Source of the DNA: Methanotrichaceae archaeon
GTDB taxonomy: Archaea; Halobacteriota; Methanosarcinia; Methanotrichales; Methanotrichaceae
Assembly (NCBI GenBank): GCA_963803145.1
Contig: CAWDLW010000029.1
Span: forward strand, 1-45,281
DNA length: 45,281 bases
Direction: 5' to 3'
A program made the position numbers and the translations under genes. Numbering within the stretch: position 1 is the first letter of the stretch; the number at the start of each line of letters is the position of its first letter. This document shows, piece after piece, positions 1 through 45,281 of the stretch. The notes beneath the pieces were generated by a model. That model made no database searches, was not told where the DNA came from, and worked only from the letters and a program-made list of their open reading frames with translations.

Positions 1-13
1 TCGTCTGTGAAGC

Positions 14-120
14 AATATAACAGTTTGCAAAATATAATAAATAGATTCGATGACAGACCATATTCTATAGATACTATAACTTCCACAGGAATATGGGAGT
101 AAGCTTGCAACTCATAATTC
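14..120 (+). repeat. ORB-like dispersed module, copy 1 (degenerate)
   Basis: AATATAAC..ATAATAAATAGA..CAGACCATATTCTATAGATACTATAACTTCCACAGGAATATGGGAG aligns with the copies at 2414, 5401 and 10901; lacks one TTCTATAGA unit. Confidence 0.75.
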
Positions 121-526
121 ATCCCGCAAGCTATTGCACTCGACCTGAGATATAGGTGCGGAGCTTTGCAGAGTTGCTACTTGCAATCCATAGTTTTTCT
201 TCAATATCGATGCAGTAATTATCACAAAACCCCATTACCAGTAGGGTTAAGAAATAGTACCGTTGCATAAGCATTGTTGTTGCAATATAAATCGAATCAC
301 TGTGACTTATAAACAAAGTAAGTCGAACAACTGCTTTATATAGATATAATTTAATGAATATAGTGATATGGTTTTTAAATAGGCAACCTATATATTTAAG
401 GGATATAGATTCCTACTGTGGCGCGATATATACAAAAATCAGAAGAAGTTAGTTTTGCGCCATCTGATCTTGCTTTTCTTATACTTAATTTTCGTTTACT
501 TATTAGTGGAGTAATGGAGGGATATA

Positions 527-1198
527 ATGTTCAACATCAATGGACTTTATGGAATCAAAGGCGTGATGTTCGATTGCTACAAGACTCTTATTGATATCAA
601 GACTGACGAGAGGGACTTGAAGACCTACGAGCCAGTAAGCAAGTGGCTCAAGTATCACGGCATCAATATCTCCCCTCAAGATCTGATGAATGAGTACAGG
701 TGGAGATGCAAGGAAGAGTTGAATAGAAGGGGAGAGTGGCACTGCGAGCTAAAGGTGGAGGATGTCTTCAGTGAGATCTGCCGACAGCATGCCTCCTGGC
801 ACATCAATGATATCATTGTAGGCATTGAAGCGGCGCGACTCTTTAGAGCTGCCTCAGTAAGGAGGCTCCAGCCTTTTCCCCAGAGCGTGCGGCTTTTAGA
901 AAAGCTGAAAGGCTATCCGCTGGGAATGGTCTCAAACGGCCAGAGGATCTTCTCCGAGCTGGAGCTAAGACAACTAGGCCTTTATAGCTACTTCAATTTC
1001 GTTATATTCTCATCCGATCTCGGATACAAAAAACCAGATTCCAGGATTTTTATGGCAGGAGCTGGTAATTTAGGATTGCTGCCTCATGAGATTCTTTACA
1101 TTGGGGATTCATGGGATAAGGATATTTACCCTTCTCGCAACATCGGCATGAAAGCCATGCACATCGAAGATGCCTGGAGGCACTTTGGGGTGGCTTGA
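527..1198 (+). CDS. HAD-superfamily hydrolase (paralog 1)
   Basis: Motif I FDCYKTLID, motif II VSNG, KKPD, motif IV GDSWDKDI; GGAGG RBS upstream. Confidence 0.92.
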   Translation: MFNINGLYGIKGVMFDCYKTLIDIKTDERDLKTYEPVSKWLKYHGINISPQDLMNEYRWRCKEELNRRGEWHCELKVEDVFSEICRQHASWHINDIIVGIEAARLFRAASVRRLQPFPQSVRLLEKLKGYPLGMVSNGQRIFSELELRQLGLYSYFNFVIFSSDLGYKKPDSRIFMAGAGNLGLLPHEILYIGDSWDKDIYPSRNIGMKAMHIEDAWRHFGVA

Positions 1199-1211
1199 GG
1201 AATCAAATGCA

Positions 1212-2171
1212 TTATGAGTCAATAGCCTTCAAACAGGCAATGGCTTCCCTAAGGATGTACCCTCCTCGATCTGGATCTATTCTCAGCCGGTTCATCCTCA
1301 GGAGTCCCAGGCTCATATAGAACGGCAAAGCTTTTGTAAAGCTCTTGAACTCGGATAGCCCCCGGCTATATTGCCATAAGAAATGGCCTATATAGGGCTC
1401 GGCTCTGCTATCATCATTTTTATGCATTGCAAAATAGTGTTTGAGTTCCGCAGCCATGATTCCCAGATCGTGAACTGGGTTGGCATGAAGCCTTGCACTC
1501 TCAAAATCCAGGGCATAGACCTTCTCGCCATCAAACACATAGTTAACGGGATTTGCATCATGATGGATCATACAGCCGGTTGACCGATCTAATAGTGTAC
1601 TATACCACCAATCGCCAAGTAATTGATTAAAGGTCTCTTCGAGTTCCTTATTCAAGTGCAGCTGGTCCAGGGTTTGGTGAAATTTATAGAAATCTCCCTC
1701 CTTGTGGTAATGCGATAGAGTGCTGTCATGAAGCTTCCTCAGTAGATGTGCTACTGCAGTTAATCTATCATACAGTCCCTCCTCACTTTTCATGTACATA
1801 TAGAGGGGTTTGCCTTGGATGTATTCAGTGACCAGCACGCAGCTGAATTGCTTTTTTGTCGCCAGAGGCCTTGGAACATCTATGACCTTTTCAACTATCT
1901 TCAGGTTCTTGAACTCCCTTTTCATAGACTCCTCTGAATCATAATTCTTCTTCCAACCGGTGGGTTCGGCATAGAACTTGGCTATAACACTATAGTCTTC
2001 ACCCAAAAACTTGTACCTGCAAACTGTATGAGAGGCGGGCTCTATCTTATAGACAGCTACTTTGCAAGACTTGTTGTGAATTCTCTCACCAAGGATATCT
2101 ATTAGCCAATCTCTGAAGTAATCTCCTCTCCCGAGAGTGTTAACGTGATGTTCTTTGAGCACTTTTATCAA
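1212..2171 (-). CDS. Aminoglycoside phosphotransferase/choline-kinase-like kinase (paralog 1)
   Basis: HxDxxxxN (HHDANPVN) and DFE motifs; IAKFY lysine; TTG start. Confidence 0.88.
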   Translation of the reverse strand: MIKVLKEHHVNTLGRGDYFRDWLIDILGERIHNKSCKVAVYKIEPASHTVCRYKFLGEDYSVIAKFYAEPTGWKKNYDSEESMKREFKNLKIVEKVIDVPRPLATKKQFSCVLVTEYIQGKPLYMYMKSEEGLYDRLTAVAHLLRKLHDSTLSHYHKEGDFYKFHQTLDQLHLNKELEETFNQLLGDWWYSTLLDRSTGCMIHHDANPVNYVFDGEKVYALDFESARLHANPVHDLGIMAAELKHYFAMHKNDDSRAEPYIGHFLWQYSRGLSEFKSFTKALPFYMSLGLLRMNRLRIDPDRGGYILREAIACLKAIDS

Positions 2172-2413
2172 CCAAAAGTTATTTTAAATATGATATTGAT
2201 TGATTTAGTCGTGAAATCGTTTCATTAATTTGAAATTTCCTTAGCTGATTAGCTTTATTAGCTCGCCACACAACAGCACTCAAAGGATCACCCATCTGTA
2301 CATCAAGACGCGAAGGCTGTTTGGCATTCGTTACAGTCTGGATGACATTCATTCCAAGCTCGCAATTTTCGCGCAAATAAACTTGCCTCATTTTCATATC
2401 CTTTCAGGATAAG

Positions 2414-2552
2414 ATATAACTGTTTTCTACTTATAATAAATAGATATAGTACTGGATCATGTTCTATAGATTCTATAGATATTATAATTTCCACTGGAAA
2501 TTAAGAGGTTTGTTTGCAATCCCTAATTAATATTAGGGCCAATTGTAAGCTA
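2414..2552 (+). repeat. ORB-like dispersed module, copy 2
   Basis: Ungapped alignment to 5402-5540 (constant offset 2988); TTCCACTGGAAATTAAGAGG at 2489-2508. Confidence 0.9.
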
Positions 2553-2692
2553 GCCCAAAAAGAGTTGAGGTATAGGTTCATCGCTACAAGTAGGTCAAAG
2601 GATTGTTGTCTTATATTGCTGCCTCTCGGGGCGATGGCAGAGCAAAACCGAGGTGCATACGTTCGCCCTTGAGATGGATAATATTCATGGTA

Positions 2693-2724
2693 AGGCGGAG
2701 AGACCAACTATATTCTCTTCGCCT
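2693..2724. terminator. GC-rich hairpin downstream of the GT4 gene (possible terminator or element end)
   Basis: AGGCGGAGAGA-N10-TCTCTTCGCCT, 11-bp stem with one G-T pair. Confidence 0.4.
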
Positions 2725-2801
2725 GTTGGTGTTAGATATCGGATAAAATATTTATGCCTGTTAAGCAATATAAAAGAGGTCAATATTGATAAGGAATTTT
2801 C

Positions 2802-3947
2802 TCATTTTGCGATTTGATTGATGCCGTAATAAATTGCCTCTGTATTTTTGGCTATCGTGTTCCAATTGAACTCCTTTTCAATCCTCTCATTGCCCGCCTT
2901 GGCTAGATTTTCCATCTCGCCAGGGTTATCGAGAAGGCGATTTATACACCATGCCAGAGATTCGGGCTGTATATAGGCTAAAAGGCCATCCTTGAAGTTC
3001 CTTATTATGCTTACCGCCTCTGTAGCCACAACCGGCTTGCTTGCATCCCAGGCTTCAAGGACTATTAGTCCAAACGGCTCATTTCTGCTGGGCACACATA
3101 CCATATTACATGCATTTAGAAGGGCCTCCTTCTCAGGCTCTGCAACATAACCTAAAAATCGGCATTCTTTAGCCACCCCAAGCTCTCTAGTCCTTTCTTT
3201 GCACTTTTTCCTCAAACTCCCGTCGCCTGCGAAGATGAACACAATATTCCTGTGTTGTTTCACTATTTTAGGAACAGCCTCTACTAGCAGATCAGGTCCT
3301 TTTTGATAAGCCATCCTGCCGCAAAAGAGCACAATTTGCGAGCTTTTTCGTATGCCATACCTCTCTTTTAATCTGGAAGAATTAACGTCCTTTTTCATTT
3401 TTCCCTTGGTTATGCCATTGGGCACGATACTTATCTTACCAGCAGGAATAGCGTATATAGACATAATCTCTTTCATCAGGCGTTTACTTGTGACAATCAC
3501 TTGCGAAGCTTCATTCATGCCCTGTCTCTCTCGGCGGATTATCTCCTTGTACGATCCGCCTCTTCCTTGCTCAGTGCTATGTATCGTCAAGACATAAGGA
3601 ATTCCAAAATCCCTTTTCAACCTGATCAGCGCTGGGACTGGATGCCAGTCGTGGCCGTGCAGGATATCGAACTTGCCGAAAGTATCCTGCACCACAAGGA
3701 AGCGGTCATAAAGAGCATTACACATGCTGTCCATCTTTTGTACAAGATCTCCAGAGGAATCGGAATCTACCCTCTGATAATTGACACCGTTAATGCAATC
3801 ATAGAGGTTAAAATCCCCTCGCCTTGTGAACACGTGCAACTCGTGTCCCTCTTTAGCCAGGCTCACAGAGATCTCAGAAACGTGGGGAGCAATACCTCCA
3901 ACCTTAATTGAGTAGAGGCTTTCCCAGGAGAACATCCCGATCCGCAT
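2802..3947 (-). CDS. Glycosyltransferase family 4
   Basis: GGIAPHV N-terminus, HGHDWH, GRMAYQKG, EPFGLIVLEAW (E-x7-E). Confidence 0.93.
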   Translation of the reverse strand: MRIGMFSWESLYSIKVGGIAPHVSEISVSLAKEGHELHVFTRRGDFNLYDCINGVNYQRVDSDSSGDLVQKMDSMCNALYDRFLVVQDTFGKFDILHGHDWHPVPALIRLKRDFGIPYVLTIHSTEQGRGGSYKEIIRRERQGMNEASQVIVTSKRLMKEIMSIYAIPAGKISIVPNGITKGKMKKDVNSSRLKERYGIRKSSQIVLFCGRMAYQKGPDLLVEAVPKIVKQHRNIVFIFAGDGSLRKKCKERTRELGVAKECRFLGYVAEPEKEALLNACNMVCVPSRNEPFGLIVLEAWDASKPVVATEAVSIIRNFKDGLLAYIQPESLAWCINRLLDNPGEMENLAKAGNERIEKEFNWNTIAKNTEAIYYGINQIAK

Positions 3948-3999
3948 GATGCCACCTAATTCCAGAATTCAGATAAGTTTGTACTGATGGAGTAATTAT

Positions 4000-4944
4000 C
4001 TACCTGATGGCCCTTAAACATGCGTTAGCCTCTCTAACAACATAGTCCCTCTCCTGGGATTCGCTCTTCCACCTGGCCATTCTGAGGAGCCCCATGCTCA
4101 TGAAGAAGGGGAGCGCCTGGGTAATCTCGTGAAATTCGTTTTCGCTATGGCTGTAGTTCCAGAGAAAATGGCCTATGTAGGGTTCAGCCCTCTCTGCGCC
4201 CCTTCGGTTCCAGCCGAAGAATTTCTTCAGCTCAGCAGCCACAACTCCCAGATCGTGAACAGGATGAGCCTTCTCCCAGGCGCTCTCGAAGTCAAGGGCA
4301 TAGACTCGATCGTATTGGAATATGTAGTTCGCAGGATGGGCATCGTTGTGAATCATGCAGCCTCTGATTCTATCCAGGCGTGAGCTATACCACCAGTCTC
4401 TCAGAAGATAGTTATACTTCTCACGAGCATGTCCATAAAGTCCCATCTGGTCAAGGATCTTGCAAAATCGGGCGAACTCCTCCTCTTTTCGATATTCTGT
4501 CGCTGTATTATCATGAAGGCTTCGCAGCAGATACGCTAGTAGGGTAAGCCTATCGTAGAGGTCGTCTTCGCTTCCTATGTATTTGTTCAGGGGTTTGCCC
4601 TTAACATATTGAGTAATCAAAGCGCAGTTGAACTTTTTATTCCTGGCCAGCGGGCGCGATATATTTATGATTCCCTCTACCTTTTTTAGCTTCTCGAACT
4701 CCTTATTCATTGCCCTCTTGGCATTATAATTTCTGTTACTGCCTGTGGGTTCGGCATAGAACTTGGAAACAACGCCGAAGTCTTCGCCCTTGAATTCATA
4801 TCTGCAAACAGTATGTGAGGCAGGGATTTTGTAAACTCTGACCTTGCATCTATCGTTATGTAGCTCATCCTCAAATTTGTGCACCAGCCAATCTCTGAAT
4901 ACGTTGCCGGGCTCTAATGTGTCAACAAGCCTTTGAGATGCCAA
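4000..4944 (-). CDS. APH-like kinase (paralog 2)
   Basis: HNDAHPAN and DFE motifs; shares SHTVCRY, KFYAEPTG and AEPYIGHFLW with paralogs 1 and 3. Confidence 0.88.
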   Translation of the reverse strand: MASQRLVDTLEPGNVFRDWLVHKFEDELHNDRCKVRVYKIPASHTVCRYEFKGEDFGVVSKFYAEPTGSNRNYNAKRAMNKEFEKLKKVEGIINISRPLARNKKFNCALITQYVKGKPLNKYIGSEDDLYDRLTLLAYLLRSLHDNTATEYRKEEEFARFCKILDQMGLYGHAREKYNYLLRDWWYSSRLDRIRGCMIHNDAHPANYIFQYDRVYALDFESAWEKAHPVHDLGVVAAELKKFFGWNRRGAERAEPYIGHFLWNYSHSENEFHEITQALPFFMSMGLLRMARWKSESQERDYVVREANACLRAIR

Positions 4945-5025
4945 TTATCCCACCACATAAAATAGTCAATAAAATGACCCTCCTAAAGTATTTAGTAATG
5001 TAAATGACACATTTAAGATATAGAT

Positions 5026-5187
5026 TTATTGGTAAGCCTGAACGTGCTCAGTACATTGCTGTAACCCACATTTCGCAGTAAGAAAAATTATAAGAAAGAA
5101 TATGAAGCTAATAATAAAGCATTCTCGAAATAGAGAAAGAAAAAGGAGTGCTGCTAAAACCAGAGCCAATATTGCATATTTTCTCAT
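5026..5187 (-). CDS. 53-aa hydrophobic ORF (small membrane protein or signal-peptide relic)
   Basis: MRKYAILALVLAALLFLSLF...; AGGTGA RBS 5 nt upstream of the ATG; below the ORF-track cutoff. Confidence 0.45.
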   Translation of the reverse strand: MRKYAILALVLAALLFLSLFRECFIISFIFFLIIFLTAKCGLQQCTEHVQAYQ

Positions 5188-5400
5188 GACATTTCACCTT
5201 TTCTCCTTTTTAATTACGATAGTAATCGGGCGTATATGATCAGAATATATAATGCATTTTTAGATAATTTTTATATAATTCTGCATTTAGCCTTATAGCG
5301 GTTCTCTAGACTCAAAGAGTTCCTCCTATAATTCTCTTCTCAGTTTGCCGGTATTGTTAGCTGGAGAATTAACCGATTAAAAAGTCGTTCTCAAGCACAC

Positions 5401-5540
5401 AATATAACCGATTCCCAAATAAAGTAAGTAGACATTATATCAGGCTATACTCTATGGATTCTATGCATACTATAATTTCCATAAGAAATTAAGGGGTTTG
5501 CTTGTAATCCTTAATTTATATAAGAGCCAATAGTAAGCTA
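5401..5540 (+). repeat. ORB-like dispersed module, copy 3
   Basis: 101/140 identical and ungapped versus 10901-11040; TTCCATAAGAAATTAAGGGG at 5477-5496. Confidence 0.9.
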
Positions 5541-5690
5541 TGAGATAGTCAATTAATAGAAGCTTTTTTCTTATGTCTATAAGTTATCCACTGGCCAGGG
5601 TCTCAAAACGTGGCATATCCTAAGGACAGCCGGGAGATGGTTTGAAAGCTGTAGAATAGCTGATTAAGGTACGAAACGTATGGGATGGTG

Positions 5691-5745
5691 CGAAGGGATG
5701 GAGAAGAGATTATTAAGCCGATACCCAGAGGTCCATTCCTTCGCC
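5691..5745 (+). repeat. 55-bp conserved hairpin element, copy A
   Basis: 40/55 ungapped identity to 10791-10845; stem GAAGGGATGGA/TCCATTCCTTC. Confidence 0.8.
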
Positions 5746-5852
5746 ATCGAGATAGGCGCTGATTTGAGGAGGCTAGTGAGCATCCCTCCCACGAGTCTTC
5801 TTGCTGGAGTTGCCTTGTTGATAGTTGGGCAAAATATCCATGCTCAATAAGG

Positions 5853-5912
5853 AATATAACCGTTTCTCAAATATAATAAATAGCCCGGTTATCATACCAT
5901 ATTCTATAGATT
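5853..5912 (+). repeat. ORB-like module, 5' half only (copy 5)
   Basis: AATATAACCGTTTCTCAAATATAATAAATAG..ATCATACCATATTCTATAGATT; stops before the ORB-like box. Confidence 0.75.
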
Positions 5913-6256
5913 TGAGGCTCTGGAGTATTCTACTTTGGCCAGGGTGAAATAGAATATGATCCCATGCACTATATGAGGATGCTGAAGAGGTGACGGAGCA
6001 AATTTCCCCGGCCATTAGCGAGGTTGCGAAGGAAACGGCAATGCTACTCATGCTGCATGGGATAGTTCCTGCCTTGAGGAGCTGGTAAAGAATTCTGATA
6101 GAGTGACCTACTTCGATGAAGGGCTGAGGCTAGGAGCTTGAGCCCAATAAAAAATAAAGTTTCCCTTGCCGGTATTTTATTCTACGCCGCAAAGTGCGAG
6201 GTGCGCCCGTTTGACTGGACTTATGATTTGCCGATGCTTAAGCTGTAAATCATTGC

Positions 6257-7114
6257 CTACCGGGACATGGACATAGATGTCATCTCCCCCTTTAAGGATG
6301 TAATAATATCTCTCGCATTTCTCCTTCCCTCTAGTGCAGCATTAGAATTATCTATGTCCTCTAGATATTTAGACAGCTTTTCTTTATATGTATAGCTATC
6401 TTCAACGCTGCTCAATATATGATCCAAAACCCCTTCTCCGGACCACTGTTTCAGCCTTCTGTGAGCGGTTTCGTAAGACCCATATTTACGGGGAAGCTCA
6501 CGCCAGCTGCAATTTGTCTGAAGCACATAGAGTATGCCGTTAAGAGCCCTCCTATCATCTGATCGTTTTCGACCTCTCATGGGCTGAGGCGGCAAGTAAC
6601 GCTTAACTTGGTCCCACTGTTCATCGCTCAGCTCGTCGAACTTATAGCTGCCCCTCTCCAGGAAGTTGTTAATGAGATCAAGTGCTACAAAATAATCTTC
6701 TCTAGGAAAGCGTAACGAAACAGAGAGTTCAACAGTGCAGTTTGCTGTTTTTCTTGAATATATGCTGCTTTGATTAGGCCAGACTGGATATATATTTGGA
6801 TGGGCATCATATCGCCAAGCACACAGCTTATCTCCCTCATGTCCCAATATTCGATAACAGAACCAGTCGTTGACCTCGGGATGCTTGTGGATCCTATCTC
6901 CGAGCGTCCTTATCAGTATTATCAAGAATTTCTCCACATCTTTCATAGAATAGAACTCTATCCACATTATGCCAGGTTCGTTCTCTTCGCAGGAATTGCA
7001 GGTCATGATTCCCGCATCCCAAATAGCCTTAAGAAGCGGCGCGATCCCTGCATCAACATCTATGAGATCCTGGCCTCCTGGAAATAAGACCTTCGTCTGA
7101 TTGTGATCGAACAA
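6257..7114 (-). CDS. Fusion of an unknown N-terminal domain with an IS5-family transposase N-terminal (DUF4096-like) HTH domain; no DDE domain
   Basis: C-part ELSDEQWDQVKRYLPP..GRKRSDDRRALNGILYVLQTNCSWRELPRKYGSYETAHRRLKQW matches the IS5 N-terminal signature; GGGGG RBS-like run upstream. Confidence 0.8.
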   Translation of the reverse strand: MFDHNQTKVLFPGGQDLIDVDAGIAPLLKAIWDAGIMTCNSCEENEPGIMWIEFYSMKDVEKFLIILIRTLGDRIHKHPEVNDWFCYRILGHEGDKLCAWRYDAHPNIYPVWPNQSSIYSRKTANCTVELSVSLRFPREDYFVALDLINNFLERGSYKFDELSDEQWDQVKRYLPPQPMRGRKRSDDRRALNGILYVLQTNCSWRELPRKYGSYETAHRRLKQWSGEGVLDHILSSVEDSYTYKEKLSKYLEDIDNSNAALEGRRNARDIITSLKGEMTSMSMSR

Positions 7115-7491
7115 AGTCTACATCCCCCCAATAAATGTAGCTCAACATACGATGTTTTGATGAGCCGTATTATCCCTCTTCATTGGTCCTTTATTATCAC
7201 ATTTGGCAGTCAATAGCATATCTGGCAATCATCATTGCATTCAATCAGAAGAACGCCAAAGTCAAGCTATAACTCTCCAGAGAATAACTCCACATCGATC
7301 TATAAGAAGGTTGCGATCAAAATTATCAATAGGTGATATCTTTTCTCCTGTATCCGGAGTAAGCGTATTTTATAATTTATATTTGCTCTCATAATGATGA
7401 TTTTTTCTTATTAAAGAAATATTATTTCATAAAAAATATATTAAATCTATTAATTCTTTTTCTCAAAAATCTATTTTTAACTCTTGATTAC

Positions 7492-9690
7492 TCAGTGTAT
7501 GGCAACATCCCATTTCCAGCCTAGGGACTTTGCTTTGGCAAAAGCATCATCAGATTCCTCTTTGTGGCCAAGCTTGTGCAGAACCTCTCCTTTAAAGTGC
7601 CATGCGGCGGGATCTGAATAGTTAATCTCGAGGGCCTCAAGGAATGAATCAAGTGCCTCCTCATATCTCAGAAGACGCTGAAGTGCAATCCCACGATAGA
7701 TCCAAGCCGATATAGAAGAAAGATCGATCTCCAATGCTTCATCAAAGCACTTAATGGAATCTTTTAAGCAGCCTAAATTGATGAAGGTAACTCCTTCGTT
7801 AACCCATGGAGTAGGGTCACAGCTATCGAGCTGAATTGCCCTGTCGTATGAGATAATAGCATCCTCGTAGCTGCATAAATATGCAAAAGCATTACCTCTG
7901 TTGTTCCAGGCATCAAAGTATTCCGGATCGATCTCTGTAGCCTTATTAAAGCAGTCCACAGCATCGTTATATCTATGCATATCACATAGGATGTTGCCTT
8001 TATTGTTCCAGGCTATGGCATATTTAGGATTGGCCTCTATTGCGCTTTCAAATGATTTAATTGCCTCCTCATAGAATTCTATGTTCTTTAGAGTTACACC
8101 TCTATTGTTCCATGCGTCTGCGTTTTTAGAATCCATATCGATGGCTTTCTCAAAGGATCTTATGGCATCTTCATATTGACCCATTTCATCCAGAACAGCA
8201 CCTTTATTATTCCAAATTGAGGATTTGGTTGAATCTAACTCTAACGCTTTGTCAAAACACTTTATGGATTCACTATAGCGCACTAGCTTTTTCAAAATGA
8301 TGCCTTTATCGTTCCAGAAGTTCGGGTTAGAGAAATCTATTTCTATGGCCTTATCATAACAATGAAGGGCTTCGCTGTGATTGCCTAGCTCATAAAGGCA
8401 GTGCCCTTTATCGGACCAGATTCTCTCTTGTAAGGGATCTATTTTGAGAGCCTCATCATAGGCAGCCAAAGCATCATCATGTCGGAACAAGTGTTTATGC
8501 AGTATTTCTGCTTTAATGCACCATGCTAATAGGCTCTTCTGGTTAATCTTTGTAATATAATCAAAGCAATCATAGGCCTTTTGATAATGACCCAGCCTTT
8601 TAAGCAGCAGTCCTTTATTATTCCAGGCATTTATATCCAGTGAATTAATATTAAGCAATGTTTCATAACAACCTATGGCTTCTTTATATAGGCCTAGCCT
8701 ATCTAGAGTAACTCCTTTATTATTCAGTGCTTCTTTATATTGTGGATTGATGCGTAGCGCCTCATCAAAGGACCCCAGAGCATCCACATAAAGCCCCGAC
8801 CTGTATTGGATGAGGCCTTTACCATACCATGCCTCTGAAATCAAAGGATTAATCTCTATCGCTTTCTGATAGCATTTTGCAGCATCGTCGAAATTCTCAT
8901 TTTTATAAAACTCTGAGCCTGCTCTCAGTAAGTAAACCACAATATCCTCTTTTACAGGGACTAAGAAATTGCCGGAGGGTGAACTGGCAATGGAAAGAGC
9001 TGCATGGTCTAATGCCTGCTTAATGCCGACTCCCTTTTCTAATATCCTCACTGCTTCATCGCCACGCTTTAGGTGTTGAAGTGCGAGATATTTGCCATAC
9101 CAGGCCTCCTTGAATTGTGGATTGATTACAATTGCCTCATCAAAGGCTTCTACTGCCTCAAGATAGCGGCCTATGTTTCCGAGCGCAGCACCCTTGCCGA
9201 CCCACGCATCAATGAATGATTTGTTGATTTTAACGGCCTCATCATAAGCTGCAACGGCCTTCTGATAGCGGCCTAGCTTGCTCATGGCGTTGCCTACACC
9301 ATACCATGCATCAATGAGTTGAGGATTGACCTCAAGGGCCTTTTTATAACAATATATGGCCTCTTCATATCTGCCAATCCTGTAGAGAACGCTACCTTTG
9401 CTTTTGAGAGCCTTGATTGACTTGGGATTTATCCAGAGTGCCTTATCATAAAAATTTAGCGCATCCTCAAACTGACCCAATTCTGAGAGCGTTAAGCCTT
9501 TATCATACCATGATGTCTCGATCGGTGATTGGATCTCCGATGCTTTATCATAAATGCTGATTCCTCTGTACAACTCCGGGGTGGCCAAAATAGGAGCCGG
9601 CCCTTTTACAGGCTCTGTTATCATTGTAGCTTTTATGTTGTCTGTAGCTCCTTTAGAGAGTATAGGCTCAGCCTTTTTGCTATCTCCCAT
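7492..9690 (-). CDS. Large tetratricopeptide-repeat protein
   Basis: Many consecutive 34-aa TPR units (AWxxKGxxLxxLGxYxEAxxxFDxALxIxP); frame is open to 9867 but ATG 9690 is the more plausible start. Confidence 0.93.
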   Translation of the reverse strand: MGDSKKAEPILSKGATDNIKATMITEPVKGPAPILATPELYRGISIYDKASEIQSPIETSWYDKGLTLSELGQFEDALNFYDKALWINPKSIKALKSKGSVLYRIGRYEEAIYCYKKALEVNPQLIDAWYGVGNAMSKLGRYQKAVAAYDEAVKINKSFIDAWVGKGAALGNIGRYLEAVEAFDEAIVINPQFKEAWYGKYLALQHLKRGDEAVRILEKGVGIKQALDHAALSIASSPSGNFLVPVKEDIVVYLLRAGSEFYKNENFDDAAKCYQKAIEINPLISEAWYGKGLIQYRSGLYVDALGSFDEALRINPQYKEALNNKGVTLDRLGLYKEAIGCYETLLNINSLDINAWNNKGLLLKRLGHYQKAYDCFDYITKINQKSLLAWCIKAEILHKHLFRHDDALAAYDEALKIDPLQERIWSDKGHCLYELGNHSEALHCYDKAIEIDFSNPNFWNDKGIILKKLVRYSESIKCFDKALELDSTKSSIWNNKGAVLDEMGQYEDAIRSFEKAIDMDSKNADAWNNRGVTLKNIEFYEEAIKSFESAIEANPKYAIAWNNKGNILCDMHRYNDAVDCFNKATEIDPEYFDAWNNRGNAFAYLCSYEDAIISYDRAIQLDSCDPTPWVNEGVTFINLGCLKDSIKCFDEALEIDLSSISAWIYRGIALQRLLRYEEALDSFLEALEINYSDPAAWHFKGEVLHKLGHKEESDDAFAKAKSLGWKWDVAIH

Positions 9691-10217
9691 GATTCTTTGA
9701 TGTATCTCGTCCGAGAATCTCTTTTTAGCATAGAGCCACATTCGGCTATAGCGATTGAAGAATAGTCTATAATCTAAATTAAAGGGCCTTGACGTGATAT
9801 ATGTCATTCTCGAGGCTATAAATGCAATGGTAGTCGTATATAGGGCAGATAGTTCGTATGGAGGCATGACATAACCCAGTTAATTTATTAATTAAGATCC
9901 AACAAGTATTAAAAAGTTTTGCTATTATCACTAAGGTAGAATTTTTTAATTTAATTCCTTAAAATCGAGAAGATCAATTTAGGTTCAATACTATCAGAAA
10001 TTTTTAGCGAAATAAGATAAATAATTATTTTTTAAATTACTTTAGTAGAATATCAATAGGAAATTGTCGGATATTAGCACGTTATCGATTTCATGGTTTG
10101 GATTCCCGATATTATCTTTAAGCCAATCTTTGAGGATTAAGCACTTTAAAAACTGACTTGAAGTTCAATACAGCTAAGAATGGTTTCAACTGTTATTAGA
10201 ATATGCGATGGCAATCT

Positions 10218-10502
10218 TCAACTGATTCCCCAATCCATTGCTCTTCGCATAATATCCATTGCCCAAGCTTTTTCTTCATCAGTTAATGGTGGCTCCAGAA
10301 ATCTCTGGCCGTTTTCATTTTTATGCATCCTGTCTTTGATTTCATCCCATTTCATTCTATCTTCATAAGGCAATGCTTTCTTAAACTCCTGCCACTTGTC
10401 ATAATAATCCCAATGAAAAATGCCCTTTTCGGCATCAGACATGACTTTATTAATATCTGTCTTTTCTACTAAATTAGCCTCTTTGTTTATGCATAATTTC
10501 AC
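10218..10502 (-). CDS. Hypothetical 94-aa Trp-rich protein
   Basis: GTG start with GGAGG RBS; upstream promoter block shared with 26381-26455. Confidence 0.7.
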   Translation of the reverse strand: MKLCINKEANLVEKTDINKVMSDAEKGIFHWDYYDKWQEFKKALPYEDRMKWDEIKDRMHKNENGQRFLEPPLTDEEKAWAMDIMRRAMDWGIS

Positions 10503-10535
10503 TATACAGCCTCCAAAGTGATTTTAATTTCGTTG

Positions 10536-10610
10536 TATAAAGTTCTAATCGAAATAGAATATAGGCAGAGCTAAAAAAGTTAAACTAGTAATTTCTGTTT
10601 ATAGAATATT
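10536..10610 (-). promoter_or_regulatory. Bipartite promoter module, copy 1
   Basis: 28/29 identity to 26381-26409 plus 17/20 identity to 26436-26455 at identical spacing; contains TTTATA box on the minus strand. Confidence 0.8.
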
Positions 10611-10727
10611 CGCCTAACATTATCTGCCGAAGCAGAAACAATAGTGCAATCTGGTCACCTATGGCTAGGTCTTTAAGGTGATTCATCGAAAATCAGGGCA
10701 GTGTGCTATATTTGCAGTTATTTGGAA

Positions 10728-10793
10728 GTGTGGGCAACAGGCAAGACTCTCGAAGAGTGCCGCAAGGAGCTTATCTCGGCTATCGAGGGCTGA
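10728..10793 (+). pseudogene. HicB-family antitoxin fragment
   Basis: VWATGKTLEECRKELISAIEG-stop resembles the HicB core (GxTxEE); no start codon; truncated at the hairpin element. Confidence 0.65.
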
Positions 10794-10845
10794 AGGGATG
10801 ATGAAGCGGATATCGAGCCAATACGAGGAGGGTCATCCCTTCGCC
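10791..10845 (+). repeat. 55-bp conserved hairpin element, copy B
   Basis: Stem GAAGGGATGA/TCATCCCTTC; compensatory change versus copy A. Confidence 0.8.
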
Positions 10846-10900
10846 GTTTGCTGAGCTGAGATATATATTTGATCTCACAGAATATTCGTGCTCTGATGTG

Positions 10901-11040
10901 ATTATAAACATTTTCCATATAAAGTAAATATACATGTTATCAGACTATATCCTATATATTTTATAGATACTATAATTTCCACTGGAAATTAAGGGGTTAA
11001 TCTACACCCCTTAATTAAGCTTAAAGGCGACTGTAAGATA
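10901..11040 (+). repeat. ORB-like dispersed module, copy 4
   Basis: TTCCACTGGAAATTAAGGGG at 10977-10996; perfect 11-bp hairpin AATTAAGGGGT/ACCCCTTAATT. Confidence 0.9.
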
Positions 11041-11706
11041 ATCCGAAAGCTTGGATTTTGGGTTTGTCCTGCAAATATGACGGCTAATTAGTGAAGACTG
11101 TAGCCAATGAACTATCGCAGCTTACAATATATTATAACTCACACAAAAAATGCCTAGTTCGAATCTTTTTCCACCTGCAGTCAATTTATCAAACGGTCTA
11201 TCTTAATCTTATACTGTCAGAAGTATGTATATAGTGTAATTGCTCAATGCCAATCTATTATCACTATTTGTTATATTTGGACAATCTATATATTTTATCC
11301 AAAGGCATGACAATTCTATGGGCAGCAAGTCTGCTCCATAAGTGGAATCTCCTTCAGGTGTGAATTGGCTGCATAGAGGATTTTTATCGCATCCTAAACT
11401 GCATCTGCTCTTGGCTTGGTGCGGTAAATCCTCTAAATACCTCTTAATTAGAAGCTTAATAAACTCATCTTGTCTCTATTCTAGTATTCCTCCAAGTCTT
11501 CTTGTTCTCTGGACGCCAAATGACAATAGAATAAGTAAATCTACAGAGGACATTTTACTTCTTATTCTATTTAGGCAAACGATATATTTCGCCTGGGCAA
11601 CCATTTTTAGAGGACCATTAACATATTCCTCAATTAGGACAAAATCGCGCAAAAATTTAGAAGATTTAGAGGATTTCTTGAATATGATAAAGTAAGGAGG
11701 ATAAGA

Positions 11707-12036
11707 ATGGAGCTGTTAATAGATGATAGGGATAACTTCTTCAATGCTTGTCAGAATTTGGTTTGCGCAGATCCAAGAGATCTCTCACTAAAAGAAAGGA
11801 TTGGGATGCTTAAGATCATGAGGGCTGCTATGATCTATCTGACAAGAATAGGGAGACAACTACTTGAGGGGACTGATAATGAAAATTTCTATGATTTTCA
11901 TGTTGCGCGCCAAATAAGCTGCAAAGACTTTGGATTTATCGGCAGGTCATCATTGGAGTACCTTGATGAGATAATTGATGATTTGGAGGACGAATTAGAC
12001 GTATCAGAAGGTTTAAAAGAATCCGAAGGGGATTAA
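11707..12036 (+). CDS. Hypothetical 109-aa protein with acidic C-terminus
   Basis: AGGAGG RBS, ATG start, natural-looking composition; no family recognised. Confidence 0.7.
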   Translation: MELLIDDRDNFFNACQNLVCADPRDLSLKERIGMLKIMRAAMIYLTRIGRQLLEGTDNENFYDFHVARQISCKDFGFIGRSSLEYLDEIIDDLEDELDVSEGLKESEGD

Positions 12037-12516
12037 TAAGAGGGTATCACAAGAATGAACCAGATATCATATCAATATTTAAGAGTACTTATGCTATTTT
12101 ATTTAAATAAGTTCCTCGACTGCCTCAAAGCATTCTCCTAATAGGCGTTATTGCCGGAATTTGTGGCCGTCGTTGCGTTGTCTACTATCACGGGCAATCC
12201 AGATCCATTTATAGTGCATCCTTAAATTTACTTCCCGACAAAATAAGCATTAAGAAATCTGATGGCTGGGAAGATTTAGCTATGTATGAGGGGATCTCTA
12301 GGCCCATAGCCATTGCTACCGCCCTCTTGAACCTGGCATTTTCTCTATTATGTATGGATGAGAACCTTGCTTACCAATGACATTTGAAATGGCCTTCAAT
12401 ACAATTTGAGGTTGACCAGTTAGCATATTCCCAAATTAATATATACTATAAACATTAACATTTATCAAAACTATAGGCATTCTATAGATATTTTGTAAGG
12501 AGTTTATGTAAGGAGC

Positions 12517-13320
12517 TTGATGCCAATGATATACTTATCGGCTATATTGGTTATTGTTTTCTTGGCGAGTTTGACATTAATCAGCGTTCAGGCGCAACAA
12601 TCATCGTCTCCAGCAGTTCCAAACGTGGTCCTGGTGCATGGCGCATGGGCGGACGGATCGAGCTGGAGCAAGGTCATTCCGCTGCTGCAGGAAAAGGGCT
12701 ATAACGTTACCGCTGTGCAGATTCCTTTGACCTCGTTAGCTGATGACGTTAATGTGACGAGTCATGTATTATCTATGCAAAAGGGTCCTGTAATTCTCGT
12801 CGCCCATTCATATGGCGGCGTTGTGATAACTGAAGCAGGAGCCAATGCATCTAATGTTGTCGGACTGGTTTATATTACTGCGTTCGCCCCCGATACTGGT
12901 GAAGCCCTCGGACAGCTCAATGCCCGGATGCCACCTGCTCCTGGCCTGGCAAACATTCGTCCCGATGCCTACGGATTCCTGTGGATTGACCCTAAAGCCT
13001 TTCCAGATTCATTCGTTCAGGACGTCGATCCTGTTCAAGCCAGGATTATGGCAGCAGTACAAAAGCCGCTTAATTCAAGCATTTTCGGCGAAAAAGTCAC
13101 CCAGGCAGCCTGGAAATCTAAGCCCTCCTGGTATCTGGTATCAGAGAACGACAGGATGATCAATCCCGACTTAGAGCGCTTTATGGCGAAACGAATAGGG
13201 GCAAAGGAAGTTGTTTCGATACCATCCAGCCATGCCTCGCTGGTATCGCATCCTAATGAGGTAACCAGGCTGATAACGGACGCGGCAAATGCTACCGCAA
13301 ATGCCACGGCAACCAAATAG
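12517..13320 (+). CDS. Secreted alpha/beta hydrolase (Abhydrolase_6-like)
   Basis: Signal peptide; [13 protein letters not shown]; AHSYGG nucleophile elbow; D and H of the triad (DRMI, SSHAS). Confidence 0.9.
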
Positions 13321-13331
13321 GAGGATATCAA

Positions 13332-14153
13332 ATGTCCGCAATCAAAACCAAAGATGGAACGAAAATTTATTATAAGGACTGGGGCAGTGGACAGCCTATT
13401 GTCTTCAGCCACGGCTGGCCGCTCTCTGCAGATGCGTTTGAAGACCAGATGTTCTTTCTGGCCTCTCGTGGATACCGCTGTATCGCCCATGACCGCCGGG
13501 GACATGGCCGATCGAGCCAGCCATGGAATGGCAATGATATGGACACCTATGCCGATGACCTCGCGGAGCTTGTCGAAGCGCTCGATCTGAAGAATGCAAT
13601 TCATGTCGGCCATTCCACCGGGGGCGGCGAAGTCGCACGCTATATCGGCCGCCATGGCACGAAGCGCGTGGCCAAGGCTGTGCTGATTGGCGCTGTTCCC
13701 CCACTGATGCTGAAGACGGCCGCCAATCCGGGAGGATTGCCTATCGAGGTGTTCAATCAGAACCGTGCCGCCGTCCTTGCCGACCGTTCGCAGTTCTGGA
13801 AGGATCTCAGCATGCAGTTCTATGGCTATAACCGACCGGGAGCAAAGATCTCTGAGGGCGTGCGTGAATCGTTCTGGCTCCAGGGGATGATGGCTGGCTT
13901 GCCGGCATCCTACTTCTGCATCAAGGCTTTCTCTGAGACGGATTTCACTGAGGATCTCAAGAAGATCGATGTGCCGACGCTCATCCTCCACGGCGACGAC
14001 GATCAGATAGTGCCGATAGGGGCTTCGGCTCTGATGTCATCCAAGCTAGTCAAGGGCGCCACGCTGAAGATTTACAAGGGTGCGCCGCACGGCATGTGTA
14101 CGACCCTCAAGGACAAGGTCAACGCTGACCTGCTTGCTTTCATCAAAGCGTGA
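13332..14153 (+). CDS. cpo: Non-heme chloroperoxidase/perhydrolase (alpha/beta hydrolase)
   Basis: [49 protein letters not shown]; markedly GC-rich. Confidence 0.92.
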
Positions 14154-14405
14154 GCGAGCGTTGGCTAAAATCAAAGTCCTATCACGGCCACCGGCACACT
14201 TCGCTCTGACTTTCCCTATGTTGCGCTGCCGGTATCCGCAGGAACGTGAAGCCACCGATGAGCAACATGACCTTTTCATCGCCCGGGCTGGACGAGCCCC
14301 AACTTCGTCGGGACCACAACCCCGACTGTCCTCGAGACGCACGGGAAGAGTCTATCTGATCGCTGACTGACCGTATGACTCCTAGGTAGCTATCCAAAAA
14401 CATAT

Positions 14406-14585
14406 ATGCGATTCATGTTGGCCATTCGACGGGCGGCGGCGAAGTCGTCCGTTGTATCGGCCACCACGGTACCAAGCGCGTGGCCAAGGCCGTGATGATT
14501 GGTGCGGTTCCGCCATTAATGCTGAAGACGGCCACTAATCCATGAGAATGCCAATTGAGGCGTTCAATCATCAAAGCGTGAGCGA
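14406..14585 (+). pseudogene. Internally deleted second copy of the chloroperoxidase gene
   Basis: [45 protein letters not shown] matches 13594-13759, then jumps to the gene end ATCAAAGCGTGAGCGA (14142-14157). Confidence 0.88.
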
Positions 14586-14670
14586 CTGTTAATCAGCAGG
14601 GTCAGCTTCGATTTGGATCTCTCTCTGAGCGGATGCAAGATCTGTAAAGATAACCTGCAAACGCTGGGAA

Positions 14671-14761
14671 GGCCGCCGCATAACCATAGTAGGCTATGGA
14701 TCATGCACAGGCCTTCAAGTGCATGAGCATCTACGGCGATACCTGGAACGGTAATGGCTTT
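14671..14761 (+). pseudogene. Papain-like (C1A) peptidase C-terminal relic
   Basis: GRRITIVGYGSCTG / frameshift / FKCMSIYGDTWNGNGF resembles GHAITIVGY..F.C.NSWG..WG.NG; catalytic H and N positions decayed. Confidence 0.5.
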
Positions 14762-14775
14762 GAGACTTTGAGATT

Positions 14776-15423
14776 ATGCACGTTCAACCTACAGAGTATC
14801 CAGATCCAGAGTATCAAGAGCATATACTAAATACAGATCGTTTGATGGCGCTGGCAGACGGTATCTTCGCCTTTGCCATGACACTGCTGGTGCTCAATAT
14901 CGATGTTCCTACGAGCATACTCGTGACCTCTGCCAACATGGCCATATCTCAATACCTGATAAATCTCATGCCCAAGTTAGGGATTTATGTCATTGCATTT
15001 CTATCATTAGGAGCATTATGGTTCGGGCACCAGAGGCTATTCCATTTCTTCAAGTACATTGATGCCAGGCTCCTCTGGATTAACGTCATTTTTTTGATGC
15101 TCATTGCACTTGTACCCTTCACCACAAACCTGGGCGGAGAGTATGGCAATTACCAGATGGGCATCCTGCCGATGGACATGGATCTCCTGGTGATAACCTT
15201 TATCTTCATCTATCAGTGGCACTATATCTTATCCAGACCTAAGCTGCTTAGCCATGAGCTTAATCCCTTGGAGGTAGCCAGAATCAAGGAGAGGTATATT
15301 GTTCAGACCGCCATGTGCCTAGCGGCTATAAGCATCTCTTTCTTCAGTCCTGCATGGAGTACATTGCCGTTTATCCTCATTCCCTATCTCTCCATAAGCA
15401 AAAGATATCGGCTGATCAAATGA
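14776..15423 (+). CDS. TMEM175-family (DUF1211) potassium channel-like membrane protein
   Basis: RLMALADGIFAFAMTLLVLNI, WxxHxRxF, LVPFTT; about six hydrophobic segments. Confidence 0.88.
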   Translation: MHVQPTEYPDPEYQEHILNTDRLMALADGIFAFAMTLLVLNIDVPTSILVTSANMAISQYLINLMPKLGIYVIAFLSLGALWFGHQRLFHFFKYIDARLLWINVIFLMLIALVPFTTNLGGEYGNYQMGILPMDMDLLVITFIFIYQWHYILSRPKLLSHELNPLEVARIKERYIVQTAMCLAAISISFFSPAWSTLPFILIPYLSISKRYRLIK

Positions 15424-15450
15424 TGGTTTAGAGGTGATTAAACTATAAGC

Positions 15451-15876
15451 CTATTCAGTCGGCCCTGCTGCGGTTCTCACAAGCTCTCCTATGACAGAGA
15501 TATTTTTCAATAGCTCATCGGGCAGACCATGGCGCTCTTTAAGATATTCCGGTTTATTGTAAGAAAGCCAGACTTTTCCCTGTTCATCCTCCCAGACTAA
15601 AACCTTTAGAGGTAGATCTATAGCTATACTGGGCGTTGCCAAAATCAATGGCGTTCCCGCCTTGGGATTGCCGAACATCAACATCTGCGATGGCCGCATC
15701 TTCAGGCCTGCTTTTTCTGCGTCATCTTTGAAGTTGATATGGGCAAAGATTTTCAATCCTTTCCGATTAACTAAAGATGTAAGTCTATCAATGGTTCCCT
15801 GGATTGAATGCTCGCTTAAAACGCTAGCGATGCCTTTATCCTCGTCATGCACACACATATTGACCTCCGCTAGCAT
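15451..15876 (-). CDS. DUF302-family protein
   Basis: IFAHIN..AGLKMRP..FGNPKAGTPL..LPLKVLVWED..VWLSY. Confidence 0.88.
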   Translation of the reverse strand: MLAEVNMCVHDEDKGIASVLSEHSIQGTIDRLTSLVNRKGLKIFAHINFKDDAEKAGLKMRPSQMLMFGNPKAGTPLILATPSIAIDLPLKVLVWEDEQGKVWLSYNKPEYLKERHGLPDELLKNISVIGELVRTAAGPTE

Positions 15877-16201
15877 ACTATTTTTAATGCTCTTTATATA
15901 AGAAATTTTATGACGATCTATCTCTAAGGTATTCCTACAATTTATAGTTGTATTATCAATCCATCAACGGGAGGTCTCTTCATTATATTGACTACAATGA
16001 TAATTCATCCTGCATGCACTCTATGGAAAGATTCGAGAATCTGAAAATCGCGTAAGATAGAAATAGATATCTATTTTATTGAATTTAAACAGCGATCAAA
16101 CTATTTATCGAAAGTGCTGAAGAACTCAACTTCAAAACACACTGATTCCAAGATATCTGAAGTTTTCTATAACCTTTTTCAAAAAAAGTTTGATTGTAGA
16201 A

Positions 16202-17925
16202 TTAGTTATTGGTGTTGGGGTTGGTCAAGAACAATATGTTTCTGCCCGTGTCGTACTTCCAAGTAAAGCCGAAGAGCATGTTCATGTCGTCACCTGTGAT
16301 AAGGAAGTTCTTGCTGCTATCGACAACGACGTTATCCGGCAGAATAACCTGGGCCTTGCCCAGCGTTGCTTTGGCGCTGGCATTTGTTAAGACGACAGTA
16401 TGGACTTTGCCGTCCGACCAGACAATCCCTGTCCCGGTATAATCCTGCACAATAAGAGATAACGTCTCATTACTGCTCGATACTGACTCCGAACCGCCAA
16501 GGACCTCAACCACAGGTTTGATGGGGAAGTACCACTTGCCGTTGATCTGAGATGGGAAATTCGGCACCAATGGCTGATTGAGCAAAGCGCCGTTGACGGC
16601 CAGCCTGGGATTGTTGTACTTCGGTGGCACAGCGGTCTTAGGCATGTCTCCACTCGTTTTATCTATTGTGTAGTCATCAGCGAGCGTTCCATCCATCTTG
16701 TAGTTCTTTATCTCCATCCGGGACGCGTTGACGTCTACGACAATATAATTCGGCATATCCTGCGGGTCAAAGAAGTTTGCATCCCATACTTTCGGCACAT
16801 TATCGTTATAGTACTTGGCACCGCTTCTTCCAGTTATCACATAAACAGTGCCCAAAGCTGGAGAGCTTACTTCAGTATCGTTCTTGATGGGATAGGTCCG
16901 AGAATAGCAATGGTCATGGCCATTAAACACTACATCAACATGGTACTTGTCGAGGATGGGACCAAAAGCGGCCTTGATATCTTCGTATGTCCTGTAGGCC
17001 TTGGTGTAATAGGGCGTCTTGTGCCAGAAGACCACTTTCCAATCCTTCTTGGTTTGGTTCAGGTCTTTCTCCAGCCAAGCCTTTTCATCATTCACAAGAT
17101 TCGGGTGGAATTTCTGTTCCTCAAGGAACTGGCTATCAAGCACTACAAAATGCACATTTCCATAGTCGTACGAATATACTCTCGACTGTTGTTATAAGGA
17201 CCGTTATTCGGCACATTGAACTGGCCTTCGTAGAGCGTTGGCACTGTCTTATTGTTGTTCATGTCATAGGTCTCGTGATTTCCTTCGACTGGCATATAGG
17301 AGATCGAATTAATAACGCCTTTATCTGCTGCGAACCAGTTATTCCAGTGGGCATTGGATTGTCCAACTTCCACTGCATCCCCCACATTTACAAAGAAGCT
17401 GGCATCAGGGTTGGTTTTGGATGCGTTCTGGACAGTAGATTGCCAGGGTTTATAATCAGGCTTCTTGGCATCCCCACTCTGGCTGTCCCCGAAGACCAAG
17501 AACTTGAATTGATTGGTGTTATTGTTCTCGGTTCTAAAGGAGTATATTGGGCTCCAATTTTTCTTGCCATCGCCGACTCTGTAGTAGTATTGGGTTCCGG
17601 GCTTTAAATTGGTGAGCGTAGCCGTTGAGATGTTCTCATCACCAAGATCGGTTTTCAGTGTGCCTACATGAGCGGATTTAGTCATGTTATCTTTAAGTTC
17701 GCTATCCGTGCCGTATTGGACGATGCCTGTCCCAACAGTGCTATCTGTCCTCCAGGTCACAGCCTGTGTTGTCATAGGATCGCTGACCCATGATAAAGTG
17801 ATGTGATCAGGAACAGCTGTAGCATTAACACTAGTTGTCTGAGTGCCAGGCTGATCTGCGCCAAAGGCTCCTGTTAATGAGGTGATTATCACTATCAGAA
17901 AGACTATTCCAATGCCTAACTTCAT
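16202..17925 (-). pseudogene. Frameshifted secreted purple-acid-phosphatase-like metallophosphoesterase (FN3-like + Metallophos + C-terminal domain)
   Basis: GDSQ, GD and GNHE motifs in ORF 17143-17925; VYSYDYGNVHFVVLDS and GHDH in the shifted frame; break at ~17178-17191. Confidence 0.85.
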
Positions 17926-18476
17926 CTTCTTCCTCCTTGAAGTTAACTAAGCGTTGTCACCACAAAAGAGAAATATACCTTTTGATCATAGAATATATTG
18001 GTATATTTACAATTGATGAATGACATGTGGGAATAGAATGTATAGATAAAAAATAGATCAAAATACTTAATGTTTATGATCGTTCTCTATATTTATCGAG
18101 ACACTTAGGTTCTGCTCAACACCTATGAGTATGAAGATGGAGATGATTCCTAGAGCGGCTCTTCATATCACATGGAAATTGTATTTACGATTGTGCTAAA
18201 ATCTATATAGATTCAGGATTGAATTATTGGATATATGTTTTATTTAGGAAAAATATATGAAGGGATTGACTATGTTTGTATATAAATGAGGGCAGATACA
18301 AAGGTAAATATCGTTATGTATGTTAGTGCTATCATCCTTCTTCTATTTCTAGTAGTTTACCATTTTTATACAGGAAGATCCATAAAGATATAATGCAAGA
18401 TTCTGGGTTTTCTTATGATATTCCCTGCCTGTAAACATAAACGCCGCAATAAAATTGGAAGCTTGAACTGATAAAT

Positions 18477-19484
18477 ATGGAGACACGGAAAGTACAGAGA
18501 ACTGGGAAATCCACATTTGTGGTTTCTATTCCAAAAGTTTGGGCAACGAAGAATGGGATACAGAACGGCTCGATAATCTACATCAATCAAGGAGATAATG
18601 GAGTCCTGGTTCTATCCTCAGAACGATCAGAAAAGCATCTAAAAATCAAGCTAGACATTGGAAATAAATCAGGTGATCCATTGATCAGGGATATAATCGC
18701 CTGCTATCTGGCAGGCCATAGGACTATAGAGATCACCTCCAGTCATATGACTTCTGCCCAAAAGAAAGATCTGCATAAGATAGTGGATAAGCTTCTAGGT
18801 CCGGAAATCCTCGAGGAGACAGTCAATAAAGTTGTCATTGATGATCTACTGAGCTCGGAGGAACTCCCTGCGGAGAAGGCTTTGAGAAGAATCAAGACAT
18901 TGACAACATCCATGATCAATGATAGCATGACCGCCTTGTTAACAGGTGATAAGGATTTGGCAGCTGATGTTGTTCAGAGGGATAATGATGTTGATCGCCT
19001 GAATCTATTGATCTCTCGTCAATTCACTGAGATTTTGAGATATGGATCAATAAGTAAAGCGAGTCACAATCCGATAACTGCCCTTTACTATATGCAGGCG
19101 GCATCTAACCTTGAGAGGATCGCAGACCATGCATTGAAGATCTCACAGATCGCAGGAGATCAGAGCAGCAGCCTCCCTAAAGAGATAAAGGATGAGCTTA
19201 TCACATTGAAATCGACATTCTCGAACCTTATTGAAGAGTCGATTTCCGCCCTTCTTCAAAGCGACTCAACTAGAGCCAACAAAATTATAGATAAAATAAA
19301 GGAAGCTCAAACTTGCTCCCAAATCATGGCTAATTCCACTAAAGCAAAGAACGGTGAGGATATGCTTGTCAGGCTTGTTGTGGCCAGCAGCATTGAACGT
19401 ATACTTGATTATATAATGAACATCGGCGAGCTAACAGTAAACCTGAGCAACTCAAATCTGGATATAGATGCAAAAAAAGGTTAG
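18477..19484 (+). CDS. phoU: Phosphate uptake regulator, AbrB-type DNA-binding domain plus two PhoU domains
   Basis: METRKVQxTGxSTFVVSIPKxWA N-terminus; DNDVDRL, LERIADH, IERILDY motifs. Confidence 0.92.
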   Translation: METRKVQRTGKSTFVVSIPKVWATKNGIQNGSIIYINQGDNGVLVLSSERSEKHLKIKLDIGNKSGDPLIRDIIACYLAGHRTIEITSSHMTSAQKKDLHKIVDKLLGPEILEETVNKVVIDDLLSSEELPAEKALRRIKTLTTSMINDSMTALLTGDKDLAADVVQRDNDVDRLNLLISRQFTEILRYGSISKASHNPITALYYMQAASNLERIADHALKISQIAGDQSSSLPKEIKDELITLKSTFSNLIEESISALLQSDSTRANKIIDKIKEAQTCSQIMANSTKAKNGEDMLVRLVVASSIERILDYIMNIGELTVNLSNSNLDIDAKKG

Positions 19485-19672
19485 AATAATTATCCTTCGA
19501 GATTTTTAGTCTCAGTCAGGAGAGAACTTATATTGCTATGGGATTTTGGCTCTTTGCTTAGCCAAATCCATATGCTGAAGCCCATATGGAACAAGAGAGG
19601 TGACAGCAAAATTGATGTCCATGGAATAGTGCTTTAACTATACTAATATGCCAATTATATAAACACTACAAC

Positions 19673-20758
19673 TATAGTCAATTTTGCATCTAACTTCCTA
19701 ATAGAAAACCTTAATATTCAAGGCGTTAAATTATAGCTGATGGGAAGAAAACCTAAAGTCATAAAACATATCTCAAAAGAAGAGCTAGAAGACCTATATA
19801 GAAAAGAAAAAGATCCAAGAATTAAAGAGAGGCTGTTAGCGATAATTCATCTTTATGAAAAGAAAAACATTTACGAAGTTCAGGACATTTTGAAAAAGAG
19901 CGATCGAACTATCAAGGATTGGTTAAGTAGATGGAATAATAAAGGCTATGAAGGACTAATACCAGGAAGCGGAGGTGGCGTTGAACCGAGGATACCTTCT
20001 CAGGAATGGGATAATATTATTAAAGAGATTGAAGGTAAAGGGATGACTATCAGAGATGTTATGGTTTATGTCAAGACTACGAGAGGTGTAGACTATTCTT
20101 ATAACACGACGTGGAAAATTTTAAGAGTGGATAAAGGAGTTAAGTATGGGAAACCCTATATTAAAAATGAGAAAAGACCAGAATATGCGGAAAAAATTTT
20201 AAAAAAGAATAGATTGCGTGTTATCAACAGTCACTGATCCCATTGTGGGTTTTCTAGATGAGAGTTCATTGCAACAAAATCCCAATAAAAGACGAGTGAT
20301 AAACACTCCTGTGATAAAATATGATCAAGGCAGAAAGAGATCTAAGACTATATTCGGTTTTATGGCTATAAATGGCAACGATGCAGTCATGCTATCTGAT
20401 TCGTCTAAGGCAGAAGATATGATTAGTTTTATCCAAGTAATAAGAACAGCTAACATTATGAAGCCAATATGTCTCCTGCTCGATAATGCAAAGATACATC
20501 TGGCAAAAACAGTTAGGATATTAGCTCAAGAATTGGATATCCACTTTATCTACTTGCCCCCATATTCGCCAGATTTGAATCCTATTGAGTTTGGATGGAA
20601 AGATTTGAAAAGAGATTTGAGTAAATTCCTTAATTTTGATGAGGCTATCGAAATGAGTGAAGAGTGTGCCCTAAAAATTATATATTTCAGGAAAGATGGA
20701 TACTCTAGGCATGTGATAAATAAGGTTTTTAGTGAAGAAAGTTAGGAGATTGACTATA
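19673..20758 (+). mobile_element. IS630-family insertion sequence, apparently complete
   Basis: Inverted ends TATAGTCAAT (19673-19682) / ATTGACTATA (20749-20758) including flanking TA; inner CTAACTT/AAGTTAG; lower GC than flanks. Confidence 0.9.
19740..20745 (+). CDS. IS630 transposase in two overlapping ORFs (19740-20237 HTH; 20218-20745 DDE), probably joined by -1 frameshift
   Basis: FLDES, LLDNAKIH, LPPYSPDLNPIE; slippery AAAAAAG at 20201-20207. Confidence 0.9.
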
Positions 20759-20900
20759 ATCACTCCCGGAAGTTAGGTTAAACTCTTGGTTAACTTTGCC
20801 CTAATACTTAGATCGCAAAACTTACAGATGTGAAATTAGAACTTATGGATAAGAAAAGTCAAGGCCGAGGGTATGCTAGGCATCAGGCCAATCCTTAGAC

Positions 20901-21030
20901 ATGCATCCTGTATTCGATCAGCTGTTGCAATCATTTGCTAGTGCGCATATGAAAGCAGCTCGCAGTCCTTATGCGTAGAATGGACCGCATCGGGCTGGCT
21001 GACGGCAGCCCAACCTCCTAGAGCCAGCTC
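20901..21030 (-). ncRNA. Predicted TnpB omega-RNA 3' part and guide (5' boundary unknown)
   Basis: Minus strand GTCAGC (21003-20998) complementary to GCTGAT (20922-20917); interrupted terminal hairpin at 20923-20960; guide would start at 20916. Confidence 0.55.
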
Positions 21031-22086
21031 TCGGAGGTTAATGGATGCAACGAAATCGGCATTGTCCTGATATCCGCAACTGACGCATCTGAATAGCGCC
21101 TGGCTTTTGCGGTTATATTTATCTATTGTACCGCACCTTGGACAGCGCTGGGACGTATAATCCGGCCTAACAAGAACCACTGGAATGCCCATCTCTTCAC
21201 ATTTATAGGAGATCATGCGCTGTAGATTGGCAATTGTTGAAGACCCACAATCTTGTCTATTACGACCACTACGACCGGATCTATTTCCTTTCGGTTTCAT
21301 TTTAGTGCCGTACAGCCTTTCCAAGACCGGATAATCCCCTTCATTGAGGGACTCGATCAGCGCCCTGCTGGACTGATGCAGGAATGTCCTCTGCCATCTT
21401 TTCTCCCTGCCGGATAGCTGTTTGAGCCTCTTCTTAGCAGAAGAGGTGCCTTTAGACCGAAGGGAGACCTTCAGGATCTGGAAGTGGTTTCTCCTGGCCC
21501 TAATCTGGCCGCCATTGATCATGAAGCCATTTGATGCCATCATAAGCTTCCTTGTTCCAAGATCGACCCCAACAGGTTCTTCCGTACCCCTCTGATTCAC
21601 ATAACAAATAACATAGATATGAATATAGAGCCTTCTCCTTCGCAAAACAAGTCTAGCCCCAGACACGGGATTACTTAGAACGTTCTTTTGGCGCTCACCC
21701 AAGGCCAGCTTGACTTTGGCTCTGCCTTTTGTTGTCGTCAAGGAAGCTATAAAGTGCTCATTCCTTTTGAGGCTGAAGATTCTCCTGTCAAGTGGCAGAG
21801 ATCTTTCCCTGAATATATGGTGTTTATGAGGCTGCTCTTTGTAAGATGATATAACCCTATTTATGGCCCGAACTGCCAGGCTTGCTGGGAGTTTAAATGT
21901 TGCCCTTATATTCTTATAAGCTAATTTATGGAGCGTCCTATAATCGAGAATCCTTTTCTGGAAGCATATAAGGCTCAGGTAGTTGCAGGCATCCTCAAAG
22001 GCGATGATGGTGCTTCGAAGCTTCTCGATATCCTCGGAAGCGGGATCGATGCCGCAGACTACTTTTTTTGAAATTTCCAGTGTCAT
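20938..22086 (-). CDS. tnpB: TnpB (IS200/IS605, IS1341-type) RNA-guided nuclease
   Basis: RuvC D (GVDLG), E (VLERL), D (NADFVAS); TSQRCPRC...CVSC zinc finger; frame open to 22122. Confidence 0.92.
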   Translation of the reverse strand: MTLEISKKVVCGIDPASEDIEKLRSTIIAFEDACNYLSLICFQKRILDYRTLHKLAYKNIRATFKLPASLAVRAINRVISSYKEQPHKHHIFRERSLPLDRRIFSLKRNEHFIASLTTTKGRAKVKLALGERQKNVLSNPVSGARLVLRRRRLYIHIYVICYVNQRGTEEPVGVDLGTRKLMMASNGFMINGGQIRARRNHFQILKVSLRSKGTSSAKKRLKQLSGREKRWQRTFLHQSSRALIESLNEGDYPVLERLYGTKMKPKGNRSGRSGRNRQDCGSSTIANLQRMISYKCEEMGIPVVLVRPDYTSQRCPRCGTIDKYNRKSQALFRCVSCGYQDNADFVASINLRELALGGWAAVSQPDAVHSTHKDCELLSYAH

Positions 22087-22118
22087 TCTCGTTTTATCTC
22101 TCCGCCAGTTCCAAGATT

Positions 22119-22494
22119 TCACAGGGATTCAGCTGTGCTATTGAAGTGTCTTCTTTTTGCCGTATAAGGATGCTTTTTTGCCCATTCGATTGCATTTTTT
22201 ACTGCCTGGATGCTGTATAATATCGCTTCCAGCTCATCCTCTCTCTGTTCCATGCTCTTTTCAGGTATCTCCAGGCGCCATGACTCCAGAACCGCAGACT
22301 CAAGACTCGACTTCAGATCCTCAGGCATATCTATATTTCTTAGGATATCTAATATTAGGCCGAGCTTGAAGTTCCTGAACTCTCCTTCTCTTTTGATTAG
22401 GCCGCCTCTCCTGAATAGTGCATCATAGTAATTTACCTGGCCAAACAGATCTATCGCTTGTTTTGAATTCTTCAGCGCACAAAGCTTCTGACAT
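22119..22494 (-). pseudogene. Frameshifted ~125-aa hypothetical protein directly upstream of tnpB
   Basis: AGGAG RBS and ATG 22494 MSEALCAEEFK; removing one A from the A4 run (22461-22464) joins it to QAIDLFGQVNYYDALFRRGGLIK...DMPEDLK of ORF 22119-22328. Confidence 0.65.
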
Positions 22495-22525
22495 GTTTAT
22501 ATCTCCTATAGCTTTAAAACACGAA

Positions 22526-23182
22526 TTATGCAACCTTGAAGAATTTCCATGCATCCTCGATATGCATAGCCTTCATGCCCAGTTTTCTCGAGGGATAAAT
22601 ATCATTTTCAAACGAATCGCCTACGAACAGTATTTCATTCGGCCTCATGTTCAGTTGAGTTGCTCCTTCGAGGAATATCTCCGGACAGGGTTTCTTCCGC
22701 CCAAAGTCTGATGAAAAGATTATGAATTTAAAGTACTTATGCAGGCCTAGGTGTCTGATCTCTAGTTCAGAAAAGACACGCTGGCCATTGGATACTATGC
22801 CCATTGGATAGCTCTTAAGCATCTCCAGCATCCTTATGCTCTGAGGATAGGCCTGAAGCCTTCTCAAAGAAGCCGATCTGAACAGGCGTGCGGCCTCCAT
22901 GCCAACCGTCAATTCATTGATATCCCAGGAAGCATGCCGACGACCGATCTTTGCGAAGATCTCCTCGACCTTCAGCTCGGAATGCATTACTCCCCGCCTC
23001 TCAATCTCCTCCTTACAGAGCCATCGGTATTCATTCATAAGCTCCTGGGGCCCGATGTTAACGCCATGATACATTAGCCATCTGCTCACAGGCTCATAGG
23101 TGCTTATACTCCGCTCGTCCGTCTTTATGTTAACAAGCGTCTTATAACAATCGAACATTATGCCCTTTACTTCATCGAGCAT
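22526..23182 (-). CDS. HAD-superfamily hydrolase (paralog 2)
   Basis: FDCYKTLVN, VSNGQ, KKP, GDSFENDI; colinear with 527-1198. Confidence 0.92.
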   Translation of the reverse strand: MLDEVKGIMFDCYKTLVNIKTDERSISTYEPVSRWLMYHGVNIGPQELMNEYRWLCKEEIERRGVMHSELKVEEIFAKIGRRHASWDINELTVGMEAARLFRSASLRRLQAYPQSIRMLEMLKSYPMGIVSNGQRVFSELEIRHLGLHKYFKFIIFSSDFGRKKPCPEIFLEGATQLNMRPNEILFVGDSFENDIYPSRKLGMKAMHIEDAWKFFKVA

Positions 23183-23373
23183 GCACTCCCTCCAGAATTT
23201 ATGAAAATAATATTTGTAAACATGGGATTATGGCCTTCGCCGTTTTCATTATAATGCCCGTTGAAAATTCTCTTTATATTAGAAAGCCTTATAATCTCCG
23301 GGTATATTTTAAAGCTGTTTTCCCTGGCGCATGTAAATTCAATTGCCACAATACCATGGCATGTTCTTGGATA

Positions 23374-23401
23374 TTATATAGTTTATCTCATTTAAATATA
23401 T
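23374..23401 (-). promoter_or_regulatory. 28-bp promoter motif shared by the HAD2, APH3 and PHP genes, copy 1
   Basis: TTATATAGTTTATCTCATTTAAATATAT, 25/28 identity to 24443-24470. Confidence 0.7.
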
Positions 23402-23451
23402 TCGAGAAATTACAATAGTATGTCTATATAGATGTATTTGCAATTAGTATT

Positions 23452-24414
23452 TTACAGCTTTCCGTTCAAATAAATAGCCTTAAGGCAATCTGTTGCTTTT
23501 CTGAAGATGTAAGCATTATGATCCTGATCTATGCCGAGCCTGGCCATTCTGAAAAGACCGAGAGCCATAAAGAACGGTAAAGTCTTTGTTATCCTATGAA
23601 ATTCATCCTCGTTTTTGCTATAGCGCCAAAGGAAATGGCCTATATATGGCTCTGCCTTCTCTTCGTTATTCTTATGAATAGCAAAATAATGCTTTAGCTC
23701 TGCTGCAATTATTCCAAGATCATGAATGAAACTGGCATGCTCCCACGAGCTTTCAAAATCAATTGCATAAATCTTGTCATGGTTGAAGATATAATTTAAT
23801 GGATTTGCATCGCTGTGAATTCGGCACCCATATGGCAGGTCCACAAGAGTGCTGTACCACCAATCACCTAAAATTCGGTTGTATTTTTTTCTTGCGGAAC
23901 AATCTAAGCGCAATTGGTCTAACACCTTATGGAAATGAGCAAACTCATCTTGCTTTCTGTAAATCGATTTTGTGCTGTCATGCAGCCTTCTCAGGATCTG
24001 GGCTGTAGCCGTGAGCTTATCATAAAGCTCCTTTTCAGTCTCCATATGTCTGTAAAGAGTCTTGCCGCGCACGGCTTCCGTCACCAGAACACAGTTGAAG
24101 TCTTTTCTCATGGCTATAGGCCTTGGGACATCTATAATCTGAGCAGCTCTTTTAAGGATCGAGAATTCCCTCTCCATCGACTTGACCGGATCGTAATCTC
24201 TTCTCCAGCCTGTAGGCTCTGCATAGAATTTTGCCACGACTCCATAGTTCTCTCCAATAAACTCGTATCTACAGACTGTATGAGACGCTGGCTCTACCTT
24301 GTAGACCATGACATCGCATCTTTTGTTGCTTATCTTGTCATTTAGTATATAAACAAGCCAATCCCTAAAGAGATCTCCATGCATTAGTGTGCTTACGTGC
24401 TTTTCCGAGAGCAT
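23452..24414 (-). CDS. APH-like kinase (paralog 3)
   Basis: HSDANPLN and DFE motifs; colinear with paralogs 1 and 2. Confidence 0.88.
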   Translation of the reverse strand: MLSEKHVSTLMHGDLFRDWLVYILNDKISNKRCDVMVYKVEPASHTVCRYEFIGENYGVVAKFYAEPTGWRRDYDPVKSMEREFSILKRAAQIIDVPRPIAMRKDFNCVLVTEAVRGKTLYRHMETEKELYDKLTATAQILRRLHDSTKSIYRKQDEFAHFHKVLDQLRLDCSARKKYNRILGDWWYSTLVDLPYGCRIHSDANPLNYIFNHDKIYAIDFESSWEHASFIHDLGIIAAELKHYFAIHKNNEEKAEPYIGHFLWRYSKNEDEFHRITKTLPFFMALGLFRMARLGIDQDHNAYIFRKATDCLKAIYLNGKL

Positions 24415-24442
24415 ATTCCTGGTAGAGACAGAGATCAGCGAG

Positions 24443-24470
24443 TTATATAGCTTATCTCATTAAACTATAT
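24443..24470 (-). promoter_or_regulatory. 28-bp promoter motif, copy 2
   Basis: TTATATAGCTTATCTCATTAAACTATAT, ~29 nt upstream of the APH3 start. Confidence 0.72.
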
Positions 24471-24508
24471 GCAAGTAAATCCTAAATATAATGTATATTC
24501 AAAAGGTT

Positions 24509-25498
24509 TTATCGAAATGCCCGTGCCATTTCTTTTTCTATCTCTGGCAGCAATAGCCTCTCTGATCTTAGATAAAGCAAAGCAGGAATGCCTGAATTGG
24601 ATATTTTATAGGCCATGCCTATGGCAGATCTTTGAAGCCTTGGGAAATCCATCAAAGTGTTGCTGGATAATATACGGATGATTTTATCTACGTAGCCTAC
24701 CCCTGTGGATATATATGATGCCTCTTGGACCATTTCATGGCGGAAGATCATCCCTATCCAGGCATTTATCTCCTCAACTAGATCCTCTTTGGTCAGATCC
24801 TTTATAACGATATAGGAATTTCCTTTCTTTATATTTCTGAAGTATTCTTTGAAGGTATCCCCACGTGAGAGCGTATATACCTTGCCGATCGATCCAGAAT
24901 GAGTATCTGTGGAGGCCACAAGCCCTCGGTTGTATTTTCGGGCAATATTCATGACAAGCTCATTCTTTCGATGTATACGGTACATATTATACTCCAGGAC
25001 TGGGAATAGCTTGGCTAGCTTTGGTATGGCAGCCAGGTTCGGCAGCTCATCCGGCTCGAACCATAGGGGATGGTTATATACGAATGGCAACTCATTTCTC
25101 TTAAGATATGCTAAAAAGGCCTTGAGGTCTCCATCCCGGGCAATCTCCTCAAGCTCATTGAAATGATCTTTATTCAGGTCGTAAACATTTACATGTATAG
25201 TATGGCCTACCATCGCCATATCTTTTATCTTAATCTCAACCCCAGTAACCAGGTTCTCTCTATTCCAGCCGATGAGGTCATAAGCATCCATCGTATCGTG
25301 ATCTGTAAATGTGATAAACTCAAGTCCCATTCTTCGGGACTTATTGTATATCTCAAGCGGATGAAGCGGCCAGGCAGGCAATACATCCCGGGAGAAAAAT
25401 GTATGAACATGCAGGTCTGCAGCATGCCAATCCTGCTGCCTGAGATCCTCAGCTTCTTCATGAGTGAGTATACCGGTCTCTTTCTTACTTCCAGGCAT
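24509..25498 (-). CDS. PHP-domain metal-dependent phosphoesterase
   Basis: ADLHVHT, ITFTDHD, GVEI, NHP, ASTDTHS. Confidence 0.9.
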   Translation of the reverse strand: MPGSKKETGILTHEEAEDLRQQDWHAADLHVHTFFSRDVLPAWPLHPLEIYNKSRRMGLEFITFTDHDTMDAYDLIGWNRENLVTGVEIKIKDMAMVGHTIHVNVYDLNKDHFNELEEIARDGDLKAFLAYLKRNELPFVYNHPLWFEPDELPNLAAIPKLAKLFPVLEYNMYRIHRKNELVMNIARKYNRGLVASTDTHSGSIGKVYTLSRGDTFKEYFRNIKKGNSYIVIKDLTKEDLVEEINAWIGMIFRHEMVQEASYISTGVGYVDKIIRILSSNTLMDFPRLQRSAIGMAYKISNSGIPALLYLRSERLLLPEIEKEMARAFR

Positions 25499-25521
25499 GA
25501 AATTGGCTTTGCTACCTCTGG

Positions 25522-25549
25522 TTTTATACTTTATCTCCTTAAACTATAT
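25522..25549 (-). promoter_or_regulatory. 28-bp promoter motif, copy 3
   Basis: TTTTATACTTTATCTCCTTAAACTATAT, 24/28 identity to copy 2; ~24 nt upstream of the PHP start. Confidence 0.7.
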
Positions 25550-25741
25550 ATTAATAAATCTTTATTGAGATCTATAGAGTGAGTCCAAAACTAATAATCG
25601 AGGTGGATGGCATAATCAAAGATGGCCTCAACAAAATGACACGTTTACTTATGGAGAACTGGAATAATCAATTCTCTCGCTATTAAATCCACTATAAATA
25701 ATCGGATAGATTCCGGTCCTCCAAGGAGGGCCAATTGGAAT

Positions 25742-26011
25742 CTATGTAGAAGCCAGGATAGCTTTTGAACTCTGGAGGCCGCTATCCCAGCCTATCAATA
25801 TAGTGCGAACTGCAGCAATGCCATGCATCGCTTGCACATCATCTATTATCTGATTTAGCCCACTCAAGCCATCTGCCTGCAGTATCATAAAGAAATCGTA
25901 TTCACCGAATATATGATAGATATCCAACACGCCAGCATTATTTTTCAGGCTGTAATATATCGATCTCTCGCACCCAGGCGTGACTCCGACCATAGCAACT
26001 GCTATTACCAT
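25742..26011 (-). CDS. Stand-alone Lrp/AsnC ligand-binding (RAM) domain protein
   Basis: MVIAVAMVGVTPGCE..YHIFGEYDFF..VRTIL; GGTGGAG RBS before ATG 26011. Confidence 0.85.
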   Translation of the reverse strand: MVIAVAMVGVTPGCERSIYYSLKNNAGVLDIYHIFGEYDFFMILQADGLSGLNQIIDDVQAMHGIAAVRTILIGWDSGLQSSKAILAST

Positions 26012-26037
26012 ACTCAATTCTCCACCGAATGCATTGT

Positions 26038-26238
26038 CTAGCAAGTTTTGGCTCCAACGAACATGTTCCCATTGATCACGTTGCACCTGCCGCGTAGAGG
26101 ACACTTATCGCAGTTCAAAGCCATCGATTTTATCTCCCTTTTATCGAGACCTAATCTCTCCAGCTCTGTGGAGCATCGGCAGTATTCGATATAATCCTCT
26201 TCGGAGGCTGTATACAGCTCCCATAGAATTCTGGACAT
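26038..26238 (-). CDS. Small Cys-rich hypothetical protein (66 aa)
   Basis: CRC, CDKCPLRGRC; lies between a conserved promoter and the Lrp gene. Confidence 0.6.
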   Translation of the reverse strand: MSRILWELYTASEEDYIEYCRCSTELERLGLDKREIKSMALNCDKCPLRGRCNVINGNMFVGAKTC

Positions 26239-26380
26239 GGGTCCAACTTCCTTAGAGCCCAAGAGAATCTTTCATTAGTCGGAAGATCTCTGTGTTATCC
26301 ATCGCTCCATGAGTGATTAGCATGCTTGCTGAGTATTTTCGATTCGTTTTAATCACCTTCAAACCATCTTAATTTAGCGT

Positions 26381-26455
26381 TATAAAGTTTTAATCGAAAT
26401 AGAATATAGATCAATCAAGACATTCCTGATTGGCACTTTCTGTATATAGAGTATT
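26381..26455 (-). promoter_or_regulatory. Bipartite promoter module, copy 2
   Basis: Matches 10536-10610 at constant offset 15845. Confidence 0.8.
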
Positions 26456-26716
26456 TACGTTGTTACAGAAATTATTAAATTCAATTTGAGCAAAGCTAAT
26501 AACAATATAAATAATAATATTGATCATATGGGTATGTAGTGGCAACATCCATCATAAAACAAGAAAACTATCTAGAAACGCTCAACGCATTTGAGGAGGC
26601 AGTAAGCACAGATCCGAATGCGGGGATTCCTTATGGGATACGCCCTCTCTCTGTAGATGGAATATAAGGTAGAGATCTCCTAGCATTGGATTCTTTTGTG
26701 CCGGATATCAAAGGGG

Positions 26717-27796
26717 TCATCCTATATGTTCATAAAGCGTCGTCCTTTGAACTGCCTTTCTACCTTGGCCTTCGATAAGGTTACGTAGATCATCCGTCGA
26801 AATATACTGCCCTTCAGTTGCACCTGCGCTTCTGGAAATATTTTCTTCCATCAGAGTTCCTCCGAGATCGTTTACACCCCAGTTCAGGGTTGCTGCCGCA
26901 ATTTCCCTGCCGAGCTTTACCCAGCTCGCTTGGATGTTTGTGATCAGTGGATACAGTGCTACTCTTGCCAGCGCATGCATCTTGAGATGTTCCAGAAGAT
27001 CAGGCCTTTGCAAAGTTAGTGGGCCGAGCGAATTGTTTCCAGGCATAAAGGGCAGAAGAACGAATTCTGTGAATCCATGAGTCATTTTTTGGATCTGGGC
27101 CAGAACCTCAAGATGCTTTATCCTGTCATCCATGCCTTCAATATGTCCATAGAGCATAGTTGATGTGGTGGGAATGCCAAGCGTATGTGCAGCCTTGATG
27201 ACGCTGCACCACTCATCTGTGCTGAGCTTCTCAGGACATATTTTCTGTCTAACCGAATCCACAAGGATCTCTGCAGCTGTCCCAGGCATGGAGCCGAGGC
27301 CGCTTGTCCTCAGTTCTAGTAGCGAATCCTTCACTGAAATGCAGGAATTCCTGGACATGTGAAGCACCTCCATCGGAGAATAGGCATGAAGATGCATTTT
27401 GGGGAAGCCGTTATGTATTGCTTCAAGAATTTCGCAATAATCCTCGATCATCATTCCTGGTGCAAGTCCACCCTGGAGGCAGACCTCAGTGGCGCCCAAT
27501 TGCTCGGCGGAAGCTACACGTTCCAGGATTTCCTCGTGTGAAAGAAGATATCCAGCAGATCGTCGGAATGCACAGAACTTACAGGACCCCACGCAGCGAT
27601 TGGTAAAGTTGATATTCCTGTTTATAACGAAGGAGACCTCGTCACCACAGCTCCTTTCCCTCAAGAAGTTAGCTAGCCTGAAAAGCTGGAGAGGCTTATG
27701 CCATAGCCTCATAAGCTCATCGGTACCTGCCAAGCAGAAACTATCATCATTGGATAAATTGATTGTATTTAATATTGAAGAGACTGAAGCTATCAG
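26717..27796 (-). CDS. cofH: FO synthase subunit 2 (radical SAM)
   Basis: NRNINFTNRCVGSCKFCAF, SMPGTAAEIL, NIQASWVKLG, NDLGGTLMEENISRSAG; start CTG 27796 or TTG 27733. Confidence 0.92.
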   Translation of the reverse strand: MIASVSSILNTINLSNDDSFCLAGTDELMRLWHKPLQLFRLANFLRERSCGDEVSFVINRNINFTNRCVGSCKFCAFRRSAGYLLSHEEILERVASAEQLGATEVCLQGGLAPGMMIEDYCEILEAIHNGFPKMHLHAYSPMEVLHMSRNSCISVKDSLLELRTSGLGSMPGTAAEILVDSVRQKICPEKLSTDEWCSVIKAAHTLGIPTTSTMLYGHIEGMDDRIKHLEVLAQIQKMTHGFTEFVLLPFMPGNNSLGPLTLQRPDLLEHLKMHALARVALYPLITNIQASWVKLGREIAAATLNWGVNDLGGTLMEENISRSAGATEGQYISTDDLRNLIEGQGRKAVQRTTLYEHIG

Positions 27797-28380
27797 ATGT
27801 CTTCACCTTCCTCAAAGGTTATCCTGCTCTCTTTTGGAATCTGAGAGATAAGCTTGCCATGAAAACATATTCTGTGAGGAGTCATGCTATGAGAATCCGC
27901 ATCGTGAGAGCTTATATCTTGAGAGTCCATATCGTGAGAGCCTAAATCGCGAGAACCCGTGCCATGAGAATACAGGCCGCACCCAAGAATATTGTCCTTA
28001 TACATTACGACCACATAGCCTGAATCCATTGCCTTGTCGGTCTGAATTATCTGGCTGCCTCCGGCCATAAAGATCTTCGCCTGCTCTAAAGTTAGGCAAA
28101 CCAAATTCTTTGTTGCATGTTTGCCGAAGATACGCAGCGCTGAAGTAGTCGGCTTCCAGGGACGATCCTTCAACGAGATCATCCGCAGCCCAATTGTCTC
28201 ATAGCCGAGCCCTGGAAGAACGGCATTGCTGCAGACCCAGACACTCTGCGCCTTCCTGTAAAAGCTGTAGCCTGCAAAGACCTCCTCAGGTATCCCGAAT
28301 CGGGACTGCCACAAAGAAGCGACCTCGCCCGGGCTCATTGGCTCGAAGCTTTCTTTAGTCCTTGATGAGCTTTGCGACAA
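27793..28380 (-). CDS. PUA-like RNA-binding partner of the RsmB/NOL1 methyltransferase, with repeat insertion
   Basis: RFGIP, GLR, KPTTSAL..FGKHATKNLV, GYVVV..ILGCG..LISQIPK; overlaps the methyltransferase gene. Confidence 0.75.
   Translation of the reverse strand: MSQSSSRTKESFEPMSPGEVASLWQSRFGIPEEVFAGYSFYRKAQSVWVCSNAVLPGLGYETIGLRMISLKDRPWKPTTSALRIFGKHATKNLVCLTLEQAKIFMAGGSQIIQTDKAMDSGYVVVMYKDNILGCGLYSHGTGSRDLGSHDMDSQDISSHDADSHSMTPHRICFHGKLISQIPKESRITFEEGEDI
27853..27972. repeat. Degenerate 15-bp tandem repeat, 8 units, in frame
   Basis: Units such as CATATCGTGAGAGCC, CGCATCGTGAGAGCT, TATATCTTGAGAGTC; encode xSHDx pentapeptides. Confidence 0.85.
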
Positions 28381-29242
28381 AGAACCCTCCTGTATCGTTC
28401 AGGTGGGGGTAATATCTTGCACATAGCAATAAATCATTGCTATGCTCTGCACCATTCCATTCGGTTATCCCGGGACAACCCTCTAGTCCAGGGATGGATA
28501 TCTTATCCAAATGCGCTTCGCCCAGCACAGATTCCACCACCGCCTCATTTTCCTCAGGTGCATAAGTGCAGGTCGAGTAAACTACGACTCCTCCAGGCTT
28601 CACAAGATTTATTGCTCTCTTAAGAATCCCCTTCTGCAAGGGTTGAAGGCCTAGCGATCTCTTTAGGTTTGATCTGCCGCATATCCCCAGATCCTTCCTT
28701 GCCCTGCCCTCACCAGAGCAGGGTGCATCCACTAAAACCCTATCGAAGAGATAATTTGGAAACCTCCGACCATCATATCGTGTTATGGCCACATTGACTG
28801 CACCTAGTCTTTCGCAATTCGACCTTAGCGGCGTTACTCTTGATAAAGAAGGCTCATTTGCTATGACAAGTCCTCGGTTATCCATTTGTTGAGAAATCTG
28901 TGTTGTCTTGCTTCCGGGAGCTGAACATAAATCCAGAACAGTCTCTCCAGGCTGCGGCTGAAGTACTAGAGGAGGAATCATCGATACCTCCTCTTGAATA
29001 TGGATGTAGCCTAATATATGCTCTGCCAGCTTGCCGGGGCCCTCAACATCAAGCCTCAGCCCTAAGGGGTACCATCCAAGAGACCTGTAGCCTATGCCTT
29101 TTCTTTCGAAGCGCTCAAGCAAGATTTGACGGTCTATCTTCAATGTATTGATGCGGGCCGAGACAGGTAAAGGCTCATTTAAGATTGCCTTGAAAAGCTC
29201 AAAATCCGGCACTATATCGCGATACCTGTCTAGGGAATCCAT
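28355..29242 (-). CDS. RsmB/NOL1/NOP2-family RNA m5C methyltransferase
   Basis: DLCSAPGSKTTQ, VDAPCSGEG, VYSTCT, ENE, GFFVAK. Confidence 0.95.
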   Translation of the reverse strand: MDSLDRYRDIVPDFELFKAILNEPLPVSARINTLKIDRQILLERFERKGIGYRSLGWYPLGLRLDVEGPGKLAEHILGYIHIQEEVSMIPPLVLQPQPGETVLDLCSAPGSKTTQISQQMDNRGLVIANEPSLSRVTPLRSNCERLGAVNVAITRYDGRRFPNYLFDRVLVDAPCSGEGRARKDLGICGRSNLKRSLGLQPLQKGILKRAINLVKPGGVVVYSTCTYAPEENEAVVESVLGEAHLDKISIPGLEGCPGITEWNGAEHSNDLLLCARYYPHLNDTGGFFVAKLIKD

Positions 29243-29370
29243 AATGCTAAAGAATCTAGTTTATACTGAAATATATTCGCCTTAACGAGCAAAAGGGTTT
29301 AATAGTCGTATGGCAGGTTTCCTAATAGCGCAAAACTATTTTGTGGTTTTTCGCGAAGGACGGTGAAGAA

Positions 29371-29598
29371 TTGTTCAAACGTGAAGAAGGATCTTCTATG
29401 GATAGATCCGCTCCAGCCGCTCCGGTAGAGGTTGGAAAAGAGTACGATGTCAAAATTGAGGACATAGCTCGTGAGGGCGACGGCATTGCCAGGATCGAGG
29501 GTTTTGTAATCTTTGTAGCTGAAGCCAAAGTCGGAGATCAGGTTAAGATCCAGATCGATAAGGTTATGCGTCGTTTTGCAATCGGCCATAAGGTCTGA
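29371..29598 (+). CDS. Single TRAM-domain RNA-binding protein
   Basis: PVEVGKEYDVKIEDIAREGDGIARIEGFVIFV; TTG start after GGTGA. Confidence 0.9.
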   Translation: MFKREEGSSMDRSAPAAPVEVGKEYDVKIEDIAREGDGIARIEGFVIFVAEAKVGDQVKIQIDKVMRRFAIGHKV

Positions 29599-29937
29599 AA
29601 TTCGTTCCCGCATTAATAATAGCAATGTAATAAAGACTGGTTCTTGTAACCAGGATGTCAATCTTTGTTTTATTGAGTACCGATAATTATTTGTCCTAAT
29701 AATACAACCCCTTCGACACTGCTCACAATAGGTGATAAAAAAAGAATAACTCTAAGTTTCCCTGTGTATGTTTCTTCAGAGATAATATGAAAGCCAGTGA
29801 CCTAGAAGGCAACTGGCATTTCATTTAATATTGGATTTTTTAGTGATAGACGGAAATGACATGCACGGCTGAATGTAGGAGTTCCAAGGCAGGATAGCTC
29901 AAAAGCTAAGGTTACAAAAGGGATTGAGGGGGTAATA

Positions 29938-30759
29938 ATGAATAGAAGGTATGAGCTGTTTATAGTGATAGTTGCAACGCTTCTCTATACAGGAAATGCT
30001 CTAACAACTGAAGATCTTATGCTTGCAGAAAATGGCAAAAACACTGCTCCGATCACATCATTTGCAGACACTGGCGCCGTCAACCAGCCGCCTGTGGCAA
30101 AAAGCTTGACACCTGATACTGAGGGCCCGCAGTCAGCAGGCACGACCATAGTATGGACTGGAGAAGCATATGATCCTGATAGCGATAGGATGCTGTATCA
30201 GTTCTGGCTAAATGGGCCATCTACAGGGAACAAGTGGAAGCCCATGACCGATTGGAGTGAGAGCAATACATGGAATTGGACCACAAGCCCTATTGATATC
30301 GGTAATAATATTATAGATATACGAATAAGAGATAGTCACCATACAGGTCCGTGGGGATGGGATAGCCATATCAGCGCCGAGTATGCCATAGAAGATCTTG
30401 TTGGTGCAGAAAGCGGCAGTAGAATGAACAGCAAGCCATCTATTCTAGGACTTAGATCCGATAGACAAAGCCCTCAGGATCAGGGCACTAAGATTACGTG
30501 GACCATCACGGCATCAGATCCAGAGGGCGATACGATCCTTTATCAGTACTGGCTTAAGGGGCCATCAACTGAGGATCAGTGGGTGCCTGACACTGACTGG
30601 TCAACAAGCAAATCCTGGCTCTGGAATACGGCACAGACAAAGGCAGGCATATATACAATCGAGGCCAGGATAAGGGATGGGTACCATGCAAATATTGATG
30701 GTTCAGATGATTCCAAAAGGGCTGTCTATGTTTTAAAGCAGACAGGAATCATTGAGTAG
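29938..30759 (+). CDS. Secreted/surface protein with two ~95-aa beta-rich repeats
   Basis: Signal peptide; duplicated PQ..GT.I.WT..A.DP..D..LYQ.WL.GPST...W.P.TDWS....W.W.T. Confidence 0.82.
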   Translation: MNRRYELFIVIVATLLYTGNALTTEDLMLAENGKNTAPITSFADTGAVNQPPVAKSLTPDTEGPQSAGTTIVWTGEAYDPDSDRMLYQFWLNGPSTGNKWKPMTDWSESNTWNWTTSPIDIGNNIIDIRIRDSHHTGPWGWDSHISAEYAIEDLVGAESGSRMNSKPSILGLRSDRQSPQDQGTKITWTITASDPEGDTILYQYWLKGPSTEDQWVPDTDWSTSKSWLWNTAQTKAGIYTIEARIRDGYHANIDGSDDSKRAVYVLKQTGIIE

Positions 30760-30800
30760 CCGGAGCCATTTAGTAGTCGGAGTCATTGAGTAACCAGTAT
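30750..30800. repeat. 17-bp tandem repeat, 3 units, spanning the stop codon
   Basis: CATTGAGTAGCCGGAGC / CATTTAGTAGTCGGAGT / CATTGAGTAACCAGTAT. Confidence 0.75.
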
Positions 30801-30811
30801 CAAATTTGATA

Positions 30812-30844
30812 GAAAAGGGCCTTTTAGGCCCTATCTCACTTTTA
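30812..30844. terminator. Hairpin between convergent genes
   Basis: AGGGCC-TTTTA-GGCCCT flanked by A and T runs. Confidence 0.5.
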
Positions 30845-31981
30845 TTACCTGTTTGATATTAGAACTGCATCAAGGTCTTGAAGGAAAAGATCGATATTCT
30901 TGCGAGTAATGTGACTCATGAGGATGAGCCTCAAAGCCCTATGAGGTTCACGGGTCATGGATACGTGCCAGCCGAGGTTCATAAGATTATGTCTAACCTT
31001 CGCCGGTTCTGGGACCTTCAATGCGACGACGTTCATGACTGGCTCGATTACAGGCTCAACGCCGATATCATGTGCACCTGATACAATATATCTTGTCAGA
31101 TCCATGCAGTAATCGGTGAGCTTCGTAAAACCCTTTTTGCCTAAATGCATCATAACAGCATAGGTAGCTGCAGCTGCTGCACCGCTTCTAGTGCCTGTTA
31201 GAGAAGCTTGCCTCGTCTTTGTCAAGTAGTGTGTCTCCGTCTCCAGCACCTCAAGATCTCCGGATTCGCGGAAAAGCAGGCCTCCTGCGGGTATCGTGGA
31301 GAGCCCCATCTTATGAGGATCTATGGTGATCGATGATACGCCGTCAACTTGGAAATCCCATTTAAAGTCGCCCTTCAAAAAGGGCAGTACGAAACCTCCA
31401 AAAGCTGCGTCTACATGGAGATGAATCCCATTTTCACGTGCTATTTCTGCCAGGGCATCTATTGGGTCCACCTGTCCAAACTCAGTTGTTCCTGCGATGC
31501 CCACAAGAGCAACCGTCTTTTTATCTACGAGGCCTTCCACCGATGAGATATCAACCCTCAGGCTATCATCCAGCTCAGCCTTACGCACCTCAAGGCATAG
31601 AAGATCGCCGATCTTGTCAAAGGAAAAGTGGGCTGAGGCAGGAACCACTATATTTCCGCCTGTTATGTCAGATTCATTTCTGGCAGCATGAATTGCCTGA
31701 ATGTTCGATTCAGTGCCGCCCGTGGAGATATAGCCATAAGCTTCAGGACATCCCAGAAGCTCTCCCATCATCCTCACGGCTTCGCGCTCAATCTCGGCGA
31801 TTCCTGGAAACAAACCTGGGTCCCCCAGGTTCGTCTCCAAAAACATGTTATGAGCCATTACAGCTATTGGATGAGGCTGAGTGCACATAGTGGAGAAAAA
31901 GCGATCGTAAGCGTGATCGCGTGCTCTCATATCTTTGAGGATCCTCAGCACCTCATCTTCTGTTAGGCCCTCTTCTATCAC
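30845..31981 (-). CDS. mfnA: L-tyrosine/L-aspartate decarboxylase (PLP-dependent)
   Basis: NLGDPGLFPG, GGTESN, HVDAAFGG, DPHKMG. Confidence 0.93.
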   Translation of the reverse strand: MIEEGLTEDEVLRILKDMRARDHAYDRFFSTMCTQPHPIAVMAHNMFLETNLGDPGLFPGIAEIEREAVRMMGELLGCPEAYGYISTGGTESNIQAIHAARNESDITGGNIVVPASAHFSFDKIGDLLCLEVRKAELDDSLRVDISSVEGLVDKKTVALVGIAGTTEFGQVDPIDALAEIARENGIHLHVDAAFGGFVLPFLKGDFKWDFQVDGVSSITIDPHKMGLSTIPAGGLLFRESGDLEVLETETHYLTKTRQASLTGTRSGAAAAATYAVMMHLGKKGFTKLTDYCMDLTRYIVSGAHDIGVEPVIEPVMNVVALKVPEPAKVRHNLMNLGWHVSMTREPHRALRLILMSHITRKNIDLFLQDLDAVLISNR

Positions 31982-34251
31982 GTGAGCCGCTCCCGCAGAG
32001 CCTTGAGCATTATTATCTTCTCGGCTCTGGCAACAGTCTCCCTTACGGTCGCAACTGCATCGATGTTTGCAGAGATGCTTGTAATGCCTATTTGCACGAG
32101 ACGCTTTGCCATCTCAGGGTTTGAACCTGCCTGGCCGCAGATCGAGGTCTTGACTCCAGCCTCGTTACAGCGCTCGACGACGTATTCAATCTGTTTCAGT
32201 ATTGCTGGATGGAGTTCAGTATAAAGCCCTGCTACATTCTCGTTGTTCCTGTCCACTGCCAGTGTATACTGAGTTAGGTCGTTAGTTCCGAAGGAGATGA
32301 AATCAAGACCTTCCTCGATGAAATCTTCGATTGTTAGCGCAGCTCCAGGGGTCTCGACCATTATTCCAACATCGATCTTCTCAAGATCCAGGCATTCGTC
32401 GATCATGATAGCCTTAGCCTCTCGAAGCTCGCTTACGTGCTGGACCATCGGCAGCATTATGCCAACATTGGTCAGTCCCATCTCATACAGCTTCTTGAAG
32501 GCCCTCATCTCTAAGCGGAAATGCTCTGTCTCCGTTAGATCGCGTCTAATACCGCGCCAGCCGAGCATTGGGTTATGCTCAATCGGCTCGCCTTCGCCGC
32601 CTTCCATTGCCCTGAACTCATCAGTTGGCGCATCGAGGGTACGCACCCATACGGGTTTCGGATAGAATGCATCTGCGACGGCTTTTACGCCCTTCACAAG
32701 CTCTTCTACATATTCTTCAGTCTTGCCGCTATTGATGTACCAGTTCGGCGTCTTTCCAAGACCCAGGATCATGTGTTCGATCCTGAGGAGCCCTACCCCA
32801 TCGGCTAATGTCGCTGCAGCTGCCTCTGCGCGAGTCGGCTCACTGATATTCACCTTGATCTCCGTTGCAGTTATCGGCTTGGAAGGCATAATAGTAGTCG
32901 TAGCAGCAGCCTTGGCAGACTTTGCCTCTGTCTTAACGCTTCCCTCATAGACCTGGCCTTTGCTGCCGTCAACTGTGACGGTCATGCCCTCTTTTAGCAC
33001 CTGTGTGGCCTTCTTAGTGCCGACGACTGCCGGGCAGCCCAGTTCACGGCTAACGATCGCTGCATGGCAGGCCATGCCGCCTTCATCGGTGATAATGGCG
33101 CCTGCACGCCTCATGCCTGGAACCATATCCGGCATGGTCATCTTCGTGACCATGATATCGCCCTGCTTGACTCTATCAAGATCACGGGCACCAGTGACCA
33201 GTCTAGTAACGCCGGTAGCCATACCAGGCGATGCTCCGAGGCCAGTTACAATTACTTTGCCAGTGCCGGCTTGCGAGTCCGCCTTCTCAGATTTGGCAAT
33301 AGTGGTAATTGGTCTTGACTGGAGAATGTAGATCTTGCTCTTTTCAACGCCCCATTCGATATCCTGGGGTATTCCATAGTGCTTTTCAAGGATTTCGGCA
33401 TATTTGGCGAGTTGGATAACCTCATCATCCGTCAGAACTTTTGCATTCTTCTTATCAGGCGGCACTGGTATTGTCACTGTCTTATTCGTCTTGGGATCGC
33501 GGATTATCATGATCTCCTTGGTGGCAATATACGTGCTCAGGATCTTCCTGGTTGCCCTATCCACGATATAGTTATCAGGCGAGACACTTCCGCTGACTAC
33601 AGCTTCGCCTAATCCCCAGGCACCCTCTATTACAACCAATGGTTCACCAGTGCTCGGCTGGGAGCTGAACATCACTCCCGATTTCTCTGAGTCTACCATC
33701 TTCTGGATTATGGCTGAAAGGTTCACCTTTTCATGTTCGAATCCCTTCTCAACCCTATAGAATATGGCACGCGCACCATAGAGGGATGCCCAACACTTCC
33801 GAACAGCATTGAAGACCTCATCAGGCCCACGCATATTCAGATAAGTCTCCTGCTGGCCTGCAAAGCTCGCGTCTGGCAAATCCTCAGCCGTTGCGCTCGA
33901 TCTCACTGCTACAAAGACCTCCTTGCCTTCGCGCTTGGAGAGCTCCTCATACCGAGATTTGATAGCCCTCTCAATGTCCTCAGGCACCTTGGCATCCATG
34001 ATCAGGCGCTTCGCGTTCTCCTCAGCTTTGATGAGCTGGGCCTGGTCGTTAACATCAACCTTTAGGGCATCAAATAGCTTCTCTGCTATGCCAGATCTGT
34101 TTATGAAATCTCTGAATGCCTGGGCCGTCACTGCGAAGCCGCCCGGAACTGGCACACCGATATTTATCATCTCGCCAAGGCTTGCACCCTTGCCGCCGAC
34201 TATGGAGAGATCCTCCTTCCCTACCTCTTCAAGCCAAACAACTGCATCCAT
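31978..34251 (-). CDS. ppsA: Phosphoenolpyruvate synthase
   Basis: VGGKGASLGEM, AVRSSATAEDLPDASFAGQQET, CHAAIVSRELG, FGTNDLTQY. Confidence 0.96.
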   Translation of the reverse strand: MDAVVWLEEVGKEDLSIVGGKGASLGEMINIGVPVPGGFAVTAQAFRDFINRSGIAEKLFDALKVDVNDQAQLIKAEENAKRLIMDAKVPEDIERAIKSRYEELSKREGKEVFVAVRSSATAEDLPDASFAGQQETYLNMRGPDEVFNAVRKCWASLYGARAIFYRVEKGFEHEKVNLSAIIQKMVDSEKSGVMFSSQPSTGEPLVVIEGAWGLGEAVVSGSVSPDNYIVDRATRKILSTYIATKEIMIIRDPKTNKTVTIPVPPDKKNAKVLTDDEVIQLAKYAEILEKHYGIPQDIEWGVEKSKIYILQSRPITTIAKSEKADSQAGTGKVIVTGLGASPGMATGVTRLVTGARDLDRVKQGDIMVTKMTMPDMVPGMRRAGAIITDEGGMACHAAIVSRELGCPAVVGTKKATQVLKEGMTVTVDGSKGQVYEGSVKTEAKSAKAAATTTIMPSKPITATEIKVNISEPTRAEAAAATLADGVGLLRIEHMILGLGKTPNWYINSGKTEEYVEELVKGVKAVADAFYPKPVWVRTLDAPTDEFRAMEGGEGEPIEHNPMLGWRGIRRDLTETEHFRLEMRAFKKLYEMGLTNVGIMLPMVQHVSELREAKAIMIDECLDLEKIDVGIMVETPGAALTIEDFIEEGLDFISFGTNDLTQYTLAVDRNNENVAGLYTELHPAILKQIEYVVERCNEAGVKTSICGQAGSNPEMAKRLVQIGITSISANIDAVATVRETVARAEKIIMLKALRERLT

Positions 34252-34370
34252 TTGATCGTCCACCCAAATAGTAGTTAAGATGTCTGCCCCACAATCCCGC
34301 TACTACAATATATCAAGCTATCACAAGGAATATAGTATATATACAAAAGGATATATCTGCAGGTGCAATT

Positions 34371-35531
34371 TTGCCGAAGATGTTCAAGCGCCTTGTAGGT
34401 GCGGATGAAGCACTGAAGCTCCTGATGGAAAGATGCAATCCTGTTAAGCGTATCGAATCTCTGGCCTTGGCCGAGTCTATTGGGAGAGTGCTCGCGAAAG
34501 ATGTAACTTCAGCCACTAATCTGCCCGAGTTCAACAGGGCAGCAATGGACGGTTTTGCCGTCAGATCAAGTGATACGCGAAGTGCAAGCCCTCTGAACCC
34601 AACTTATCTTGATAGCTTTCTCTCTATTAGAACAGGCATGGCGGTTCCTGAAAGCTTCGATGCCGTCGTCATGCTGGAGGACTCAGTGTTACGAGGAGAG
34701 GTGCTGGAAGTAAAGGCGGAAGTATATCCCTACAGGAATGTATCCAGAATCGGAGAGGATATCCAGAAGGGAGATACGGCTCTATTGGAAGGACACATCC
34801 TTAGACCGCCAGATGTTGCGCTTCTGTCTGCCCTGGGCGTGGAAAGCGTAACTGTTTATGCGAGACCTGAGGTCGCGATAATTCCCACAGGTGGAGAGCT
34901 TGTGGCAATTGGCTCACGACCGCTTCGCCCTGGCGAGGCATACGAGATCAACGGCCTGATGGCAAGCCAATACATCGAAAAATGGGGCGGCATTGTTTCA
35001 CTGCACGAAATTGTGCCAGATAATCCTGAACTCATACAGTCGGCGATCGTTTCCAGCTCCGAGATGGATATGGTAATAATAATAGGTGGAACTTCTGTTG
35101 GCGAGAAGGACTACGCACCCAGAGTCGTTGATGATCTTGGAGAGCTGCTTGTTCATGGCATAAGAATTCAGCCGGGCAAACCTACGGCTCTAGGTATAGT
35201 CAGGGATAAGCCTATAGTATGCCTCCCGGGATATCCTGTGGCAGCTTTGTCTTCTCTGTATCTGTTTATTCGGCCGGCCTTGAAGCGGCTTGCGCATCTA
35301 AATGACGCCGGACCCAAAATTTGTGCGCGGCTTTCGAGGAAGATTGCATCCAAGGTCGGATATCTAAGCATAGTAAGGGTAGCCCTCGAAAACGATAATG
35401 TGGTGCCTATCATGTCTACAGGCGCAGGAATCCTGAGCTCAGTGGCCAGAGCCGATGGCTTCGTGATCGTGCCTGAGGAGCGCGAGGGCATTGAGCCAGG
35501 GGAGATCGTAGAGGTTATGCTATTTGAGTAA
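34371..35531 (+). CDS. moeA: Molybdopterin molybdenumtransferase
   Basis: RAAMDGFAV, PTGGEL, GGTSVGEKDY, PGKP, LPGYPVA. Confidence 0.95.
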   Translation: MPKMFKRLVGADEALKLLMERCNPVKRIESLALAESIGRVLAKDVTSATNLPEFNRAAMDGFAVRSSDTRSASPLNPTYLDSFLSIRTGMAVPESFDAVVMLEDSVLRGEVLEVKAEVYPYRNVSRIGEDIQKGDTALLEGHILRPPDVALLSALGVESVTVYARPEVAIIPTGGELVAIGSRPLRPGEAYEINGLMASQYIEKWGGIVSLHEIVPDNPELIQSAIVSSSEMDMVIIIGGTSVGEKDYAPRVVDDLGELLVHGIRIQPGKPTALGIVRDKPIVCLPGYPVAALSSLYLFIRPALKRLAHLNDAGPKICARLSRKIASKVGYLSIVRVALENDNVVPIMSTGAGILSSVARADGFVIVPEEREGIEPGEIVEVMLFE

Positions 35532-35744
35532 TCGGTCTCATCAGCTTTAAAATGAAATTATCATGGACGCCCGTTTGGGTGTGGGAGTTTTGGGTTTGTA
35601 GGCAGACTCCGACGGCCAAATTTGAGTTATATAAAACAGCAGTGTGTTCGTTGTCACTAAAAGTTACTTTATCGTTACTCAAATAAACTTGAATTAAATA
35701 ATGCGGCGTTGATTTAATATACCCGAGACACCAGGGCATAGGCC

Positions 35745-36785
35745 ATGGCTAAATGGATCTACCCGGATTTCGAGTTCAAGCCTGAGAGGCCTCTCTTCCT
35801 TTGCATCATTTCCAACACAGATACCGGCAAGATACCGGGAATTAGTGCTGCAGGAACATCCCCTGAGCTAACCGATTACACGCCTGGAGCTGATGCTGAG
35901 CTTGTCGAGACGAATAAAATCATAACAATGCCTGAGCTGCCGGAGGCTCCTGGAGGCTCGCCGACCCCGGCAATTGTCACAAAAGCGGCTTTGAACCTTA
36001 CAGGCATCCCCTCTCTGTTCGTAGCCTCAGGGCTTAGAAAGAAGCCCGCGATCCCCTATGTGGAATTGGGCGGTGCAGGAGGAAACGATATACGCAAGCA
36101 GCCAGCCGTCCCAGATGCCCGAGGACTCTATGAAAATGCGATCCTTCTCGGAAAGAAGCTTGCTCGCCTTTCGGATTGCGTCTTCATAGGCGAGTCGATC
36201 GCAGGAGGCACAACAACGGCGATGGCCGTTCTCAGAGCTTTAGGCTACAGCGGGAACGTAAGCAGCAGCTTCTGTGCCAACCCTATGGACCTGAAGGTCA
36301 AGGTAGTAGTGGAGGCCATGAAGCGTGCAGGAATAACCTTGGGAAGTATGAAGAATAATCCTCTCAGGGCCGTGGCCGAACTAGGTGATCCCATGATGCC
36401 TGCTGCCCTTGGTTTAATGCGCGGACTGAAAGGAACCAAGGTTGTCATGGCGGGAGGAACACAGATGGCCGCCGTGCTTGCCATGGGCAAGGCGATGCAG
36501 ATTGAAGGCGATATCTCCATTGCCACAACCAAGTACATCGTAGAGGACTCCAGCGCCAGCTTCAAAGAGATCGTAGAATCAACTGGCTGGCCGTATTACT
36601 ACTCTGATCCTGGCCTTGAGATGTCCAAGATTCCACCTGTGCAAATTTATGCCCAGGGATATGTCAAGGAGGGCGTGGGCATGGGCGGTGCAGCTCTACT
36701 TGCAGGCATTTACGGCGTAAGCCAGAAGAAGCTAGTAGAGGAGACGGACCGCGTGCTGATGACGGTCGAGCTGCCCAAGAAGTAA
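35745..36785 (+). CDS. cobT: Archaeal-type nicotinate-nucleotide:benzimidazole phosphoribosyltransferase
   Basis: IPGISAAG, PTPA, GESIAGGTTTA, GDPM, AGGTQM, GYVKEGVGMGG. Confidence 0.9.
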   Translation: MAKWIYPDFEFKPERPLFLCIISNTDTGKIPGISAAGTSPELTDYTPGADAELVETNKIITMPELPEAPGGSPTPAIVTKAALNLTGIPSLFVASGLRKKPAIPYVELGGAGGNDIRKQPAVPDARGLYENAILLGKKLARLSDCVFIGESIAGGTTTAMAVLRALGYSGNVSSSFCANPMDLKVKVVVEAMKRAGITLGSMKNNPLRAVAELGDPMMPAALGLMRGLKGTKVVMAGGTQMAAVLAMGKAMQIEGDISIATTKYIVEDSSASFKEIVESTGWPYYYSDPGLEMSKIPPVQIYAQGYVKEGVGMGGAALLAGIYGVSQKKLVEETDRVLMTVELPKK

Positions 36786-36813
36786 GCCCGAACAAATTTT
36801 TTCTCTAAAAATC

Positions 36814-37842
36814 ATGAAAGCTGCAGTTCTGAAAGCTCCAGGTATTCTTGAGCTGGATGACCTTCCAGATCCCGAATGCCCGAAGGGAGGAGCCATTGTA
36901 AAAGTTGAGGCCTGTTCAGTATGCGGGACAGACATCAAGATGCTCCAGAAAGGCCATAGGGATCTGGTCTATCCTCGTATCCTGGGCCACGAAATCGTGG
37001 GAGAGGTCTTGGAGATCGACCAGGAATGCGGCATTATAGAAGGCGATCTTGCCCAGGTCTGGCCGGGTATTGCCTGTGGAAGCTGTAGACCCTGCCTGCG
37101 AGGCAGAGATAACGAATGCGAGAACATGAAGATCCTTGGCTTTAGCCAGGATGGTGGCTTTGCAGAACTGATCGCTCTTCCCAAGGAGAGCATCTTAAAG
37201 GGATTAAATCCGATCCAGAAGCATTCCAGCTCCGATATTATCGCGCTTGCGGAGCCTCTGGCATGCTGCATAAACGGTCAGGAGCTGACAAGAGTCTCCG
37301 AAGGCGATGTTGTTCTCATCATCGGCGGCGGCCCTATAGGATGCCTTCATGCTGTTCTAGCAGAGCTTTGCGGTGCAGAGTTGGTAATGGTTGCAGAGAA
37401 GCTGGAAGGCAGAATCCAGAGAATCAAGAGGCATGCAGATTGTCATGTATTGAATGCATCTGAGCCGCTGCAGCAAGCAGTCGCTGCAGAGACGGATGGG
37501 AGGGGTGCGGATGTGGTTCTGACTGCTACGCCTGAAGTCAAAGTGGATAATCTCCTTCTAAAGTTGCTTGCTTCAGGCGGACGGATATGCATTTTCTCAG
37601 GGCCCAGACCAGGATGCCACGAGGAGACAATTGACATCAGGTCGATGCACTATCGAGAGCTAACAGTGGTTGGAGCTTATGGTTGCTCTAGCAGACAGAA
37701 TCGCATGGCTGTGGAGCTTCTTTCCTCAGGAGAAGCAAAGGTGGATTGGATTGTTACCAAGAGGACATCCCTGGACAGGATTCAAGATGCTTTGAGCCAT
37801 TCTTCCGAAAGAAAAGGGCTAAAATCGGTTATTGAAGGATGA
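36814..37842 (+). CDS. Zinc-dependent medium-chain alcohol/polyol dehydrogenase
   Basis: CGTD, GHE, CGSCRPC-x7-C, EPLAC, GGGPIG. Confidence 0.92.
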   Translation: MKAAVLKAPGILELDDLPDPECPKGGAIVKVEACSVCGTDIKMLQKGHRDLVYPRILGHEIVGEVLEIDQECGIIEGDLAQVWPGIACGSCRPCLRGRDNECENMKILGFSQDGGFAELIALPKESILKGLNPIQKHSSSDIIALAEPLACCINGQELTRVSEGDVVLIIGGGPIGCLHAVLAELCGAELVMVAEKLEGRIQRIKRHADCHVLNASEPLQQAVAAETDGRGADVVLTATPEVKVDNLLLKLLASGGRICIFSGPRPGCHEETIDIRSMHYRELTVVGAYGCSSRQNRMAVELLSSGEAKVDWIVTKRTSLDRIQDALSHSSERKGLKSVIEG

Positions 37843-37851
37843 GGTGAACAG

Positions 37852-38967
37852 ATGGAAGAGAAGTTAAGGTATTTTGGGAGCAATGTTGATGCCCTGATAA
37901 AGAGACAGAGCCTCTCGAGATCTGTTGCTAAAGATTTGTTTGCTCAGATCCTGAGAAACGAGCAGCCCGACCTTCAGCAAGGTGCTTTTCTGGCTGCGAT
38001 AACTGCAAAAGGCGCAACTCCCGAGGAGATTGCGGGAATTTGGGAATCAATCTACGAGATAGATACGGTGAAGGTTCATCCCGATGTCACTGGTCCTCTG
38101 GTCGATAACTGCGGAACAGGTATGGATGAGATAAAAACCTTCAACATCAGCACTGCGGCGTCGATCGTGGCCGCAGCAGACGGAGTAAATATAGCGAGGC
38201 ATGGAGCAAGGGCAATTACCTCAAAGTGCGGAACCGTTGATATTCTCGAATCTCTGGGGATAGATGTGGAATGCGATGTTTCCGTAGTCAAGAGAAGCAT
38301 TGAGAATGCTGGCATAGGCATATTCAACGGCATGAGCGGCAAAATACACCCTCAAGCCCTTTACCGAATTTTGTCTCAAATTAGGTTTGGAACTGTGCTC
38401 AACATCGCCGCATCTCTGGCCAACCCTGCTCTTCCAACTTATGGCGTCAGGGGAGTATATTCAAAAGAGATGATCCTGCCGATAGCTGAGGCGATGCGAG
38501 AGATCGGCTATAAAAGGGCCTTTATCATTCACGGCAGAAGCGCCGATGGAGGCAGGGGAATGGATGAGATGTCGACTCTTGGAGTGACCTTTGTTGCTGA
38601 GCTGGAAGATGGAGCGATAAGAGAGTACAACATTTCTGCAAAGGAGCTGGGCCTGAAGAAAGTTGACGAATCGGCTATTCTGTACGAGCAAGATCGGCCA
38701 AAAGAGGCTATAAGATTGCTGCGGGTTCTTTCGGGCGATGACATGGGCCCCAGAAAAGAGATTGTTTGCTTGAATGCTGCGCCTATACTATATATTGCTG
38801 GACATGCCTCTGATGTAATGGAGGGTATGGAGAAGGCAGCTGCCATCATCAGTAGCGGTAAACCGATAAAGAAATTGAGGGCATGGGTGGCAGAACAGAG
38901 TTCGAGTTCAGGGGAGCACCTTGAAATGCTGGATAATCTCATAGAAACCGCCTCTGCATTGCATTAA
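37852..38967 (+). CDS. Anthranilate phosphoribosyltransferase-like protein (atypical TrpD paralog)
   Basis: DNCGTGMD, TFNIST, RHGAR, GMDE, LNAA; not in a trp operon. Confidence 0.85.
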   Translation: MEEKLRYFGSNVDALIKRQSLSRSVAKDLFAQILRNEQPDLQQGAFLAAITAKGATPEEIAGIWESIYEIDTVKVHPDVTGPLVDNCGTGMDEIKTFNISTAASIVAAADGVNIARHGARAITSKCGTVDILESLGIDVECDVSVVKRSIENAGIGIFNGMSGKIHPQALYRILSQIRFGTVLNIAASLANPALPTYGVRGVYSKEMILPIAEAMREIGYKRAFIIHGRSADGGRGMDEMSTLGVTFVAELEDGAIREYNISAKELGLKKVDESAILYEQDRPKEAIRLLRVLSGDDMGPRKEIVCLNAAPILYIAGHASDVMEGMEKAAAIISSGKPIKKLRAWVAEQSSSSGEHLEMLDNLIETASALH

Positions 38968-39005
38968 ATCTTTTTTCTCGCTTTTCCGATAAGTCAAACA
39001 GGCGC

Positions 39006-39027
39006 ATCCTGCAGCAAGCTGCAGGGT
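39006..39027. repeat. Isolated GC palindrome resembling an IS200/IS605 end hairpin
   Basis: CCTGCAGC-AA-GCTGCAGG perfect 8-bp arms followed by GTATT. Confidence 0.5.
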
Positions 39028-39074
39028 ATTCATTTAAAAGCGTTAATCATATCTATCAGTTAAACGCGATTCTA

Positions 39075-40136
39075 TTGTTTAAATACAGTTTATTCCTGGT
39101 GCGATACTTGAGTTCCGAGCTAGGGAAATGGTGTTCAGAAAACAAAAGCACGCTTATCATCACTATTCTATCATTAGCCCTGATCTTCTACTTCCTCTTT
39201 CCTTTCCTGGATGGAGTAGTTCTGGGAACGGTATTTGCCTATGTAGGAAGGCCTATGAGAGATCACTTCAAAGGCAGAAGGCGGTTGGGCGCATTTGTGG
39301 CAGTAATCTGCATAGTCATCCCAATTTTTCTTATTCTGGGGCTGGGGACGCTGGAGATTGCAAACCAAATCATAGCACTGGCCTATAATCAGAAGATGAT
39401 AATTACAGCTCTTAATTCCTTCATAGCCAAGCTAGCCATTCCTCCGATATTTCAAGATCTGTTCTTCGGGAGCCTGGAGAATATCGCAAGGATCGTTGCG
39501 CCAATAGCTGCCAGCATACCAGTCCTTAATATTGGAAGAGCGCTGTCTTTGATGATAATCAATTTCATAATATCCATCCCCGTCTGCTACTTCTTGCTGC
39601 TTGATGGAGAAAATTTTGTGGAATCGCTCATAGCTCTGCTGCCTGCAGAGCACACGGAGACCTACAGAAGATATATCGTGCGCATAGACAGTATTTTTAG
39701 CGGGATCTTCCTGGCGACTATTTACACCTCTATACTCGGCAGCATAATAGCCGCTTTCATCTTCTATGCCTTTGGTCTGCCGAGTCCCTTTGCCCTGGCG
39801 AGCATTGTCTTCATTGCAGGCATGATCCCTATACTTACCGCCTGGGTTGTCATTATCCCTGCGACCATATACAGATATTTCGCTCTTGGGGTCACCGATG
39901 CCGCGATTTTCCTAATAATTTCATCAAGCCTAATCTATATCCCATCAGAGCTGCTCATCAGGCCATACTTGATTTATTCCAAATCATCAATACACCCCCT
40001 TCTTGTGATGCTTTCTTTCTTAGGCGGCGCCCTTGTCGCAGGAATAGGCGGCTTCTTCCTTGCACCCGCGATAATGGGTGTGATAGTAGGAATATATCAG
40101 GTTAGACGAGAAGAGATGGCAGATCGCAGGATATAA
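39075..40136 (+). CDS. AI-2E-family membrane transporter
   Basis: Multiple TM segments; YFLLLDG, LIRPY, IHPLLVMLSFLGG..GIGGFFLAP; start may be TTG 39108. Confidence 0.9.
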   Translation: MFKYSLFLVRYLSSELGKWCSENKSTLIITILSLALIFYFLFPFLDGVVLGTVFAYVGRPMRDHFKGRRRLGAFVAVICIVIPIFLILGLGTLEIANQIIALAYNQKMIITALNSFIAKLAIPPIFQDLFFGSLENIARIVAPIAASIPVLNIGRALSLMIINFIISIPVCYFLLLDGENFVESLIALLPAEHTETYRRYIVRIDSIFSGIFLATIYTSILGSIIAAFIFYAFGLPSPFALASIVFIAGMIPILTAWVVIIPATIYRYFALGVTDAAIFLIISSSLIYIPSELLIRPYLIYSKSSIHPLLVMLSFLGGALVAGIGGFFLAPAIMGVIVGIYQVRREEMADRRI

Positions 40137-40137
40137 A

Positions 40138-41382
40138 ATGAGATTTCACATTGAGACTTATGGTTGCACTGCCAACCTGGGAAACTCAAGGGCTGTCGAG
40201 GCTGCATTATCTGAGAGGGGCCATCAAGCCACATCTCTAGAGGATGCAGAAATAGTAATAGTAAATACTTGTGCTGTGACTGAGAAGACTGAGAGGAAGA
40301 TCCTCAAGAGGCTGCATCAACTTCAGGGTGACCGCCTGATAATTTCAGGATGCTTACCTGCGGCTCTGCCTTACTCTGTAGAAAGGATTAACTATCGCCT
40401 CAAAACTGGCATTCTAGGGAAATCAGCTATTGAAGAGATTGCCAAACTTTTCGATAGCTCTCGTTCAGGATTTCGGAACAACGCTTCTTCAGAACAAGAA
40501 AGACAAGACCTTTGCGGCATAGTGAACATCGCGGAAGGATGCAACGGCGGCTGTAGCTACTGCATAGTGAGAAAAGCGCGCGGAAAGCTTGCCAGCAAAA
40601 GTCCCGATGATGTTGTGGAAGTCGTCCGGAAGCTCGTCGGACTTGGCATGGTAGAAATTCAGCTCACAGCTCAGGATACTGCAGCATATGGCAGCGATAT
40701 TGGAACAGACCTGCCTGAGCTTCTTAAGGCGGTAAAAGAGGTGCCAGGAGATTACATGATACGTATTGGCATGATGAACCCGGACACTGTCCTGTCGATG
40801 CTGGATGATCTCATATCTGTGCTTCATTGCCCTAAGATCTACAAGTTCATTCATCTTCCAGTGCAGTCGGGCTCGGATAAGATTTTGGAGAGCATGAGAC
40901 GCAAGTACACAGCAGAGGATTTTCTAGGGATAGTAAATCGGCTTAGGGGAGCATTTGAGGATATCTATCTTATGACAGATGTTATCATAGGGTTTCCTGG
41001 AGAGACCGATGATGATTTCAGGCAAACTCTGGAGCTAATAGAATCGGCAGAGCCTGATAAGGTAAACATCACAAAGTTCTCCAAACGTCCTGGGACTGGC
41101 GCTGCCAAACTGTATGATATGCCTGATAGGATAAAGAAGGACAGATCTAGAGAGGTAACGAAGCTGTGGCTTGAGATAGCGCGCATGAGGAATCGAAGGT
41201 ATGAAGGCCATGTCCTTGATGCTTTGGTAACAGAGCGCGGTTTGGGGGATACAGCCAAGGCCAGATCCTGCAACTATGTCGGAATTGTAATCGCGGAGTC
41301 ACCGAGTTTGGGAAGTAAGTTGAGTGTAAAAGTTACAGGATCAAATCCGTTCTACCTCATAGGATTAGCTCAAACCCGATGA
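40138..41382 (+). CDS. MiaB-like tRNA methylthiotransferase (archaeal MtaB type)
   Basis: ETYGC, VNTCAV, EGCNGGCSYC, HLPVQSGSD, C-terminal TRAM-like domain. Confidence 0.93.
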   Translation: MRFHIETYGCTANLGNSRAVEAALSERGHQATSLEDAEIVIVNTCAVTEKTERKILKRLHQLQGDRLIISGCLPAALPYSVERINYRLKTGILGKSAIEEIAKLFDSSRSGFRNNASSEQERQDLCGIVNIAEGCNGGCSYCIVRKARGKLASKSPDDVVEVVRKLVGLGMVEIQLTAQDTAAYGSDIGTDLPELLKAVKEVPGDYMIRIGMMNPDTVLSMLDDLISVLHCPKIYKFIHLPVQSGSDKILESMRRKYTAEDFLGIVNRLRGAFEDIYLMTDVIIGFPGETDDDFRQTLELIESAEPDKVNITKFSKRPGTGAAKLYDMPDRIKKDRSREVTKLWLEIARMRNRRYEGHVLDALVTERGLGDTAKARSCNYVGIVIAESPSLGSKLSVKVTGSNPFYLIGLAQTR

Positions 41383-41595
41383 TTGTCAGAAGGGCGCAAG
41401 AGTCCAGTTTTCAGATTCGAATACACATATGAAATTTAAAATCATTTTTACTGCTCGCAATCAGTGTTTTTTTAATCTAATTTAAATGGACAGTCTATAG
41501 CTCAAACTGATCCGATTAGTTTTGTATAACATTTTTATTTTATATTAATACATGAACCACTAAGCTTATTAATAATGAAAATTATCAAGCATGAT

Positions 41596-41733
41596 AGTGT
41601 TTCTGAAGCCTCCTGGGCCGGGCAAGGAGCATAGAGGCATGGGATTTATGGCTTATGGCTATTTCAGCCTCGCCGTATAATCTTCAGAGGATGTGGAAAC
41701 ACATTTAGAAAAAGGAAAAGGAGGTTGTTAAAA
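41596..41733 (+). promoter_or_regulatory. Structured 5' leader of acs copy 1
   Basis: TTATTAA box at 41566; GTGTTTC (41597-41603) pairs with GAAACAC (41696-41702); TCTGAAG/CTTCAGA. Confidence 0.55.
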
Positions 41734-43719
41734 TTGGCTGATGAAAAAGCGTCGGAGCAGACTTCTGTTTTGCTGGAAGAAACAAGATTATTCAACCCAC
41801 CAAAGGACTTGGTTGAGAACTCCAATGTCATGAAGTATATGAAGAAGAAAGGCTTCAAGACCGAGAAAGAGCTGCGTGAGTGGTGCTCCAAGAACCTGGA
41901 TGAGTTCTGGGGCGAGATGGGCAAGGAATATGCCACCTGGTTTAAGCCCTTCACCCAAGTCCTGGACTGGAAACCGCCATATGCCAAGTGGTTCGTAGGC
42001 GGCTTGTGCAATGCCACCTACAACAGCGTTGATCGGCATATGGGGACACCAATAGAGAAGAAGGTCGCCTATATAGCTGTAGGAGAGCCTGTCGATGATA
42101 CCCGGATGATCACCTACGGCGACCTGTACAGAGATGTGAACAAGTTAGCCAACGGCTTGAAGAGCCTGGGTGTCAAGAAAGGCGACAGAGTCTCCATCTA
42201 CATGCCCATGATACCGGAGCTGCCCATTGCCATGCTGGCATGTGCCAAGATCGGAGCTATCCACAGCGTGGTCTTCTCAGGCTTTAGCACATCGGCCTAT
42301 GCGGCCAGGGTGCAAGATGGCGAGTCAATTGTATCGATCACCGTGGATGGATTCTGGAGGCGCGGAAAAGTCGTGCCGCTGAAGGATGGGGCCGATGAGG
42401 CGCTCCAAACGTGTCCCACTGTCAAACACCAGATCGTTTATAAGAGGTGTGGAAACAAGATCAATTGGAATCCTCGAGACATCTGGTGGCATGAACTGAT
42501 AAAGGACCAGTCAGCAGAGTGCGAATGTGAGAAGCTGGATCCAGAGCACAGACTGTACATCCTTTACACCTCGGGGACCACAGGCAAGCCCAAAGGCATT
42601 GAACATGCCCATGGAGGATACTGCGTGGGAACGCCGCAGACGCTTCACTGGGTCTTCGACCTGAAGCCAAACGATGTGTGGTGGTGTACAGCAGATATCG
42701 GATGGGTCACCGGCCACAGCTACATCGTGTATGCTCCGCTGATGCTGGGAGTTACCAGCATAATATACGAGGGATCTCCTGACTTCCCGGACTTCTCAAG
42801 ATGGTGGCAAATCGTAGAGAAGCACAAGGTGTCAGTCATCTACACCGCACCTACCGCCATAAGGATGTTCATGAAAGCTGGGGAACAGTGGTCGGCCAAG
42901 TGCAACTTGAAGAGTCTCCGGCTGCTGGGAACTGTAGGCGAGCCCATCAATCCCGAGGCCTGGATATGGTACCGCAAGAACATCGGCAGGGACGAGCTCC
43001 AGATTATGGACACCTGGTGGCAGACTGAAACTGGCACATTCATCAACTCGCCGTTGCCCATAACGCCGCTCAAGCCTGGATCGTGTTGTTACCCGCTTCC
43101 CGGATACAACGTCGAGGTCTGGGATGAGTCTGGAAAACAAGTGCCTACGGGCCAGGGCGGAAACCTTGTTATAATGACGCCCTATCCAACCATGCTCAGG
43201 GACTTCTATAAGGACCCGGCCAGATACATGAAGACCTACTGGGAGCATTACTGGAATGTAGCTCCGGGAGTGTACCTGGCAGGTGATAAGGGCAGGGTTG
43301 ACAAAGATGGTTACTTCTGGGTCCAGGGCAGAATTGACGATGTGCTTAAGGTGGCAGGCCATAGGATAGGCAACTCCGAGGTAGAGTCCGCCGCAGTATC
43401 CCATCCCAAGGTGGCTGAGGCCGCTGTTATCGGCAAGCCCGACGCAGTCAAGGGCGAGGTCATAATCGTCTTCGCCATCCTGCGGGGAGGAGTAACCCCA
43501 ACCGAGGAATTGAAGAAGGAATTGAAGGATCATATAAGGAAGACCCTTGGGCCAGTTGCAATTCCTGAGGAGATACACTTCGTCAATGACGTGCCCAAGA
43601 CCAGGTCAGGCAAGATCATGCGCCGTGTGATCAGGGCTAAAGCTATGGGCCAGCCGGTAGGAGATATCTCCACTCTGATGAATCCAGAGGCAGTAGACGG
43701 GATCCCGAAGATCGTCTGA
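41734..43719 (+). CDS. acs: Acetyl-CoA synthetase (AMP-forming)
   Basis: [37 protein letters not shown]; GGAGG RBS and TTG start. Confidence 0.97.
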
Positions 43720-43729
43720 TCGGGCCCTC

Positions 43730-43752
43730 TAATTTTTTTCTTTATTTTATTG
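43730..43752 (+). terminator. Oligo-T terminator of acs
   Basis: TTTTTTTCTTTATTTTATT just after the stop codon. Confidence 0.55.
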
Positions 43753-43849
43753 GAATACGCTCCAGCTTGTCGTTAAATTACAAATATTATCAATTATTTT
43801 TTGTTTGCTTGGAAAAGCGGCCATTCCGATGCTTCCCAGATGCATTTGA

Positions 43850-44806
43850 TCATTTTTTCTGATAATATGGCAGACTGAGTATCAAGTACTCGTATTTGAT
43901 CAGATCTTCGATGAACTGAATGATGATCTCATGTCGATCTATTTTTGAGGAGCCCAAGCATAGAATGAAGTTGACTTCCTCATCAATTATAGGCTCAACG
44001 AAATCGATATACTGGCCTCTTCGAGAGGTATAACCAAAAGAAGAGGCGACTTTTTCGAGATCGGAAAAACGGATTGTGTACTCATTATGGCCGTGAAGCC
44101 TTATGCGCTCAGGTTCTCCTGTCGTGTTGAGTTCTAGGAGCCTTGCCAACGCCTCAGGGATGCGTGCTTCGCAGCTGTGCTCGCTAACATAGATATATGG
44201 TATTTGAGCAGTGCAAAGCCTTTCAATGGCCTGGATCGCGCCCAGGTTCAACGTGAGACGTTTCTTAGAGGGATGCATTAGATGGTAACCCTTGTAGATA
44301 CGCCGTATCTCCTGAAGCAGAACATCTTCTGGTTCGTAGCATTCGCAAAGCACATCTCGTGGAATCTCGCAAGCGGTAGGAAAATCTCCGATGACTTCAT
44401 TGAGAATCACAAGATCATTGTTAGAAAAAACTGAACAACCCATTTCAAAAAAATCTCCCTGAATGAACTCCACAGCGAAGTCACTTAACGTTTCCCGTTG
44501 CTTCTCGAGAAGAAATGGCGAGAGCTCAATCATTGTCGCACAGAGCTTGTTATTTCGCTTCAAAAAATCTCTCATCAGATGACCATACCCGCCGCCAATC
44601 TCAATGATGTGATATATGCTGTTCATTGGAACGATTGTGTTAAGAAAATCATAAAGAAGATTCCCAAATGAATCGTTATTTTTAAGAATACTCCTACATG
44701 GGCTCTGAGGATTTTCAAGCATGAGCGAGAGTGTGATCTCCCAGCCGAGCGAATCAAGATCGTTTTTATGATAACCATCCGTTGTGTTGAGGAAATGCTT
44801 TTCCAA
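43850..44806 (-). CDS. Class I SAM-dependent methyltransferase
   Basis: IIEIGGGYG, IELSP, GDFF, ILNEVIGDFP. Confidence 0.82.
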   Translation of the reverse strand: MEKHFLNTTDGYHKNDLDSLGWEITLSLMLENPQSPCRSILKNNDSFGNLLYDFLNTIVPMNSIYHIIEIGGGYGHLMRDFLKRNNKLCATMIELSPFLLEKQRETLSDFAVEFIQGDFFEMGCSVFSNNDLVILNEVIGDFPTACEIPRDVLCECYEPEDVLLQEIRRIYKGYHLMHPSKKRLTLNLGAIQAIERLCTAQIPYIYVSEHSCEARIPEALARLLELNTTGEPERIRLHGHNEYTIRFSDLEKVASSFGYTSRRGQYIDFVEPIIDEEVNFILCLGSSKIDRHEIIIQFIEDLIKYEYLILSLPYYQKK

Positions 44807-45069
44807 AGCTATCGTTGAATAATCGTATTATCCCAATTTAAAGTCTCTTCCATTCTTGATGAATTTCTGATCCATCAAGTGATTCACTCCAGCATTCCCA
44901 GGATATCCTGCCAACACGGCCAAGAGAATTTAATAAGGGGCCATCAATTTTACTAATAATTTTAAGAAGATTATCTTGTTTATTGTCAATAATGATAATA
45001 TTCGATCGTTAAGGAAGATTCCCGCGATAACTTTATTTATGAAAAATCACGATAATGATCGATCATCAC

Positions 45070-45224
45070 AGTGTTTCCAAGATCGCTCTGAGTTTAATGC
45101 AGGGCGATCTTAGAGAAGCATAATAGAGGGTCGGGCAGTAGGGAGGTCTCAAAAGGCGAAGGGTTCCTCCTCACCCTTTTAAAGCTGTCTGGAAACATGT
45201 GGGGATCAAAAAAGGAGGTTAAAA
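45070..45224 (+). promoter_or_regulatory. Structured 5' leader of acs copy 2
   Basis: TGTTTCCA (45072-45079) pairs with TGGAAACA (45190-45197); inner 12-bp hairpin at 45079-45111. Confidence 0.55.
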
Positions 45225-45281
45225 ATGGCTGATCAAAAAGCAACTGCAAAAACTTCAGTGCTGTACGAGGAGACGAGAATA
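45225..45281 (+). CDS. acs: Second acetyl-CoA synthetase, N-terminus (runs off the window)
   Basis: MADQKATAKTSVLYEETRI versus [19 protein letters not shown] of copy 1; GGAGG RBS. Confidence 0.85.
   Translation, partial: MADQKATAKTSVLYEETRI

Follow-up and report, generated by a model that had tools for sequence, protein, structure and literature searches.

A repeated non-coding module in an archaeal gene island

What recurs between the genes at the left end of a Methanotrichaceae contig (GCA_963803145.1, CAWDLW010000029.1), and does it serve to collect those genes or to control them? The window analyzed here is positions 1–45,281 of this contig (C29). An earlier note had described five copies of a non-coding module of ~140 bp in it and proposed a cassette-accretion array or the stacked ends of elements integrated repeatedly at one locus. 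We find that a larger composite intergenic unit of about 250–450 bp has this module as its core. Full copies carry an oriC-type initiator box and therefore look like common control regions rather than a means of gene-cassette capture.

A repeat scan of the window identified three gap-free 146-nt copies (2415–2560, 5403–5548 and 10903–11048, each 72% identical to the reference) at spacings of 2988 and 5500, as well as a 63-nt family with five members (10–72, 2409–2471, 5397–5459, 5849–5911 and 10897–10959; 63–79%). By pairwise blastn, 2414–2552 and 5402–5540 are 76.4% identical over 140 nt, and 5403–5540 and 10903–11040 are 72.5% identical over 138 nt, consistent with the 101/140 identities counted previously. 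A profile HMM trained on the three full copies and searched against the whole genome (4,132,845 bp, 51 contigs) recovers the training copies (E 1e-41 to 5e-43) along with 13–125 (E 1.8e-13) and 5852–5915 (E 2.2e-6). Every one of these lies on the plus strand within window positions 1–11051, and the 4.13-Mb search yields no sixth copy, the next matches (E 0.13 and 0.34) spanning only the ~25-nt origin recognition box (ORB) described below. Repeat scan and genome-wide profile thus agree with the earlier note that five same-direction copies partition the island, and the scan reproduces its gap-free alignment and offsets. The conserved module length it proposed does not hold strictly across the family: copy 1 has one TCTATAGAT repeat (9 nt) fewer, and indels occur in other members.

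Among 105 Methanotrichaceae genomes searched, strong matches occur in two, and 2/80 metagenome loci examined are real. The repeat is confined to two of the three genomes of one genus, with 5 copies in this genome (G000) and 20 in a congener (G002), where they again form clusters of shared orientation (7/8, 3/3, 2/2, 2/2 and 2/2 copies in the same direction, compared with 5/5 here). Five tandem pairs of units are found. Copies are 63–80% identical to each other, with no young ones, and at three orthologous sites units have persisted through the divergence of the two species; the copies are thus old and not fresh att scars. Unit tallies below cover 24 units in the two genomes.

Anatomy of the units

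From 5' to 3' on the plus strand, a full unit consists of an optional left element, box A, two TCTATAGA palindromes, the ORB and an inverted repeat that overlaps the G-string of the ORB (Table 1). Unit forms are modular and some are truncated. The left element (~175 nt) is rich in inverted repeats, two of which have GGCGAAG(G/A)G in common; its profile places it in units 4 and 5, with fragments in unit 3 and to the right of unit 2. Inverted repeats include CGAAGGGAT..ATTCCTTCG at 5691–5743 in the left element of unit 4 and AATTAAGGGG/CCCCTTAATT at 10986–11016 in unit 5. Unit 1 sits at the start of the contig. Contig C27, the probable left neighbor as placed by synteny with a second congener (G001), begins with a left element on its minus strand (11–172).

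Box A (~70 nt, AT-rich) is common to all copies and probably acts as a compact promoter block, possibly one that fires in both directions; the TATA-like words TTTATA and TAAATA, overrepresented between −40 and −21 in the genes of this genome, occur on both of its strands and leave its orientation ambiguous from sequence. Directly upstream of each ORB is AT-rich DNA (30% GC across the full copies).

Table 1. Units, genes and island boundaries in the window
Feature	Position	Strand	Details
Accessory island, window part	1..26716	.	Between pstS and radical-SAM gene; full island ~28 kb with C27:1-1451
Unit 1	9..125	+	Box A 9-78 (box A model E 2.5e-15); degenerate ORB-like stretch 81-100; HMM 13-125
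HAD-family hydrolase	527..1198	+	Pfam Hydrolase/HAD_2; NCBIfam HAD-IA
APH-family kinase 1	1212..2171	-	Pfam APH, E 6.8e-14; start faces unit 2
Unit 2, full	2405..2563	+	Box A 2405-2477; two TCTATAGA palindromes; ORB 2489-2508, one G-string mismatch
Left-element fragment right of unit 2	2638..2751	+	nhmmer left-element profile, E 3.1e-8
GT4 glycosyltransferase	2802..3947	-	Pfam Glycos_transf_1 and Glyco_transf_4
APH-family kinase 2	4000..4944	-	Pfam APH; start faces unit 3
Unit 3, full	5319..5551	+	Left-element fragment 5319-5382; box A 5397-5465; ORB 5477-5496 (one mismatch to search pattern)
Unit 4, half copy	5669..5915	+	Complete left element 5669-5838; box A 5845-5915; no ORB
285-aa protein	6257..7114	-	N-terminal ~160 aa of no known kind fused to IS5-family transposase N-terminal domain (DUF4096)
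791-aa TPR-repeat protein	7492..9867	-	Pfam TPR families
94-aa ORF	10218..10502	-	No known family; G002 ortholog 147 aa, begins at edge of its unit
HicB/UPF0150 relic	10677..10790	+	Pfam UPF0150, E 1.2e-7, 32 bits; profile positions 30-51 of 64 left
Unit 5, full	10768..11051	+	Left element with internal deletion 10768-10887; box A 10895-10965; perfect ORB 10977-10996
Two small genes, 117 aa and 109 aa	11342..12036	+	No known family; right of unit 5

Full units carry an origin recognition box

Published consensus ORBs read CTTCCAGTGGAAACGAAAGGGGT and GTTCCAGTGGAAATGG-AGGGGTA (PMC4153887 Table 2), and PMC1904270 gives TTCC and GAA as the core motifs. The 20–24-nt core of full units, of the form TTCCAnTGGAAAT-N3-GGGG, fits the TTCCAnTGGAAA dyad and AGGGGT G-string of the published consensus and of the cdc6-side ORBs in this genome. 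A genome-wide search with the pattern YTCCANWGGAAAYNNNGGGG, allowing up to one mismatch, returned seven matches against one for the reversed pattern used as a control. Three are beside cdc6 (C17:39151, 40187 and 40802), units 2, 3 and 5 account for another three (0–1 mismatch, with the TTCC...GAA dyad and G-string present) and the last is on C18. The C17 ORBs (39151–40821) flank an AT-rich intergenic region that adjoins cdc6 (about 40.85–42.1 kb). The same ORB is found at the organism's own cdc6-adjacent origin, an arrangement repeated in three relatives, G001, G002 and G010 (3/5, 2/6 and 4/4 ORB matches adjacent to cdc6, respectively).

Only 6/24 units have a near-perfect ORB and 5/11 'full' copies have a degenerate one, so the ORB is not essential to every copy; 13/24 units lack the ORB part altogether. 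Unit 5 and its positional ortholog in G002 (C1:1919.6 kb) are 76% identical over the module and fully identical over 28 nt around the ORB (10974–11001), a run that, by a rough estimate for this single ortholog pair, chance would produce in roughly one case in six. Intergenic DNA directly to the right of the pair is not alignable. The ORB makes up the 3' half of the module, a point overlooked in the earlier note.

Units lie in an accessory island and near diverging genes

The unit-bearing region is a true accessory island. In G001 (contig C63) it is replaced by an intergenic spacer, pstS and the ortholog of window 26717–27858 being only 312 nt apart, and window 1–18400 has only paralog matches in that genome (64–66%). 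A block comprising HAD, kinase, unit, GT4 and kinase (window 263–5027) is found inverted at another locus in G002 and is flanked by a unit on either side there as here, and the presence of a unit at a PhoU-AbrB/TnpB spacer varies between species. Synteny between G002 and this genome breaks every 1–3.5 kb in unit-free flanks too, so breakpoints at units are weak evidence.

By our tally, 19 of the 24 units have no other unit before them, and 15 of these 19 have a leftward-diverging gene within about 450 nt; counting paralogous blocks once gives 10/14, a weaker enrichment. Such genes include one pstS-like gene and an ArsC-like gene next to pstS, pstB-phoU, five APH kinases, a response regulator, hypF and others. 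A co-directional gene on the right side is present at 11/19 units and at none of units 2, 3 and 4. Phosphate-linked genes around the units encode PstS, PstB, PhoU, a PhoU-AbrB fusion, HAD hydrolases, Metallophos proteins and a purple acid phosphatase, though the GT4, kinase and HAD genes are not clearly related to phosphate. Blocks of GT4, kinase and unit occur as paralogs, and kinases 1 and 2 share 63% nucleotide identity.

Mobility machinery and the cassette reading

The absence of integrases, transposases and terminal inverted repeats asserted in the earlier note stands for two of the three. No tyrosine recombinase (13 Phage_integrase matches in the genome) is on the window contig, and a repeat scan of the window found no inverted repeat joining the two ends of a unit. 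Transposase sequence is present, as an IS5-family domain in the 285-aa protein (two separate ORFs in G002) and, farther right, as an IS630-like element (19740–20745) and a TnpB gene (20938–22122), none of which is consistently linked to units. The recombinase, tRNA or cdc6 gene that the earlier note suggested looking for just left of the window did not materialize: the nearest recombinases are 44.0 and 52.1 kb away on C27, no tRNA gene is at the island, and no cdc6 gene is adjacent. No empty site from which target-site duplications could be judged was found, and comparison with plasmids, phages and viral contigs turned up no relatives of the units.

The clustered, co-oriented copies, the accessory island and the relocated unit-bounded block are features of the cassette-accretion picture that hold up. 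A site-specific system in which units are recombination sites (attC-like or stacked attL/attR) that capture or exchange gene blocks would also fit the way co-oriented repeats part unrelated blocks, several G002 spacers that are single small ORFs (L011: 89, 141 and 95 aa), and a tyrosine recombinase gene 4.5 kb from the start of one G002 cluster. We nevertheless regard it as very unlikely. The other six of seven G002 clusters have no tyrosine recombinase within 10 kb, 7/8 unit loci scanned have no tRNA target, and many spacers are shorter than the units. An IntI-type recombinase next to the array and compact co-oriented single-ORF cassettes are absent, the blocks here containing 1–3 genes on both strands. 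For an attC architecture the signs are mixed, with inverted repeats present but no Rfam match and no covariation. The copies are also too diverged for recent att duplications, and the earlier alternative of serially stacked element ends has against it the same 63–80% identity, in place of near-identical core repeats, together with the missing integrase and tRNA target.

A proposed duplicated promoter/operator module

In anatomy, ORB identity, distribution, island status, orthologous conservation and lack of mobility machinery, the units are a lineage-specific composite intergenic repeat with an oriC-type ORB. We tentatively favor the explanation, to which as a whole we give slightly less than an even chance, that they are duplicates of a promoter/operator module that includes a site for Orc1/Cdc6, and incidentally a substrate for homologous recombination. 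Each unit would supply a promoter and operator to adjoining genes, chiefly the leftward-diverging gene, and the initiator Orc1/Cdc6 would be drawn to intact ORBs as a regulator. Local duplications, tandem and segmental, within the accessory island next to pstS would have expanded the family, which would explain the clustering, common orientation and tandem pairs. As direct repeats, units could also undergo homologous recombination, with reshuffling of the intervening blocks. Promoter activity, regulatory role, recombination at units and binding of their ORBs by Orc1/Cdc6 in vivo are predictions from sequence.

This promoter/operator reading draws on the identity and constraint of the ORB, the position of the leftward genes, the phosphate theme, the duplication signature and the absence of mobility machinery. 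Against it, regulons normally have short operators in common and not 250–450 bp of homologous DNA; the degenerate ORBs, the lack of a rightward gene at units 2–4 and the TATA-like words on both strands also count against it. In Pyrococcus, according to PMC1904270, ChIP places Cdc6/Orc1 essentially only at oriC.

Unit ORBs that match oriC ORBs perfectly, with AT-rich DNA directly upstream, could instead mark accessory or relic initiator sites, either pieces of origins that were captured or have decayed or else a functional array of extra-origin ORBs; such an array might titrate or position Orc1/Cdc6 like a DnaA-box titration locus, or might be a dormant origin. The many palindromes, as in plasmid and viral origins, the orphan ORBs that Methanomassiliicoccales have at sites without orc1/cdc6 (PMC4153887 Table 2) and the high-affinity in vitro binding of Pyrococcus Cdc6 to a single full ORB (PMC1904270) agree with this reading, which we still judge unlikely. 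Inverted ORBs flank an AT-rich stretch at the genome's own oriC, whereas each unit has one ORB at most, all five units are direct, and no ORB pair is inverted around an AT-rich unwinding element. A genome search placed Cdc6_C matches on C17 and C44 only, with no orc1/cdc6 gene adjoining units; the 13 units without an ORB part and the lack of plasmid, phage or viral-contig relatives argue in the same direction.

There is a similarly small chance that the units are a selfish non-autonomous repeat (MITE- or satellite-like) without host function, spread by a trans-acting enzyme or by unequal recombination. Its narrow range, the truncated modular forms, the variable presence at the PhoU-AbrB/TnpB spacer and three G002 units that adjoin copies of a high-copy IS would suit such a repeat. 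The scattered, randomly oriented copies of an ordinary MITE, the contrary outcome that the earlier note had raised for a genome-wide profile scan, are not seen, however: 5/5 copies share one strand of one 11-kb stretch. Units also lack terminal inverted repeats at their ends, include no young copies and have been retained at three orthologous sites. That the units are small non-coding RNA genes, with box A as promoter and a transcript running through the ORB-like stretch into a hairpin, or with the left-element hairpins as product, appears improbable. The spacing from the TATA-like box to a conserved CATATTCTATAG block suits a promoter, and a hairpin and then T-rich sequence follow. Arms of left-element hairpin 1 are common to a dispersed genome family (18 inverted repeats versus 0 in the control), in which promoter-like sequence precedes several members and compensatory arm changes occur in two. 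Yet there is no Rfam match, covariation in the post-ORB hairpin does not exceed that of shuffled controls (70.5% versus 70.4% of cells paired), left hairpin 1 hardly varies and has a single covarying pair, and an RNA role leaves the exact match to the oriC ORB unexplained.

Comparison with known systems

Integron attC arrays resemble the units as co-oriented, structured, divergent repeats that part unrelated genes in one locus. The units differ in lacking an integrase, attI and Pc, in having genes on both strands in multi-gene blocks, and in their 250–450-bp size and promoter-like AT-rich cores, in which no R''/R' core sites were recognized. Correia, ERIC and REP/BIME sequences are promoter-bearing bacterial intergenic repeats or MITEs that are dispersed, usually <200 bp and bounded by terminal inverted repeats. 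They too are repeated intergenic DNA able to bring regulatory signals and promote rearrangements, whereas the units are clustered, co-oriented and without terminal inverted repeats.

Bacterial DnaA-box clusters such as datA hold the initiator in a titrated pool; we know of no such locus shown in archaea. Sulfolobus Orc1-2 recognizes a promoter motif other than the ORB in the units. This protein is a non-initiator Orc1 paralog that acts as a transcription regulator, according to PMC9738581. Orc1-2 and datA are precedents for an initiator-family protein with a role outside origins, whether at promoters or in a titrated pool, of the kind that predicted binding at the units would represent.

Unit cores share the dyad and G-string of the oriC ORBs and mini-ORBs bound by Orc1/Cdc6 (PMC4153887 Table 2; PMC1904270). 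Unlike those, unit ORBs are single and direct, spread over 11 kb and embedded in copies of a repeated module; they have no orc1/cdc6 gene beside them and do not form inverted pairs about an unwinding region. Closer in placement are the orphan ORB3 and ORB4 of 'Ca. M. intestinalis', downstream of ftsZ and nifH/E (PMC4153887 Table 2), which are likewise unpaired consensus ORBs without an orc1/cdc6 gene nearby; these are single sites, whereas unit ORBs belong to a duplicated module of 150–450 bp, of which two genomes together have 24 members. This genome also has an orphan ORB of its own, at C18:98719–98738, which is conserved across genera.

The HicB relic reported in the earlier note is confirmed by its UPF0150 match, one of 27 in the genome, and is truncated where the left element of unit 5 begins.

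The five copies in the window

An earlier note had described five direct copies of a ~140-bp module in this region, and all five lie where it had put them. In a repeat search, three full copies align without gaps, and a 63-nt family has five members (see the table). By self-blastn, pairs of full copies are 76.4% identical over 140 nt and 72.5% identical over 138 nt. A profile trained on the three full copies and run across the entire assembly (4,132,845 bp, 51 contigs) found the five copies only, all on the + strand of the window's contig, with E values of 1.8e-13 and 2.2e-6 for the two copies outside the training set. The best matches elsewhere (E 0.13 and 0.34) span ~25 nt. The copies are confined to one island and one strand. 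The window begins at the start of its contig (C29), so that copy 1 lies at a contig end. The assembly (G000) totals 4.13 Mb, whereas its two congeners have 3.0-3.3 Mb; its contamination is 6.77%, and contigs of foreign origin or from a second strain may be among it.

Anatomy of the unit

Aligning copies from G000 with those of a same-genus genome, G002, defined the parts of a repeated unit. Box A, ~70 nt of AT-rich sequence with the consensus ..GAAATATAACnGTTTCCCAAATAnAATAAATAGA..CATATTCTATAGA, is present in all copies. In 11 of 24 units three further features come after it: another TCTATAGA palindrome, the 20-nt motif TTCCAnTGGAAAT(A/T)AAGGGG, and AATTAAGGGG/CCCCTTAATT as an inverted repeat. 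Some unit pairs show weaker similarity as far as ~+240. Many units also carry, 5' of box A, a left element of ~175 nt with two inverted repeats (GGCGAAGGGAT..ATCCCTTCGCC and GGCGAAGAG..CTCTTCGCC). Reading frames and stops vary among copies of the left element, which rules it out as coding sequence, and no UPF0150/HicB match was found in it except for a relic upstream of unit 5. The hairpin after the 20-nt motif shows no covariation beyond shuffles (70.5% of cells paired versus 70.4%), and its reading as an RNA structure was rejected.

Coordinates of the units and of associated features. Positions without a contig name are those of the window.
Feature	Position	Strand	Remark
Unit 1	9-125	+	
Unit 2	2405-2563	+	
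Unit 3	5319-5551	+	
Unit 4	5669-5915	+	
Unit 5	10768-11051	+	
Gap-free 146-nt copies (three)	2415-2560, 5403-5548, 10903-11048	+	72% identity to reference (repeat search)
63-nt family (five)	10-72, 2409-2471, 5397-5459, 5849-5911, 10897-10959	+	repeat search
Left element	5669-5838		
Left element	10768-10887		lacks an internal stretch, cleanly deleted between CTTCGCC repeats (two)
Left-element fragments	2638-2751, 5319-5382		
Left element	C27:11-172	-	very start of contig C27
ORB beside cdc6	C17:39151-39170	-	L013, L014
ORB beside cdc6	C17:40187-40206	-	L013, L014
ORB beside cdc6	C17:40802-40821	+	L013, L014; mini-ORB-like site also near 40835
Perfect single ORB	C18:98719-98738		L012; also L006, L007; G002 C1:1876528
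G002 units	C1, 273.8-286.5 kb		cluster, 7 of 8 on +
G002 unit	C1, 1401.7 kb		lone copy
G002 units	C1, 1750.5-1751.0 kb	+	cluster of 2
G002 units	C1, 1914.6-1919.6 kb	+	cluster of 2
G002 units	C1, 1927.1-1927.4 kb	-	cluster of 2
G002 units	C1, 2024.4-2028.9 kb	-	cluster of 3
G002 unit	C3, 82.2 kb		lone copy
Insertion in G000 only, versus G002	2179-2397	-	~200 nt, between start of kinase 1 and unit 2
Insertion in G000 only, versus G002	~10614-10845		HicB relic and hairpin 1, left of unit 5
Purple acid phosphatase, two overlapping ORFs	16202-17925	-	N-terminal domain 17143-17925; Metallophos C-terminal part 16202-17155
PhoU-AbrB/MazE fusion	18477-19484		
IS630-like element	19740-20745		
TnpB	20938-22122		
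Third HAD and APH-kinase pair	22526-24414		
ISC1217-like IS	L011:5572-6972 (G002)		at least 9 G000 sites, e.g. C24:18054-19454, C8:90172-91571
Hairpin-family sites	5691-5743, 10791-10843		
Hairpin-family sites	C25:5723-7976		six copies
Hairpin-family sites	C17:21601; C9:8319; C33:1385; C42:84040; C8:535037; C7:11256; C22:9933		and others

An origin recognition box within the unit

On sequence grounds, the 3' half of the module is an origin recognition box (ORB), the site of the Orc1/Cdc6 initiator. The 20-nt motif agrees with two consensus sequences in Table 2 of PMC4153887, the 'Archaea consensus ORB' and that of Methanomassiliicoccales, and with the Pyrococcus mini-ORB as described in PMC1904270, including its invariant TTCC and GAA. 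It is also found singly in other Methanotrichaceae genera, and three times immediately upstream of a Cdc6/Orc1 gene in another genome of the family, G010. We searched four genomes for the pattern YTCCANWGGAAAYNNNGGGG with at most one mismatch, using the reversed pattern as a control. G000 has seven matches (control, one): three beside the initiator gene cdc6, three in units 2, 3 and 5, and one on contig C18. G002 has six (control, one), with two beside cdc6, three in units and one elsewhere; three of the five matches in the same-genus genome G001 (control, one) lie beside cdc6; and all four in G010 (control, none) are on the cdc6 contig, at most 3.2 kb upstream of the gene.

Inverted ORBs flanking AT-rich intergenic DNA next to cdc6 are the usual layout of an archaeal origin. 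On contig C17 of G000, inverted ORBs lie around ~600 bp of intergenic DNA that dips to 24% GC and adjoins cdc6, and C17:39151-40855, directly upstream of the gene, is probably the chromosomal origin. The gene itself occupies ~40.85-42.1 kb of C17, and a second Orc1/Cdc6 paralog is on C44. The likeness between the units and this origin is confined to 22-24 nt at the motif. At least 10 genomes from several genera share the perfect ORB of C18, with 95-96% conservation over 22-24 nt. The intergenic DNA around it is conserved too, a gene for a NosD/beta-helix protein lies downstream, and cdc6 is distant.

ORBs are taken to mark the replication origins of archaea, and tools that predict origins depend on them; perfect ORBs in a repeated intergenic module far from cdc6 could mislead such predictions. 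Among the articles searched, none described an ORB-bearing repeat family or Methanothrix/Methanosaeta ORBs. Intergenic repeats and ORBs are each known already, and what appears to be new is a lineage-restricted repeat that carries ORBs.

A real and lineage-restricted family

The units form a real family that is restricted to one lineage. Among 105 Methanotrichaceae genomes searched with a sequence-only model of box A, strong matches occur only in G000 (five) and G002 (20). Eight further genomes of the family have one to three weak matches each (20-26 bits), and G001, which is 99% complete, has none. A metagenome scan for the box A pattern returned 82 stretches; of the 80 examined, two truly belong to the family, each sitting on a short contig, and one of these carries two tandem units. 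The hairpin pattern matched 56 stretches in a genome collection, mostly bacterial. Compared with unit profiles, the five Methanotrichaceae loci among them gave strong (L050, L058 and L065 (G002 contig)), weak (L042) or no (L020) matches, and the other 51, taken as a control, gave weak hairpin-only matches. No viral contig carried the hairpin pattern, and blastn found no plasmid or phage relative of window 5390-5920.

Genes beside the units

For 24 units (G000 and G002) we tallied the nearest ORF of at least 70 aa on each side. Five units have another unit before them, as tandem pairs. A leftward-diverging gene lies beside 15 of the other 19 (10 of 14 when paralogous blocks are counted once), and a co-directional gene lies to the right of 11 of the 19. 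The leftward genes encode APH kinases (five), a PstS-like protein, an ArsC-like protein adjoining pstS, PstB-PhoU, a response regulator, HypF, a 94/147-aa protein, two hypothetical proteins and one IS transposase. This tally suggests that at least the leftward genes use box A; the left element would then lie between promoter and gene. Box A may also fire rightward. TATA-like words of the kind enriched 21-40 nt upstream of G000 start codons occur on both of its strands. The idea that box A duplicates the promoter native to pstS was set aside, since the pstS junction of G001 matches it at only 7.9 bits (E 0.008 in 600 nt), too weakly to be of use.

An accessory island adjoining pstS

G001 lacks an ortholog of window 1-18400; all that matches there are paralogs (64-66%) of its GT4 and kinase genes. 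On G001 contig C63, 312 nt separate pstS from the ortholog of window 26717-27858, and the same pstS lies at C27:1485-2285 in G000. This synteny places reverse-complemented C27 against the window's left end and makes C27:1-1451 plus window 1-26716 (~28 kb) an accessory island. The units mark a fast-evolving island adjoining pstS. Its gene content includes HAD hydrolases, three APH-type kinases, a GT4 glycosyltransferase, a TPR protein, two alpha/beta hydrolases, a PhoU-AbrB fusion, an IS630-like element, TnpB and a split purple acid phosphatase, which may reflect a frameshift or a broken gene. Beyond the window's left end come a left element, the ArsC-like gene and pstS. A tRNA, integrase or cdc6, which the earlier note suggested looking for there, is absent within 8 kb. 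The window itself has no tRNA or tmRNA, and eight unit-bearing loci together have one tRNA-Ser; linkage of the units to an integrase was rejected.

Rearrangement relative to G002

Three of the five window units (1, 2 and 5) have positional orthologs in G002. Unit 5 and its ortholog are 76% identical over 233 nt of the module, with a fully identical run of 28 nt around the ORB (window 10974-11001); to the right, the intergenic DNA is unalignable. The block of HAD, kinase, unit 2, GT4 and kinase (window 263-5027) corresponds to G002 C1:2024.7-2028.9 kb, inverted and 110 kb from the region matching window 6357-18394, and is bounded by units at both ends in both genomes. This displacement fits excision and re-insertion via recombination between co-oriented units, and units may account for the reshuffling of island gene blocks. 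The unit-free flanks of the G002 locus, however, match G000 in pieces of 1-3.5 kb spread over several contigs. Rearrangement is thus frequent with or without units, and the coincidence of breakpoints with units counts for little. The spacer between PhoU-AbrB and TnpB holds two units in G002; in G000 it holds the IS630-like element and no unit.

Relative to G002, two insertions are present in G000 only, one of which (~200 nt) holds a 72-aa ORF without a family. Copies of a 1.4-kb ISC1217-like IS (DDE_Tnp_2) adjoin three G002 units. Between the two genomes the IS shows 97% identity, as against 80-90% for neighbouring genes, which suggests that it was exchanged or active recently.

What the units may be

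We lean, tentatively, towards reading the unit as a duplicated regulatory module. It would combine an AT-rich promoter block with palindromes resembling operators and, where a copy is intact, with a site for Orc1/Cdc6; the family would have multiplied by local tandem and segmental duplication, and its copies would recombine by homology. Such duplication would yield clustered, co-oriented, tandem-prone copies and the paralogous GT4-kinase-unit blocks. Action of initiator-family proteins away from the origin has precedents in orphan ORBs (PMC4153887), in Sulfolobus Orc1-2 (PMC9738581) and in a link among phosphate, Orc1/Cdc6 homologs and ploidy reported for Haloferax (PMC12890983); against it, ChIP in Pyrococcus, as reported in PMC1904270, places Cdc6 at essentially no site but oriC. 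Were the ORBs bound, Orc1/Cdc6 would have non-origin chromosomal targets in a major acetoclastic methanogen lineage, and the units offer a natural variant set with intact, decayed and absent ORBs, exemplified by unit 5 (perfect), unit 1 and unit 4. If the units were merely duplicated promoters, this would be ordinary regulatory-region duplication. For conserved palindromes that show no covariation, protein-binding DNA is at least as good a fit as RNA. Small-RNA genes are improbable: hairpin 1 of the left element has a near-invariant 9-bp stem with one covarying pair (C-G in seven, U-A in two, U-G in two), and Rfam gave no match in the whole window at gathering thresholds, nothing relevant in window 1-12000 and G002 locus L011 at E<=5, and no match in eight hairpin loci at E<=1. 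A site-specific cassette system, akin to the cassette-accretion array or stacked element ends of the earlier note, is just as improbable; the unit-bounded block speaks for it, and the lack of integrase linkage against. A selfish repeat without function is unlikely, though slightly less so.

Equally unlikely are extra-origin initiator sites or origin relics. A more specific reading, a shade more doubtful, would make the units an extra-origin Orc1/Cdc6 array in control regions of a pstS-adjacent phosphate-acquisition island, where the initiator regulates or is titrated. Replication initiation or ploidy would then be tied to phosphate supply, and the array would parallel, in an archaeon, the DnaA-box regulatory loci of bacteria. 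For the link reported in Haloferax, the abstract of PMC12890983 names no cis element.

A wider hairpin family

The arms of hairpin 1 recur across G000 in an inverted-repeat family of the form CGAAGGGAT-N25-62-ATCCCTTCG, with 18 sites versus none for a reversed-arm control (at most one mismatch per arm). Two members, C25:6329 and C7:11256, show compensatory arm changes, and several, including the C25 tandem array, have a conserved promoter-like sequence ~25-35 nt upstream.

What the first reader, a model, noticed from the sequence alone, without database searches (positions are those of the whole stretch)
20901..22494. Solo TnpB with a preserved omega-RNA end but no TnpA and no room for a left end
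Seen: RuvC D/E/D and the zinc finger are intact, but the usual aromatic W-x-F/Y before 'LxxxIxYK' reads STIANLQRMISYK. The upstream ORF ends only ~32 bp before the likely start, with no left-end hairpin. At the 3' end GTCAGC can pair with GCTGAT after an interrupted hairpin; IS1341-type ends as I recall them use GTCAAC/GTTGAC, so this would be a compensatory change. Established: TnpB uses an RNA overlapping its 3' end, with the flank serving as guide, and has been domesticated repeatedly. Inference: an immobilised TnpB co-transcribed with a host gene and holding a fixed guide (CGAAUACAGGAUGCAU...).
Basis: partly seen in the sequence, partly recalled or inferred. Interest (0 to 1): 0.7.

Follow-up and report, generated by a model that had tools for sequence, protein, structure and literature searches.

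The report
Immobilised archaeal TnpB with fixed guide
A single-copy, still nuclease-competent TnpB gene has stayed at one chromosomal spot in a family of methanogens, and the 16 bases that should serve as its RNA guide stay nearly constant across genera, although no matching target could be found.

Summary
Window 20938-22077 (minus strand) encodes a 379-aa TnpB with an intact RuvC D/E/D triad and zinc finger. It is the only copy in its genome and has no adjacent TnpA and no left-end hairpin.

Orthologues occur once per genome in 10 of 105 Methanotrichaceae genomes. In the window's subclade they keep the same neighbours (small host gene, AbrB-PhoU unit, HAD, kinase) across genera. dN/dS is 0.115, like the neighbouring genes. 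The last 38 codons show dS = 0 against the same-genus orthologue, which marks an omega-RNA scaffold.

The pseudoknot 3' strand GCTGAT (20922-20917) pairs with GTCAGC (21003-20998) and covaries in relatives. The 16 nt that follow (20916-20901) lie where relatives carry variable flank, which is the guide. In this subclade they are conserved: the core ACAGGATGC is invariant in all 20 loci examined. Conservation stops there.

Two points are not:
- No target was found in host genomes or viral contigs.
- Expression and co-transcription are untested, and the upstream "host gene" is a frameshifted, truncated pseudogene in this window.

A 157-nt deletion specific to this window explains the missing left-end room.

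The parts
20938..22077 (-). tnpB coding sequence (379 aa from ATG 22077; stop TAG 20940-20938)
   Evidence: TNB domain is over the Pfam cut-off. D172/E253/D341 and four Cys are invariant in 10 of 10. Best fold matches are Cas12f and TnpB.
20917..21066 (-). Inferred omega-RNA scaffold overlapping the last ~45 codons and 21 nt of 3' UTR (5' limit approximate)
   Evidence: Identical-codon fraction is 0.76-0.83 in residues 331-365, against 0.33-0.64 elsewhere. dS = 0.000 in the last 38 codons against 0.577 in codons 1-330. Expression was not tested.
21012..21039 (-). 12-bp hairpin AACCUCCGAGAG/CUCUAGGAGGUU (stem-1-like)
   Evidence: 12 predicted pairs, several kept through one-sided changes.
20998..21003 (-). 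Pseudoknot 5' strand GTCAGC (codons of V-S in AAVSQP)
   Evidence: Pairs with GCTGAT. It is GTCAAC in relatives that end GTTGAC and ATCAGT in L060, which ends ACTGAT.
20917..20922 (-). Pseudoknot 3' strand GCTGAT, the canonical end of the scaffold / right end
   Evidence: Two copies in genome G031 diverge immediately after the homologous GCTGAC.
20901..20916 (-). Guide-position block CGAATACAGGATGCAT (core ACAGGATGC, 20911-20903)
   Evidence: Identical in the same-genus genome. One to four changes in other genera. The core is invariant in 20 of 20 subclade-A loci. Homology to G002 and G016 ends at 20901-20903.
22119..22494 (-). Pseudogene of a small host gene family (165-175 aa in relatives)
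   Evidence: The family is present in 65 of 105 family genomes. The window copy has a +1 frameshift near 22453 and lacks the last ~40 codons.
22146..22147 (.). Junction of a 157-nt deletion relative to the same-genus locus
   Evidence: The deletion removes the 3' end of the small gene and part of the spacer before tnpB.
19673..20758 (+). IS630-like insertion (HTH + DDE_3 in two overlapping frames), not part of the TnpB unit
   Evidence: terminal inverted repeats; an identical 1086-bp copy on contig C23. Absent from G002.
18202..19484 (+). Host unit: promoter-like TATA elements (18202-18260), 35-aa membrane-peptide ORF (18287-18394), AbrB-PhoU gene (18477-19484). It is inverted here relative to tnpB.
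   Evidence: The same unit lies 60-90 nt after the block, co-directional, in six other subclade-A loci. It lies directly after the PHP gene in two TnpB-less genomes.

Best explanation
This is an IS1341-type (TnpA-less) TnpB element. It entered the intergenic region upstream of the AbrB-PhoU unit in an ancestor of several Methanotrichaceae genera, lost its mobility, and has since been inherited as a single-copy chromosomal gene under purifying selection.

The protein keeps a complete RuvC triad and zinc finger. Its 3' end still encodes an omega-RNA scaffold (stem 1, pseudoknot GUCAGC/GCUGAU).

The 16 nt after the pseudoknot occupy the guide slot. In this subclade they are fixed (C-D-W-W-W-ACAGGAUGC-N-N). 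The most likely mechanism is a TnpB-omega-RNA ribonucleoprotein loaded with one hard-wired guide, which recognises, and probably cuts, a constant sequence that is not in the host chromosome, for example on an invading element.

Shown: single copy, shared neighbours, purifying selection, RNA-level constraint, pseudoknot covariation, and conservation confined to the guide slot.

Inferred: that the RNA is made, that the block is used as a guide, the transposon-adjacent motif (TAM), and the target.
For: Copy number:
- Of 15 TnpB-like places in the genome, only the window's is close. The rest are at most 48% identical over fragments, or about 30%.
- 10 of 105 family genomes carry an orthologue, each with a single match at E<=1e-70.
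- The clade was found only in 9 Methanotrichaceae/Methanothrix/Methanosarcinales MAG records among 19 loci returned from 185,579 species.

Shared neighbours:
- G002 is fully collinear with the window.
- G041 reads small gene -> tnpB -> AbrB-PhoU ... kinase.
- AbrB-PhoU lies next to the tnpB 3' end in 9 of 12 subclade-A loci that have enough flank.

Selection:
- dN/dS is 0.115, against 0.082-0.117 for four neighbouring genes.
- All 14 full-length subclade-A ORFs are open.

RNA-level constraint.

Guide slot:
- Subclade C (4 loci, 52-57% identical) ends GTAGTTGAC and is followed by four unrelated flanks.
- Subclade A (20 loci) has the block, then no conservation.
- In the ISDra2 structure the pseudoknot strand is nt -6 to -2, directly before the guide (PMC10097598, passages).
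- After the inversion of the PhoU unit in the window's genus, the block stayed with tnpB.

Two TnpB-less genomes keep the same promoter, peptide ORF and PhoU, but have no block.

My arithmetic (dS ~0.55, so p-distance ~0.39): 16 of 16 identical neutral sites between the window and G002 has a chance of about 4e-4.
Against: - No target was found. In the own genome there is no second site with 0-1 mismatches, and two with 2 mismatches, as expected by chance. There are no sites with TGAT plus seed.
- Family-wide, the degenerate block pattern gave 28 sites in 105 genomes. 7 are TnpB-linked. The other 21 are scattered and have no common 5' flank.
- The variable positions (2-5) lie in what would be the TAM-proximal seed, and the invariant part is TAM-distal. 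This is the opposite of what a conserved target would predict.
- GGAUGC can pair with GCAUCC just 5' of stem 1.
- The distribution is patchy: 2 of 59 genomes in genus g2, and absent from G001.
- The G041 copy lacks its first ~86 codons.
- Expression is unknown.
- The AlphaFold model is poor for the RuvC half (pLDDT below 50).
Confidence: 0.55

Rival explanations
1. The 16-nt block is not a guide. It is a lineage-specific 3' extension of the omega-RNA: a closing helix GGAUGC/GCAUCC, or a processing or stability signal. The real guide, if any, is the variable DNA beyond 20901, or the RNP has no sequence-specific target.
For: - The minimum-free-energy fold and the RNAalifold consensus pair 21048-21043 with 20908-20903 in 14 of 14 sequences.
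- The partner lies at the 5' border of the region of synonymous conservation.
- 17 of 18 subclade-A sequences use the Ala codon GCA there. All 4 subclade-C sequences use GCC.
- No target for the block was found.
Against: - The helix has no covariation: 6 pairs, none vary.
- L056 has GCCUCC upstream yet keeps GGAUGC.
- A 6-nt complement somewhere within ~150 nt is expected by chance about 0.4 times (my estimate).
- In ISDra2 the nucleotides after the pseudoknot enter the guide channel (PMC10097598, passages).
- Subclades B and C work with no such helix.
Confidence: 0.2
2. The element is still occasionally mobile or horizontally exchanged among related methanogens. It may carry the block with it, or spread by recombination of the conserved flanking genes. 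The conservation would then reflect element-level selection, not host-level selection.
For: - The distribution is patchy: 10 of 105 genomes, 2 of 59 in g2, absent in G001.
- Three intact Y1 TnpA genes lie elsewhere in the genome.
- 5' flanks differ among closely related g2-type loci.
- The flanking genes are conserved enough to allow homologous exchange.
Against: - There is never more than one copy per genome.
- The same neighbours recur across genera.
- Genera are monophyletic in the TnpB tree.
- No left-end hairpin is present in the window.
- None of the 87 viral loci checked (of 102 pattern hits) carries a TnpB.
Confidence: 0.12
3. The nuclease acts independently of the guide. It could be a toxin-like or addiction module, as proposed for some immobile active TnpBs, or it could nick its own locus (CTGAT + block).
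For: - Altae-Tran et al. (PMC10691335, passages) describe non-mobile clades predicted to be active and propose a toxin role for the RHH/MazE-linked ones.
- The distribution here is patchy.
- The only perfect match to the block is the locus itself.
Against: - No small antitoxin-like gene accompanies it. The upstream gene has no Pfam match and is a pseudogene here.
- RuvC-III is D, not H.
- If guide and target were the same DNA, nothing would conserve the sequence.
Confidence: 0.08
4. It is an ordinary decaying IS remnant, and its similarity to relatives reflects recent common descent only.
For: - The G041 copy is 5'-truncated.
- The left end is lost in the window.
- An IS630 sits nearby.
Against: - dN/dS is 0.115 over dS 0.49.
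- Catalytic residues are kept at 49-62% identity in 10 of 10 orthologues.
- 14 of 14 full-length ORFs are open.
- A 9-nt core is invariant while the adjacent DNA cannot be aligned.
Confidence: 0.03

Closest known systems
IS1341-type / IS200-IS605 TnpB-omega-RNA nucleases (e.g. ISDra2 TnpB)
   Same: Domain order, D-E-D RuvC, C4 zinc finger, an omega-RNA overlapping the 3' end of the gene, a pseudoknot strand immediately before a 16-nt guide slot, and fold matches to 8h1j/8exa/8iaz and to Cas12f.
   Different: Single copy, no TnpA next to it, no left-end hairpin, and fixed chromosomal neighbours across genera. The guide slot holds a conserved sequence, not whatever DNA happens to flank the element.
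TldR, TnpB-like nuclease-dead repressors (Wiegand et al.; only the search listing and the start of the abstract were seen)
   Same: Derived from TnpB, immobile, and with a guide conserved among orthologues.
   Different: RuvC residues are intact here, and no host promoter or gene matching the guide was found. The statement that TldR guides match host promoters is recalled, not read here.
Non-mobile, predicted-active TnpB clades and RHH/MazE-TnpB of Altae-Tran et al. 2023 (PMC10691335, passages only)
   Same: An archaeal, immobile TnpB predicted to be an active nuclease, with a patchy distribution.
   Different: RuvC-III is Asp, not His. No small AbrB/RHH gene lies upstream; the AbrB-PhoU gene lies downstream and in the window's genus is inverted. 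Their SI Table S5 could not be read, so this clade may already be listed there.
Cas12f / type V CRISPR effectors
   Same: These are the best sequence and fold matches.
   Different: No repeat array lies within 17000-26000. There is a single fixed guide-like segment, not spacers.

Membership tests
TnpB (IS200/IS605 OrfB) superfamily | Split RuvC nuclease with a D-E-D triad | tested here: met
   D172, E253 and D341 are invariant in 10 of 10 orthologues.
TnpB (IS200/IS605 OrfB) superfamily | C4 zinc finger / TNB domain between RuvC-II and RuvC-III | tested here: met
   Cas12f1-like_TNB scores 76.8 bits against a cut-off of 26.3. C312/C315/C331/C334 are invariant.
TnpB (IS200/IS605 OrfB) superfamily | Match to the OrfB_IS605 core model | tested here: inconclusive
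   20.9 bits, below the 30.5 cut-off.
TnpB (IS200/IS605 OrfB) superfamily | Fold like solved TnpB/Cas12f | tested here: met
   36 PDB matches at E<=0.001. The top ones are AsCas12f, ISFba1 TnpB and ISDra2 TnpB. The N-terminal half fits at 3.6-4.9 A (TMt ~0.6). The RuvC half of the model has low confidence.
TnpB (IS200/IS605 OrfB) superfamily | Omega-RNA overlapping the 3' end, with the pseudoknot next to the guide | tested here: met
   Synonymous-site conservation and a pseudoknot kept through changes on both sides. RNA expression was not tested.
Mobile IS200/IS605 or IS1341 element | Several near-identical copies with different flanks | tested here: not met
   One copy in the genome. One match per genome in 10 of 10 carriers.
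Mobile IS200/IS605 or IS1341 element | Left-end hairpin and an adjacent or cognate TnpA | tested here: not met
   No inverted repeat in 22060-22200. Y1_Tnp is found only on other contigs.
TldR (nuclease-dead TnpB repressors) | Loss of RuvC catalytic residues | tested here: not met
   The triad is intact.
TldR (nuclease-dead TnpB repressors) | Guide conserved among orthologues | tested here: met
   The core ACAGGATGC is invariant in 20 of 20 subclade-A loci.
TldR (nuclease-dead TnpB repressors) | Guide matches a host promoter or gene | tested here: not met
   None found beyond chance.
RHH/MazE-TnpB (Altae-Tran 2023) | RuvC-III Asp replaced by His; small AbrB/RHH gene directly upstream | tested here: not met
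   D341 is kept. The upstream gene belongs to a 165-175 aa family with no Pfam match.
Type V CRISPR (Cas12f) | Adjacent CRISPR array | tested here: not met
   No tandem repeats in 17000-26000.

The most novel reading that the evidence does not exclude
A family of methanogens maintains a nuclease-active TnpB as a one-guide, hard-wired RNA-guided system. The invariant guide core has been held for longer than the genera have existed. That would happen if it recognises a sequence that itself cannot change: a conserved site of an invading plasmid or virus (innate, spacer-less immunity), or a cellular RNA. The core is complementary to 9-12 nt of the organism's own 16S rRNA.
Probability: 0.3. Interest if true: 0.8.

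Novelty: new variant of a known kind. Interest (0 to 1): 0.62.

Why it matters
The known fates of TnpB are three: a mobile selfish nuclease with a flank-derived guide, a CRISPR effector with many guides, or a nuclease-dead repressor with a fixed guide. A catalytically intact, immobile TnpB whose guide slot is frozen across genera would be a fourth state.

It also gives a concrete 16-nt sequence to test. That makes the function of "immobile but active" TnpB clades directly assayable. Altae-Tran et al. 2023 noted these clades, and in the passages read only the RHH/MazE-linked ones were given a proposed function.

If the target is foreign DNA, this would be a minimal innate RNA-guided defence in archaea.

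Tried and rejected
Targets for the block:
- Whole own genome, up to 4 mismatches. There are 0 extra sites with 0-1 mismatches and 2 with 2 mismatches, about the number expected by chance.
- A 12-mer pattern in five carrier genomes gave 28 sites against 1 for the reversed control. The excess comes from coding triplets such as Y-R-M-L.
- The best recurring site is a GKYRMLYR motif of a membrane protein in G016 and G098. In the own genome that motif has 4 mismatches. Rejected.
- The family-wide degenerate pattern gave no common 5' flank.
- Local searches around five loci found nothing beyond chance.
- TGAT plus seed in the own genome matches only the locus itself.
- A site in an ABC-ATPase gene on C48 is coding chance.

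A MAFFT match of the block to the phoU coding motif EISKRML in TnpB-less genomes was set aside. Those loci are the pst-linked paralogue. The syntenic empty sites have no block.

16S rRNA: the core is complementary to 16S rRNA. This is treated as probably chance, because the 9-mer occurs 61 times in the genome.

Viral contigs: the pattern gave 102 hits, about the random expectation. 0 of the 87 loci held carry a TnpB.

Rfam: nothing relevant in 19500-23500.

Empty site in the same genus: G001 has a different gene order, so no clean comparison was possible. G095 gave no clean empty site for the G098 locus.

TAM: it could not be derived. A TGATC motif about 80-130 nt upstream of several members was noticed but not established as a left end.

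RNA evidence: no RNA holder was listed by the look-up of sequencing runs.

Other limits:
- Supplementary files of PMC10691335 (Table S5, non-mobile active clades) could not be read.
- My parsing script failed for 14 of 38 rows, and the one misplaced L056. Those rows were read directly.
Full report
WHAT IS THERE

On the minus strand, 20938-22122 is open (394 aa from a GTG). The start shared with the orthologue is ATG 22077, giving 379 aa.

Pfam finds the Cas12f1-like TNB domain well above its cut-off. The OrfB_IS605 core is found only below its cut-off. Sequence search of solved structures gives 20 matches at E<=0.01, led by AsCas12f and including TnpB entries.

An AlphaFold model was built from a 10-row alignment. 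It is confident for residues 1-160 and poor for the RuvC half (mean pLDDT 61.4). Its 36 PDB matches at E<=0.001 are headed by Cas12f, ISFba1 TnpB and ISDra2 TnpB.

In an alignment of 10 orthologues, D172, E253, D341 and the four zinc-finger cysteines are invariant.

The window has SSTIANLQRMISYK where AsCas12f has WTYYDLQQKIIYK. The Trp is missing in 6 of 10 orthologues.

No CRISPR-like array lies within 17000-26000. Rfam has nothing relevant.

COPY NUMBER AND DISTRIBUTION

The genome (51 contigs, 4.13 Mb) has 15 TnpB-like places. Only the window's copy belongs to this type; the others are about 30% identical or are short fragments.

Y1 TnpA genes exist (three intact, one broken), all on other contigs.

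In the GTDB family, 10 of 105 genomes have an orthologue at E<=1e-70, always as one match. By genus the counts are:
- g1: 1 of the 2 other genomes, plus the window's own genome
- g15: 2 of 2
- g11: 1 of 1
- g4: 3 of 3
- g2: 2 of 59
- eleven other genera: none

G001, a 99%-complete genome of the same genus, lacks it.

A scan of one genome per species (185,579 species) returned 19 loci. The 9 loci with 49% identity or more are all Methanotrichaceae/Methanothrix/Methanosarcinales MAG records. The rest are at most 40% identical, and 9 of those 10 are bacterial.

Metagenomes gave 32 further loci of 49% identity or more, among the 80 kept of 125 relatives.

THREE SUBCLADES AND THE GUIDE SLOT

A maximum-likelihood tree of 37 rows gives (C,(B,A)). 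Subclade A holds the window and has support 92/78. The genera g1, g15 and g2 are each monophyletic.

All three subclades share the 12-bp stem, the GGGCUG...CAGCC helix, and a hexamer in the V-S/N-Q-P codons that pairs with a hexamer at the very 3' end:
- GTCAAC/GTTGAC in subclade C and in distant relatives
- GTCAGC/GCTGAT in subclades A and B
- ATCAGC/GCTGAT in L056
- ATCAGT/ACTGAT in L060

In the ISDra2 structure the 3' pseudoknot strand is nt -6 to -2 and the 16-nt guide starts right after it (PMC10097598, passages read).

What follows the hexamer differs by subclade:
- In subclade C (4 loci) there are four unrelated sequences. In genome G031, two copies diverge immediately after GCTGAC. This is the behaviour of a flank-derived guide.
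- Subclade B is shallow (branch lengths 0.02-0.1). Its flank is only partly similar, and one member is quite different.
- In subclade A (20 loci, 19 distinct) the next 16 nt read C-[GTA]-[ATC]-[ATC]-[TA]-ACAGGATGC-[ATG]-[TCA]. The 9-nt core is invariant, and the DNA beyond it is not conserved.

BLAST homology of the window to G002 and to G016 ends at 20901 and 20903.

SELECTION

Against G002, tnpB has dN 0.056, dS 0.487 and dN/dS 0.115. Four neighbouring genes give 0.082-0.117.

Codons 331-368 have dS = 0.000, against 0.577 for codons 1-330. Across 14 full-length subclade-A genes, the fraction of identical codons at conserved residues rises from 0.33-0.64 to 0.76-0.83 in residues 331-365. An RNA-level constraint therefore covers about the last 45 codons and runs to GCTGAT.

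With that dS, 16 of 16 identical neutral sites would have a chance of about 4e-4 (my arithmetic).

THE LOCUS AND ITS HISTORY

G002 is collinear with the window over about 12 kb, with three exceptions:
- The DNA between the block and the AbrB-PhoU gene cannot be aligned.
- An IS630-like element is present only in the window: 19673-20758, with inverted ends, and with an identical copy on C23.
- There is a 157-nt indel at 22146/22147.

The small ORF upstream of tnpB belongs to a host family found in 65 of 105 family genomes, with members of 165-175 aa. The G002 copy is intact. The window copy has a 1-nt insertion and lacks the last ~40 codons. G002 has about 95 nt between the stop and the ATG.

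No hairpin lies in 22060-22200.

In other genera the same neighbours recur:
- G041 reads small gene -> tnpB (lacking ~86 N-terminal codons) -> AbrB-PhoU -> paralogue ... kinase.
- L052, L060, L070, L049 and G016 have AbrB-PhoU co-directional just after tnpB.
- L057, like the window and G002, has it convergent.
- G098, G066 and L054 have the kinase there in its place.

Two TnpB-less genomes (G079, G095) read PHP gene -> TATA-like elements -> a 35-aa membrane-peptide ORF -> AbrB-PhoU. The same promoter and peptide ORF start 60-90 nt after the block in subclade-A loci. The empty sites contain no block.

In the window this host unit (18202-19484) is inverted, and the block stayed with tnpB.

The simplest history is one ancient insertion upstream of the PhoU unit, followed by immobilisation, vertical descent with losses, and local rearrangements.

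WHAT THE BLOCK DOES

By position it is the guide. I could not find what it matches. The searches are listed under Tried and rejected.

Two facts weigh against a plain "conserved guide, conserved DNA target":
- The variable positions 2-5 are TAM-proximal.
- GGAUGC can pair with GCAUCC immediately 5' of stem 1. 17 of 18 subclade-A sequences use the GCA codon there, while subclade C uses GCC.

Against the helix:
- None of its six pairs varies.
- L056 breaks it without any change in the block.
- A 6-nt complement within ~150 nt is likely by chance.

The core is also complementary to 9 nt of 16S rRNA, and to 12 nt in the g15-type block. The 9-mer occurs 61 times in the genome, so I treat this as a lead only.

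COMPARISON WITH WHAT IS KNOWN

Altae-Tran et al. 2023 (PMC10691335, passages) report that most TnpB clusters are immobile. They report that some non-mobile clades are predicted to be active and are mostly unlinked to other genes. They propose a toxin role for the RHH/MazE-linked archaeal clade, which has RuvC-III His. The window's clade keeps Asp and has no such partner.

For TldRs I saw only the search listing and the start of the abstract. TldRs are nuclease-dead; this protein is not.

I found no description of a nuclease-intact TnpB with a guide conserved across genera. The searches behind that statement were and the passages read. Supplements were closed.

VERDICT

This is a real feature. 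It is unproven on guide function, expression and co-transcription.

It is a new variant of a known kind: a domesticated or immobile TnpB. It is of moderate to high interest because it offers a precise, testable sequence.

Noticed in passing
window 19673-20758 (+): An IS630-like element (HTH domains plus DDE_3 in two overlapping frames, 19740-20237 and 20218-20745) with imperfect terminal inverted repeats and TA flanks. A 100% identical 1086-bp copy lies on contig C23, and about ten ~69% relatives are listed elsewhere. It is absent from the orthologous site of the same-genus genome.
   Followed up: partly
window 18202-18394 (+); also L052, L049, L060, L036, L310, L070, L330, L331: A conserved pair of TATA-like elements followed by a small ORF of about 35 aa that encodes one hydrophobic helix. 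In the window it reads MRADTKVNIVMYVSAIILLLFLVVYHFYTGRSIKI. It lies directly upstream of the AbrB-PhoU gene, both in genomes with the TnpB and in genomes without it.
   Followed up: partly
window 22119-22494 (-): A member of a widespread Methanotrichaceae gene family of 165-175 aa with no Pfam match (65 of 105 genomes). In this window it is inactivated by a 1-nt insertion and a 157-nt 3' deletion.
   Followed up: yes
G000 C8:347078 and C20:80639 (16S rDNA); L148, L133: 16S rRNA around position 1013-1028 is complementary to the invariant core of the block (9 nt), and to 12 nt of the block variant of genus g15. The 9-mer occurs 61 times in the genome against ~31 expected.
   Followed up: partly
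L035 10884-10907 (G002), within the stretch deleted from the window: A 9-bp imperfect hairpin (TTTGCATTC / GACTGCAAA) about 100 nt upstream of the G002 tnpB start, near a TTGATC motif. A TGATC motif also lies 80-130 nt upstream of several other subclade-A genes. This may be a left-end remnant.
   Followed up: no
L063 (metagenome locus), upstream of its tnpB: The 3' end of a second TnpB-type element, ending ...GTAGCTGAC, lies directly upstream of a subclade-C element. This is a tandem or nested insertion.
   Followed up: no
L335 4416-6873 and relatives: In TnpB-less genomes the closest AbrB-PhoU homologue sits at the end of a pstB-phoU operon. A second paralogue sits in the PHP/HAD/kinase neighbourhood. 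Best-hit and synteny orthology disagree for the window's gene.
   Followed up: partly
G000 contigs C13, C15, C33: Three identical intact Y1 (IS200-type) TnpA genes and one broken copy on C8, together with about a dozen other TnpB homologues of ~30% identity. Other IS200/IS605 elements appear active in this genome.
   Followed up: no

Follow-up and report, generated by a model that had tools for sequence, protein, structure and literature searches.

The window, a 45,281-nucleotide stretch of DNA from a Methanotrichaceae archaeon, contains three genes arranged head to tail, whose coordinates and family assignments are as follows:

35745-36785, + strand: cobT, archaeal-type NaMN-dependent lower-base phosphoribosyltransferase, 346 aa (TIGR00303, NF003372).
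36814-37842, + strand: Zn-ADH, medium-chain Zn-dependent dehydrogenase (MDR), polyol/threonine-dehydrogenase-like, 342 aa (ADH_N and ADH_zinc_N).
37852-38967, + strand: TrpD-like phosphoribosyltransferase of a distinct subfamily, 371 aa (TIGR01245, PF02885 and PF00591).

The spacing of 28 bp between the cobT and Zn-ADH genes and of 9 bp between the Zn-ADH and TrpD-like genes agreed exactly with a preliminary description of this DNA, which had reported three co-oriented genes with these gaps and no trp genes nearby. Pfam and NCBIfam searches of the window ORFs likewise found no trp genes, and they identified no bza-type genes (ThiC-like BzaF/BzaAB or B12-radical-SAM BzaD/E) in the window. There was no Rfam match in the window, riboswitches included. 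The cobT product scored 309.7 bits against TIGR00303 (cut-off 240) and 425 bits against NF003372, and in the PDB it matched 3u4g ("NaMN:DMB phosphoribosyltransferase", E 1.4e-79) and MJ1598 (3l0z, E 3.5e-54). It was the sole CobT match in the whole genome, and the first gene is predicted to encode a regular archaeal CobT.

Every source that names the product of the third gene, as well as the NCBI trpD model, labels it anthranilate phosphoribosyltransferase (TrpD, EC 2.4.2.18). Its score against TIGR01245 was 275.5 bits (cut-off 199.05), compared to 440 bits for the canonical trpD of the same genome. It has in common with TrpD, whose solved structures include 9UCW, 1ZYK, 5NOE and 4X5B, the two-domain class IV phosphoribosyltransferase/glycosyltransferase family 3 fold (PF02885 and PF00591). 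Identity to 9UCW was 32% in the Foldseek alignment (HMMER E 1.9e-55), and the top Foldseek matches of an AF2 model (pLDDT 93.2) were all TrpDs, with TM-scores of 0.86/0.93 to 1zyk. The motifs GTGMD, NIST, RHGAR and GMDE were present, as the preliminary description had held in stating that GTGxD, NIST and DE were kept while GTGMD replaced GTGGD and RHGAR replaced KHGNR. Four TrpD motifs are retained: GTGxD (the Gly-rich PRPP loop), NxST, HG and DE (the invariant metal motif). The protein presumably uses PRPP, as TrpD does. The YbiB/TrpD2 proteins are also TrpD-fold paralogs, which bind nucleic acids and lack anthranilate activity. The TrpD-like protein differs from these in its score of 33.8 bits against NF006005 (cut-off 185) and in having kept the PRPP and metal motifs.

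The residue roles used in our comparison with TrpD were taken from a portion of PMC5537072, in which the Asn of KHGN is assigned to anthranilate/PRPP binding and the essential anthranilate-binding Arg is Tk Arg159, Mtb Arg193 and Sso Arg164. In HMMER alignments to solved TrpDs, Ala119 of the TrpD-like protein stood opposite the KHGN Asn, including Tk Asn104, and Leu174 stood opposite the essential Arg of the "PVRK" stretch in both alignments. The earlier proposal that the Asn and Arg that bind anthranilate were lost was therefore correct for both residues, but the location of the Arg had to be corrected to that of the "PVRK" stretch: the Gly of IRFG aligns with another Arg/Lys of TrpD, which is less conserved, and not with the essential Arg. 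Since both Arg positions are lost, the conclusion on the loss of the anthranilate-binding residues stands. The TrpD-like protein also differs from TrpD in length at two places: its HPAMK loop is shorter by 2 residues, and 5-6 extra residues precede GMDE. Engineered variants of M. tuberculosis TrpD, titled N138A and R193L, are in the PDB as 4x58 and 4x5b/4x5c. By the HMMER alignment and the same portion of PMC5537072, Mtb R193 is the aligned equivalent of Leu174; N138 would, from its numbering, be the equivalent of Ala119.

The same replacements were found throughout the subfamily when 83 of its sequences were compared with 92 canonical TrpD sequences. Position 174 was Leu in 82/83 of the former versus Arg in 90/92 of the latter, position 119 was Ala or Ser in all 83 versus Asn in 86/92, and position 91 was Met in 77/83 versus Gly in 87/92. 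The subfamily-specific residues were M91, A119, R172, L174, G180 and L183, of which Arg172 was gained and near-invariant (82/83) while the canonical Arg was lost. Residues kept in the subfamily were G88, T89, G90, D92, N98, S100, T101, H117, G118, D238 and E239, with D238 and E239 of the DE metal motif and N98 and S100 of NxST each conserved in 83/83. The predicted active-site changes are not noise. The subfamily was also monophyletic, forming one side of a branch with an SH-aLRT of 100. The idea that the canonical Arg had moved by "one helical turn" was rejected, as R172 and L174 are both on a short helix (169-174) of the AF2 model and R178 is in the following loop. Together, these comparisons predict a protein with the fold of TrpD and an intact PRPP/Mg site but without the residues that hold anthranilate, and the name anthranilate phosphoribosyltransferase is almost certainly wrong for it.

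The canonical trpD, 37% identical to the TrpD-like paralog, was located on another contig (C43) within a trpD-trpF-trpE-trpG-trpC operon, so that the TrpD-like gene is not the only trpD of the genome; had it been the only one, this would have counted against the preliminary description. A survey of 80 loci with a TrpD-like gene, from many phyla and including many anaerobes, found no trp genes among the neighbour clusters of that gene. These results bear on the simplest alternative, that the protein is a second, ordinary anthranilate phosphoribosyltransferase for tryptophan that is merely near cobT. The TrpD fold, the score above the NCBIfam trpD cut-off and the uniform annotation would fit such an isozyme, but virtually every member of the subfamily has other residues in place of the essential Arg and the KHGN Asn, a canonical trpD already sits in a trp operon, trp neighbours were seen neither in the window nor at the 80 loci, and control is by B12 riboswitches (see below) rather than by Trp signals. 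We regard an isozyme as highly improbable.

The Zn-ADH is alignable to Tdh structures and has the domains, the catalytic and structural Zn ligands and the GxGxxG motif of the Zn-dependent MDR superfamily. Residues invariant in 23 orthologs were C37, E60, C88, C91, C94, C102, E147 and G171/G173/G176, and E195 was nearly so; C88, C91, C94 and C102 are the four structural-Zn Cys, and the three Gly form the dinucleotide-binding motif. Its best-scoring NCBIfam models were Tdh and IolM. Assignments as an L-threonine 3-dehydrogenase (160.9 bits, cut-off 458) or a scyllo-inosose 3-dehydrogenase (165.2 bits, cut-off 450) were rejected, both scores being far under the cut-offs, and a search of the ESM Atlas with the Zn-ADH returned only generic MDR clusters. 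The gene adjoined the TrpD-like gene on the same strand in 74 of the 80 loci, with a median gap of 44.5 bp. Within the order of a Desulfobacteraceae locus (123 genomes), this ADH subfamily was present in 18/20 genomes that carry the cassette versus 2/103 that do not.

The preliminary description also depended on the linkage to cobT being conserved, and it proved to be so. A CobT gene was within 3 kb of the TrpD-like gene in 31 of the 80 loci, 8 of them archaeal-type and 23 bacterial-type, and among the latter were 16 loci in which ADH and CobT were fused in a single ORF (as determined by Pfam for L081:9097-11232); no CobT was found within 3 kb in the other 49/80. Archaeal-type CobT was beside the pair in Methanotrichaceae, and bacterial-type CobT (PF02277) in Methanolliviera and Desulfobacterales. 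The linkage, involving two CobT families, is independent across the 80 loci and goes far beyond synteny by descent. In the order of the Desulfobacteraceae locus, CobT was present in 20/20 cassette carriers versus 74/103 non-carriers. The ADH-fused CobT domains were 61–95% identical to each other, and with a single reference sequence for the comparison they had 40–45% identity to 36 of 37 other CobTs of the order; against the same single reference, one CobT from a non-carrier genome was 68% identical.

Within Methanotrichaceae alone, the adjacency to cobT could be inherited synteny, as it sits in a larger block (ppsA-moeA-cobT-adh-trpD-like-AI2E-mtaB-acs). At least 4 of 15 Methanotrichaceae loci did not have this adjacency, the pair being located elsewhere. 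The TrpD-like paralog accompanied canonical trpD in 16/24 Methanotrichaceae genomes versus 0/16 in two neighbouring families. In a species of the same genus (G002), the ADH and residues 1-334 of the TrpD-like protein were cleanly deleted and a 95% identical cobT was kept. The pair is dispensable for CobT as such, based on this deletion, on its absence from 8/24 Methanotrichaceae genomes and on the 74 CobT-bearing genomes without it in the order of the Desulfobacteraceae locus. An in-frame TAG in the ortholog of another genome of the genus (G001) is not a disruption but the gene's own stop codon, and that gene is intact.

A cobalamin riboswitch (RF00174) was found directly upstream, on the coding strand, at 10/12 and 7/11 bacterial loci, that is, at 17 of the 23 tested. 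The family belongs to the cobalamin-riboswitch regulon, whereas the archaeal window locus does not. In one bacterial genome, G132, the riboswitch was again upstream, and the pair directly preceded a riboswitch-controlled unit of genes for a ThiC-like protein, CobT, a methyltransferase/DUF2284-like protein and a BzaD-like protein. Such riboswitches also govern B12-independent isozymes, e.g., metE and nrdD, according to part of PMC8620254, which raises the alternative of a B12-regulated function outside lower-ligand metabolism, such as a B12-independent bypass of a cobamide-dependent reaction or the making of some other ribosylated metabolite, in which case the CobT link would be secondary. This alternative would also accommodate the 49 loci without a nearby CobT and the sister species that does without the pair. 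However, the 16 fusion loci are hard to explain without a common pathway, the pair adjoins two unrelated CobT families and directly precedes a bza-like operon in G132, and all 20 carriers have CobT. We consider it clearly improbable.

The anaerobic benzimidazole pathway, work on which is cited in the portions of PMC8620254 and PMC6461909 available to us, is among the closest known systems. The cassette resembles it in its occurrence in strict anaerobes, its B12-riboswitch control, its linkage to cobT and its adjacency in G132, the only genome in which bza-type genes adjoined the cassette. The bza operon, reportedly described by Hazra et al. in 2015, is said to consist of bzaF or bzaAB, cobT, bzaC, bzaD and bzaE. 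The cassette differs from it in having no radical-SAM or ThiC-like enzyme, in its proposed PRPP- and NAD-based chemistry, and in its distribution, as most genomes with the cassette have no second ThiC-family gene.

The genome of the window has one CobT, one CobS, one NadC (314 bits), an NAPRTase-family gene and a single ThiC-family gene that scores as ThiC, with no second, Bza-type gene; BluB is absent from it (best match 57 bits, cut-off 150). Two complete genomes with the cassette, from Formimonas warabiya DCMF and Ca. Dehalobacter alkaniphilus, lacked ThiC-family genes entirely. A second ThiC copy was present in 3/20 carriers versus 1/103 non-carriers in the order of the Desulfobacteraceae locus, leaving 17/20 carriers without one. 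Methanotrichaceae had 1-3 ThiC-family genes per genome in three score classes, all of which fall under ThiC in NCBIfam, below the BzaB cut-off and with BzaF not distinguishable. The possibility that the pair is complementary to Bza-type ThiC paralogs was rejected, as neither ThiC class was anticorrelated with it and both patterns occur in Methanotrichaceae; the comparison with bza genes proposed in the preliminary description thus gave no clean pattern in either group. Within the genus of G002, two genomes (G000 and G001) had the pair and one ThiC, while G002 had no pair, a second full-length ThiC-family gene (~504 bits) and a short fragment, a contrast that is suggestive only.

In view of the ties between the pair and CobT, namely adjacency, gene fusion and B12-riboswitch control, we think it likely that cobT, Zn-ADH and the TrpD-like gene form a cobamide lower-ligand module and not a tryptophan operon. 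The TrpD-like protein differs from TrpD in context as well as in its active site, belonging to a separate clade that is paired with one particular NAD-type Zn-ADH and linked to CobT. The pair probably carries out a step in the assembly of B12-type cofactors that has yet to be described, and there is a good chance that it works in the supply or activation of the lower ligand for CobT. The CobT adjacency, fusions and riboswitches also support the earlier reading, a second phosphoribosyltransferase with a non-anthranilate acceptor that, with a dehydrogenase, may make, salvage or remodel the lower ligand. That description held 5-hydroxybenzimidazole to be a common lower ligand in methanogens. If the role is in lower-ligand metabolism, that the pair builds or finishes the base itself is a reasonable possibility, although one to which we give rather less than an even chance.

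CobT (TIGR00303 in archaea, PF02277 in bacteria), to whose lower-ligand activation step (CobT/ArsAB) the cassette is tied by adjacency and fusion, forms alpha-ribotides from NaMN; the TrpD-like enzyme, whose fold is unrelated, has a site for PRPP instead. PRPP transfer by TrpD-type enzymes gives a beta-N-riboside, so the TrpD-like enzyme could not itself make the alpha-ribotide of a cobamide. We propose that its acceptor would be an amine, aromatic or heterocyclic but not anthranilate, which it would N-ribosylate with PRPP to a labile N-(5-phosphoribosyl)amine. With NAD+, the Zn-ADH would oxidise the ribosylated product, either as a cyclised aminal or in its ring-opened/Amadori form, and the oxidised product would be, or become, the base from which CobT and NaMN form the alpha-ribotide used by CobS. 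In one version, C1 of PRPP would end as C2 of benzimidazole, analogous to the flavin-derived chemistry of BluB. The pair would then be an O2-independent and radical-SAM-independent route to the lower base from PRPP and an aromatic or heterocyclic (di)amine, with oxidation by NAD+ and cleavage, a ribose carbon closing the imidazole ring and CobT taking the product directly. This route has BluB-like logic without flavin or O2, and we put it forward tentatively, as an unlikely proposal in this full form.

Two other roles would also place the pair close to CobT. As a donor-side helper, the TrpD-like enzyme would make the beta-phosphoribosyl donor for CobT, converting the nicotinate set free by CobT back to NaMN with PRPP or forming another pyridinium-type ribotide, and the ADH would prepare or re-oxidise the carrier. 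Nicotinate is an aromatic carboxylate close in size to anthranilate, and the gained Arg172 could re-position a carboxylate. In addition, NadA was within the operon at one locus (L095) and TRAP carboxylate-transporter genes were next to the pair at two (L086 and L089). In the genome of the window, though, NadC and the NAPRTase-family gene already cover NaMN supply and nicotinate salvage, cobamide flux would be tiny relative to NAD turnover, and this role gives no clear part to the dehydrogenase, a CobT fusion partner at 16 loci. We therefore consider it improbable. The second is a NaMN-independent route, in which the TrpD-like enzyme would form the beta-ribotide of the base from PRPP and the ADH would transiently oxidise a sugar hydroxyl so as to invert the anomeric centre. 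It would explain why a ribosyl product needs redox chemistry and is compatible with the intact PRPP site and with a pair under B12 riboswitches and tied to base activation. Yet it would make CobT redundant, while CobT occurs in 20/20 carriers and is often ADH-fused, and transient-oxidation epimerases are typically SDR rather than MDR enzymes. We know of no precedent and judge this route decidedly improbable.

Our literature search found no paper linking a TrpD paralog to cobamides. "trpD" and a dehydrogenase ("DH") appear in the gene key of a figure legend of PMC8620254 and are not discussed in the sections of that article available to us. According to part of PMC6461909, known genes allow the lower-ligand structure to be predicted in only 58% of the bacteria predicted to produce cobamides, and the widespread, B12-regulated and CobT-coupled pair offers a concrete candidate with which to fill some of this gap. 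It is also directly testable, comprising two soluble enzymes with PRPP as a co-substrate and a natural pair of carrier and non-carrier species. The almost certainly wrong annotation as trpD inflates the apparent redundancy of the tryptophan pathway. In anaerobic communities, among them methanogenic, dehalogenating, sulfate-reducing and methane-oxidising consortia, cobamides are cofactors that the members share and whose supply limits growth, and the lower ligand determines which organisms can use a given cobamide. A 5-methylbenzimidazolyl cobamide has reportedly been found in Methanothrix soehngenii and some sulfate reducers (Kohler in 1988 and Kraeutler in 1988); if so, a route to 5-methylbenzimidazole would be in keeping with the range of the cassette across Methanotrichaceae and Desulfobacterales/Desulfobulbales. 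If the proposed PRPP/NAD+ route to the lower base is true, it would explain the source of the lower ligand in producers without bluB and bza, such as the Methanothrix-type archaeon of the window.

The three genes lie in one orientation, separated by 28 bp (cobT/dehydrogenase) and 9 bp (dehydrogenase/TrpD-like), exactly as the preliminary description had placed them:

35745-36785, cobT, archaeal-type CobT, 346 aa, TIGR00303 at 309.7 bits (cut-off 240)
36814-37842, medium-chain Zn dehydrogenase (ADH), 342 aa, ADH_N and ADH_zinc_N domains
37852-38967, TrpD-like protein, 371 aa, both TrpD domains

The CobT matched PDB entry 3u4g, "NaMN:DMB phosphoribosyltransferase", with an E value of 1.4e-79. 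The nearest named models of the ADH, IolM and Tdh, both scored far under cut-off, and the TrpD-like protein passed the NCBI trpD model (275.5 bits, cut-off 199). No trp genes were detected among the window genes, as had been claimed. The neighbors of the unit were a putative PEP synthase-like ORF (761 aa) and genes for MoeA, an AI-2E-family transporter, an MtaB-like methylthiotransferase and an acetyl-CoA-synthetase-like protein.

Elsewhere, the window holds a mobile-element cluster (19740-22122), an additional transposase-type ORF and a purple-acid-phosphatase-like gene that seemingly comprises two overlapping ORFs (16202-17925), perhaps owing to a frameshift or sequencing error:

6257-7114, IS4/5-type ORF (DUF4096)
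16202-17155, minus strand, metallophosphoesterase part of the purple-acid-phosphatase-like gene
17143-17925, minus strand, N-terminal domain of the same gene
19740-20237, HTH ORF of a split IS630-like transposase
20218-20745, DDE_3 ORF of the same transposase, overlapping the former by 20 bp
20938-22122, minus strand, TnpB/Cas12f-like gene after the IS630-like ORFs

A HAD-family hydrolase and APH-type phosphotransferase pair occurs twice (527-2171 and 22526-24414), and a third APH-like gene (4000-4944) adjoins a GT4 glycosyltransferase (2802-3947); the arrangement suggests duplication of a small cassette.

One rival reading of the TrpD-like protein, consistent with its model score, is that it is a plain TrpD isozyme. 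The window's genome (99.3% complete) was found to carry a canonical trpD elsewhere, on contig C43 (440 bits), heading the order trpD-trpF-trpE-trpG-trpC and encoding a protein 37% identical to that of the window. Among 40 relatives examined, 16 of the 24 same-family genomes had paralog-grade matches (57–87% identity), always together with a canonical trpD match (34–38%), and such matches were found in 0/16 genomes of two neighboring families. A third, weak match to the TrpD model in the window's genome (C27:119519-119929, 44 bits, in a 518-aa frame) is probably an AMP/thymidine-phosphorylase-type relative common to all relatives.

The acceptor site also bears on the isozyme reading. A TrpD study (PMC5537072) gives GTGGD as the family signature, DE as an invariant motif, KHGN as the anthranilate/PRPP motif, and an essential arginine (Tk159/Mtb193/Sso164) that hydrogen-bonds anthranilate. 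HMMER alignments against solved TrpDs showed that the window protein has GTGMD for GTGGD and RHGA for KHGN, is two residues shorter after HP, and has 5–6 extra residues ahead of the GMDE metal motif. Counting along the aligned TkTrpD chain, Asn104 faces Ala119 and Arg159 faces Leu174. The preliminary description had considered the anthranilate-binding Asn and Arg lost; both are indeed gone, but it wrongly paired the essential Arg with the IRFG glycine, which faces a second, less conserved Arg/Lys. As Arg is lost at both positions, the conclusion holds. Residue counts from 83 sequences of the TrpD-like subfamily and 92 canonical sequences were as follows:

Position 91: subfamily M 77/83; canonical G 87/92
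Position 119: subfamily A/S 83/83; canonical N 86/92
Position 172: subfamily R 82/83; canonical P 45/92 (R 8/92)
Position 174: subfamily L 82/83; canonical R 90/92
Position 180: subfamily G 78/83; canonical R 72/92
Position 183: subfamily L 77/83; canonical F 89/92

Every PRPP and metal residue is retained (G88, T89, G90, D92, N98, S100, T101, H117, G118, D238 and E239), R120 and R172 are conserved subfamily arginines, and position 116 is R or K. The branch with the subfamily on one side (its 83 rows plus one row called canonical by rank only) had an SH-aLRT support of 100. The AlphaFold model (pLDDT 93.2) superposed on 1zyk with TM scores of 0.86/0.93. The PDB contains engineered M. tuberculosis TrpD variants titled N138A and R193L; at the aligned positions the natural subfamily carries Ala and Leu, with the match to N138 inferred by us. 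The window protein thus keeps the TrpD fold and its PRPP/Mg site, while its acceptor site has been rebuilt. It shares its fold, and presumably its use of PRPP, with TrpD but departs from it in three defining features (the signature GTGGD, the Asn of KHGN and the essential Arg) and in having no genomic link to trp genes. On these sequence grounds the label of anthranilate phosphoribosyltransferase should not be applied to it, even though it scores above the curated cut-off.

The names of near-identical proteins assign the source organism to Methanotrichaceae (Methanothrix/Methanosaeta). Within this family, the ADH adjoins the TrpD-like gene in 14 of 15 loci, the fifteenth being broken by a contig end. 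cobT is adjacent in eight, all inside a larger conserved block, ppsA-moeA-cobT-adh-trpD-like-AI2E-mtaB-acs; in four the pair lies elsewhere without cobT, and three end at contig edges such that cobT adjacency is not readable. The occurrence of the pair at other sites without cobT indicates that the mobile unit is the ADH/TrpD-like pair. At three of these four sites (L033, L038 and L039) it is flanked by D-aminoacyl-tRNA deacylase and DGGGP synthase, and at the other (L036) a PaaK-like ligase lies upstream. One same-genus genome (G002) has the block ppsA-moeA-cobT-AI2E-mtaB-acs intact, with a 95% identical cobT, and has lost the ADH and TrpD-like residues 1-334, leaving a 34-residue C-terminal remnant:

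6272-6406 of L131 (G002:C3), deletion site corresponding to window 36786-38967, remnant between cobT and the AI-2E transporter gene

This deletion amounts to a natural cassette knockout; the other same-genus genome (G001) has an intact TrpD-like ortholog. Since cobT was kept, CobT itself does not depend on the pair, which is an accessory that can be lost in some settings. From this family alone, the linkage to cobT is equivocal.

The evidence from outside Methanotrichaceae was decisive. The subfamily is widespread among strict anaerobes: archaeal carriers include Methanomassiliicoccales, ANME-1 and Methanolliviera, and others are Peptococcaceae, Formimonas, Dehalobacter, Dehalococcoidia, many Desulfobacterales/Desulfobulbales, Syntrophobacterales, Synergistaceae and others. 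A same-strand adjacent ADH was present in 74 of the best 80 loci (median gap 44.5 bp), and two of the six exceptions were broken by contig ends. CobT lay within 3 kb in 31 of these 80 loci, eight of archaeal type and 23 of bacterial type (PF02277), two types unrelated by Pfam. In 16 of the 80, ADH and bacterial CobT formed a single fusion protein of ~710 aa, encoded directly downstream of the TrpD-like gene, so that the conservation of the linkage, which the preliminary description had left to be checked, is maintained beyond the family. The fused CobT domains were mutually 61–95% identical versus only 40–45% to 36 of 37 other CobTs of the same order, as identities to a single reference rather than from a tree. 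One CobT (L141, G062:C26:20804-21817), from a genome without the subfamily, shared 68% identity with the ADH-fused CobT domain of a Desulfobacteraceae locus (L081) and may be a fusion-type CobT whose partners were lost.

A coding-strand RF00174 cobalamin riboswitch closely preceded the genes in 10 of the 12 loci where ADH and TrpD-like are separate, and in 7 of the 11 with the fusion; two of those lacking it lay at contig edges. The Rfam scan of the archaeal window gave zero matches, hence no riboswitch match at this locus. One surveyed genome (G132) had tandem riboswitches, the second starting at the very 3' end of the TrpD-like gene, in the order riboswitch, ADH, TrpD-like, second riboswitch, ThiC-like, CobT, methyltransferase/DUF2284-like, BzaD-like:

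2113-10441 of L129 (G132:C2), first riboswitch controlling ADH and TrpD-like, second controlling ThiC-like to BzaD-like

This layout indicates that the cassette can adjoin a bza-type operon. In Formimonas warabiya DCMF (L063), the riboswitch-controlled operon of ADH and TrpD-like genes is closely preceded by a group II intron (4235-6120; RF02005 at 4235-4470, RF00029 at 6047-6120). B12 control alone would also fit a rival in which the pair has an unrelated B12-regulated function; fusion, adjacency and B12 control together couple the pair to CobT.

In 123 genomes at least 90% complete from the order of L081, 20 carried the subfamily. CobT was present in 20/20 carriers versus 74/103 non-carriers, and the ADH subfamily (called by a score above the generic-MDR plateau) in 18/20 versus 2/103. 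Both carrier loci without it lay at contig edges, and the two non-carrier ADHs were only 33–34% identical to that of the window. The ADH is an obligate partner of the TrpD-like gene. The proposed check of co-occurrence with bza-type genes showed no clear pattern: second full-length ThiC-family genes were rare (3/20 versus 1/103) and not complementary, and no ThiC-family gene was found in the complete carrier genomes of Formimonas warabiya DCMF and Ca. Dehalobacter alkaniphilus. The window's genome contains a single CobT (that of the window), along with CobS, NadC, an NAPRTase-family gene and a sole ThiC-family gene that scores as ThiC; BluB was looked for there and not found. A further rival places the pair in recycling of the donor or of nicotinate.

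The ADH has complete catalytic and structural zinc ligands and a GxGxxG motif. We place its nearly invariant acidic residue, E195, where the second Rossmann strand ends, and infer from this a preference for NAD(H). We propose that the TrpD-like enzyme would use PRPP to N-ribosylate a non-anthranilate amine, that the dehydrogenase would oxidize the labile N-ribosyl product, and that the result would be a substrate of CobT, most likely the base. TrpD-type chemistry gives beta-ribosides, and the TrpD-like enzyme therefore cannot itself yield an alpha-ribotide. In another rival the pair would perform NaMN-independent anomer inversion. A few loci also hold a TRAP transporter or a MetA-type outer-membrane channel, which with the conserved arginines is a hint that the pair acts on an importable anionic aromatic precursor.

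Our searches of open-access papers, Rodionov et al. 2003 aside, found none on the pair or its CobT link. We consider it probable that the pair serves lower-ligand supply or activation for CobT; that it builds or finishes the base is a more tentative proposal, which we hold to be somewhat doubtful. The finding is one of known folds that probably serve an undescribed step of a known pathway.
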